Source of the DNA: Eledone cirrhosa
Taxonomy: Eukaryota
Length of the DNA stretch: 64,000 nt
Reading direction: 5' to 3'
Assembly (NCBI GenBank): GCA_964016885.1
Contig: OZ024748.1
Span: 3,348,001 to 3,412,000 of the forward strand
Position numbers and translations under genes: made by a program. Positions 1 through 64,000 of this stretch are shown here, piece by piece (within the stretch, counting starts at the first letter, position 1; every line of letters starts with the position of its first letter). The notes below the pieces were generated by a model. The model made no database searches, was not told the DNA's origin, and saw nothing but the letters and a program-made list of their open reading frames with translations.

Positions 1-27
1 AAATGATGATGATGATGATGATGATAT

Positions 28-58
<31 letters not shown>

Positions 59-127
59 CACACACACACATATATATATATACACACACACACATATATA
101 TATATACACACACACACCCACACACAG

Positions 128-177
<50 letters not shown>

Positions 178-295
178 ACACATATATATATATATATACA
201 TACATCCATCTTAATCAAGATTCCCTACTTTAGTGGCACTGATCCAGATCAAGGCTGATGGAAGCTCAAAGACTTCAAACAGACACAAATTAGAA

Positions 296-845
296 GTGTG
301 TATGCATGTGTGTTTCTGTGTATGCATGCATGTGTGTATCTGTGCATGTGTGTTTCTGTGTATGCATGTGTGTTTCTGTGTATGCATGTGTGTTTCTGTG
401 TATGCATGTGTGTTTCTGTGCATGTGTGTTTCTGTGTATGCATGCATGTGTATCTGTGCATGTGTGTTTCTGTGTATGCATGCATGTGTATCTGTGCATG
501 TGTGTTTCTGTGTATGCATGTATGTGTGTATCTGTGCATGTGTGTTTCTGTGTATGCATGCACGTGTGTATCTGTGCATGTGTGTTTCTATGTATGCATG
601 CATGTGTATCTGTGCATGTGTGTTTCTGTGTATGCATGCATGTGTGTATCTGTGCATGTGTGTTTCTGTGTATGCATGTATGTGACCGTGTGAGTGTGTT
701 TATGAGTGTGGTGTTTCTGTGTATGCATGTATGTGACCGTGTGAGTGTGTTTATGAGTGTGCATGTGACCGTGTGAGTGTGTTTATGAGTGTGCATGTGA
801 CCGTGTGAGTGTGTTTGAGTGTGCATGTGACCGTGTGAGTGTGTG
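296..845. repeat. Minisatellite/complex microsatellite (TGTGTATGCATGTGTGTTTC-type, then GTGACCGTGTGAGTGT-type)
   Basis: Tandem units visible directly; explains the C/V/H/T-rich ORFs. Confidence 0.95.
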
Positions 846-1102
846 TTTATCAGTATGTTTCTGCATATATGTCTGCGTGAAGTGTTTTTTAAGTGTAACT
901 AGGAATGTCATAGACAATCATCTCTCCAATCACTAACAGACCACTGTATCTGTGGGAGTGTATAGAATGTAACACACACACATATCTACACACACGCATA
1001 TATATATATATATATATTCAGCCGTAATAAAATGACTAATAAAACTCTACTTTAGTATTGAGTACTCCTTTCCCTCAGCCGTCAACCACATACACGTATC
1101 AT

Positions 1103-1441
1103 TTCATCATCATCATCATTTTACGTCCACTTTTCCCTGCTTGCAAGGGTGGGACGGGAACTGATGCTGGCTTGATTTCTACAGCTGGATGCCCTTCCTA
1201 ACACCAACCTCATTTACAGTGAGTGCTGGGTGCTTTTTTGCCGTGGCACCTCCACAACCACTTTGCAGTGGAATGATATGGACCCCAGTCCCTATCATTT
1301 CATTTCTACAGCTGAGTAAACTGGAGCAATGTGAAATAAAGTGTCTTGCTCAAGGAAACAACACATCACCCGGTCTGAGAATTGAACTCACAACCTTTTG
1401 ATTGCAAGGCCAATGCTCTAACCACTAAGCCATGTGCCTCC
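1103..1441 (-). mobile_element. tRNA-derived CORE-like SINE with RTE-type 3' tail, full length
   Basis: Minus strand has box A TGGCTTAGTGG, box B GTTCAATTC, CORE-like CCTTGAGCAAGACACTT...CTCAGCTGTAGAAATG, and tail GGACGTAAAATGATGATG; near-identical copies at 20472 and 28959. Confidence 0.9.
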
Positions 1442-1460
1442 ATATATGTGTGTGTGAGTG

Positions 1461-1498
<38 letters not shown>

Positions 1499-1532
1499 CG
1501 TGTATATAAATATGTGTGTATGTGTATATATA

Positions 1533-1565
<33 letters not shown>

Positions 1566-1584
1566 ATATATATATGTGTGTGTG

Positions 1585-1619
<35 letters not shown>

Positions 1620-1787
1620 ATGTGTGTGTGTATGTGTGTGTTTATATATATATATTTATATATATTTGTTTTGCGAGGTTTTTGATATGAAACAAACGCA
1701 TGCACAGAGAAGACAAAAATAAATAAATAAATAAACAGATAAAATAAAGATGGCGTAAATATACAATACAACAGGAGAAACATAATA

Positions 1788-1832
1788 GCACCACTGACGA
1801 TGTTGCAGATGTGCAACGAAAGAACTTTGTTA
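1788..1832 (+). ncRNA. Hammerhead-like motif (weak stem I)
   Basis: CTGACGA-T-GTTGCA-GATG-TGCAAC-GAAA; stem I only about 2 bp. Confidence 0.4.
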
Positions 1833-2019
1833 GACTATATATATGTGTTTGTGTCTATATTATATCTGTATTTTTGATCGTTGGTCAGTCAATGGTAAAC
1901 ATTGAGGACCGAATAAATTAACTGATATAAAAGACACAGAAGGGAAAACCAACCAAACAGTGAGTGTGTTCTGTTATTTCTAGCAATATTATTACAACAA
2001 TATGACCCTCCCCAAGTAT

Positions 2020-2091
<72 letters not shown>

Positions 2092-2095
2092 GTAT

Positions 2096-2190
2096 GTAAA
2101 AGGTAAACAGAAATAACAACACAATCGGTACAGTATATGGAAGGGATATATTAGGTTAACACTTGATATAGCAGGAAGAGGGTCTTAACA
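2096..2190 (-). mobile_element. Penelope-like terminal fragment (same family as 17200-17320 and 50782-50905)
   Basis: Near-identical to 50782-50876; truncated just before the hammerhead; bounded by (TA)n. Confidence 0.6.
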
Positions 2191-3008
2191 TATATATATA
2201 TGATGATGGTGGTGGTAATATGGCAGTGCTGGTACCACAATGAAATACACCCAGTACACTCTGTAAAGTGCTAACCTAGTGTTATAATAAAATACATCCA
2301 GTACACTCTGAAGTGGCAGTGCTGGTGACATGACAAAATGCACCCAGTCCATAACAGGCAAAAACAAATGTTAAATGATGATGATGATGATGATGATGGC
2401 TGGACACACACACACATATATTATTGGTTTCTTTATATATACATATACACTAATGACACAACTATGTCTCACTGCATATGTACATATATACACACACTAA
2501 ACCCATGCTAGCGTGGAAGATAGACGTTAAATGATGACACCTAAATATACATAGATGAGAACACTCCCACATACACATATATAAGAACACCATACACATA
2601 CACACACAGAGAGGGGAAGACCTAGGCATTTGTAGTTGATTGTAAACCCTAAACATGAACACCCCCACCACCACCACTACCACCACCCACACTTACACGC
2701 CCCACACACATCTCTACATACACCCCCCACACAGCTTCACACCCACCCCCACACATTGGGGAGGGGAGTGCATTAGCACCATTGATACATTAAGTATTTG
2801 TAGTTGATAGTAAACCCCAAACATGGCAGCACCACCATCACCACACATCTCTACCCCCACACACACACCTCTACACCCCCCACAGGTGGGGTGTGACCTA
2901 ACCACCATTGATATATTAAGTATTTACAGCTGATAGTAAGCCTTAAACAGTCAACATAACCTGGAGGAGATGAAGAAGAGATCGTGACTACAAAAGACAA
3001 ACTTGCCT

Positions 3009-3057
<49 letters not shown>

Positions 3058-3376
3058 AATGTATATATATAAATATATATATATATTTAAATGTATATAT
3101 ATATATATATATTTAAATGTATATATATAAATATATATATATATTTAAATGTATATATATATATATATATATATTTAAATGTATATATATAAATATATAT
3201 ATATATTTAAATGTATATATATATATATAAGTATGTATACTTATATTTAAGTAACAGCCGTACTAAGAGTGGGAAATGAAATATCGTTTCATTTTTTCCG
3301 TTTATATATATATATATATATATATTAGAAAGTGAGGTTTATATATATATATTTATATATATATATATATATTTAA

Positions 3377-3465
<89 letters not shown>

Positions 3466-3602
3466 AAAGTTAAACAAGGTTCAATGAATAAATCAAAGAA
3501 TGAGTTTTACAATAGATTGGAAGCACTCAACAGAAATGGTTTTCCAGAGTTATTAATATTAATTCAAAATATTAACAACATAGATATTCGTGTGATTAAG
3601 TA

Positions 3603-3669
3603 TATTTTATTAGACATATTTCAGAGGTACTGAGTTAAGTTCAACAGTACGGCCTCATCAGATAAAATA
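3603..3669 (-). ncRNA. Type I hammerhead ribozyme (stem III mismatch)
   Basis: TATTTTAT-CTGATGA-GGCCGTACTG..CAGTACCTCT-GAAA-TATGTC-TA-ATAAAATA. Confidence 0.75.
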
Positions 3670-3954
3670 AGATGATGCATGACATATCCTGACATAGGAG
3701 ATGGTTAAGATGCAGTGAGGGTAGACTACCAGGACTGGATCTTAACCATCTACCAGTGTCACAATACTTTCACACTAATAAACCTACTCAATCATCATTG
3801 TGCCCCATCTCCCCCCTCCTACTACTCCTCAGGTCCACCTCTCCCCTACTCCTCACCACTAACAACAACAACAACAACAATATCAACAAGATTAATATAA
3901 TGTCCTCTGTTTTCTGTATTCCTTTATGCTGTCATACATAAGTGGCCTTTAACA

Positions 3955-4370
3955 CCTCCACCACCACCTTTATCACCACACCTATTATCATAACCACCAC
4001 CACCACCGCCACCACCACTGCCACCACCACCAATGCCACCACCGCCACCATCACACCACCACCGCCATCACCACCACCACCACCACCAATGCCACTGCTA
4101 CCACCACCAATGCCACCACCGCCACCATGCCACCACCGCCACCACCACCACTGCCACCAATGCCACCACCACCACCACCGCCACCATCACACCACCACCG
4201 CCGCCACCGCCACCAATGCCACTGCTACCACCACCACCACCACACCACTGCCACCACCGCCACCACCACACCACTGCCACCACCGCCACCACCACCACCA
4301 CCGCCACTGCCACCACCACCACCAATGCCACCACCACCGCCACCATCACACCACCACCGCCGCCACCAGA
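3955..4370. repeat. (CCA)n-derived trinucleotide repeat
   Basis: Degenerate CAC/CCA tract giving poly-P/T/H ORFs. Confidence 0.95.
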
Positions 4371-4522
4371 ATGTAAGAATGGCAAGGCCACTGGTCATTG
4401 TTAGCGGTCAATAAAATAAAGTACCAGTAATACACTGGGGAGACTTAATTGACGTTCCCCTCCCGCAAAAATGGTTGGCCTTGTGCCTAAATTAAAAACC
4501 ATAATTATTATTATTATTATTA

Positions 4523-4745
4523 GGGGCGGTGGATTGGCAGTATCAGTAGAGGGTCGGACGCCATGCTTTGCAGCATAGAGTTACGGCCCTTTACAGTCTG
4601 AGTTCAAATCCTGCTGAGGTTAGCTTTGCCTTCATCCTTACAAAGTGAATAAAATAAAGTACCAGTCATGTACTAGGGTTGAATTAATCGACTTTCCCCT
4701 CCCCCAAAATTGCTGGCCTTGTGCTTAAAGTAGAAACAATTATTA
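4523..4745 (+). mobile_element. tRNA-derived Meta-like SINE
   Basis: Box A TGGCAGTATCAG, box B GTTCAAATCC, central GCCTTCATCCTT...AAAATAAAGTACCAG, (ATT)n tail; more than 15 copies or fragments in window. Confidence 0.85.
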
Positions 4746-5192
4746 TCATTGTTGTTGTTGTCATGGTTTTCCCAGGTGTCAGGGGCAGATAACCTTACCC
4801 TGCCCCAAACCTTCAGACCCTGGTGAAATCCAGAGGGTTGATGTTCCCTTTGTACATGTCTTAAGTTTACTTGGGTAGGAGATAGACAATGTGGGTGGTG
4901 GTGGCGGTTGTGGTGATGGTGGTGGTGGTGATGGTGGTGGTGGTGATGGTTAGGGTAGTGGTGTTGGTGAATGTAGTGGTGGTGGTGGTGGTGGTGATGA
5001 AGAAGGAAAGATGATTTTATTTTCACTAGTAAAACTAGTTTAAAAACAGAAAAAAAGAATGAAAACTTATAATAGGTTGGAATTTCTCTCTATCTTCCCC
5101 CCTCTCTCTCTATACACACACACACACATATATACGTGTGTGTGTGTGTGTGTGTGTATAAATATATATATATAATATATATTAGGGTAAAC

Positions 5193-5318
<126 letters not shown>

Positions 5319-5609
5319 AAATGTATATCTGGTATTGATATTGAAAATACATTTTCAATGAGATAGGGCGATTGATTAAGGGAAGAGGAAGCAGAAAAAA
5401 ATAAGTCAGTTTACAAAAGACATTGTTAAAAATAGATACAGATCTTATTACTACTACCAGCAGCCATTGAAACACACAACAAGAAGGCGGCCATTTTACT
5501 TCTTTTTTTTCCACCAAAATTCAATCATGGCTGGGAGAAAGATAATAGAAGAAATTAAACCTATGATAAAAGATGTTCTAGTCTTGAGCATACTAGCTTT
5601 TTTTGTGTG

Positions 5610-6295
5610 AATATATTGTATATAAGGCTAAAGAAAAGACAGTATATATATGACTATAGAAAAGACATACACACTGTATATAAGGCTAAAGAAAAGACAG
5701 TATATATATGGCTACAGAAAAGACATACACACTGTATATAAGGCTACAGAAAAGACACAGTATATATATATGGCGACAGAAAAGACACTGTATATAAGGC
5801 TAAAGAAAAGACAGTATATAAATGTCTATAGAAAAGACACACATACACTGTGAATATAGACCACATTTAAGACAGTGTATATAAAACCACATTTAGTACA
5901 GTGTATATAGGACCACATTTAAGACAGTGTATATAGGACCACATTTAAGACAGTGTATATAGGACCACATTTAAGACAGTGTATATAGGACCACATTTAA
6001 GACAGTGTATATAGAACCACATTTAAGACAGTGTATATAGAACCACATTTAATACAGTATTTATAGAACCACACCACATTTAAGACACAGTGTATATAGG
6101 ACCACATTTAAGACACAGTGTATATAGAACCACATTTAAGACAGTGTATACAGACCACGTTTAAGGCACAGTGTATATAGGACCACATTTAATACAGTGT
6201 ATGTAGGACCACATTAAATACAGTGTATATAGACCACATTTAAGACACAGTGTATATAGGAACACATTTAAGACAGTGTTTATAGAACCACATTC
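5610..6295. repeat. Two adjacent minisatellites (about 56-60 bp and 25-27 bp units)
   Basis: TATATAAGGCTAAAGAAAAGACAG repeats, then GACAGTGTATATAGGACCACATTTAA repeats. Confidence 0.9.
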
Positions 6296-6600
6296 TTCCA
6301 GCATGTTCTTTTTATAATCTGTCAAAATTTACACTAGATTTATAATACAAAATTACTCATTTTAAAAATGTTTATCTTTATATTAAAACCTTCCATCATA
6401 ATTTTTATTTTAGCAATATTCGATATGTTCTAAATAGCTTCCTAATGAAAAATTCATTTTATTAAATTCCTCCAAATGTTTGGTTATTTTCGAAGTTAAT
6501 TGAAACAAAGAAGCTGTGTGTTTCATTAGAATTACAGCAATGAAGACATAGTCATAACTAGAAGATCTTTTATCAATCTTTTACTGGTTTCAGTCATTAA

Positions 6601-6803
6601 CCCTTTAGAAATTACATTACTATTATATTTCTGCGGTAAAGGCTGTACCTCACATAATATCAAATCTTCAAAATTTTGATGTTAATTATATTCATTTTGA
6701 GAACAATACCTTAACATAAGCATGAGCAGCCAGTTATGGCTGATTCAAACAGAAAGAGGTGAGAGAATTCTGGCCAGATATGGCCGGTTTAAATGCTAAA
6801 GGG
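6601..6803. mobile_element. piggyBac-like MITE, short array-free form
   Basis: TTAA|CCCTTTAG ... CTAAAGGG|TTAA; interrupts a SINE tail. Confidence 0.85.
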
Positions 6804-7737
6804 TTAAACTACGGACATGTTGGGGCAACACATTCAAGGAGTTTTACTGACCAAATTGACCCCAATACTTATACATCCCCTATCAACACGGAGGTGGAGA
6901 CAGGACAGTAGAACACCCCACCCCACATACACACAGACAGACCATACTCTGGTGATAGGATATTGAACAAGGGGGTCTAGGGATCTAGTTAGATCAATTG
7001 GAGGTGGTTGCTTCTGACAGGACCCACTGGAAGGAGTGTTTGAGGATTGATGATGGTGGTGGTTGTGGTGACATAATGTTGGTGATATGATGATGGTGGT
7101 GGTTGTGGTTGTGACATGGTGGTGGTGATATGATGATGATGGTGGTTGTGGTTGTGACATGGTGGTGGTGATATGATGATGATGGTGATGATGATAATAT
7201 AGTGGTGTTGATGTTAATATGATGATGGTGAAGTGATAAGATAATGATGATAATGGTGATGAGATAATAATCTTGTTACTGATAATGGTGATGATACATT
7301 AATCATGGTGGTGGTGGCAGTGGTGGTGGTGGTGATGGTGATGATGAATGGACTGCTAATTTTTTTTTATCATTTTTCATTTTCTATTTTATTTTATTTT
7401 CTATATTTTTATGGCTGTTAGTAACTTATTTGTTGTTTTATGTTTGGTAAAAACCAGAATGTTTGTATATGAAATATTTTCTTTATTCAGCAAACATTTC
7501 TCTTCCCTCTTCAGGTAAAGTAAACAACAGCTCTAGTTTGTTGAACAAAGTATTCCCACTCTGTTTATATAACTTGTCTTTATCAATTGTGAAATGTTGG
7601 CAGGAAATGTTCAACTTATAGTTTAGGAGCACAAATGGCGACTTTTATCATTTCAACAAAACTAAATATACAAGGAAAACTTTAATGTGTCTTTATTTTT
7701 TGGACTGGACACCTGAAACTAAACCCTGTATTTTTAA

Positions 7738-7802
<65 letters not shown>

Positions 7803-7804
<2 letters not shown>

Positions 7805-7889
7805 GTATTTCCCGGCGCCAAAGACACAGGGTACATTTTTTAGACTTATTTTAGGAAAAAGGTAGCATCTTCGATGCCGGGAAATATGG
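7803..7889. mobile_element. pogo/Tigger-like MITE
   Basis: TIRs CCGTATTTCCCGGC / GCCGGGAAATATGG. Confidence 0.7.
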
Positions 7890-7975
7890 GAATATATATA
7901 TATACATGCACACACACATATATACACACACATATACACACACACACTTATATATATACACACACACACACACTA

Positions 7976-8061
<86 letters not shown>

Positions 8062-8082
8062 GCACATACACATACACACACA

Positions 8083-8134
<52 letters not shown>

Positions 8135-8210
8135 TATATATACACACACACACACACATACACACACACTAATATACATACATGTATACACACACACATA
8201 TATACACACA

Positions 8211-8274
<64 letters not shown>

Positions 8275-8418
8275 CACACATATATATACACATACACACA
8301 TATATATACACACAGACACACACACATATATATATATACACAAACACACACAGATACATCCATACATTAATAATACAATATGAAGGTTAAATTTCATAAC
8401 TTCTTTTATTACATGATT

Positions 8419-8500
8419 AGCCATAATACATATTTCAGTGGTGAAATGGTTACGTCATGATCCCATGACTCAATGCATGACACAACATCTTCAGATGACT
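8419..8500 (-). ncRNA. Type I hammerhead ribozyme
   Basis: AGTCAT-CTGAAGA-long stem II (TCATG/CATGA)-GAAA-TATGTA-TT-ATGGCT; 6-bp stem I, AUU site. Confidence 0.8.
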
Positions 8501-8590
8501 TATTAGGTAATTCATTTGTAAGACACTGTAATGTATGGAGACAAACCTGTGTTTGATGTTATTCCAAAAGCCTCTCTATCTATCTATCAT

Positions 8591-9112
8591 GACTGCCGAG
8601 TCCATAGTAAGGATCAAACCGCCTCCGTCATTTAAAAACGAAAGAGAGGCAGTTTTCCTCTGATTAGTGGCTATGGCGAAAGAGGTTATTTGGTGGACAA
8701 GGTTGAGAGGACTGAGGACAGATGCCTTTCTCTCTGGACAACTCATTCCCGTTAGGTACCACTTTAGAAGGAGAATCAGAGTGGAGAGAGAGGTACTGCA
8801 CCCCAGTAAATTTACTGAAAGGTGGGTGAATGTGGCAAAAATGGCCCAAGTGATTGGGCCTTCTCTGTATATAAACCTGTAGGTTGAAGAAGAGAGCAAA
8901 AGGAAGAAAGGAGCACTTGCACAACATGCAGTTGAGGGTTGTTCTATCCATGGGGTGTTAAACAACCCATTTGTAACGCCTCTCCCCTATTGGGGATTTC
9001 GATTGTTGAACTTGTATGTTAAAATTTTTTACACAATTGTATGTAAAATCCCTGCCATATGTCTTTGCATTGTCCCCTTTTCTTGTGCACCCTTATGGCA
9101 AATAAAGAAATA
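8591..9112 (+). mobile_element. 5'-truncated L1/Tx1-clade LINE 3' end
   Basis: Encodes AKEVIWWTRLRG...RVEREVLHPSKFTERWVNV, homologous to 62903-63600; ends AATAAAGAAA; flanked by (ATCT)n. Confidence 0.85.
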
Positions 9113-9711
9113 TATCTATATCTCTCTATCCCTCTCTCTCCCTCTCTCTCTCTATATATATATATATATATGGTGGTGGTGGTGGTAGTAGTTTTAATAA
9201 GTAGTAATAGTAAAATAGTTAGTAGTAGTAGTAACAGTGAGTAACATTTATAAGTCAATAAATAATATATAACAACCTAGATTTCACTCTAACACCCCAC
9301 CCTCTCTTACAAAGAGCAAAAAAAACTGTACCTCCCCACTATGCATCCCCGCCCCCTTCACTATGCTTTTTGTGAAAAAAAACACACACACACGAAAAAA
9401 AAAAAAAACTGCACAGCCCTACTATGCATTGTGTCCACCCACCCCCACTCCAGCAAAAAAGAAAACCCTGCACCCACCTCCTCCACTTCCAGCCCACCAT
9501 TCCACCCAACCCACCTCCTCCACTCCACTATGCTTTTCATCCACCCCACCTCCCCTAAAAATAAAACCCAAAAACCTCACAGAAGAATCCTTCCACATGA
9601 AAACGAGGATTTTGTTCAAATACCAACAAAGATAACGACAGTAACATAGATTTTATTTTATTTTATTTATATCTAACACATTTCCAGTTACCATGGCAAT
9701 AGTTAAAAAAA

Positions 9712-9843
9712 AACAACAGAAACAACAACAGCAGCAACAACAACAACAACAACAACAGCAGCAACAGCAACAGCAACAGCAACAACAACAACAACAACAA
9801 CAGCAGCAGCAACAACAACAACAGCAACAACAACACAGCAACA
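9712..9843. repeat. (CAA/CAG)n microsatellite
   Basis: Pure CAA/CAG tract. Confidence 0.95.
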
Positions 9844-10099
9844 AATATTGGAACCTATCTAGAATAATGGAACTGTCTCTTAATGGATTATACCTGAGAG
9901 GGAAATATTTTCGTTTGTGTGTGTGTTTGTGTATATACATGTGTGTGTTTGTGTGTGTGTCCTCGCACTCATCTACCACCACCACACACACACACACCAC
10001 CTGCTCCCTTCTCTATCGCAATGAAGACAATGACATTTACCTTACTATCTATCTATCTATCTATCTACCTATCTATCAACCTATCTATCTACTATCTGT

Positions 10100-10432
10100 C
10101 TGAGAGGTACCCCACCCCAGTAAATTTACTGAAAGGTGGGTGAATGAAGTGAAAATGGCCCGAGTGATTGGGCCTTCTCTGTTTATAAGCCTGTAGGTTG
10201 AAGAAAAGAGCAAAAGGAAGAAAGGTGCACTTGCACAACATGCTCCTGGAGTTGAGGGTTGTTCTATCTACGAGGTATTAAACAACCCATTTGTGGCCCC
10301 TCCCTCCTATTGGGGATTTCGATTGTTGTAATTGTTTGTTTTTATATTTTTTACACGACTCTATGTAAAATCCCCGGCATGTCTTTGTATTGTCCCCTTT
10401 TCTTGTGCGCCCTTGTGGCTAATAAAGAAATA
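10100..10432 (+). mobile_element. Tx1-clade LINE 3' fragment
   Basis: Homologous to 8790-9112; flanked by (ATCT)n. Confidence 0.85.
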
Positions 10433-10478
10433 TATCTATCTAATCTATCTGTTGTGTAACAAGCTTGAGACATTGGAA

Positions 10479-10542
<64 letters not shown>

Positions 10543-11056
10543 TGATGGAGGATGAGAGATAGGGTGATGGGGTGTGAGAGAAGATGAAGAGAGAGGGAGA
10601 GAAGGATTGAAAGAGAAAGAGAGGGGGTGGGGTTGTTGGTGATAGAGCCACAGCAAAAGGGTCAAGAGTACTTGTCAGTCATGTCAACAGAATGACAACC
10701 TGACAACCTCTCTAGTGTTGGTGATGTACATGATAAACACACCCAGTACACTCTGTAAAGTGGTTGGTGATAGGAAAAGATTGCAGCCATAGAAAGTTTA
10801 CCAAATGGGTGGAAGGATTCTTCAGTTGTGTCAACATCATCACAACCTGACAACCTCCTCCCTAGTATTTTATATATATATATATATATATACATAGGTG
10901 GATTGGCAGTTATCGGTAGAGGGTTGGACGCCATGCTTTGCAGCATAGAGTTACGGCCCTTTATGATCTGAGTTCAAATCCTGCAGAGGTTAGATACATA
11001 ATTATATAAATTTGGGGGGGAAACCAACTTGGTTGTTAGTAAGCTGGTGTTAGGAA

Positions 11057-11282
11057 TATAATTGTTTCTACTTTTAGGCACAAGGCCAGCAATTACCCCA
11101 GTGTATTACTGGTACTTTATTTTATTGACCTCGTGAGTATGAAAGGCAAAGTTAACTTCGGCAGGATTTGAACCCGCCGAGGTTAACTTTGCCTTTCATC
11201 CTTACTGGGTCGATAAAATAAAGTACCAGTAATACACTGGAGTAATTGCTGGCCTTGTGCCAAAAGTAGAAACAATTATATA
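11057..11282. mobile_element. Head-to-head inverted pair of Meta-like SINE 3' halves
   Basis: About 110-bp arms in opposite orientation joined at about 11170. Confidence 0.85.
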
Positions 11283-12018
11283 TATAGGTGTGTGTGTGTG
11301 GTGTGTCCTGTATCTGTATTAATGTTTGTGTCTGTCTGTATTACTCGTAACTTAGCAGTTTGACAAAAAGAGATCGATAAATATAAGAAAGAACTTGAAA
11401 AAAAAAAACAACAAACAAGCACCAGTGTTTGATATTCTTCCACTAAAATCCCTTTTACGTCAGTGAACCACGATGGCCACAGTCAAATGACTAACAACAA
11501 TAAAAGATTATAAGAGTCACATTTCTTTTTCAAAATTCATATAAAATTCAAATTAAAACAATTATTTATCAGAAACTTACAAAGAGTGAAAGAAAGAAAC
11601 AAGCAAATAAAGGGAGAAGAAAGAAGGAAAAGAAAGAAATGAAAAACTGAAATGCAAAAAATATAAATAAAAATGAGATGAAAAAAGTGAGGAATTTTCT
11701 TCTTTTAACCTCGAAAATAATTTATTCATAAAATTCTTCTTATCCTAGTTCCATGATAAACAATCAGATATAAAAATAGGAATCTTGTCAAAGTAGAATC
11801 AATAAATGCTACTGTGTGATGGAACTATGAATCAAATCATAAGAGGTTACCATTTTGGTGTGTATGTGTGTGTATATATGTGTGTGTGTGTTTATATGTA
11901 TGTGTGTGTGTTTGTATATATATACACATATAATCATCACCAATAGTTAGATTTATGGCAACAGAATTTTCTTCTGCATGTGATATTGCTTTTTACATAT
12001 CTCACACACACAGGAGCA

Positions 12019-12084
<66 letters not shown>

Positions 12085-13332
12085 ATCATCATATATAAAG
12101 AAACATACACACACATGGGGCCACAGATACGCACACACACAGGGGCACGTATACACACACACATTATATATATATATATTCATAGAGCTAATTATTTTTA
12201 CTTCTACTACATATGTCTCCACACAAACATGTATATGTATATAATCATTTTACATCCATTTTCTATACACACACACACACACATATATACACATACATAT
12301 ACACACATATTATTATATATATATATATATATATACACAGCCATATACACATACATACACACATTATTATACACACACATACACAGCCATATACACATAC
12401 ATATACACACATATTATTATATACACACATACATATACATACATGTATGGAGGGGAAAACTTTATAATTCTAAAATAAATCAGAATATACTATAATTGTT
12501 TCTACTTTTGGCACAAGGCCAGCAATCACCCCAGTGTATTACTGGTACTTTATAATATTAGGAGGTAGGGAGAAATGTGTGGGGGGGGGGGGGGGGGGGT
12601 TGAGTGTTGGTTTAAGGTTGAGATACTATGAGAATAGAGATGTGTGGGGGGGGGGGAGTGTATGTGTGTATATGGGTGAGAGTGTGTATGAGTGAGTGTA
12701 TATACGTGTGTGTATGTGTGGGGAGAGTGTGTGTATATGTGTGTGAGAGAGTGTGTGTGTGTGTGTATCTGTGTGTCTATATGACCCTGGTCCACCTAGA
12801 GGTCAGTGACTGCTGGAGTGATCTGTCACATTACATTCAACCTTTGCCAGCAGGACTGATGATGATGACGATGATGTGTGTGTGCATGTGTGTGTGTACG
12901 TGTGTACGTGTGTGTGTGTGTGTGTGTGAAAGTGCATGTATTAATGGTTAGATACATAATTATATATATTTGGGGGAAAAAACATCACTTGGTTGTTAGT
13001 AAGTTGGTGTTTGGAATATAAGAAAGGTTGTTATATAAAGTTAGAGTGGAAGGGCTTTCAGTTCTGTATGATAGAACCAGGGGCAATTTCAGGTGGTTTG
13101 GTATCAAAATGGTTAAATGACACCCACAAAATAATTTAACCAGCAAGGGCTTTTATAAGATTCCTCTCCCTTCTGATGTTTTTTAGTGAATGTATTGTTT
13201 CAGGTAGTTTAGTATTGTTTACTATGGAGGCATCTAAACATACCAGCAAATACTAATTTCCCTGTAAATTGAAAAATAATGATAAACACCTTAAATCGGT
13301 TTTCAGATCTAATTGGACCCTCGATATATATA

Positions 13333-13499
13333 CAGTGAAATTCCATTATAACGAAATTCATGAGGTATAAAAAGAAATTTGTTGTAACGAAAAATTCTTT
13401 ATAACGAGATCAACCGAAACAAATTGAGCGTCTGATATTACCTCGGAGATTGAAATGAAATTTGTTATAATGGTATTCATTATAACAGAATTTTACCTA
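13333..13499. mobile_element. Tigger/pogo-like MITE
   Basis: TA|CAGTGAAATTC start, repeated TTATAACGA subterminal motifs, decayed right end GAATTTTAC. Confidence 0.6.
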
Positions 13500-13521
13500 C
13501 ATATATATTCTGTTTACCTTT

Positions 13522-13552
<31 letters not shown>

Positions 13553-14049
13553 ATATATATTGAGTAAAATGGCAGGAGGCCGGACTGGTGACATTCCTTC
13601 AAAGATTTATATCAACAAACACTATATACATTTGAGTGGCCAGGTTTATATTGCATAATAGTTATATAATATATAAAGTATGGTAGGCAGGCAGAGAAAT
13701 AGGGAACTTTTGACAGAACTCAACTACTGGCTTTCCACATGTCTGTGGAGGGGTGATACTTAAATGGTTTTCTTTTATACCATGTATGTATGTATGTATG
13801 TATGTATGTATGTCTGTCTGCATGTCTGCATGTCTGTATGTATGTATGTCTGCATGTATGTATGTATGTATGTATGTCTGTCTGTCTGTCTGCATGTCTG
13901 TATGTATGTATGTCTGTCTGTCTGCATGTCTGCATGTCTGTATGTATGCATGTCTGCATGTATGTATGTATGTATGTATGTATGTATGTATGTATGTATG
14001 TATGTATGTATGTATGTATGTATGTATGTATGTATGCATGTATGCTACT

Positions 14050-14475
14050 AGTAACAACCTGTACAACCTGTCGCATGGTCGGGTCGTCGGCCACTAAACC
14101 GGCAACCCCACCAAGTTTACTTGGTGGGGAGGGTGATTTTGGACACCCTGCAGGACAAAAACCAAAACCTGACAAAGGGCGGAAGAACTCATAAGAGTCA
14201 ACGGCCATCCGAAAGTGTGTAAATATGTATATACACATGTACCGCGTGGTTAAACCACTGGGAGTGAAGGACCCCTAGCCTTTGTCAGGGCATTCTTCTA
14301 GGAGAAGGCAACTCAGGAAACTGGGATAACTCCGATATAAAACCTGCGGCTCAGTAGTTACCCATGATGTTGATATCTTCTTTTCAGGTTATAGCTACTG
14401 TCTCTCAGAGAGTGGGATTGGCTCAGTGCACAGTCTTTCCTCACTTTAAAAAATATCTTTGCGCACAGGCATTGC
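14050..14475 (+). mobile_element. Probable RTE-clade LINE 5' UTR fragment within (ATGT)n
   Basis: GC-rich and structured; motifs TCTAGGAGAAGGCAACTC and CTTTAAAAAATATCTTTGCGCACAGGC resemble RTE 5' leaders (recognised from memory). Confidence 0.5.
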
Positions 14476-14902
14476 ACAATAGAATTAATTGATAGTTATT
14501 AATAATGGTGTATCGTGCAATGGACATACTCGATAACGAGGGGGCAACCATCATGTATGTATGTATGTATGTATGTATGTATGTATGTATGTATGTATGT
14601 ATGTATGTATGTATGAATGTACCCATAATTCCTGATGGCACCGGGTGGGGGGGGGTCATAACACTGTTGGCTTTGTGCCTTCTAAACCAGCAACCATTAT
14701 TATACACTATTATAAATCTACCACCTTTCCACCCTACCCATCCCCAACTACACACATACACATTATATATATACACACACACACACATATATATATACAC
14801 ACACACACATATGCATATACATATACACACAGGGAAAAGCGGACGTAAAATGATGATGATGATGATACACACACACACACACATATATATATCTTCACAT
14901 TT

Positions 14903-14948
<46 letters not shown>

Positions 14949-14964
14949 TTCATTATATTTGTGT

Positions 14965-15010
14965 TGTTACTGTGGAGTCTCGCCTGTTTATCACAGGGTC
15001 ATCAGACTAG
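14965..15010 (-). ncRNA. Decayed hammerhead (GAAA to GAGA)
   Basis: GT-CTGATGA-C-CCTG-TGATAAA-CAGG-C-GAGA-CT-CCAC-AG-TA-AC. Confidence 0.55.
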
Positions 15011-15293
15011 AACATATATATATAACAACAGATTCCTGTATAATCATAATGATCATCTCAGACTCTTAACGATGTCTCATTTACCTGCCATCGTTAACAT
15101 CGACATCTGGCAATTTGCTGATAGACAGAAACAACATCAAAACAACATAAAAAAAGAAAAGTTTTTAAAAAAAACTGCTCCAATACTTTCCCTCCATTTT
15201 CAACTTTCCCCCTTACCTCATTGCTCATCCTTTAACACCAGACTAACAACTTTATATTCTTTCTTATCATAATCATTCAACTGTGTCGTTTAA

Positions 15294-16188
15294 CCCTTTA
15301 CCATTTACATTACCCTATATATACTATTGTATTTTCACAGTAAAGTCTTTACCTCACATAATATCTCACATAACATTTACATTACTCTATATATACTATT
15401 GTATTTTCACAGTAAAGGCTTTACCTCACATAATATCTCACATAACATTTACATTACTCTATATATACTATTGTATTTTCACAGTAAAGTCTTTACCTCA
15501 CATAATATCTCACATAACATTTACATTACTCTATATATACTATTGTATTTTCACAGTAAAGGCTTTACCTCACATAATATCTCACATAACATTTACATTA
15601 CTCTATATATACTATTGTATTTTCACAGTAAAGGCTTTACCTCACATAATATCTCACATAACATTTACATTACTCTATATATACTATTGTATTTTCACAG
15701 TAAAGGCTTTACCTCACATAATATCTCACATAACATTTACATTACTCTATATATACTATTGTATTTTCATAGTAAAGGCTTTACTTCTCATAATATCTCA
15801 CATAACATTTACATTACTCTATATATACTATTGTATTTTCACAGTAAAGGCTTTACTTCTCATAATATCTCACATAACATTTACATTACTCTATATATAC
15901 TATTGTATTTTCACAGTAAAGGCTTTACTTCTCATAATATCTCACATAACATTTACATTACTCTATATATACTATTGTATTTTCACAGTAAAGGCTTTAC
16001 TTCTCATAATATCTCACATAACATTTACATTACTCTATATATACTATTGTATTTTCATGGTAAAGGCTTTACCTCACATAATATCTCACATAACATTTAC
16101 ATTACTCTATATTTACTATTGTATTTTCACAGTAAATGCTTTACTTCACATAATTATCACATATAATATTGAATCTACAATATTTTGA
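15294..16188. repeat. 72-bp tandem array (about 12 units) inside a truncated piggyBac-like MITE
   Basis: Starts TTAA|CCCTTTACCATTTAC; unit is the reverse complement of the 48.5-kb and 52.8-kb arrays. Confidence 0.9.
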
Positions 16189-16189
16189 T

Positions 16190-16372
16190 ATTGGCAGTAT
16201 CGGTAGAGGGTCGAACGCCATGCTTTGCAGCATAGAGTTACGCCCCTTTACAGTCTAAGTTCAAATCCCGCCGAGGTTAACTTTGCCTTTCATCCTTACG
16301 GAGTCGATAAAATAAAGTACCAGTAATACACTGGGATAATTGCTGGCCTTGTGCCAAATGTAGAAACAATAA
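16190..16372 (+). mobile_element. Meta-like SINE
   Basis: Same family as 4523-4745. Confidence 0.85.
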
Positions 16373-16821
16373 TTTTATATAAGAACCTGACATTAAGTTA
16401 CTATGTTAGTAATGAAATAATTAATAATTTTAGTAAACCCTTGGAAGTTCTTCACTAATTAACTAAAATAGAGTGTATTTCATTAGAAATGTGGTTATGA
16501 AAGGTTAGTCTTTAACATCCTGTACCACATGAAACCCTTCTTGACAACTACAAAACCTCACCATGATGGCATTACTTTATAGTCTTCACTTTAGTTTACT
16601 GCAAGTTTTCACAATCTTTCCCCTAGTATAGATACTATAAACATTTGAACAAACCATGTGACATTAGCAAGACCACAAAACAATTCTATAACTTCATCAC
16701 ATTCAAAATTACAGCCTTTACTTTAGTGTGTGGTGTGAGTGTGAGTGCATGTGTATGTGTATGTGTGTGTGTGTGTGTGTGTGAGTGTGAGTGTGTGTGT
16801 GTGTATATAAAGTGAACTTAC

Positions 16822-16882
16822 TCAGTATACTGGCAGCATCAAAGAAATTGTGACTGGGGGATGTATGGTCACCAGGATCCAT
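16822..16882 (-). CDS. Candidate first coding exon (exon 16898-16822), MDPGDHTSPSHNFFDAASIL, product unknown
   Basis: Strong acceptor ttttcattttttttcag, donor gtaagt, in-frame TAA upstream of ATG, other frames closed, unique sequence. Confidence 0.55.
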
Positions 16883-16996
16883 TGTGGATTAGAAGTTTCT
16901 GAAAAAAAATGAAAAGAAAAAAAAACATTTTAATTAAAAATAAAAAGCAATAAATCATCTGCATTGAAATGTGTCAAAATCTTTGTTTAAAATGAA

Positions 16997-17077
16997 GCTG
17001 TGATACATATTTCAATGGCATTTGTGGCTCCGTGATGGTTCAATCACGCAACCAGTCACACAATATCATCAGACAAC
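16997..17077 (-). ncRNA. Type I hammerhead ribozyme
   Basis: GTTGT-CTGATGA-long stem II (CGTGAT/ATCACG)-GAAA-TATGTA-TC-ACAGC; AUC site. Confidence 0.85.
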
Positions 17078-17121
17078 ATCTTATGTAATAAAGTTACGTT
17101 TCCGAGGTAATCTAAAGACAA

Positions 17122-17181
<60 letters not shown>

Positions 17182-17282
17182 CATATGTAAAAGTAATAAC
17201 AAAAGTACCAACAACAAAAAATAAACAGCATAATAGAAGGAAGAAATATATTAGTTTAACGCTTGAAATAGCAGGAAGAGAG

Positions 17283-17318
17283 TCTTAACATTTCGGACAT
17301 TAGTCCTTCACCAGAAGA
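17283..17318 (-). ncRNA. Minimal Penelope-type hammerhead (core substitutions)
   Basis: TCTT-CTGGTGA-A-GGAC-TAAT-GTCC-GAAA-TG-TT-AAGA. Confidence 0.7.
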
Positions 17319-17837
17319 TAGAGTTAGAAATAGAAAATAAATAGAAAGTAGAGAGTAATGAGAGGAACGAACAGGGGAAAATCAGGAGAAAATTGGGGAG
17401 AAAAAAATATATATATATCATTAGCTTTTTAGTATACTAATTAATAACTAATTAAATATATTACATTCAATTAAGTAATTAACTACAATCAGAAGAATTT
17501 GGGAGGTATACAGTAAAAATTGAGGATATTTGAGTTATGATAACATGCGAGAAAAGTGTCCAGTAAGGTAGGTATCTACACCAGAGTAATTAATTTACTT
17601 ATCTTAATTAAAAACTTAATTAATAGAAACAAAGAAAGACAAAGAACTAAAGAAAAAAATTTTTTAAAAAAAGTATAAATGTATTTCAACAAGAACTGTG
17701 TTTGATGTTCCAAGTTATGTGTGTGTGTATAAATATATACCCACACACATCCATGTGTATATGCATAGTTTTAGCAATATGTATAGCTCTCATAATAAAA
17801 GAGAGTAAATGTGTATGTGGAGGGGGGGGGGGGCACA

Positions 17838-18060
17838 TTTGGTAGTGGCGCTCCGTTGGTTATGACAACGAGTATTCCAGTTGACCCGGTCAACGGAACA
17901 GCCTGCTAGTGAAATTAACAGGCAAGTGGCTGAGCATACCACAAACTCACGTACCTTTAACATAGTTCTCAGGGAGATTCAGCACAACACAGAATGTAAC
18001 AATGCTAGCCTTTCGAATTACAGGTAGAACTAGAGCAACGTGAAATAAAGTACCTTGCTA
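17838..18060 (-). mobile_element. SINE body fragment (CORE-like end at 18030-18060)
   Basis: GAGCAACGTGAAATAAAGTACCTTGCT matches the CORE-like segment of the other SINEs. Confidence 0.55.
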
Positions 18061-18061
18061 A

Positions 18062-18305
18062 TTGGGTAAGGTCGGCTTTTATCACCTCATCCCAGGTCAT
18101 CTTGCGTCTCCCCATCTCCCTCTTGCGTCTCCCCATCTCCCTCTTGCGTCTCCCCATCTCCCTCTTGCGTCTCCCCTTCTCCATCGACTTCTAGTGCTCT
18201 GCACCTTTTTATGCAGCTGTCATCCTTCATACGCATCACATGTCCATACCAACGTAACCGCCTCTCCTGCACGCAGCATTTGATTCCTCTTATGCTCAGT
18301 CTCTC
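18062..18305 (-). mobile_element. RTE LINE ORF C-terminal fragment with internal 21-bp tandem repeat
   Basis: LSIRGIKCCVQERRLRWYGHVMRM matches the RTE RRLRWxGHVxRM motif. Confidence 0.85.
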
Positions 18306-18446
18306 TTTATATATATATATATTCACATCTGTCAGAAGCATATATTTTATTCGAAGGTGTGTATATACACACAATTTAGAATATATTTCTCATTTTTTCC
18401 CTATCCTATTCTTCTCTAACACACTCTCTTAAGATGCTGAGGTTAC

Positions 18447-18559
18447 ATATATCGTTTAATCATAATAATTATTTCTACGGTTCTCCATGCAATTGAGATG
18501 TCCTTCATGCATTTGCTGTTGATTATGAGAACGGTATCTTCAGATGAAAATCGATATAT
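18447..18559 (-). ncRNA. Type I hammerhead with extended stem I and long stem II
   Basis: ATATATCG..TCAT-CTGAAGA-TACCGTTCTC...GAGAACCGTA-GAAA-TAATTA-TT-ATGA..CGATATAT. Confidence 0.85.
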
Positions 18560-18987
18560 TTGATATGCCGCTGGCAGGAAAACACAGATCCTAATGCCCT
18601 TGCGCCCAGCATACATATATATATACATATATATACATATATATATATATATAAAGAATTTCGTTTTCAAATATAAAAACTAGAAAGAAGTAGGTGGAGA
18701 AGTTACAACAGCTCAAAATACAGTAATTTATTATAATAAACTCTATATAAGGCTACGTATCATACTTCATTAAAACATTTTTTTTCAAACAAGCATGTAT
18801 GTGTACAAACTCCTGTTGTGTTAAAAATAATATTACCATATTAAAAAAATATTACCAAATATAATTTCACACCAAATATTGATTTACAACTGTTTCGTCC
18901 TCATTCAGACTTATAAAAATCAATCATTCTATATGTCTTTCCACTACTCCCCCCTCACACCCTCGGAACTCTTTTCCTGCCCACTTT

Positions 18988-19019
18988 TCCCCTGATGTAG
19001 GGCTTATGTCCGAAACGTC
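18988..19019 (+). ncRNA. Truncated Penelope-type hammerhead
   Basis: CTGATGT-A-GGGC-TTAT-GTCC-GAAAC-GTC, same family as 17283; followed by RTE-tail sequence. Confidence 0.55.
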
Positions 19020-19310
19020 CAACATATGTTGGACGGGTTTGTCCCACTTGAGGCAATATTGGTCGGGTGACCATGTCTCTCTCGTATAGAACCGTTTCCG
19101 GCAGGTTTTCTACAGCTGGATGCACTTTCTAACAACCACTTTACAACCTAAACAACCACTTTACAATGTGGACTGGGTGCTTTTTGTTGTGTCACCTACA
19201 CGACCACTTTACAATGTGGACTGGGTGCTTTTTGTTGTGTCACCTACACGACCACTATATATATATATATATATAAGTAAGTATGTTTTGAAACAGTGAG
19301 CAGGTTTGAA

Positions 19311-19500
19311 ATTAGAAAATAGAATAGCTTTCACCGTATTTTTGACTAAAGGAATTTTAGCCTGATAATGGGGTTTAGAACCCTCAGATAAATGGAAAAA
19401 GATGAGTATTGACTTCCATTTATCTGAGGGTTCTAAACCCTATTATCAGGCTAAAATTCCTTTAGTCAAAAATACGGTGAAAGCTATTCTATTTTCTAAT
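19311..19500. repeat. Near-perfect inverted repeat, 87-bp arms, 16-nt loop
   Basis: 19311-19397 vs 19414-19500, one mismatch; abuts (TA)n. Confidence 0.95.
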
Positions 19501-19886
19501 ATATATATATATATATTCAGACATATTGGACCTCAAAATGATATAATGAAGTAACAAAGTAGAATGAGGCTGTGCTGGAAAAGGGACATCCAGCCTTTGC
19601 AAACATGGGAAGTGAACATTTAATGATGATGATGATGTAAGTATATGGTTCACTATGGTACCTTATTCTGTGATCATGTCACAGCAGCCTCAGTGGCAGT
19701 ACAAGAATGGTACACACTAGTACTTTAAGGTATTTGTCTTCAGTGATGTTTGTTTATTCACACAGATGTAAGATTGAGATAAGCCACAGCTTATATAAAT
19801 TTTACCACAAGAAACATCTGTTGACGATGTATATGTGTATATAATCTGCCATATTGTATTTGCAGGCTTTCATATACGCCTCTCCC

Positions 19887-19931
<45 letters not shown>

Positions 19932-20249
19932 TACATATATATACACACACACATACATATATATATCATCATCGTTTAACGTCCATTTTCCACGCTAGCA
20001 TGAAACGAAATTTCATTTCCCACTCTTAGTACGGCTGTTACTTAAATATAAGTATGTACACATACATACATATATGTATACAGACGTACAGTAGTATGTA
20101 TATATACATACATGCACACATATATATATGTACGCATGGATTCACCGAACATTTATTATAGTGCTCGGTGTGTTTGTAAACAAACATCCCGTATTAAGCC
20201 GTAGTGTCTAGCAACCATCGTTGCTCGTTTGTTCAACACTAACAAAGGA

Positions 20250-20292
20250 ACGCTGTACTAGTTTCAAGCTTATTAGCTATCATCAGCAACAT
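20250..20292 (-). ncRNA. Minimal type I hammerhead ribozyme
   Basis: ATGTTG-CTGATGA-T-AGCT-AATA-AGCT-T-GAAA-CTAG-TA-CAGCGT; palindromic stem III, GUA site. Confidence 0.85.
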
Positions 20293-20407
20293 AATATATA
20301 TATATATATATATATAAACACACATATTTCAACACTATAACTGGTTTACACAAATATATGCACACTTCTTTATTTATTATGTATATGAAGTGTAAGTGTG
20401 TGTGTAT

Positions 20408-20471
<64 letters not shown>

Positions 20472-20473
<2 letters not shown>

Positions 20474-20814
20474 TCATCATTTTCATCATCATTTTACATC
20501 CACTTTTCCCTGCTTGCAAGGGTGGGACAGGAACTGATTCTGGCTTGATTTCTACAGCTGGATGCCCTTCCTCACACCAACCTCATTTACAGTGAGTGCT
20601 GGGTGCTTTTTTGCAGTGGCACCTCCACGACCACTTTGCAGTGGAATGACAGGGACCCCAGTCCCTATCATCTCATTTCTACAGCTGAGTAAACTGGAGC
20701 AATGTGAAATAAAGTGTCTTGCTCAAGGAAACAACACATCACCCGGTCTGAGAATTGAACTCACAACCTTTCGATTGCAAGGCCAATGCTCTAACCACTA
20801 AGCCATGTGCCTCC
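20472..20814 (-). mobile_element. CORE-like SINE with RTE tail, full length
   Basis: Highly similar to 1103-1441. Confidence 0.9.
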
Positions 20815-20871
<57 letters not shown>

Positions 20872-20875
20872 TCTA

Positions 20876-20922
<47 letters not shown>

Positions 20923-21060
20923 AATTATTGTGTAAAGTGCTCAGGTGCACTATAACTCGTCAAAGGTGTATGTATAGTACATAGAATAATACACAAATGT
21001 CAGGGAAGTGAATATGTATATATATATATATATATAGTGAATATGTATATATATAAGCAA

Positions 21061-21112
<52 letters not shown>

Positions 21113-21143
21113 CACACACATCTGATTTTGCTATAAGAACCAG

Positions 21144-21178
<35 letters not shown>

Positions 21179-21620
21179 CTATAATATCATAATTGACAAT
21201 GTACATTTATTTCATTCTGAAGGGAAAAGAAAAGAAAAATTGCCAGATATATATCAAATATACAAACACACACATATCGACACATATAGACATATATATT
21301 CACATATATAGACACATATAGACATATATAGAGACATATATAGACACATGTAGACATACACACACACACAGATAGACACACACACACATATATAGACACA
21401 CATATACATATACAGACACACACATACATATACACACACATACACATATAGACATACATATACATACACACACACACACACAGACACATATATACATATA
21501 CACACATATAGACAAACACACTGACAGATACATACACACAAACATACACATAGATACATACACACAAACATACACATAGATAGACACACACACACACACA
21601 CAGACACTCACACACACATA

Positions 21621-21662
<42 letters not shown>

Positions 21663-22881
21663 CACACACATAGACACACACACATACACACACATACATA
21701 TACACACACACACATACACACACATATATATACACACACACATACATATACACACACACATATACATACAAAGGTAGAGATCAGGTGATATGGAAATATA
21801 CTGAATATTTCATGAAAAATGTTTTGTTTAATAAATACAAGACAAATGAGTTGGAAAGAAGAAAAGATGATAGATCACAATATAAATTAATAGAAATCAT
21901 CATCATCATCACTATCATCAAAATATATTTTAACCCCATCAACAAGACCACCACCAGCATCATCATCATCATATATTATACCCCCCCCCCACCACCACCA
22001 TGTATTATACCCCCACCACCACCACCATATATTATACCACCACCACTACCACCATATATTATACCCCCCACCACCATCATATATTATACCCCCACCACCA
22101 TCATCATCTATTATACCACCATCACCACCACCACCATCATATATTATACCACCACCATCATCATCTATTATACCACAACCACCACCACCACCATCACCAC
22201 CACCACTACCACCACCATCACCATCATATATTATACGCCCACCACCACCATCACCACCACCACCACCACCATCATCTATTATACCACCACCACCACCATC
22301 ATATATTTTACCCCACGTTCTGATAAAGTCATGTTTAAAATAATTAAAACTATGCAACAACTTCCATAATATCGTGATGCTGTAATGGAATTATTTTTTA
22401 AAATTTAATTAAATTTAATAATAACCAAACTAATTACTATAAATAATCATGGGCAAAAGTTATTTTTATTTCCCTCTTTCTATCAAATATATTCAGTTAG
22501 TAACAATAAATTGTGTACTAAACAGCTGAACTATATATATATATATATATACATTACTATATATATATACATACATTACTATATATATATATATACATAC
22601 ATTACTATATATATATATATATACATTACTATATATATATATATATATACGTACATTACTATATATATATATATATATACTGTACTATATATATATATAC
22701 ATACTATATATATATATACTGTACTATATATATATATATACATACTATATATATATATACTGTACTATATATATATATACAGTAATAATAAGGCTTGAAT
22801 AAAGAGGGCTCGATAAGGATAAATATACATCAAATATATAAGAACCGTAGAGCAAATATTTAATAAAATAACAGGTTAAAG

Positions 22882-22948
22882 TTTAAGCAAAGAATCACTG
22901 CTTTCACCCTTAACTGTTAAGGGTGAAAGCAGTGATTCTTTGCTTAAA
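22882..22948. repeat. Perfect palindrome, 33-bp arms, 1-nt spacer
   Basis: TTTAAGCAAAGAATCACTGCTTTCACCCTTAAC-T-reverse complement. Confidence 0.95.
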
Positions 22949-23402
22949 TTTTTAATGTCATTTTAATATAAATATATATATATATACTATTCTATATATA
23001 TATATATACTATACTATATATAGTATATATACTATACTATATATATATACTATTCTATATATATATACTATTCTATATATATATACTATACTATATATAG
23101 TATATATACTGTACTATATATACTATATATACCTTACTATATATAGTATATATACTATACTATATATATATACTATACTATATATAGTATATATACTATA
23201 CTATATATATATACTATACTATATATAGTATATATACTGTACTATATATACTATATATACCTTACTATATATAGTATATAAGCTATACTATATATACTAT
23301 ACAATAACAAGTGTTTCAAGGCCATTTTTCCCTGTCATCTGCACACACACCCCTCCACAATGGTTGACTGTGTGTGCATGTGTATGTATATATATATGTG
23401 TG

Positions 23403-23433
<31 letters not shown>

Positions 23434-23701
23434 ATATACACACACACACACACACATATAAAACCCTGCGATAGACTGGCGTCCTGTCCAGTCTTGTACA
23501 CTCTCGGTTGCTTTACGCCATGAAACCAGGATAAGCACCGGCAAAATGAGCCTTCTGCTTAAGACAGACTTCCGACTTATATATAATATTTATATATATA
23601 TATACATATCTATATCTATATATATATATATATATATATACTCTTTTACCTGTTTCAGCCATCCGGCTGAGGCCATGCTGGGGCACCGCCCTTGTATATA
23701 T

Positions 23702-23733
<32 letters not shown>

Positions 23734-24637
23734 CACATATCTATATATACACACACATATAAATATATTGATTTGAAATTATTAAAAAGCTGAAATGATA
23801 AGTAGAAAGAATTAAAATGTAATGTTTTATTCAGAAATTCAAGTCTAAAGAGAATTCTCAATAAACCATTACATTTTAATTCTCTCTATATGTTGTTTGG
23901 AGTTTGGAGTTTTTTAATCGTTTGAAATCATTAAATTGTTGCCATGCTTTGAAATACTGCCTCGAAGCACAACTTATATATATATATGCGATCTACACAA
24001 TAAAGGCACCCAATACACTCTGTAAAGTTGTTGGTCTTAGGAAGGGCATATAGCTGTAGAAAGCTTGCCAAACAAGGGGTTAGGAGGACCCTTTAGTTTA
24101 CATCAAAAGACAGGACAACTTCTCCTCTGCACTCAATGAGTGTATGTGGAATACAGACCCCCTTGGCCTGTCTGGGACATCAGTGGCCCTGCTTCAGTAC
24201 TGACCTGGTCTATGTACACCCCTGCAAAACTTGCTAGCAGGTGTTGGATTTTAATTTAAATAGGAACCCCTGTGGATCTACTAGAAGCTGCTAAACTAGT
24301 TCCTATAATATGTGTCATCAAAAATAAAGTCCTGAAGCTGTCTGATCATGTAAAACATTCACAAAACAATCTTTCTAAAACAGGTATGGGGGGTATGATA
24401 CAGGTTGAAAGAAACAGGGGTAGGGCACCAAATATGTATGGAGGGTATGATTCAGGGTAAAAGAAATAGGGGTAGGCCATCAAGGTACTGGTGAGACGAT
24501 GTCTATAAACGGTCTGGATTAAATTTATATGAACTAAAGACGTGTAAAATAGGAAACTTTGGCAGGAACTAAGCTATGTTAGTTTGTAATCTACCACAGG
24601 TAGAGACAGCAACAGTAATAGGTTCATTGATAGTTTA

Positions 24638-25685
24638 AACTATATATCTGTCTACTTGTCAACTGCCTTAAGCCCAAACTATATATCTGTTTACCTGTCA
24701 ACTGCCTTAAGTCCAAACTATATATCTATTTACCTGTCAACTTCATTAAGTCCAAACTATATATCTGTTTACCTGTCAACTTCATTAAGTCCAAACTATA
24801 TATCTGTTTACCTGTCAACTTCATCAAGCCCAAACTATATATCTGTTTACCTGTCAACTGCATTAAGTCCAAACTATATATCTGTTTACCTGTCAACTTC
24901 ATCAAGTCCAAACTATATATCTGTTTACCTGTCAACTTCATCAAGTCCAAACTATATATCTGTTTACCTGTCAACTGCATCAAGTCCAAACTATATATCT
25001 GTTTACCTGTCAACTTCATCAAGTCCAAACTATATATCTGTTTACCTGTCAACTTCATCAAGTCCAAACTATATATCTGTTTACCTGTCAACTGCATCAA
25101 GTCCAAGCTATATATCTGTTTACCTGTCAACTGCATCAAGTCCAAACTATATATCTGTTTACCTGTCAACTTCATCAAGTCCAAACTATATATCTGTTTA
25201 CCTGTCAACTTCATCAAGTCCAAACTATATATCTGTTTACCTGTCAACTGCATCAAGCCCAAACTATATATCTGTTTACCTGTCAACTTCATCAAGTCCA
25301 AACTATATATCTGTTTACCTGTCAACTTCATCAAGCCCAAACTATATATCTGTTTACCTGTCAACTTCATCAAGCCCAAACTATATATCTGTTTACCTGT
25401 CAACTTCATCAAGTCCAAACTATATATCTGTTTACCTGTCAACTTCATCAAGTCCAAACTATATATCTGTTTACCTGTCAACTTCATCAAGCCCAAACTA
25501 TATATCTGTTTACCTGTCAACTTCATTAAGTCCAAACTATATATCTGTTTACCTGTCAACTTCATCAAGTCCAAACTATATATCTGTTTACCTGTCAACT
25601 GCATCAAGTCCAAACTATATATCTGTTTACCTGTCAACTTCATCAAGCCCAAACTATATATCTGTTTACCTGTCAACTGCATCAA
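24638..25685. repeat. 39-bp minisatellite (about 27 units)
   Basis: Unit AAACTATATATCTGTTTACCTGTCAACTTCATCAAGTCC. Confidence 0.95.
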
Positions 25686-26217
25686 TGAGAAGCTGAAAAC
25701 CTGCCATTCCTTCTTCACAAATTAGTTACCGTATAAATCTTTTTTTTTCCTGCTATATTTAACTCGTGTTTTATTTCAACGAGATAATTATCTTGTGAAG
25801 ATAAAATACTACAGTTAAAATAGCAGCGGATGGGGAGGGGGGGGGGGGGGGGGGGCAAAAGGAAACAATTACAGTAGGTGATATAAGGTGATGGAAAGGC
25901 AGGTGCTAGATAGGTAATCATCCAGCAAACATTAAATAAGTGAATCAATCTTCAATGTGGCTCTTTCCTGTCTCAAATTCTCATAAACATCATTTACACA
26001 AACATCTGAGCAGTTCGAGTACCAGTAATATTATACTAAAATAAGTGACTCAATCTTGAATGTAGATCTTTCCTCTTTCAAACTCTCTTAACTGTTTAGC
26101 ATTTAAACCGGCCATATCCAGCCAAGATTCTCTCACCTCTTTCTGTTTAAACCAACCATAACCACCCACTCATGCTTATAAAAAATCTTGGCTTCTGTGA
26201 GATTCAATGACTTTTAA

Positions 26218-26466
26218 CCCTTTTATATTCTAAAATGCCTGAAACTACCCCTAATCTATGATACCAAAGCTGTTTATTTCAAAGTGTTTTTATTTATCTA
26301 TAAACAACCATACATTATAATTTCAAAACCCTTTGTTATGTTCCAAACACCAGCTTGATAATAAGAAAGTTACTCTTTTTTTCCAAATCCTTTCAAATTC
26401 TTTATTTTGAAAATGTTTTGAAATTCATAGGAAGAGTCTTTCATAAAGAATTTCATAATGAAAGGG
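26218..26466. mobile_element. Second piggyBac-like MITE family
   Basis: TTAA|CCCTTT ... AAAGGG|TTAA. Confidence 0.6.
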
Positions 26467-28548
26467 TTAATGCTTTATTGTGTGTGTGTGTGTGTATGTG
26501 TGATGTGCATAATACATGTGCATGTGTGTATATATATATGCTTGGATATATCTGATTCTACATGTGTTTGTGTATGTGGTATGGTGGTGGTGGTGTGGTG
26601 TGGTATAGTGGTGGTGGTGTGGCATGGTGGTGGTGGTGGTGAGGTATAGTGGTGGTGGTGTGGTATGGTGGTGGTGGTGGTGGTGAGGTATAGTGGTGGT
26701 GGTGTGGTATGGTGGTGGTGGTGGTGCGGTATAGTGGTGGTGGTGTGGTATAGTGGTGGTGGTGTGGTATAGTGGTGGTAGTGTGGTAGTGTGGTGTGGT
26801 ATGGTGGTGGTGGTGTGGTAGTGTGGTGTGGTATAGTGGTGGTGGTGGTGTGATAGTGTGGTGTGGTATAGTGGTGGTGGTGGTGTGGTAGTGTGGTGTG
26901 GTATAGTGGTGGTGGTGGTGTGGTGGGTTTCAGTACTTACTAAAAAAGAAATAGTTATAAACATGGTTCATCAACAGTTTTTTTTGCATCCCCTTTTCCA
27001 TGCTGGTATGGGTTTGGAGAGGATGTTGCGAGATAGCATTCTACAGTTGAGGGAGACCCTTCCTGACGCCAACTCTTAATAGTGGCACCTTATGACCTGC
27101 AGGGCTACACAGTGTAGCTATTCTTGAGAAAACAGAAGAAACTGGGCTAAAACAGGGATCACGTGGTTAACTAAAACACTTCCTTGGTGAAGGTAATGAA
27201 AAATCAAAGCTTATAAATAATATATTTCTTGTTATTCAGTTGACTGCAAAAAGAATGGTAAAAGATACCCCACCCCACCACTACCACCACCACTAGCACC
27301 ATCACCAACCACCACTACCTACCGCTGCTGCCACCACCACTATCATCACCAGCACCACAACCACCACTACCACCACCACAACTACCACTACCAGCACCAC
27401 AACTACCAACTCTGCTGCCACCACCACCACCACTACACCTGCTCTCCACCATACTTCATTTACAGCACTGCCATTTTCTTTTGAAGAATGAGTATCTAAA
27501 ATTAATGCAACACCTGCTTAGTGGAAATTTTACAGCAGTAGTAGTAGTGGTGGTAGTAGTAGTTGTGATCACTGTTGTTCTTTAGCCCTAGGTCAGCCGA
27601 AACATGGGTTGGTTTGTACTTTTCAAGTATATCTTGCTAATGTGGATTCATGTGGTACAGGATGTTAAGAGTTAATGATGAGAATGATGATGATGATGAT
27701 GGTGGTGATGATGACAATGAGGAACTAACAATAGCCCCTACTCCTTGAATCTGGGTTGTCACCTTCACTCATGTATCCCCAATTCATTTATTTCTCCTCC
27801 TCTGTGCCACCCACACACCCACTGCCCACCCCCCACCTAAGCCAATCACAAAACACTTCACCCAATCCTTCTTACCTCCAAAATGACATCCCTCTGGACT
27901 TCTCTCACTGTCCAACTTTGTTTTTTTTGCAGGTGTCAACTTTGGTGGTGGACTTAATCCACACCAAACAACCTGAAACCGTCCTAAACCACCCTGCTTT
28001 AAAATGTCCATATTCATCTGAAAACATTCCACCATAATTCTATGGAAGAAATTTTGTTAAGTCATGTTCTATACACCAGCTTAATAATGAGAAAGATGAG
28101 TTAGTTATTAAATTCATCCCAAGGTCACAAAAACAGGCCCTTCATTGGAGGGTCTGCTAAGTCTTAAAAACAGAGCCTTCATTGGAGGGCCTGCAAAGGT
28201 TGAAAAAAACAGCAGAGCCTTCATCAGATAGGGCATCTGACCATAAAACACCCACAAAGCAGAACATTTTAAATGCATAATTAATTAGTAAAGTAATTAA
28301 CTATAATAGTGTGTCTATAATAGATCTGTTCAAAGTAATAATTAACCTAAGAAATACTCAGACTTGATTTATTTAAACCTGTTGTAGCAATATATATTAA
28401 TTCTGTTTGGAAACAGGAAAACAAAATTATTGGATTTGTCAAAGAAACCATCAGTTACCTCCCTTTATGAAATCAACCCCTGATAAAAGCACTTCTGCAA
28501 ATTTCTTCACTTCCAAATTCAGATCATATATATATATATATATATATA

Positions 28549-28625
28549 CAGGGTGTCCCCAAAAAATCTATACACATATTTATTAGTATGTTGAAATGTG
28601 TATACATTTTTGGAGGGACGCCTTG
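28549..28625. mobile_element. Tc1/mariner-like MITE
   Basis: TA|CAGGGTGTCCC ... GGGACGCCTTG|TA; relatives at 40655-40758 and 54855-54925. Confidence 0.7.
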
Positions 28626-28958
28626 TATATAGTTTATGTGAATAAAGAGAACAGATAGGAAGTTCAAATTATCTTAGAATGTGTTGTAGACATAAAAACA
28701 CATTATATCATCATCAACATTATCATTTAATGTTCTTTCTACTTGCTATCACACACACAAACATCCATCATCCATATATATATTATATATATATTATATA
28801 TATATACACACACGCAACATGTGTGTATATATAATTTGGACATCTTCATTAAGTACATGTAGTCTATTGTTAGTTATCATAACTTAATGAAATACTAAAT
28901 AACCATTCCTATTCCTGCTAATTAGAGATTTAATGAATCAGAGTTGTATTAATGGAAC

Positions 28959-29245
28959 AGGTTGTGAGTTCAATTCTCAGACCGGGCGATGTGTTGTTTC
29001 CTTGAGCAAGACACTTTATTTCACATTGCTCCAGTTTACTCAGCTGTAGAAATGAGATGATAGGGACTGGGGTTCCTATCATTCCACTGCAAAGTGGTTG
29101 TGGAGGTGCCATGGCAAAAAAGCACCCAGCACTCACTGTAAATGAGGTTGGTGTTAGGAAGGGCATCCAGCTGTAGAAATCAAGCCAGAATCAGTTCCCA
29201 TCCCACCCTTGCAAGCAGGGAAAAAGCGGACGTAAAATGAAATGA
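28959..29245 (+). mobile_element. 5'-truncated CORE-like SINE with RTE tail
   Basis: Reverse complement of the 1103-1400 family. Confidence 0.9.
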
Positions 29246-29257
29246 ATGAAAATGAAA

Positions 29258-29294
<37 letters not shown>

Positions 29295-29306
29295 TATATA
29301 TATACA

Positions 29307-29481
<175 letters not shown>

Positions 29482-29506
29482 TATATATATATACAGTATA
29501 TATATA

Positions 29507-29546
<40 letters not shown>

Positions 29547-29877
29547 TATATATATATATACTATATATATATATATCGATATATATATGTTTGTGTGTGT
29601 GTATCATCATCACTGTGTGTGTATATGTGTGTGTTTATGTATATATATCATCACCACCGTGTGTGTGTATATATATATATGTGTGTGTGTGTGTGTATGT
29701 GTGTTATTAATTAATCCTACGTATGTTGGATATAATGATAGAAACAACTCCCAGGAGGAATCAAACCAAGGAATGTAAAGGATCTGGAATGAGATTGGTT
29801 TGTTGAGAGGGGGTTGAGAGGAAGGTGTAGATATATAAACACGCATATATACACATATATATATGTATATATACATA

Positions 29878-29925
<48 letters not shown>

Positions 29926-30154
29926 GTTTCTACGTTAGGCACAAGGCCAGAAATTACCCAGTGTATTACTGGTACTTTATTTTATCGACCCTGTAAGGAT
30001 GAAAGGCAAAGTCAACCTCGGCGATAAAATAATGGATGGAAATCCAAAACTTTCTTTATCTTACATGTATTTCAACAAGAATAAGAGGAAATATAGAAAT
30101 AGTGAAAAACCTTGCTCAAGCTCCATTATATATATACTTTATTATAGTTTAGAT

Positions 30155-30256
<102 letters not shown>

Positions 30257-31374
30257 AAAGACAGGGAGATAGAGAGGGCGTGGAGAAAGGATAGATAGGA
30301 ATGAGGAGAGTGTGGTGGTGAAGGGGGAGGAGGTGAAGGAGGAGGAGGTGAAGGGGATGAGGAGGAGGTGAAGGGGATGAGGAGGAAAGCTGGTTGAATA
30401 ATAACAGTGTTAATGTCTGAAGCTAAGATTAAGGAAAATCACAAAACATAATAATGAACAAAATCAAATGTTGGGAGATAATTCCCCACCACCACCACCA
30501 CCACCACCACCACCACCACCACCACCACCACCACCACATTAACACTATGATGGTTGTGACTGTGGTGGTGGGGTTGTAGTGGTTGTTTTCTTATGGTAGT
30601 TGTAATGGTTGTGGTGATGGTGGTGATGGTTGTGGTGGGGAGGGAGGGGGATCTAATTCTCTAACCACTAAGCCACACCACCTTCACAATTGGGGACAAC
30701 ACCAGGAGAACAATATACAAAACAATATGGAGAAGGGATAGGGTTGGAGTTACATCAAGTAAAGGGTTAGGGGACATCAAACTTAGGCACAAGGCCAGCA
30801 ACTGGGTGGGGGGGGGGTGATTATACTGACCCCCAGTTCTTGATTGGCACTTTATTTTACCGACCCTAAAAGGATGAAAGTTAAAATTGACCCCCAGAAT
30901 GTAAAGGGGCATAACTCTATGCTTCAAAGTATTTTGTCTAACGCTCTACTGATTCTGCCAGCCTCCCTCCAGAACATAACAAATGTCAAATAAGGACTGG
31001 GGTGGCGGGAGAGGTGCACTATTGAGTAATTCTAGGGAGAGCCCCACACAAAACCCCAGATTATTGTCACCTCACTTAATAGTAACAATGATTTCTGTAT
31101 TCCTAACAGGGGACAGGAGGGGGGGTGCTGACAGATACAACAAATGTGTGTGTGAGGGTGGAGGGGACTGTACATTGAAATTGAAAGGAATGAAGGTAAC
31201 AGAGTTCACAGCATAACAATTACATGATGAAGGGCCTCGGAGAGGGGCAACGACCATCTTAGCAAAATACACAATTTATATGATGACGTACATCAGCTTA
31301 GCTGGTCACGCTTGGGGATCCAGCCAGATCAGTTGGAGACTCTGCCCCCACGACCCTCTCAGGGTCCAGCACAC

Positions 31375-31550
31375 ACTGTAAATGTGGTTGGCGTTAGGAA
31401 GAGCATCCAGCTGTAAAAACCAAGCCAAAACCTGCCCCGGGTGAGCTAAACATGGTCCTCTGACCCGATTCTCTCGCTAGGGATCAACCCGTCCTACCCA
31501 TACTAGCGTGGAAGATGGACGTTAAACCACGACGACGATGATGATGATGA
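31375..31550 (+). mobile_element. RTE 3' tail fragment
   Basis: GGCGTTAGGAAGAGCATCCAGCTGTA...GGACGTTAAAC..(GAT)n. Confidence 0.75.
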
Positions 31551-31949
31551 AAAAGAAGGAAAGAAGTCCTCACAGACTGGGGCAACTGCCACATAAGCAA
31601 ACAAACCTTCCTATTTAATATTGAAGAAATAGTGGACGGCTATACCCATGGCTAGGTTAACATACTCGCGATGTTACCTCTCCCAATAACTTTCTTTTGT
31701 TTTTAAATGTCCATCACCAACCAACCCGCGCTAATCTAAACTTTTCCCCTACTTCTTTCTGTTAAATCCTATCGATTCAACTTCTAATCTCACCCTTACC
31801 TCCACCACACACACACATGCACATGCATACACACACACACACACATACATACATATATATATACATACACAACTCTCTCTTTCCTTTGTGCCACCCATCA
31901 TCGGCAGTTGTTGATAATGATCCGTGACCACCACAGCTAAAATAGTCAT

Positions 31950-32445
31950 TTCTAACTTAGGCACAAGATTAGCGACTTGAAGTGAGTTGAGAGAAGATTA
32001 TATCGACCCCAGTACATTACTGGTTCTTTATTTCATCGACCACTGAAGAATAAAAAGCAGAACTCAGAACGTAAAGATCAGGGACAGATATAATGATAAT
32101 TCTTTATTTGTTTTGCTTTCTACTTTAGGCACAAGGCCACCAATTTGAAGGGGAGGGGGGAGAGTTGATTAAATCGACCCCAGTGTGTTACTGGTACTTT
32201 ATTTTATCGACCCCGTAAGGATGAAGGACAAAGCTAACCGCGGTGGGATTTGAACTAAGAACAAAGAGATGTAACAGATGTAATAATAATAATTGTTTCT
32301 ACTTTTGGCACAAGGCCAGCAAATACCCAGTGCATTACTGGTACTTTATTTATCGACTCCGTAAGGATGAAAGGCAAAGTTAACCTCGGCGGGATTTGAA
32401 CTCAGAATGGCAAGGACCGTAACTCTATGCGTCAAAGCATAATAA
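31950..32445 (-). mobile_element. Cluster of three Meta-like SINE fragments
   Basis: Repeated GGCACAAGG...CTGGTACTTTATTTTATCGACCCC. Confidence 0.8.
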
Positions 32446-33209
32446 TAATGATGATAATAAATAAAATATTGATTTCTTTATTAACTATAAAGGGCCCACA
32501 TTAAGTAAACACCAGGGACGACACAGGGTGACACTGTGGGGCTTTATCGTATGAAAATATAACAAAAAAACGGAAGAGAAACAATCCACAATAGCGAAGA
32601 GACTTCCGAGAATCGAATGGGGTTTACAAGTAAAACATACATAATGTGTTGTGTGTGTGTTTAGTGTAGAACACAGAAATACAGGGTGAAAAGTTGTGTG
32701 AAGGCGACTAAATGAGGATTGTTGCAGTTAAATTAGGTCACACTAATTTTATTTCCATTTTTTTTCCTACTGCTCTTTATAATAATTCTCACCATAGCAA
32801 TTGGCAGCCGAAGAAAGAAAAACCAGCCGGTCACCTCGTATTCCCTCTCTATCGTTCCCTCTCTATCGTTCCCTCTCGTATTCCCTCTATCATTCTCTTT
32901 CCCTCGCTCTCTAACAATGACAACAACAAGACAGAAGCAATAATTGCAGTAGTAGTAGTAGTTGTTGTTGTTGTAGAGGTTGTAGTAGTTGTAGTTGTAG
33001 CAGGAAACCAAGAAGATAGATATATACGGTGTCGGCAATAGAAGATTTACTTAAAGCCGATGTGGGAAGACAGAATATTGAGAGTAGAGAGAGAGAGAGA
33101 GACGGGATAAAGAGAAAAGGAAAAAATGATTTGACAAAGAAAGGGAGTGTGTGTATGTGTACGTACATGTAGTGTGTGTGAGTAATATATATATATATAT
33201 ATATATATA

Positions 33210-33271
<62 letters not shown>

Positions 33272-33802
33272 CGCGGTTTGTTAGGGGCAGGGTGGAGTTT
33301 AACCTTATTCAGGCTTCTATATAACAGAAGTGAGGGGATTCGGAATATTTTGGTTTTGTTTTTTTCATGAATGTCTTTCAGATGTGACAGGCAACCACCA
33401 TACCACTATACTATATTATATTGTACCACACCACACGATACTATACCACACCACTATATATTATACTATACTCTACCACACCACTCTATACTATAACTAT
33501 ACTATATTGTACCGCACTATACTGTACGATACAATACTATACCACACTATACTACACCATACTATACTATACCACACCACACCACACCACACCATACTAT
33601 ACCACACCACACCACACCACACCACACCACACCACACCATACTACACCATACCATACCAAACTATACTATACTATACTACACCATACTATGCAATACACA
33701 AACATCCTATCACAAATACAATTGCAACTAATTATAATTTCAACTAAATAATATCTATATTACTTCCTCCTGCCTATATAACACCTTATCCCGTCCTGCT
33801 TG

Positions 33803-33856
<54 letters not shown>

Positions 33857-33920
33857 CTAACCTCAGGTGGGGAGACTTCTGGCATTCTTAGTCTCTGGAC
33901 CACCTAACTACTGTTATCAG

Positions 33921-34420
33921 AGTAATGGTGACCACCCTGCAGGGGTGAGCGCCATGGAGTGGACTGTCTTATTAAACCTATAGTAGTAATGGTGACCACC
34001 CTGCAGGGGTGAGCGCCATGGAGTGGACTGTCTTATTAAACCTATAGTAGTAATGGTGACCACCCTGCAGGGGTGAGCGATATGGAGTGGACTGTCTTAT
34101 TAAACCTATAGTAGTAATGGTGACCACCCTGCAGGGGTGAGCGCCATGGAGTGGACTGTCTTATTAAACCTATAGTAGTAATGGTGACCACCCTGCAGGG
34201 GTGAGCGCCATGGAGTGGACTGTCTTATTAAACCTATAGTAGTAATGGTGACCACCCTGCAGGGGTGAGCGCCATGGAGTGGACTGTCTTATTAAATCTA
34301 TAGTAGTAATGGTGACCACCCTGCAGGGGTGAGCGATATGGAGTGGACTGTCTTATTAAACCTATAGTAGTAATGGTGACCACCCTTCAGGGGTGGACTG
34401 TATTATTAAACCTATAATAG
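33921..34420. repeat. 64-bp minisatellite (about 8 units) flanked by about 50-bp direct repeats
   Basis: Unit contains palindrome CCCTGCAGGG; flanks 33873-33924 and 34422-34473. Confidence 0.9.
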
Positions 34421-34818
34421 TAGACTTCTGGCCTTCTTAGTCCCAGAACCACGTCTCTACTGCTATCGGGGTAGAGTTAGGTCGACTACAGGGGTGTGTC
34501 TGTGTATATGTCTATATGCCCGCTTGTGTATATGTTTGTGTGTGTACATGTCTATATTTGTTTGTATGTGTATCTATGTTTGTGTGTGGGTGGGTGTAGC
34601 TATACACCCGCGTATGTCTATGTTAGTGTGTCTATATGTCTATGTCCGCATGCATGCGTGTGTGTGTGTGTGAGTTAGCTGTTGGTAACGATGGCCCACA
34701 AACGAAACAAGTTCTTTGACATTTTTAGTGCATTTCTAAATATATAACAATTTTTTCTTTCTTTCTCCGTCAATTAAACATGTTCATAGGATATATAAAT
34801 TATTTCAGAGAGATAGCT

Positions 34819-34856
<38 letters not shown>

Positions 34857-34867
34857 TTTATATACAA

Positions 34868-35053
<186 letters not shown>

Positions 35054-35361
35054 TATATTTTTTTACATTTATTTTTAGAAAGCGGTATAATTGGATCAGG
35101 CAAGCGGGGCAAGAAGAAGCAAAAATGTAAAATATATGTCGGCTGCCCAATGGGAGGAGCAGATGTTAATAATCGAGTTTGGAAAGAGACGAGGAAGGAG
35201 ACGATGAAACTCTACTGTAACATGCCGGATTATTAACTATACCCCTCTCCCCCTCTCTCTATATGTGTGTGTGTGTCAGGTAATTCCAAAGGAAAGGAAA
35301 GGAAAAAAGAGTGCTCTATGTATAAAACAGAGCTCTATAATTAGAAAGTGAACAACACAAC

Positions 35362-35805
<444 letters not shown>

Positions 35806-36265
35806 ATATATATATATATATATTACCCACTCTACTACCTCAAGTATCGAGTACTCTGGTGCGTTATGGTCCACCTGGTATGTATCTTACCACACCTTCT
35901 TTGTTATATATATATATCTTTCTCTCTTCATTTTGTTTTATTTTGTTATGTTTTCATTGATGAGATCCAAGATGGTTTACAACAAGTGAGTCTTTAAACG
36001 TCCGTATAGAGCTAGTAAGTTATGACAGACGCGGGGAAGTATTTAATACTTCTTACAGTTGAAAAACGAAAACAAAACAAAACAAAGCAAAGCAAACAAC
36101 AAACAAACAAAATAAACAGACGAGTGAATATAAAAATATAAATAAGGCCAACTAGAGACAAAATAAGTATTAAAAAAAGATAAAGAAAATATGTGAAGCT
36201 GTAAAAAAAGCATCCAGAAGGTTCTGTTGTTGAATCTTTTCGTAATCTCCATGTTTAACTAAATA

Positions 36266-36452
36266 TAATTGTTTCTACTTTTGTCACAAGGCCAGCAATT
36301 ACCCAGTGCATTACTGGTACTTTATTTTATCGACCCCGTGAGAATGAAAAGCAAAGTTAACCTCGGTGCGATTTGAACTCAGAATGGCAAGGGGCGTAAC
36401 TCTATGCGTCAAAGCATGGCGTCCGACCCTCTACCGATACTGCCAATCCACC
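36266..36452 (-). mobile_element. Meta-like SINE, full length
   Basis: Reverse complement of the 4523 family. Confidence 0.85.
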
Positions 36453-37235
36453 AAACAACACGAGAAAGTATATATACACTCAATCATCACTGCTAGGCTT
36501 AACCCTGCAGGCTGGCCAACTTCCACTCCGATAGCAGAAGGTAGAAAGATGTCTCGGGGAGTAAGAACTTTCTACTGCTATACGTTTGATATGATAAGCC
36601 AGTTCATTTTATTTAACGACGAGACTGGCTCTTTGAATTATAGGTACAGTCCATCCGCCGGGCATCCAAACAGTTTCCGTCTACCCAATTTGGAAAATAC
36701 AGCTGAAAAAACGGACAGTCCCATCTCTTCAGCCAACCTCTGGCGTTCATAGTCCCCATTCCATCTACTTACAGCTATTGAGGTGGGTTTCGGTTCATTA
36801 AGGTCGATACCATTCATTCCAGTGTACATTGAAACGTAACAAAACAGAGAGAGACAAGCTATGCCTTCCTGTGAATTACACAAATATAGATGAAAAGGTA
36901 TCCCAATAAAATCTGCAGTTTTTTGTAATGGAAAACATATTTAATTTGAATATAACAGTGCCTTTCTTTCCTTGTTGTCCTAAGGATGTGATTGTTTAGC
37001 TCAATGATTTAATCATGCCCTGGGTACCAGACATATACTGGTGCCAGTTAAATCTTCCTAGCATACCACTATATATATATTTGTTAACCGAAACACATGA
37101 CACTGGCTATAGAGAACATGGTAGCAAGTTGCTGTCGAAATTTCCAACTTCTTCCTTTTCTTATTAAATTTACAGCCAAATTTTTATAATTACATCCGTT
37201 AAAGGTGAAATTTATACTTTTCCGGTGTTTTATTT

Positions 37236-37322
<87 letters not shown>

Positions 37323-37661
37323 AACGAATCTGACGTTGAAAACCTTCAGAAATTATTCATTTTGTTGTTGTTGTCGTTAAGGTTACTTAAAGGGTGGGGA
37401 TGGGGACACTCTCGAAGGTGAACCAAACTAACATGTTCACCCAAACAATTCTCAGTCGGAAATGTTTGAAGTCATATAAAATATTGTTGGTAAAGTTTAA
37501 TTGTTTCTACTTTTGGCACAAGGCCACCAATTATCTCAGTGCATTACTGGTACTTTCTTTTATCGACCCCGTAAGGATGAAAGGCAAAAGAATTACCTCG
37601 GCGGAGTTTGATTTCATTTCTCAGATGCAGAGTTATTAGTGTCAGGAAAATGTTTAACACT

Positions 37662-37980
37662 GAAGGCGCGTGGCTTAGTGATTAGAGCGTTGGGCTGTGA
37701 GTTCGATTCCCGGACCGGGTGATGCGTTGTGTCCTTGAGCAAGACACTTTATTTCTTGTTGCTACAGTTCACTCAGCTGTAGAAATAAGTTGCGACATCA
37801 CTGGTGCCAGGCTGTATCGGACATTGCCTTTCCTTTGGACAACATCGGTGGCGTGGAGAGGAGAGACTGGTCTACATTAACGACTGCTGGTCTTCCACAA
37901 ACAAACCTTGCTTGGGCTTCTACCCTGGAGGGACACTTTCTAGGTGCAAAACCTTGGTCATTAGTGATGGGGGCCATAAC
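37662..37980 (+). mobile_element. CORE-like SINE with a different 3' tail
   Basis: Box A TGGCTTAGTG, box B GTTCGATTCC, CORE-like segment; sister copy 42758-43240. Confidence 0.8.
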
Positions 37981-38774
37981 ATTTGTTCAAATCCTGCCGA
38001 GGTCAACTTTGCCTTCTATCCTTCCGATAAGTATATAGCAGTCATGTACTGGGGTCAATACAATTGACAAAAAGGAACCGATGAAATAAGTATCAGGATC
38101 GGGAAAAAAAAGAAGAAAATAAGTACTGTGGGGGTCGATTAAACCCCTTCAAAGTGATTGCCCAAGCATGGCCGCAGTCTGATGATTGAATCCAGTGGCA
38201 ATGAGTTCGACAAAAAATAGATCGATAAAATATGTATATCAGGCTTTAAAAAATAAGCCCTGAGGGTGGTGGGTGTAGATATTATTGACTAGAGCCCTTT
38301 ACAGTGCTTGCTCAAGCATGGCCGCAGTTTAATGACTGAAACCAGTGACAGGGTGCGTTGAGATAGGTACAACAACATAACAGATAAATCAGTTTGACTG
38401 AGAGAAGATAGTGTGTATGAGAGAGGGGGAGAGATGAGAGAGAGAGTGTGTGAGAGAGAGGAGAGATGAGATAGTATGTATGTGTCTGTGTAAGAGTGAG
38501 AGAGTGAGAGAGAGAGAGAGAGAGAGTGTGTGAGAGAGAGTGTGTGAGAGAGTGTGAGGAGATAGTGTGAGGAGATAGTGTGAGGAGATAGTGTGTGTAT
38601 GAAAGAGAGAGAGAAGTTATAGTGTATGTATAAAAGAGAGAAAATGTTTTAATGCAACAATAATCAATAGAAAACAAACAACAATTGCTACATCAGAGGA
38701 TTCGAATAACTGCTGCTATATATATATATATATATATATATATAAGATCAAAAGATGGTTAAATGAGTTCCATG

Positions 38775-38845
38775 TATTTTATTATGCGCATTTCAAAAAC
38801 AAATATCATCATGCAATAACATTTGTGTTTTCATCAGATAAAATA
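38775..38845 (-). ncRNA. Type I hammerhead ribozyme, intact
   Basis: TATTTTAT-CTGATGA-AAACACAAATGTTATT..GATGATATTTGTTTTT-GAAA-TGCGCA-TA-ATAAAATA. Confidence 0.9.
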
Positions 38846-38967
38846 GGAGGACATGATATGAAGGTTAAAAAACACTTGTGGATAGTGCAGTTTTAAATCA
38901 ACATATATATATATATATATATATATACGATATTAACAAATGGAAACTATATTTATAAAACCATATT

Positions 38968-39032
38968 TATTTCATTATACATATTTCAAGGACACCAAGT
39001 TAAATTATGGTGTGCTTTCATCAGATAAAATA
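38968..39032 (-). ncRNA. Type I hammerhead ribozyme, intact
   Basis: TATTTTAT-CTGATGA-AAGCACACCA..TGGTGTCCTT-GAAA-TATGTA-TA-ATGAAATA. Confidence 0.9.
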
Positions 39033-39380
39033 TAATATAGATCAGTTTTATAAATAAATATTGACATACCCTTAAAAAATGCAACCATTACTGTTGGAAG
39101 CTCCCGGATAGTGGAGTTGTTTAATTATATTATTATTAGTATTGGATATTTTTATTTTTAAAATAAGCCGTTGGGTTACAGAGAAAGAAAAAGATAAAGG
39201 AGAGAGAGAAAAAGAGAAAGAGAGAGAAAGAGTTTCCATTTGTTAATATCGTATTTTTACTCCAAATATTTGTTGAGTGCTTTATATCAGTTATAAAAAT
39301 ATTTGCTTGTTGTATCCCAACAATTTAAATAGAACTTTTACATATATATATATATATATTCAATAAACAGACCAGGATTT

Positions 39381-39440
39381 TTTCATTCTGATGATTGAAA
39401 GCAAAATTTTTTGCTTTTAAGAAACCACTGGTAAATGGAA
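39381..39440 (+). ncRNA. Type I hammerhead ribozyme, intact
   Basis: TTTCATT-CTGATGA-TTGAAAGCAA..TTGCTTTTAA-GAAA-CC-ACT-GG-TA-AATGGAA; GUA site at 39433. Confidence 0.9.
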
Positions 39441-39534
39441 TAATTGCCTTATGTTGTTTATTGCATAACTATTAAGCTCTGTTACCTACATAGAGCACTC
39501 TTTTTTCCTGGACTTTTCCGACGGAATTACTTCA

Positions 39535-39577
<43 letters not shown>

Positions 39578-40344
39578 ATATACTGCTGTGATGATAGTTG
39601 CAAGAGAAAAGATTACACTCTACATATATATACATCGTACATATACACTACACATGTATACTGTACATATATATATATCGTATATATTCACATTACATAC
39701 ATATAAATACAGTACATATAGACATATTGTACATGTATACTGTACGCGTATACACATTAAATATATACACATTGTACATTTACACTCTGTATACTGTATA
39801 TATACATATATACACACTGTATCTTCTGTATACTGTATATATACATATATACACACTGTATCTGTTAGTATGGTTGATACAATGTCACCACTGCCTTGAT
39901 TGCCTGCGTCTATTGTAAATCAAAAACTAATATGAGTGCGCGTGTGAATATGTGTGTGCATGTGTGTGCATGTGTGTGTATGTGTGTGTATGTGTGTGTG
40001 CATGTGTGATACTTTCACCTCCAGCGGAAAAAGAAATGAAATTAAGCAATTCCAGATTTTTTATGCAACCGAAAAGCAGATGACAAGTTAGTGACACACA
40101 TACACACGGAATTACCGATGTCAATTACATTGTCAACATTCACTCGATGTAGAGATTGTCTTTGTGCAAAAACATTAACGAAAATTTATTAAATTTATTT
40201 GCTAAGTTAGACTGATTTAAAAATATATAAATTTCGAGTGTAATTTACCTGAAAACTAAGGAACACACACAAGTCCCAGGTTCTTTTAAGTTCCTTAGCC
40301 CTTCCCCCCAACCACCAGAAAACATATAAATACAACTGTTTTAC

Positions 40345-40640
40345 AATGACAGATGGCTCTCCTGGTGATTTGTTTTGAATGAAACAGTTCTAGTCCTGTA
40401 GAAAGCATTTCTATATTAAACATTATATATATATACCCCCGATTGAACCCGGGATAAACTTACCGGGTTCAATCGGGGGTAACCACAGTAAGTAAGGTAC
40501 TCAACACAAAGCAGAGTATATATATTTAATATAGAAAGGCTTCTACAGGGTTAGACTAGAACTGTTTCATTCGGGAGAAATCATCAGGAAACAGCTGTCC
40601 GAATGAAACAGTTCCAGTCCTGAAGCATTTCTATATTAAA
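40345..40640. mobile_element. Multiply inverted Penelope-like termini with hammerhead-like CTGATGA-TTTC..GAAT-GAAAC
   Basis: Nested inverted repeats 40377-40572 and 40435-40480. Confidence 0.65.
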
Positions 40641-40756
40641 AACAGAGAGAGAGGGAGGGGTCTCCCAAATAATGTCTACAGACTTCAACAGCAATCTAAT
40701 AAATATTGCTTGACAGGTAATCAAAGGAGGTATACATGTTTTTGTGGGAGACACCC

Positions 40757-40803
<47 letters not shown>

Positions 40804-41204
40804 AAAGGTTTTTAAGTGTTACTAAAACCACCACAAAGCAACTTGCGCCTACCCAGGTCTTTGTGCGAGTTAAAAGTTGCTTGGAGGTTAGAATCAGACG
40901 TTACACTTTCGTTAAAAAATAAGATATAAAATTTCATAAATATATTTTTAATTTTAATACCATTTGCAAAGAAACGGCCATAGAAGAGGAAGGGGAAATA
41001 TTGGGGAGGTTTGGAGGAGCTGATTAAGCAATAAAATTTCTCTGAACCGGATAAGACTTAAGAGAGATGGCAGCATCTACAAAGTTCATGAGTCACACTG
41101 CCATATTTAATTGTATTTCATTAGATAATTCGTTTGGCTGCTTCTATTTCAGAAAGTAAGTACTATATCTTATGTATGTGTATATATATATGTATGTATG
41201 TATG

Positions 41205-41235
<31 letters not shown>

Positions 41236-41304
41236 TTGCGTATACACAAATATGTACGTGTGCGTTTGTGTATACACATACATATACCCACAAATATATA
41301 TATT

Positions 41305-41343
<39 letters not shown>

Positions 41344-41351
41344 TTGCGTAT

Positions 41352-41411
<60 letters not shown>

Positions 41412-42029
41412 TGACTTGCAAGGCTGCTGGCAGGTTGAGGAAGAGTGTGTGAGAGAGAGTAAAAGAGTGAGAGAGAGAGTAGAAGGAAGAGAGAGAAAGA
41501 ATCTCTATGAGAGAGAGAGAAAGTATCTCTATGAGAGAGAGAGAAAGTATCTCTATGAGAGAAAGAGAGAGATGTAAAAAGTTTAAGGTGACTTGTGTTC
41601 ATTAAGATATATTAAACCTAAGAGAAAAGGAAATTAGGTTATGAGCAAGAAAGAAATAACATGCAAGCAGAATAGATCATCAAAATTAATGTCGAACTGC
41701 TAGAAAAGATGTGTAAGTGTGTGTTTATGTGTGTGTTTGTGTAAGTGTGTCTGAGTGTGTTTTAGATGTTCAATTGTTGTTCGTTTTAGATCGGAGGTAA
41801 AGAGGGTTAAAAGAAGCCTTAGGGTTTAGAGACACAATAACCACCATATTTGAAGGTATTATTTTAAAAAATCCCGCCGAGGTTAACTTTGCCTTTCATC
41901 CTTACGGGGTCGATAAAATAAAGTACCAGTAATACACTGGGGATTGCTGGCCTTGTGCCAAAAGTAGAAACAATTGTTAGAGGGTGCCTGGTAAAATATA
42001 CAAAGGTGCTTATTTTAAAGTATATATAT

Positions 42030-42181
42030 AACGAAGGAAGTGTGGTAGGGAACCAGGTGCACCATAACCCACCAGAGTACTCAATACTTTGGGTAGTAGA
42101 GTGGGTAGTAGGAAAAGAGTCAGGACCCTGAGCTGTCAAAACGGCCGGAGCTCAGCCGTCGGGGTCCTGACTCTTTTCCTA
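42030..42181. mobile_element. Penelope-like terminal fragment with 20-bp fold-back (family also at 35822-35905, 57435-57630)
   Basis: TAGGAAAAGAGTCAGGACCC / GGGTCCTGACTCTTTTCCTA; bounded by (TA)n. Confidence 0.55.
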
Positions 42182-42757
42182 TATATATATATATATATAA
42201 ATATATATATATATACACATATACACTGTGCGTGTGTGTGTATGGATTCCAGAGTTGTGTTGGGGGAAACCTCAGTTTTATAAAGGTACTCAATACTTTG
42301 GTAGAGTATAAGCATCTTTATATATAGAAATTACTTCTACAGGACTAGAACTGTTTCATTCGTATGAAATCATCGGGAATATACATACGAACGAAACAGT
42401 TCTAGTCCTGTAGAAGTCCTTTTTATATACAATAAAGATTTATATTTAATTTTATGTAAGAACCTTTAAGTTATTCTACAAACACAAGCTGAAAGTTAGT
42501 TATATATTACTAAATCCCGTGGAACTCTTCTTAAATTCAGGGCATTTTTAAAATTAAGATTATAATTAAAATTATAAAAAACGAAAGAAAGAATAGAATT
42601 AAGAAATAGTTTACATTATGAAAGACAGACTTGTGTGTTTATAAAGGGTTGGGGGATATTCGTTCTTCAGAGCTAAACTTCTTTATAGGTCGACTGAGTG
42701 GTAGGAATGTAAAGACGACTACAGGGTCAGTTCAACTATAGGTTATTTCGTGTGTAT

Positions 42758-43052
42758 GAAGGTGTGTAGTTTAGCGGTTAAAGCGTTGGGTTCGTAATTG
42801 TAATCATGAGGTTGTTAGTTCGATTCCTGGACCAGGTGTTCAGTTGTGTTGTGTTCTTCCTTTAACAAGACATTTTTATTTCACGTTACATTTCTCCAGT
42901 CCACTCAGTTGGGGGGGGGGGGATGAGTTGCGACATCACTGGTGCCAAACTGTATATATATCGTGTGTGTACCAAACTGTATCGGCTATATAGTGTATAT
43001 ATGTGTGTATATATATGTGTGTGTGTGTGTGTACCAAACTATCGGCTATATA

Positions 43053-43083
<31 letters not shown>

Positions 43084-43240
43084 GTGTGTGTATATATATA
43101 TATATATATCGTGTGTGTGTGTAGGAGAGGAGAGTGGTATACATGGGCGTCCACTGGTCTTCCACAAAAAACACCTTCCCCGGGCTTGTGCCTCGGAACT
43201 TTCTAGGTGCAAAACCCCAGTCATTTGTAATCGAAGTGAG
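42758..43240 (+). mobile_element. CORE-like SINE (37662 family) with internal microsatellite expansion
   Basis: Shared GTTGCGACATCACTGGTGCCA...TTTCTAGGTGCAAAACC. Confidence 0.75.
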
Positions 43241-43355
43241 AGTCCTGGGTTCAATCAGAGGTAGTCACAATAAGTAAGGTACTCAATACATTGGTATTGG
43301 GTATGATTTCTTTTGAATGAAACAGTTCTAGTCCTGTATAAGCCATTTCTATATT

Positions 43356-43403
<48 letters not shown>

Positions 43404-43805
43404 GTGGTGTACACATAATTAGTCAGCATGTAAATAAGGTTGAATAAAGATGCACGTGTATGAGTGTGTGTGTTTGCGCACGCACCTGTGTGTGTTTGCG
43501 CGCGCACCTGTGTGTGTGTTTGCGCATGCACCTGTGTGTGTGTGTTTGCGCACGCACCTGTGTGTGTGTGTTTGCGCACGCACCTGTGTGTGTGTGTGTG
43601 TTTGCGCACGCACCTGTGTGTGTGTGTGTGTGTGTGTGTTTGCGCACGCACCTGTGTGTGTGTTTGCGCACGCACCTGTGTGTGTTTAAGGTAAAAGTGA
43701 AACTGATGAGAGGAAAAGACAAAGTATGTTGTTCCTACCTGAATATTTTCATGAGATTTTATATATCAGGAAAATACTGAACCTAACCCATTAGTACACA
43801 CACAT

Positions 43806-43836
<31 letters not shown>

Positions 43837-43844
43837 GTGTATGT

Positions 43845-43884
<40 letters not shown>

Positions 43885-43888
<4 letters not shown>

Positions 43889-44096
43889 GTTATATTTAAT
43901 TTGTTGGGATTCAACAAGCTTAAACATTTTTATAACTGATATAAAGCACTCAACAGGTTAGTGGAGTAAATATACAATATATTAATATATTACTAAATGG
44001 AAACTATATTTATAAAACCATATTTATTTTATTATACATATTTCAAGGGCCACCAAGGCAAATTATGGTGCGCTTTCAACCATAGTTTCCGTTTAG

Positions 44097-44100
<4 letters not shown>
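43885..44100 (-). mobile_element. Copy of the 38925-39340 hammerhead element, broken at the catalytic core and folded back
   Basis: Matches 38940-39020 up to TTTCA, then inverted ATAGTTTCCGTTTAGTAAT. Confidence 0.75.
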
Positions 44101-44154
<54 letters not shown>

Positions 44155-44389
44155 AAATTCAATAGACAAACAGATACAATTCCTTATTAGTTTCATGCTT
44201 GTTTGAAAAAAGAGAAGGAATGTTTCAACGTATCGTACGTTAGTTCTTCATCAAGAATATATATATACGTGTGTGTACTCCTGCCTGTGTGTCTCTCTCT
44301 TTCTCTCTGTGAGTGTATGTATATAGTCTTCGGTGTGTGTGTTTCTCTCTCTCTCTCTCTCTGTTAGTCTATGTATATAGTCTTCTGTC

Positions 44390-44445
<56 letters not shown>

Positions 44446-45320
44446 TGTGTGTGTGTGTGTCCATCCTTCGAAATTTAAAAGTTTGACAAAGTTCCTCTCC
44501 AAAGTTTATATAAACAAGTGGGATGTCAGTTGAGGGATGAGGCACCGTTACTGATCACAATAACAAAGTTTGGATAAACCTTTTAAGAAGGAGAAAAATA
44601 TAAGAAAACGGAAGACAAAACCATGACAATAACGGAAGACCATTTTGACAATATAAATCTGTTGCTGTAAGTGGTTCTACGTGAGTTGAGAATATTTAAA
44701 AAAAAAAAACGAAAATTATGGAAGTTATACGAGAGGAAACAAGACAGAAAAATATATTTCTGATCGAGTTTAAATAAGAAGATAATGATTTTAAAAAAAG
44801 TAATTCGATTTATTATTAATTCTATTCTATAACTAAAATATGTTGTGTTTTAAGTACATTCAGATATAGTAGGGGTAAAAAATAAAACAACTTTATAAAT
44901 ATATCGTGCACTATTGTCTGTCTTAAATGACAGTTCTTTCTCAACTGAAATATATTAAGATGATATATTGTTTAATTACGTTGATTGTCACACACGTAGA
45001 CATTATTGTTTCTACAATAATATTAACTAATATTACTAGCTACTAGTAATACTAACATTAACTGATGGAACCGTATTAAAACAGCTACACGATCATTAAT
45101 ATATATATTAGTAATATTAACTGTTTCTACTTTTACCCAGTGCATTACTGGTACTTTATTTTATCGACGCCGTAAGGATGAAAGGCAAAGTTAACCTCGG
45201 CAGGATTTACTCATTTACTGGGTGTTTTTTTTATCTCAAGTGTAATGACAGGTCCTGCAGAGTTGTTATCGCCTTAAACTCTTAAATTCTTTGCTTTGTA
45301 AACAAACTGTAACTATGTAA

Positions 45321-45439
<119 letters not shown>

Positions 45440-46069
45440 AAAGATAGAGAGAGGAGAGGAGATTTCAAAGGCTTTTTACTATAAAGCAAAGAACCGCAAG
45501 GCATGAAGTGTAATTATAAATCGGAGTATAATCCCCTTGTGGCGGAAAAGTGTGTGTGTGTGTGTGTCGTATATAACTTGTATATAAGTTACGTAGACAC
45601 ACAGACACACACACGCGCACCTGTGTGTTTATTTACTATTTCAAGACTTTAAAAAAAGTGTTCGGTGAATAAGTCGCATATAGGTTTTTAGCATCGCCGG
45701 GTTTTTTTTTTTTATTAAGTAAAATAAATAAATAATCAAAGATAAAAAATTAAATAATTGCGACTTATCTGCTAAACATCTACAGTATGTCTAAGAAAGA
45801 AAAAAAAAATAGGGTTTTTTATAATTGAATGAAAATTACTTTTGTTGCATCATACAAACTCTAGAAGCTAAATCATTCCTGATTTTTTTTACAAAATATA
45901 AAAGCTTTTCTTTTTTTGTGTATCCCCATAAGAAAAAACAATATATATACTATATATATATATAGTATTCATTAGGAATGTAAATTCATTTAGAAATTAA
46001 AAATAAGAAACGAACACAGAAAAGAAAATAGGAATTAAGAAAAAGTTTACCTCTTTCGTCTTTTATATA

Positions 46070-46104
<35 letters not shown>

Positions 46105-46435
46105 CTAAAAAAGAAAAACGATAGCGATTCTCTACCATACAGCCTATGAGCAAAGTAAGTAACTCGTACATGAATAAAATAAATTACTATATATAATATA
46201 TATATACATTTGTATGTATGTATGTATGTATGTATGTATGTATGTGTGTTCTAAAAGAAAAAAATATCAGATGAGATTTAATTTTAGGCCAGAGTAACAA
46301 ACAATAGAGTTGATTCTAGAGATAGCATGACACTAGCAGTGGAGGAAATGTTTAAAATTAATCAATATAAACAGCTATGTATCATACACTAAAATAATAA
46401 TAATGATAGTAGTGGTGATGGTGGTAGCAGTAATG

Positions 46436-46466
<31 letters not shown>

Positions 46467-47047
46467 CAGTAGTAATGGTAGTAGTAATAGTAATGGTAGT
46501 AGTAATAATAATGGTAGTAGCAGTAGTAGTAGTAGCAGTAGTAGTAGTAGTAGTAGTAGCAGCTGTAGTAGTAATAGCAGTAGTAGTGGTAGTAGTAGCA
46601 GTAGTAGTGGTAGCAGTAGTAGTAGCAATGGTAGTAGTAGTAGTGGTAGTCGTAGTAGTAGTAGTGGTAGTCGTAGTAGTGGTAGTAGTAGTAGTAGCAG
46701 TAGTAGTAGCAGTCATGGTGTTTAATAGTGATGCTGTTTCCAACGCTATTAGTTATCACTGGAGATGAAACAATGACTAGAACTAAACTAGAAAGCTTCT
46801 ATCTCAGCAAATCATGCAAATTAGAGAAAAATAGAGAAATCGACAAAATTTAATTAAATTAAATTAATAATAATAATTAATAATAATAATAAATATATGC
46901 AAAAATTTCTCCATTGTTTTTTGTTTCATTCTTCTCAGTAAATATATAAATAAAAATAAAGAATATTTACACACACACACATTCATATATATATGTATAT
47001 ACACACATTCATATATATAAATATATATGTATATACACACACACATG

Positions 47048-47078
<31 letters not shown>

Positions 47079-47782
47079 TCATGTATATATATATATATAT
47101 ATATATACCCACATTCATATGCACACAAAACCTTGTTTACATTCATACATACACATACATATACAAACAGTCATACATACATACATTCATATATACACAT
47201 GCATAGTAATACATACATATATACAGAGACACACATGCATATACATTCACATACACACATACATACATACGTACGTACATACATACACACACACATCTAT
47301 ACAGACAGACACATATATAGTCATAGTAACATACATACATTCATGCAATCACACACACATACACAGTCACACACATTCATACATACAGGCACATATAGTC
47401 ACACACACACATACATATATATATACAATCATATACACATCCATACATACACATATACACACACACACATACATATCCACATCGATACATATATATAGTC
47501 AGACACACATCCATATATAAATACAGTCACACACACACACATCCATATATATATATAGACACACACACACATCCATATATAAATACAGTCACACACACAC
47601 ACATCCATATATAAATACAGTCACACACACACACACATAAATATATATATACACACACACACAGTCACATATGGAAAAGCTAAGAACATAAATATCTGAA
47701 TTTATCAATAACTAAAATGCTGTAGTACCATCAGTGAAGACATTGCTTACACTACTAATAAAACTCACTAAAATCTATAACT

Positions 47783-47829
<47 letters not shown>

Positions 47830-47878
47830 TGCCTCAGCATGGCCTCAGTCGGTTGGCTGGAACGTGTAAAAGAGGAGT

Positions 47879-47921
<43 letters not shown>

Positions 47922-48018
47922 TGTGTATGAACATGCATAATATATATATATATATATTAGGTACTAAATTAACAATGAAAATAAAAACAACAGTCAAGTT
48001 ATTTTACCTATTCATATC

Positions 48019-48137
48019 ATTGTTTTACGATCGTTTCGGAGGGTTGATCATATTGTCTGATCTATAGCAGTTATATAACTCTATACTATCAGACCTCATA
48101 TATAGGTTCGATCAGACCCTCTTCTTCGGAAAACAAT
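48019..48137 (-). ncRNA. Hammerhead with large branched stem II (core CCGAAGA variant)
   Basis: ATTGTTTT-CCGAAGA-A-GAGGGT..ACCCTC-C-GAAA-CGATCG-TA-AAACAAT. Confidence 0.7.
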
Positions 48138-48434
48138 ATACATATACATATATATATATATATATAATGGTGGTGGTGGTAATGGTGGTGAGGAAGAAGA
48201 AAACCCGTTCTGCTACAGAAAGCTTTACATTAAACACAAGATGTTTTTTAAGTTTCATCATTGCCAAATAGTCTTTCGTAGTTGCTGATCCCTGGTTGTC
48301 TGAGGTGACAAGATGACTCAAACAACACTAAACCAACTGGATACTTCGTGTAGGTTGTATTTATTTCACTATTGATTTATTTATTTATTTATTTTGCTGT
48401 TTATTCGAGGCGGGGGTATAAGGGATGTCTTTAA

Positions 48435-50408
48435 CCCTTTAGCATTTAAACCGGTCATATCTGGCCAGAATTCTCACACCTCTTTCTGTTCAAACTGGAT
48501 ATAACCGGCCACTCATACTTATGTTAAGGTATTGTTCTCAAAAATCAAAATCTCAGATTCGGTATTATGTAAAGTAAAGCCTTTACTGTGAAAATACAAT
48601 AGTAAATATGGAGTAATGTAAATGTTATGTGAGGTAAAGCCTTTACTGTGAAAATACAATAGTAAATATGGAGTAATGTAAATGTTATGTAAAGTAAAGC
48701 CTTTACTGTGAAAATACAATAGTAAATATGGAGTAATGTAAATGTTATGTGAGGTAAAGCCTTTACTGTGAAAATACAATAGTAAATATGGAGTAATGTA
48801 AATGTTATGTAAAGTAAAGCCTTTACTGTGAAAATACAATAGTAAATATGGAGTAATGTAAATGTTATGTGAGGTAAAGCCTTTACTGTGAAAATACAAT
48901 AGTAAATATGGAGTAATGTAAATGTTATGTAAAGTAAAGCCTTTACTGTGAAAATACAATAGTAAATATGGAGTAATGTAAATGTTATGTGAGGTAAAGC
49001 CTTTACTGTGAAAATACAATAGTAAATATGGAGTAATGTAAATGTTATGTAAAGTAAAGCCTTTACTGTGAAAATACAATAGTAAATATGGAGTAATGTA
49101 AATGTTATGTGAGGTAAAGCCTTTACTGTGAAAATACAATAGTAAATATGGAGTAATGTAAATGTTATGTGAGGTAAAGCCTTTACTGTGAAAATACAAT
49201 AGTAAATATGGAGTAATGTAAATGTTATGTGAGGTAAAGCCTTTACTGTGAAAATACAATAGTAAATATGGAGTAATGTAAATGTTATGTGAGGTAAAGC
49301 CTTTACTGTGAAAATACAATAGTAAATATAGAGTAATGTAAATGTTGTGTGAGGTATTATGTGAGGTAAAGCCTTTACTGTGAAAATACAATAGTAAATA
49401 TGGAGTAATGTAAATGTTATGTGAGGTAAAGCCTTTACTGTGAAAATACAATAGTATATATGGAGTAATGTAAATGTTATGTGAGGTAAAGCCTTTACTG
49501 TGAAAATACAATAGTAAATATGGAGTAATGTAAATGTTATGTGAGGTAAAGCCTTTACTGTGAAAATACAATAGTAAATATGGAGTAATGTAAATGTTAT
49601 GTGAGGTAAAGCCTTTACTGTGAAAATACAATAGTATATATGGAGTAATGTAAATGTTATGTGAGGTAAAGCCTTTACTGTGAAAATACAATAGTAAATA
49701 TGGAGTAATGTAAATGTTATGTGAGGTAAAGCCTTTACTGTGAAAATACAATAGTATATATGGAGTAATGTAAATGTTATGTGAGGTAAAGCCTTTACTG
49801 TGAAAATACAATAGTAAATATGGAGTAATGTAAATGTTATGTGAGGTAAAGCCTTTACTGTGAAAATACAATAGTAAATATGGAGTAATGTAAATGTTAT
49901 GTGAGGTAAAGCCTTTACTGTGAAAATACAATAGTAAATATAGAGTAATGTAAATGTTGTGTGAGGTATTATGTGAGGTAAAGCCTTTACTGTGAAAATA
50001 CAATAGTAAATATGGAGTAATGTAAATGTTATGTGAGGTAAAGCCTTTACTGTGAAAATACAATAGTAAATATAGAGTAATGTAAATGTTGTGTGAGGTA
50101 TTATGTGAGGTAAAGCCTTTACTGTGAAAATACAATAGTAAATATGGAGTAATGTAAATGTTATGTGAGGTAAAGCCTTTACTGTGAAAATACAATAGTA
50201 TATATGGAGTAATGTAAATGTTATGTGAGGTAAAGCCTTTACTGTGAAAATACAATAGTAAATATGGAGTAATGTAAATGTTATGTGAGGTAAAGCCTTT
50301 ACTGTGAAAATACAATAGTAAATATGGAGTAATGTAAATGTTATGTGAGGTAAAGCCTTTACTGTGAAAATACAATAGTAAATATGGAGTAATGTAAATG
50401 TTAAAGGG
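48435..50408. mobile_element. piggyBac-like MITE with about 30 x 60-bp internal satellite
   Basis: TTAA|CCCTTTAGCATTTA ... TAAATGTTAAAGGG|TTAA. Confidence 0.9.
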
Positions 50409-50781
50409 TTAAGTTGAAAGGAGAGACGTGGTTTGAATACTTACAAGAGAGAAGACTGCGAAAGTCAGCCAAAGACCAAGACACTGTCTGAGTGGAGGAT
50501 CTTCAGCATCTGTGTTTAACTACACTAGAATCACCATCTCCGTTTGTCTGCACTAGAATGGGTTAGACAAGTTATCCTGTTGAGAGACAAGTCAGATCAG
50601 ATGATCATGTCCTGCTTACACAGGACTTTTCTGGTTTGGTTTCTATGGCTGGATCCCCTTCCTAATGCCAAACACATTTACAGTGTAGAGCTGTTCAAAC
50701 AGCTGGAACTATCTGTTGAAACAGCAAGAGCTCAGCTGTTGGGGTCCAGACTCTTTATTATATATATATATATGTGTGTAT

Positions 50782-50905
50782 GTAAAAGGTAAACAGAAAT
50801 AACAATGCAATCGGTACAGTATCTGGAAGGAATATATTAGGTTAACGCTTGATATAGCAGGAAGAGGGTCTTAACGTTTCGGACGCTAGTCCTTCATTGT
50901 AAGAA
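50782..50905 (-). mobile_element. Penelope-like terminus with decayed minimal hammerhead
   Basis: TCTT-ACAATGA-A-GGAC-TAGC-GTCC-GAAACGTT-AAGA. Confidence 0.65.
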
Positions 50906-51541
50906 AGAATGAGAAATAAAATAGATTGAGGGGACGGGTGGGTTGGAATTGGAAAAATATATCATGATCATCATCATCATTCAATATCCACAATCTCTGC
51001 TAGTATGGGATATATATGTAGGTATGTAATAAACATATATATACCTACCCTGGTATATTTACTCAAGATGTGTAGGTGTGTGTGTGTGTGTGTAAGAGAG
51101 AGTGTGTGTGAGTGTGTGTAAGAGAGAGAGAGTGTGTGTGTGTGAGTGTGTGTAGGTGTGTGTAAGAGAGAGATATATATAGTGTGTGTGTGAGTGTGAG
51201 TAGGTGTGTGTGTGTGTAGGTGTGTGTAAGAGAGAGATATATATAGTGTGTGTGTGAGTGTGTGTAAGAGAGAGAGATAGTGTGTGTGTGTGTGTGTGTG
51301 TGTAGGTGTGTAGGTGTGTGTGTGTGTAAGAGAGCGATATATATAGTGTGTGTGTGAGTGTGTGTAGGTGTGTGTAAGAGAGAGAGATAGTGTGTGTGTG
51401 TGTGTGTGTAGGTGTGTGTGTGTGTAGGTGTGTGTGTGTAAGAGAGAGATATATATAGTGTGTGTGTGAGTGTGTGTAGGTGTGTGTAAGAGAGAGAGAT
51501 AGTGTGTGTGTGTGTGTATGTGTGTAAGAGAGAGATATATA

Positions 51542-51572
<31 letters not shown>

Positions 51573-51774
51573 GTGAAGGAGGAGATCTGGACCTCAGAAA
51601 AGGTATCAGTAGCTGGACATAGAAACTAAATGCTGCCATAAGATAAAATAATTCAATTTAGTCTGTGGCTCCCGTGTTTTATTTTTTGTCAATGTCCATC
51701 TGTGGGGGGGGGGGGGAATAGATGGTACACTATGATGATGATGGTAATAATATATATATATATATATATACGTG

Positions 51775-51814
<40 letters not shown>

Positions 51815-52027
51815 TATATATATATATATATACAAATATACACATATAATTACACACACACATATATATAGTCAGATATAGATATATATTAAAGTGATCA
51901 AAGGATGGAGATAACATAACCTATATAGACATGGACATTTATTTTATGGCCTAATGTATTTGATTGACTAATAAAAGTTGATTCATGGGGCAAGATGAAG
52001 CTGTTAAGTACTTGTTCTTGTTGTTGC

Positions 52028-52058
<31 letters not shown>

Positions 52059-52217
52059 GGTGTCGTTTAATTTGGGAGTTAAGATTCAAGGAAATAATCA
52101 CATATGACATTCAGTCATATTAAGATGTGTCTTAATGGGGGGATATGGAGGACATCATAATTCTCACAGAAAGATCATTAATGCTAGTTAGACCTGTTGA
52201 CATAAGATGTGTCTTAA

Positions 52218-53289
52218 CCCTTTAGCTTTTAAACCAACCATATCCGGCCAGAATTCTCTCACCTCTTTCTGTTCAAACTGGCTATAACTGGCCACTCATA
52301 CTGATGTTAAGGTATTGTTCTCAAAATAAATAGAACCAAAATCTCATAGATTCCATATTATGTGAGGTAAAACCTTTACCATGAAAATACAATAGTACGA
52401 GGGTAATCCCAAAAGTAAGGTCTCCAAAGCGATGGGGACGCAGAGAAACTGTTCGTACGGCTGTTGGCAACACTGTTGTGATTGGTGCTTCCTTCACTCC
52501 CAAACAAGCATGTGCGCGCTTCACTGGGATGCTCAATCTTGGCTTGGCAGCCATTGAGAATGGAGCTCCCGTTGAACGCTACCGCAGTCAAGTGCGAATT
52601 TCGCGCAGTTAATATATACAAGAGCAATCCCAAAAGTAAGGCCTCCTTCCGAGGAAAACATGCATAAAGATCTGCGGATCAGTTTGGATGCTCTCTGCAT
52701 TTGGTTCCTGAGGTTTCCCGAAACACCATCCACAGGATTTTAACGGAAAAGTTGCAATATCGGAAGGAGACCTTACTTTTGGGATTGCCCTCGTATATAT
52801 AGAGTAATGTAAATATTATGTGAGATATTATGTGAGGTAAAGCCTTTACTGTGACAATACAATAGTATATATAGAGTAATGTAAATGTTATGTGAGATAT
52901 TATGTGAGGTAAAGCCTTTACTGTGAAAATACAATAGTATATATAGAGTAATGTAAATGTTGTGAGATATTATGTGAGGTAAAGCCTTTACTGTGAAAAT
53001 ACAATAGTATATATAGAGTAATGTAAATATTATGTGAGGTAAAGCCTTTACTGTGAAAATACAATAGTATATATAGAGTAATGTAAATATTATGTGAGGT
53101 AAAGCCTTTACTGTGAAAATACAATAGTATATATAGAGTAATGTAAATATTATGTGAGATATTATGTGAGCTAAAGCCTTTACTGTGAAAATACAATAGT
53201 ATATATAGAGTAATGTAAATGTTATGTGAGGTAAAGCCTTTACTGTGAAAATACAATAGTATATATAGAGTAATGTAAATGTTAAAGGG
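52218..53289. mobile_element. piggyBac-like MITE with 60/72-bp array, interrupted by mariner
   Basis: TTAA TSDs at 52214-17 and 53290-93. Confidence 0.9.
52398..52793 (+). mobile_element. Non-autonomous mariner element with three TIR copies
   Basis: TA|CGAGGGTAATCCCAAAAGTAAGGTCTCC ... GGAGACCTTACTTTTGGGATTGCCCTCG|TA; transposase start MELPLNATAVKCEFRAV at 52560. Confidence 0.9.
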
Positions 53290-54008
53290 TTAATGGAGGA
53301 ATATAGACATGATAATATTCAGAGAAAGACCATTAACACTAGTTAGATCTTGTAGACATAACTGAGTCTTAATGGTGGGATACAGACATAATATTTACAG
53401 AAAGACCATTAATCCTTGTTAGACCTGTGGACATGACTAGATGCTAGGTAAGGTTAAGGGACATTAGGTTTTTATCAAGTTGATTATATTGTGATTAGCT
53501 CTCTTATATTTAGGTCCTACATGGTGGTCGATTTTAGCAGTCATTAGAGCGTTTTACATTTGTTCTGGTGGTGACAGCTGGAAGGAGAGAGGGAGAGAGA
53601 AGGCTGAATTAGTATTGGGCTGTTACCCTCAGCTTAATAGTCCGGAGCAATGTGAAGTAGTGTGAAGTAGCATGGCGTATAATGAATCAACGTGATGCAA
53701 TGTGAAGTAACATGAGACAATGTGAATCAATGTGATACAACATGAATAAATGTTCAAGAACAGACTGTTAAACCCATGACATTATAATCGTAAGTAAAAC
53801 ACTGTAACCACATGAAAGGATGAAAGATAAAATAGATGAAACCCTGGCACGATAGAAAGCACCCAGCTCAGTGTAAATGTGGTTGGTGTTAGAAAGGACA
53901 TCCAGCTGTAGAAACCAAGCTAAAATCAGTTCTGTATGAGCAAAACACGGTCATCTCACAACAGGACAGCTGGTCTAACCCATGCTAGCTTGGAAAATGG
54001 ACATTAAT

Positions 54009-54339
54009 CCTTTAGTATTTAAACCAACCATATCTGGCCAGAATTCTCTCACCTCTTTCTGTTCAAACTGGCCATAACTGGCCCCTCATACTGATGTTAA
54101 GGTATTGTTCTCAAAATATATATCAAAGTCTCATAGATTCGATATTATGTGAGATAGTTGTGAGGTAAAGCCTTTACTGCGAAAATACAAAAGTATATAT
54201 AGAGTAATCATCATCATCATCATCATCGTTTAATGTCCATCTTTCACGCTAGCATTGATTGGACGAGTTTGACACATTTAGAGGCAAGTTGAGTCGGGTG
54301 ACCATGTCTCACTCATGTAGGACTGTAAATGCTAAAGGG
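54009..54339. mobile_element. piggyBac-like MITE inserted in an RTE tail and itself containing an RTE tail
   Basis: GGACA-TTAA|TCCTTTAG ... CTAAAGGG|TTAA-ACGATGATG. Confidence 0.75.
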
Positions 54340-54743
54340 TTAAACGATGATGATGATGATGATGATGATGATATGTCTTGTTTGACAAGTCCTATTACTG
54401 AAGAATAGAGACTGAAGGTGAAAAATGAGGGTTGATTCTCTGCCACCACCACCACCCCTCCCCACCACCACCAGACAGTCTATGACCACTAAGTACCATC
54501 CAGTTCACCACCACCACCACCACCACCACCACACTAATCCCTGTCTCACCCCCATCACCCTCCACCTCACCATCTCCCATTGCTGCTTCTTTCTCTTGAT
54601 TATACAGAAAGGAATGTGATCCAAGACAAACTGTACCCCCACCCCTCCGAGCCACTCAACTGTAAATAGAGAACAAAACAAGAAAATGTCCCCACAATGC
54701 AAAGAATCTTTACAGAAAAACTAAAAATTTGGCCTTGTAAAAG

Positions 54744-54808
<65 letters not shown>

Positions 54809-55157
54809 ACAGACGTGTATGTGTTCATGTGTGTGATGTTTGTGTGTGTGTGTACAGGGTGTCCCCAAAAAAGTATACACACTTTGATTACCTGTACAGG
54901 CAATATTTATTAGAATCTTATTTTTATTGCATGTCATCACTGCACTACCGAGCACAGCTCATTGGGCCTTGGGTATGTGCAGTATTGTAATTCCTATTAC
55001 AAATACTCTTCATGTGAGGAGCAGTACCTAGTAGTGTTATTTACTCTATATATTTCTATGTTCCACCATCTTGTACTGTCCTTAATGGATTTTTTGTAAA
55101 CCTTTTGAGGTCAATAAAGAAACTATTATTATTATCATTATATTTATTATTATTGAA

Positions 55158-55370
55158 GGTGGTGGATTGGCAGTATCGGTAGAGTCGGACGCCATGCTTT
55201 GATGCATAGAGTTACGGCCCTTACCATTCTGAGTTCAAATCCCAGCGAGGTTAATGTTGCCTTTCATCCTTACGGGGTCGATAAAATAAAGTACCAGTAA
55301 GGTACTGGGGTCGATTTAATCGACTTTGCCTCAAATTGTTGGCCTTGTACCTAAATCAGAAACCATTATT
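55158..55370 (+). mobile_element. Meta-like SINE, full length
   Basis: Same family as 4523. Confidence 0.85.
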
Positions 55371-56293
55371 ATTGCTGCTGTTGTTGTTGTTGTCATTACT
55401 ACCACAGAAGATATTTTCAAATGACTTCATTAGAATTCATTTTCCAACACACAGACAGACATTTCTTCAATAGTATCATCAATCAACAAAGACTGCCTCC
55501 ATTTAACCTGTTACAGGACACCAAGAACAACAACAACAACACTACACTATCATCATCATCATTAAATAACAGTAATACTACAAAGCTTCTCATCTCAGGC
55601 TAAAGCTCAGTAAAACCAGACTTTGGTGGAAGAAAAATCAAATACAAAATATATAAAACCAAATCAAAGAACACAGATTCTTTAAATAAATCTCTGCTGA
55701 ACTTACTGTAAGGTCTTCCTGCTTTTCACATTCTCAATGGAAAATACTTTTTATTTAATTATTTATTTTATTCCATTTCATTTTATTTAATTATTATTAT
55801 TTATTTTATTCTACAGAGGAGATGACGAAGGACTGTGACAAGTGGAGAGATGCTGAATAGGACCCGTCCCACCCTTGCAAGCAGGGAAAATCGGACGTAA
55901 AATGATGATGATGATGATGATTTTATTTTATTCTATTTTCTTACATATTTATTATTGTACTGTCATAATGTTTTTCTTGGTGTAAGCTCTTTGCGGTTAA
56001 TAAAGAAATCATTATTATCAGAGTTGTTATTGGCTCTGGATTGGCAGAATCAGTAGAGCGTCAGACAACATGCTTTGAGGCATAGAGTTACGTCCCTTTA
56101 TGTTCTGAGTTCAAATCCCGCCGAGGTTAGCTTTACTTTTCATCGTTACGGGGTCGATAAAATAAAGTACCAGTAATACACTGCCACAATTAATAACACC
56201 TATGTCGGCTTGGAAACACAAAAAATGGTGATGTGTGATGTGTGAGTGTGTGTGTGTGTATGTATGTGTGTGTGTGAGAGAGAGAGAGAAAGG

Positions 56294-56349
<56 letters not shown>

Positions 56350-57049
56350 CTTAGCAGTTTAACTAAAAAAGATATGAACAAAATAAATCCCAACACTGGG
56401 AAGGAGGGTGGAGGTCATTGATACTATCAACTAAATCTCTTCAAGGTTGTGCCCCAGCATGGTCGCAGTCTAATAACTGCTGAAACCAGTTTAAAAAAAA
56501 AAAAAAAATTTCTTTTCTTTTAAATATCAGAACAATAACAACAACAAAAAGCATCAAATATCATTCACATAAAAAAAAATAGTGAAAAAACAATAAAACA
56601 AAACATGGTATTTTGAAAGAACAACAACAACAACAACAACAACAACAAGGCATTGGTGGAAAATAATATTTCAAATATAATAATAATATGAAATAAATAA
56701 ATAAGACATGTTTTTAGAATATTACATCATGTCTGGGAATTATTATAAGAAGAAGTAGAAGAAAGAAAAGAAGGAGGAGGAGAAAGAAGGAAAAGGAGGG
56801 AAAGACGAAGAGAAAGAAGGAGGGGAAAGAAGAAGAGAAAGAAGGAGAGAAAGAAGAAGGGAGTAGAAGAGGAGGACAGTTGTATATATATTGTAAACTT
56901 TGAAACAATAATAGCAAAAGATCTATATGTAAGCAGACAAGATGTCCAGGGTGTTTGGTAGAAATTATTGGTAAGACTGTGTATGTATATGTACATACAT
57001 ACACACATACATTTATATACATACATATACACATACATACATGTATGTG

Positions 57050-57080
<31 letters not shown>

Positions 57081-57504
57081 GTACACACACATACATATAT
57101 ATAATATACATACATATATAATGTACACATATATATATAATTATTTTAAAGTGGAATAGTATTTTATTTCCAATCCACCAGCACCACCACCTTCTTCCAT
57201 CTCCTACTCCACCACCTCCTCCTACTCCCACCCACCCCCATCCCCCCACCCCTCCCTCCTTTAAGTTTTCCTTTAAAGAAGAAGTAAAATAAACAATATA
57301 TAAATATAAACAATAAAACCAACAAAGCTTTACTTTGATTCAATACAAAACTACAGTTACTCTAAACCTACTGACATTCTTTCTTTTTCTTACTGAACAC
57401 ACACACACTCTCTCTCTCTCCATATATATATATAGAGGGAGAAAAAAGTATGACCCCGACGGCAGAGCTCAAGCCATTTCGACGGCTATTTCTGGACTCC
57501 TTTG

Positions 57505-57542
<38 letters not shown>

Positions 57543-57634
57543 CGAAGGATGTTGGGTAAGGAACCAGGTGCACCATAACGCACCACAGTACTCGATACTT
57601 TGGGTAGTAGAGTGGGTAATACCCTTTTCCCATA

Positions 57635-57665
<31 letters not shown>

Positions 57666-57884
57666 GTCGATCGACTTTCGTCAAATCGGACCTAGGAAAC
57701 AATGTTTCAGTCAGTCTTTCCAATTGCTAGTATTATCTATTGGTCACAACTCCAGGTAGAAAGATCACCGTTAAATAAAATGTCTTGCTCAAGGACACAA
57801 CGTATCGCCTGGTCCAGGAATCGAACTGACAACCTCACGATTGCGAATCCAGTTCTCTAATCAATCAGCCACATGCCTTCACGT

Positions 57885-58330
57885 GTGTGTGTGTGTGTGT
57901 GTGTGTGGTGTGGTGTGGTGTGGTGTGGTGTGGTGTGGTGTGGTGTGGTGTGTGTGGTGTGTGGTGTGGTGTGGTGTGGTGTGGTGTGGGTGTGGTGTGG
58001 TGTGGTGTGGTGTGGTGTGGTGTGGTGTGGTGTGGTGTGGTGTGTGTGTGGTGTGGTGTGGTGTGGTGGGGTGTGGTGTGGTGTGGTGTGGTGTGGTGTG
58101 GTGTGTGTGTGGTGTGGTGTGGTGTGGTGTGGTGTGGTGTGGTGTGTGTGTGGTGTGGTGTGGTGTGGTGTGGTGTGTGTGTGTGTGGTGTGGTGTGGTG
58201 TGGTGTGGTGTGGTGTGGTGTGGTGTGGTGTGGTGTGGTGTGGTGTGGTGTGGTGTGGTGTGGTGTGGTGTGGTGTGGTGTGGTGTGGTGTGTGGTGTGG
58301 TGTGGTGTGGTGTTTGTGTGTGTGTGTGTG
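57885..58330. repeat. (TGTGG)n pentanucleotide microsatellite
   Basis: Direct inspection. Confidence 0.95.
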
Positions 58331-58452
58331 TGCCATCATTTACTGCCTGTTTCTACCTGCTAACAATACATATATACATTACAGTTGATTTGAAGAGAAA
58401 GAGGTGAGAGAATTCTGGCCAGATATGGCTGGTTTAAATACTAAAGGGTTAA

Positions 58453-58835
58453 AGGCTCGAAACAAAGCATGTTGGATGTGCAGCAAAATCCTGGTGATGC
58501 TGATTTCTGCAATTACCAAAGTATTGAGCACCATAAAATACACCCCAGAAAGACAAACAGTTACCAAGGAATACCATCAGGAAGTCCTCCAATGTCTTTG
58601 AGATGTATCAATAGTTCAGTAGAAGAAACTGGGTCTGAGAGCCTTGCAAAACTGGTAGCTGCATCATGACATCATGATAATGTTTAGGTTCATTTATCAC
58701 AACTGATCCAATGCCCCCACTCCCCACCCCCACCCAAAGGTAGGGGGGGGGGGGGGCATCTCAGTCTCCCTACTCTCCAGACATGACTGTCTTTCAGATT
58801 TCTTTTGGTTTCCAAAAACGAAAATTCCACTGTAA
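58453..58835 (+). pseudogene. Decayed mariner transposase fragment
   Basis: TPERQTVTKEYHQEVL..W.LHHD..PYSPDM..DFFWFPK motifs with stops and frameshifts. Confidence 0.8.
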
Positions 58836-59092
58836 TACCCCTGCTTTGGGAGCAGAGAGGACATCGTGTGTAACACATATGTATGTGCATGTATATACAT
58901 GCATATGAAACCCCCCCCCACACACACACACATATATATGTATACATACACTCACACACAAAAATCACAATCTCTCTCTCTCTCTCTCTTTCTCCAATAT
59001 TCCACCATCTTTCAGAATGGTAGCTGGAGGTGAAATAGTTTGAAAACCATCAACATTTCTTTACTCTCTGAGAATCTTCTAACAACAATAAT

Positions 59093-59207
<115 letters not shown>

Positions 59208-59228
59208 GTGTGTGTATATATATATATA

Positions 59229-59271
<43 letters not shown>

Positions 59272-59294
59272 ATATATATATATATATGTATATG

Positions 59295-59340
<46 letters not shown>

Positions 59341-59787
59341 TACATGTATGTATATGTATATATGTGTACATACATTACATATAAACATGTAATGTAAAAA
59401 GTCTTTGATATATTTTTTAAGGATTTAAACATTTAGCCTACATTTTGTAGGTAAGTAGGCATGTTATTATAATGAAGATCAAAACAAGAAAGAAAGGGTT
59501 GCTGATATATATATACACACATATACACACACATATATATATATATACAGTGGCATGATTACATACATGCATATAGACAATACATACACACCACATATAT
59601 ACATAGACACAAGAAAATACAGAAAGACTCCATAAAAGGAAAACACACACATGCATATATGTGTATGCATGTGTGTGTGTGTGTGTGTATATATATAAAT
59701 ATATATATATATATATAAATATGTGTGTGTATATATGTGTGTGTATATGTGTGTATGTGTGTGTGTGTATATGTGTGTATGTGTGTG

Positions 59788-59830
<43 letters not shown>

Positions 59831-60812
59831 TTATATATATATATATTTATATATAATGCCTATATCAATGTTTACTATTGATTCCTGAGTAAAATATACA
59901 ATTGATTAGATTAGAAAAGAATCAACTACAATACCGTAATTAAATTCACAAGAGGCCACCAAAGAACTTTTAAACCAAACATGTAAACACCAGTTTTTTT
60001 GTTTTTCGGAGTCCCTTCAAAAAACAAGACTTCAAATATATACATTTTTTTTCCTTTTCCATTCAATTTATGGAACTCCACATCTTTTACAAAAAATAAT
60101 GGAGAAAACCATGTATTTCTATATGTTCTAAGAGGCCTCTGGAACAGTTAACACTAGTGTATACCTGAATATTGTAAGAAGCCCTTAAACTGAATGTTGG
60201 AAGAGGCCCCTGAACCTATATCATACAGTCTATCCCAGTATGATATAGGAGGCACCAATGTATCCCTCAATGTTGTAAGAGGCCTCTGATATAGTTGGCC
60301 CCAATGTATTCCTCCATGTTGTAAGAGGCCTTTGAAACAGTTGGTACTAGAAAGGTCATCCAGCTGTAAAAAGGACTCCCTCTCCACACAATGACTATGA
60401 AATCCGTTATGGGTCCCTTTCCTAACACCAACCATTTTACTAAGTGCACTGGGTGCATCCTATCGTGGCACCCACCCTAGAGAGGTTGTCATTACTGCAA
60501 CAAAACGAAAGAGTGTTCTCTACTTTATAATTGTCTTCATTCAATTGCTAACCACTTTACAGTGAGTATGTGCATGTGTGCACATGTGTATGTTCGTGTA
60601 TGTCCAGTACACCATACACCATGTCTGAGTGTGTGCATATGTTCAATTTAGAATATATATACACCATGTCCCTGTGTGTTGTCAGAGATTGCTAAAAGGG
60701 GTGCTACCAGGAAGGCTGTCTAGCTGTAAAATATTACCTCAATAACGGTTTACATGAAAGTTAGTAAATCCTTACTTTTCACATTGTTATCTTTTGTGAT
60801 TTCTCTGATTAT

Positions 60813-60871
<59 letters not shown>

Positions 60872-60872
60872 T

Positions 60873-61678
60873 ATTTCTTTATTAGCCACAGGGGCACAAA
60901 AGAAGGGGACAAATACAAAGGGGGAAGTTTACATACAATAAAAACGTGTAAAATGTTATCACAGATGGAATTTAAAAGTTAGTCGATTTTCCCCAATAGA
61001 GGGAGACAGTTTATATGGGTAACACAGACCCCCGAAAAAAATGTGCAACCCTCATCTCCAGGAGTACGAAGAGCTTGTACTCCTTTCCTCTCCTCCTCCT
61101 TTTCCTCAACCTACAGGCTGATATAGAGAGAAGGCCCATTCACTCGGGCCATTCTCGCCACTTTCACCCACCTTTCATAAAACTTGCTGGGGTACAGCAC
61201 CTCTCTCTCCATCCTGATTCTTCTTTAGATAGATAGATGGATAGATATGTTTCTTTATTAGCCACAGGGGCACAAAGGAAGGGGACAAATACAAAGGGGG
61301 AAGTTTACATACAATAAAAACGTGTAAAATATTATCACAAATGTAATTTAAAAGTTAATCGATTTTCTCCAATAGGGGGAGACATTTCATATGGGTAACA
61401 CATACCCCCCAAAAAACTGTACAACTCTCATCTCCAGGAGTACGAAGAGTTTGTTCCCATTTCCTCTCTTCCTCCTTTTCCTCAACCTACAGGCTGATAT
61501 AGAGAGAAGGCCCATTCACTCGGGCCATTCTTGCCACTTTCATAAAACTTGCTGGGGTACAGCACCTCTCTCTCCATCCTGACTCTTCTTCCAAAGTGGT
61601 ATTTGAAAAAAAGAATCAGTTGTTGGCCAGAGAGAAAGGTGTCTGACCTCAGCCCTTTCAACCTTGTCCACCATACAA
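60873..61678 (-). mobile_element. Two tandem Tx1-clade LINE 3' fragments in (GATA)n
   Basis: 60873-61225 and 61249-61678, each flanked by GATA repeats; homologous to 8591-9112. Confidence 0.85.
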
Positions 61679-61771
61679 GATAGATAGATAGATAATGTTA
61701 CACTGTTATAAATTACACAATTCCCACCCCCAACAAAAGAAAAATATGGAGAAGAAAAAGAACAACAAGCA

Positions 61772-61808
<37 letters not shown>

Positions 61809-61812
61809 TTTA

Positions 61813-61845
<33 letters not shown>

Positions 61846-61847
61846 GC

Positions 61848-61886
<39 letters not shown>

Positions 61887-61890
61887 TTTA

Positions 61891-61922
<32 letters not shown>

Positions 61923-62109
61923 TTTAGTAGTAGTAGTAGTAGTAGTAGCAGTAGTAGTAGTAGTAGCAGTAGTAGTGCTACTACAATGTGAGTAATCTCT
62001 TTGATTAACATAGAACTTTTAAATAAAATCAGAGTAGAGATGTTCTGTTAGTTGTTTAGTTCAATAGAAGAGCAATGAGTCAATACATTTAGATAGAACA
62101 CACACACAC

Positions 62110-62141
<32 letters not shown>

Positions 62142-62223
62142 CATCGTTTAACATCTATCTCCCACGCTAGCATGGGTTATATATGTACACACACATGTAT
62201 ATATATATATATATATATAAAAC

Positions 62224-62307
<84 letters not shown>

Positions 62308-62417
62308 ATATATATATATATATATATATACGTACATATATATATGTATATATATGTGCGTGTGTGTATATATATATATATGTACACTCACACAAACAAA
62401 TGTATGTATGTATATGG

Positions 62418-62464
<47 letters not shown>

Positions 62465-62902
62465 ATATATATGTACACACATATATATATATATATATAC
62501 AGAGAAAAAGAGAGAGAGAGAGAGAGAGAAGATACAAGATAGAAAAGAAACAAGAGAAAATAAAACAAACAGCAGCAAAAAAAAAAACAACAGTAGAAAA
62601 AAAAAGGAAAAAAACTAAAAGCTAAAATAAAAGGCCATGCAGTTTTATCATGTGATGTTACTGGAATAGAGTGAAAAATCCTAAAAATTTAGTTGATTGA
62701 CAAGAGAGCTGCCAAGCAACACACAGATCAATAATGGTAAAGATAAATAGTATTAGATAGAGATAGAATACCACAGAAGAAATGAACTATTCACTGTTGT
62801 AGAAGTTGAAGAAGAAGAAGAAAACTAGAAGGAATGGTAATAATAATAATAATTGTTTCTACTTTAGGCACAAGGCCAGCAATTACCCAAATAATAATAA
62901 TG

Positions 62903-63600
62903 ATTTCATTTATTAGCCACAAGGGCCGACATGTAGGGGACAATACAAAGACAGGGACAGTGGGGGGTTTACGATAAGGTCGAGTAAAAGTGCACAATGG
63001 CAAGACTAATTTAACAATGAAGATATAAAAATATAAAATAAACTATGCATAAATATAACAAAATAAATTCCTCTATAGGGGGTGACTCGGGTACCCCACC
63101 AATCCTGAACCACCTTGCACTTCTAGGGCACCCAGGGAGAGCACCCCCTCTCCTCAAGTTAGCTAGCGTATAGGTGCATGGTCAGAGTAGGCCCATTCAC
63201 ACGGGCCATTCTCGCCACATTCACCCACCTTTTAGCAAATGTACTGGGGAGCAGCACTTCTCTCTCCACCCTCACCTTCTTTTCCAGGTGAAACTTGAAG
63301 AAGTTGATGAGGTATTGGCCAAAGAGAAAAGTGTCTGTCTTCAGTCCTTTAAACCTGGTCCACCATATAATCTCTTTGGCAACTGCCACCAGACAGAGGA
63401 AAATTTCCTGCTCTTCCTGACCTAAGGAAGGCGGTGGGTCGATCTTCACTATGGACTCGGCCGATAGCCGGATCCATTCCACACGCGACAGTAGCTGTCC
63501 GACATAACTCCACAAGTCAGTAATGCACGGACATTGGACAAGTGCGTGCAGAACGGTTTCGTCGTTCTGTGCGCATCTTGTGCAGGTCCGTCTGACAGCA
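62903..63600 (-). mobile_element. Tx1-clade LINE 3' end with open ORF2 C-terminus including a CCHC zinc knuckle
   Basis: CTRCAQNDETVLHALVQCPCITDLWSYV...AKEIIWWTR; flanked by (AAT)n. Confidence 0.9.
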
Positions 63601-63920
63601 AATAATAATAATAATGATAATAATAATATGAAGGGAAAAATAGGGAGAGAGATTGTGTGATTCTATGAATGTTGTTGGCAGTGGAGAGAGGAAATATAGA
63701 ATATAGATTCAATGGCTCTTTGGTGGTTGTGGTTGTTGTGGTTGGTTTCAGTCAAACTGTGGCCATGCTGGGGCTACCACCACCTACGAGGGATTTAGTC
63801 GAAGGCAACCAGCCAGTGTGACCCATGCCAGTGTGGAAAAGGGACATAAAATGGTGGTGATGATGATGATGATGGTGGTGGTGGTGATAGTGGTGGTGGT
63901 GATGATGGTGGTGATGGTGG

Positions 63921-63954
<34 letters not shown>

Positions 63955-64000
63955 GATAGTGGAGATGATGGTGGTGATGGTGATGATAGTGGTGGTGGTG

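Follow-up and report, generated by a model that had tools for sequence, protein, structure and literature searches.

A type I hammerhead motif at 39381–39440 heads a 177-nt repeat, very probably the truncated 3′ end of a Penelope-like retroelement

The hammerhead motif

The window, by which we mean the whole 64,000-nt stretch of DNA that was analysed, is animal-type sequence of ~35% GC and is rich in microsatellites. A descriptor scan of the window found a type I hammerhead at 39381–39440 on the plus strand. Its parts, placed by the scan or, for stem II and helix III, given with their pairing, are as follows:

39381–39387, plus strand: stem I, 5′ strand, TTTCATT
39388–39394, plus strand: core, CTGATGA
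39395–39420, plus strand: stem II, 11 bp with one G.U pair and a 4-nt loop
39421–39424, plus strand: GAAA
39425–39431, plus strand: CC-ACT-GG
39432 and 39433, plus strand: U16.1 and H17 (A39433), of the GUA triplet
39434–39440, plus strand: stem I, 3′ strand, AATGGAA
39424–39432, plus strand: odd palindrome ACCA-C-UGGU of 9 nt that forms helix III (duplex −8.2 kcal/mol)

Stem I comprises 7 bp including one G.U, helix III consists of A-U, C-G and C-G with a 3-nt loop, and the cut is predicted to fall 3′ of A39433. The motif has the type I arrangement of CUGANGA...GAAA...UH, helices I–III and an open end in helix I. Its stem II is closed by U39395-A39420 and not by G10.1-C11.1, a pair described as highly conserved in hammerheads (Cervera & de la Pena 2014, PMC4209133) which, as a criterion for type I, is conserved rather than universal. 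The Rfam hammerhead models gave no match at gathering score across the window, and none was among the 47 matches at E ≤ 10 in 34000–41000. A preliminary description of this DNA had called the hammerhead 'textbook'; the core, the 7-bp stem I, the CC/GG pairing and the GUA site were all recovered by the descriptor scan, but the U-A closing pair and the lack of an Rfam match set it apart from a textbook case, and stem II, given there as 10 bp, parses as 11 bp.

With the strict descriptor a motif appeared in none of 200 locally dinucleotide-shuffled windows; with the loose one it appeared in 4 of 200, the real window having 4 loose matches. A weak match from the same scan lies at 18460. When 39376–39445 is folded the hammerhead is the minimum-energy structure, at a z of only −1.79 (13 of 200 shuffles folded equally well). 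Within the 177-nt context described below, the hammerhead fold lies 0.4 kcal/mol above the minimum (−36.7 versus −37.1 kcal/mol), with stem II almost sure to form and a probability of ~0.2 for stem I and for helix III. The folding models favour the hammerhead shape at 39381–39440 without deciding it, and we regard this stretch as a real hammerhead motif, intact at the level of sequence.

When two copies are modelled as a dimer, 8 of the 9 positions of 39424–39432 are predicted to pair, at −31.2 kcal/mol versus 2 × −11.1 (−22.2) kcal/mol for the monomers. By these models the near-palindromic helix III would favour activity as a dimer, and its two C-G pairs may leave some monomer activity possible. 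In animals, thousands of hammerhead motifs lie in the ends of Penelope elements, and Lunse et al. reportedly described minimal or short-helix-III hammerheads in the pLTRs of metazoan Penelope-like elements (PLEs). PLE hammerheads on their own are described as cleaving poorly (Cervera & de la Pena 2014, PMC4209133). As a ribozyme the motif is ordinary; its use is as a marker.

The 177-nt element and its relative at 35280–35550

The hammerhead heads a 177-nt piece, 39361–39537, that is flanked by (TA)n tracts and has a relative on the other strand some distance upstream:

39342–39359, no strand: (TA)n tract, left flank (target remnant)
39361–39537, plus strand: non-coding, very probably a 5′-truncated PLE 3′ end comprising a pLTR fragment and its tail, from (TA)n at both ends, homology, contigs and Hydra-like layout
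39476–39499, plus strand: tail hairpin, GCTC-stem-2-nt bulge-GAGC then ACT, 42 nt past the cut site
39500–39530, plus strand: pyrimidine run and 3′ end GGAATTAC, common to the 35280 copy
39538–39575, no strand: (TA)n tract, right flank (target remnant)
35280–35414, minus strand: long arm of a head-to-head inverted insertion of the same family, with a degenerate hammerhead (CUG-UGA), no stem II and a full tail
35501–35550, plus strand: short arm of the 35280–35550 inverted insertion, ending ~12 nt past the cut site in (TA)n

Comparison of 39420–39530(+) with 35390–35280(−) gave 74% over 113 nt (E 4e-13), running from GAAA to the common end GGAATTAC. The link between these two elements, proposed earlier from the CC/GG stem III, is thus borne out by likeness extending beyond helix III. 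The distance from the cut site to the common 3′ end is 97 nt, and 39361–39537 has its hammerhead in a terminal repeat close to the 3′ end, as Penelope elements do.

The 35280–35550 insertion consists of 5′-truncated copies, one with an inverted truncated partner and the tail at one end; PLE insertions are reported to be 5′-truncated, often with an inverted copy, and to have one tailed end (Craig et al. 2021, PMC8557442). The same inverted-partner pattern is found in other families at 38929–39340, 40558/40601 and 42347/42389, making four cases in the window of head-to-head arms of one family, and these four pairs are the known inverted insertion of Penelope elements. BLAST found no direct copy of 39361–39537 (a partial tandem pLTR) in the window; solo ends are described as the usual case for truncated PLEs (Cervera & de la Pena 2014, PMC4209133).

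Two observations count against a PLE reading. The short arms are without ~85–100 nt of tail, which is longer than the 30–40 bp given for the one-ended tail of PLEs (Craig et al. 2021, PMC8557442), and the core of the 35362 copies is degenerate. Both arms at 35362–35553 have CUG-UGA, with A6 missing, and lack stem II; this core belongs either to a decayed template or to a deviant ribozyme subfamily. An Rfam match to mir-3179 at 35389–35526 (39 bits, cut-off 90) was rejected as an inverted repeat scoring as a hairpin.

Neighbouring families, (TA)n tracts and repeat abundance

Upstream of the 177-nt element lie two hammerheads on the minus strand, here m1 and m2, and a third family is scattered on both sides of the cluster:

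38744–38902, minus strand: m1, solo fragment of another family, with a hammerhead at 38775–38845, helix III AUGCGCAU and (TA)n on both sides
38929–39150, minus strand: m2, left arm without tail, with a hammerhead at 38968–39032; inner boundary approximate
39231–39340, plus strand: m2, inverted right arm, a tail without hammerhead, with a bulged hairpin at 39259–39281
35766(+), 40377(+), 40558(−), 40601(+), 42347(−), 42389(+) and 43315(+): third-family motifs, GAAUGAAACAGUUCUAG

The gap between the minus-strand pair and the 39381 motif is 349 nt, in agreement with the 350 bp first given, and the three motifs span 666 nt. The preliminary description had counted three intact ribozymes in about 670 bp on both polarities; all three motifs are present, 'intact' referring to their letters only. 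It had also held the 39381 motif to be distinct from the TATGTA minus-strand family, and BLAST found no match between that family and 39361–39537.

The first 20 nt of 39231–39340 are an exact inverted repeat of 38929–38948, and at 43889–44078(−) both m2 parts are joined in one direction. Further copies of the m-family are at 3603–3669 and 43889–44078. Solo copies of the TATGTA family span 3468–3760(−) and 43886–44098(−); the motif at 3603–3669 has a full core, but a C opposite U in helix III, and the 43889 copy is truncated within the core. The third hammerhead-like family, GAAUGAAACAGUUCUAG, has a short stem II and seven motifs between 35766 and 43329, including the head-to-head pairs 40558/40601 and 42347/42389; its best core is 40554–40587(−), and its tail hairpin occurs at 35829, 42076 and 57587. 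Between 35200 and 44100 there are at least 13 hammerhead-like motifs or remnants of the three families, and in the rest of the window two (3603 and 20256). The latter, at 20256–20286(−), looks intact, with a stem I of 6 bp, a stem II of 4 bp and ACUAGU as helix III; its stem II is flanked by U.U, as in many rows for Hydra families.

With element ends set by the analyst, a (TA)n tract lay no more than 6 nt from an end of each of the six elements measured, and no more than 2 nt from both ends of the three in the cluster; among random 180-nt segments, at a 10-nt cut-off, 8% had one end and 0.4% both ends at (TA)n. Both ends of 39361–39537 and one end of 35280–35550 lie at such tracts. An insertion hotspot around (TA)n, one of two proposals made earlier for the cluster, agrees well with these distances. 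Insertion into (TA)n is not diagnostic of the Hydra clade, because it is common to Naiad and Neptune.

Sequencing contigs from 4 of 20 runs were placed on 38744–39537 at 80% likeness. Those that fitted numbered 12,513 (run X1), 1,267, 137 and 33, the last two in runs from other organisms. In X1 the summed contig depth, which is no copy number, was 0.15–3.3 million on the modules versus 7,000–18,000 on the spacer 39122–39175, or ~100-fold lower. Given the contig numbers and this contrast with the spacer, the modules are separate, very abundant interspersed repeats. Ten of the 15 joints listed (of 19) rejoin the m2 arms, two of these ten with at least 30 letters on the short side, and because they use different breakpoints the inverted layout of m2 evidently recurs with variable truncation. 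None of the 15 touches 39361–39537; the contigs are cut at (TA)n tracts, and adjacency across tracts lies outside their reach.

These data bear on the other proposal, that the cluster is a single ambisense unit, such as a viroid- or deltavirus-like RNA integrated as one piece. Three hammerheads on two strands within 666 nt would suit such an RNA. One strand carries two of the three, however, the modules come from distinct repeat families, each of which is found by itself elsewhere in the window, and both the low spacer depth and the joints, of which ten of the 15 listed rejoin m2 arms and none involves the plus motif, speak against a unit. Because there are two families, each found alone and joined only through (TA)n, the ambisense unit is unsupported and we regard it as scarcely credible. 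Clustered PLE hammerheads could be mistaken for viroid-like ambisense RNAs.

The whole cluster could also be one compound insertion, in which a PLE enzyme primed on each strand and changed templates from the RNA of one family to that of another. The four arms all face away from ~39150–39230 (two left, two right), a PLE protein is reported to cleave and extend both strands in vitro (PMC11167929), and the clustering is tighter than uniform, at a post hoc p of ~0.001 for 3 of the 4 motifs within 610 nt. The modules are separated by (TA)n, however, and copies standing alone elsewhere are likewise bordered by (TA)n at their truncated end; moreover, the presence of a third family in 35.2–44.1 kb implies that the whole region attracts insertions. 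We consider a compound origin quite improbable.

Ten variable sites are listed within 39381–39499, two of them in loop II, five in the spacer, two in the loop of the tail hairpin and one changing the stem I G.U to A-U; among the variable sites listed (40 of 71) none falls in the core of the motif. The contigs suggest that the family of 39361–39537 comprises subfamilies differing in stem II, since stem II of the 39381 copy has less contig depth than the part that starts with GAAA. A ribozyme domesticated by the host to cut a local intron or lncRNA would fit the intact core and stems, given the degeneracy of the nearest family member, but such intactness is expected of a young repeat copy, the listed variation across copies respects the structure family-wide, and no host gene was identified in the window, which makes domestication highly improbable.

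We think it very probable that 39361–39537 is the solo 3′-terminal piece of a PLE, most likely of a Hydra-clade family, and that the minus-strand pair represents other PLE-type ends. In the mechanism that we propose, a PLE reverse transcriptase-endonuclease encoded elsewhere in the genome would have nicked the (TA)n tract, and reverse transcription of the element RNA would have been primed at its 3′ tail and would have stopped ~20 nt past the hammerhead, leaving 39361–39537 as a solo end. By analogy with other PLEs, the hammerhead in the parent RNA would cut 3′ of A39433, best as a helix III-paired dimer or with the element protein. The lone copy is probably a passenger, because no same-strand family partner adjoins it. 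The minus-strand pair would be ends left in that (TA)n tract by another family of PLE type, and its opposite polarity would reflect insertion on either strand together with head-to-head inverted insertion, not an ambisense RNA. Solo motifs derived from truncated PLEs and opposite-strand pairs 100–700 bp apart have been described (Cervera & de la Pena 2014, PMC4209133), and PLEs are said in a review to land in or beside earlier copies. On this reading several hammerhead-bearing PLE families, at least one of them near the little-studied Hydra clade, would be dense in the non-coding DNA of this genome.

Likeness to Hydra-clade elements and the tail hairpin

None of the 150 longest non-repetitive frames (of 362 in the window) matched the PLE RT or GIY-YIG domains of Pfam, and translation upstream of the hammerheads gave no convincing GIY-YIG end. 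Because no RT gene was found beside 39361–39537, its membership of the Hydra clade rests on RNA layout. The comparison was made by eye and with short motifs against supplementary files of Craig et al. 2021 (PMC8557442), the control set being Naiad, Chlamys and Hydra, with Neptune, Nematis and Poseidon outside it. A 13-mer from the tail had one match in the 584,000-character supplement, in a Hydra consensus; it was one of four motifs tried, and ~0.01 matches were expected by the analyst's estimate. A 9-mer from the tail was matched twice, each time in a Hydra-Ajap consensus, and not at all in the Naiad or Chlamys files, although line breaks could hide matches to motifs so short.

Three of the six new Hydra consensi in this supplement run from the end of the ORF through the hammerhead, a spacer of 38–47 nt and a GCTC/GAGC hairpin with a 2-nt bulge followed by ACT, to a pyrimidine run. 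By eye, Hydra-2_Ajap, Hydra-2_Amil and Hydra-1_Crog (imperfect) have the same hairpin 38–47 nt after the hammerhead; the other three consensi end 36–47 nt past the cut site, and one of them begins with the hairpin. The order in the window is that of these Hydra 3′ ends, with spacers of 42 and 43 nt. In File S2, again by eye, helix III is of the form AC...GU in all 25 Hydra families and 9 nt long, as at 39424–39432, in 19 of the 25, and a U follows A9, as in the 39381 motif, in 15. An AC...GU helix III of 9–10 nt together with a downstream GCTC/GAGC-ACT hairpin, a combination that we drew from the supplement rather than a published criterion, is present here.

The element therefore shares with the Hydra-clade PLEs of this source (PMC8557442) a type I hammerhead near the 3′ end, an AC...GU helix III that is usually 9 nt, the U after A9, the downstream bulged hairpin with ACT and pyrimidine run, the (TA)n target and inverted 5′-truncated copies; Hydra elements are described there as having canonical hammerheads and as nearly all inserted in (TA)n (Craig et al. 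2021). It differs in its stem II, which is 11 bp by comparison with 3–8 bp in File S2 and is closed by U-A where the Hydra families have U.U or G-C, and in that no ORF is attached. From these likenesses 39361–39537 probably belongs to the Hydra clade. Neither hammerheads in PLE ends nor a Hydra element in an octopus is new, and the helix III of the octopus family Hydra-1_oBim has the same 4+1+4 form with one base different. Identity with Hydra-1_Obim itself was excluded, helix III alone being alike and the stems and 3′ flank differing.

By comparison with the minimal hammerheads described for metazoan PLE pLTRs (PMC4209133), the 39381 motif is likewise of type I, with a long helix II and a short palindromic helix III suiting dimers, and occurs likewise as a mostly solo truncated copy with opposite-strand pairs 100–700 bp apart; it has a true 3-bp helix III rather than none, and is without G10.1-C11.1.

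Animal non-LTR retrozymes (PMC7229834; Li et al. 2026 preprint) are similarly short, non-coding, low-GC, PLE-related repeats with a type I hammerhead, and 39361–39537 could be a monomer of such a non-autonomous element, transcribed from a tandem array, cleaved into unit-length RNA, made circular and returned to the genome by a PLE enzyme, with no coding parent. A 177-nt unit of low GC with a type I hammerhead suits the class, for which monomers are reported as common and a derivation from pLTRs is given (PMC7229834); the piece is very repetitive in its host, and no ORF was seen. The window, however, has no tandem array of the piece, and no head-to-tail copy or tandem hammerhead units; the relative at 35280–35550 forms an inverted pair whose 5′ ends vary, as in PLE insertions; and the fixed 3′ end is placed as in the coding Hydra consensi (PMC8557442), not circularly permuted. 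A retrozyme is therefore unlikely, if less so than the other alternatives.

A PLE 3′ end also finds a parallel in PAc, a Poseidon element of the green anole (Frangieh et al. 2024, PMC11167929), which likewise has a hammerhead in the terminal repeat, an AT-rich target and a tail on some ends only. Its protein is reported to nick AT-rich DNA on both strands, with cDNA starting at two stem-loop sites behind the hammerhead; by analogy, such starts at two sites would account for long and short arms. Reverse transcription of PAc starts at a stem-loop ~85–92 nt past the hammerhead cut, close to the 97 nt found here, although in PAc the region past the hammerhead is the start of the ORF, whereas here it has no open frame of note (PMC11167929). 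The PAc hammerhead is described as cutting only with protein present and as dispensable for insertion in vitro (PMC11167929).

A metagenome scan with the family-specific pattern of 39361–39537 gave no match. A looser pattern gave 11, ten without stem I and one (L007) with 4-bp stems and no tail, and all were rejected. Scans of viral and prokaryote sequences gave at least 120 matches each, which we attribute to chance: among 251 loci only L007 was hammerhead-like, and BLAST at E < 1e-3 matched none of the 251 to 39361–39537. L007, on the minus strand of a metagenome contig (~2050–2099), forms 4 bp in each of stems I and II and 3 bp in helix III, and is possibly a real hammerhead unrelated to this family. 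In the literature on hammerhead and Penelope ends we found no description of the family; Penelope families are among the repeats annotated for Octopus vulgaris in 2026, in a paper that uses neither the word ribozyme nor the word hammerhead.

The fresh point is the tail hairpin, which is common to several phyla. The form with a 2-nt bulge has nine matches in the window, in three families and all with at least two inner pairs, and 200 shuffles gave at most one match (11 of 200). The pattern was defined after the first copies had been seen, and because of this the shuffle expectations of 0.05 and 0.00 are not independent. The m-family has the same hairpin form, but its helix III is 8 nt and begins with AU, unlike any Hydra row of File S2 (PMC8557442); because it is also in the m-family, the hairpin may not be Hydra-specific. 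We offer tentatively, as somewhat doubtful, that a bulged hairpin (RCTC-stem-2-nt 3′ bulge-GAGY, then RCT) lying 40–65 nt past the hammerhead has been conserved as a cis-acting RNA element in the PLE tails of corals, sea cucumbers, copepods and this animal, where it occurs in the three window families with a compensated G-C/A-U outer pair, and that it is a site of PLE-protein binding or of RT start; its function is a guess. If this is true, a hairpin on the long arm only would explain the long-arm/short-arm pattern of inverted pairs, and a hairpin that is the enzyme's start signal would provide a short testable handle on how PLEs build inverted insertions. A search of article texts, outside figures and Repbase, found no description of it; 'hairpin' and 'stem-loop' are words that Craig et al. 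2021 (PMC8557442) do not use in their main text.

Other repeats of the window include a 167-aa frame at 63162–63662(−) with a weak zf-RVT match (E 5e-4, below cut-off), probably a LINE remnant. Tandem arrays with copies 93–100% identical lie at 48445–50520 (60 nt), 24515–25828 (39 nt) and 15155–16246 (72 nt), the 60-nt array having open frames of ~630 codons on the minus strand. A 269-nt repeat in three copies 97% alike (1131–1399, 20504–20769 and 28956–29224) is a young interspersed element.
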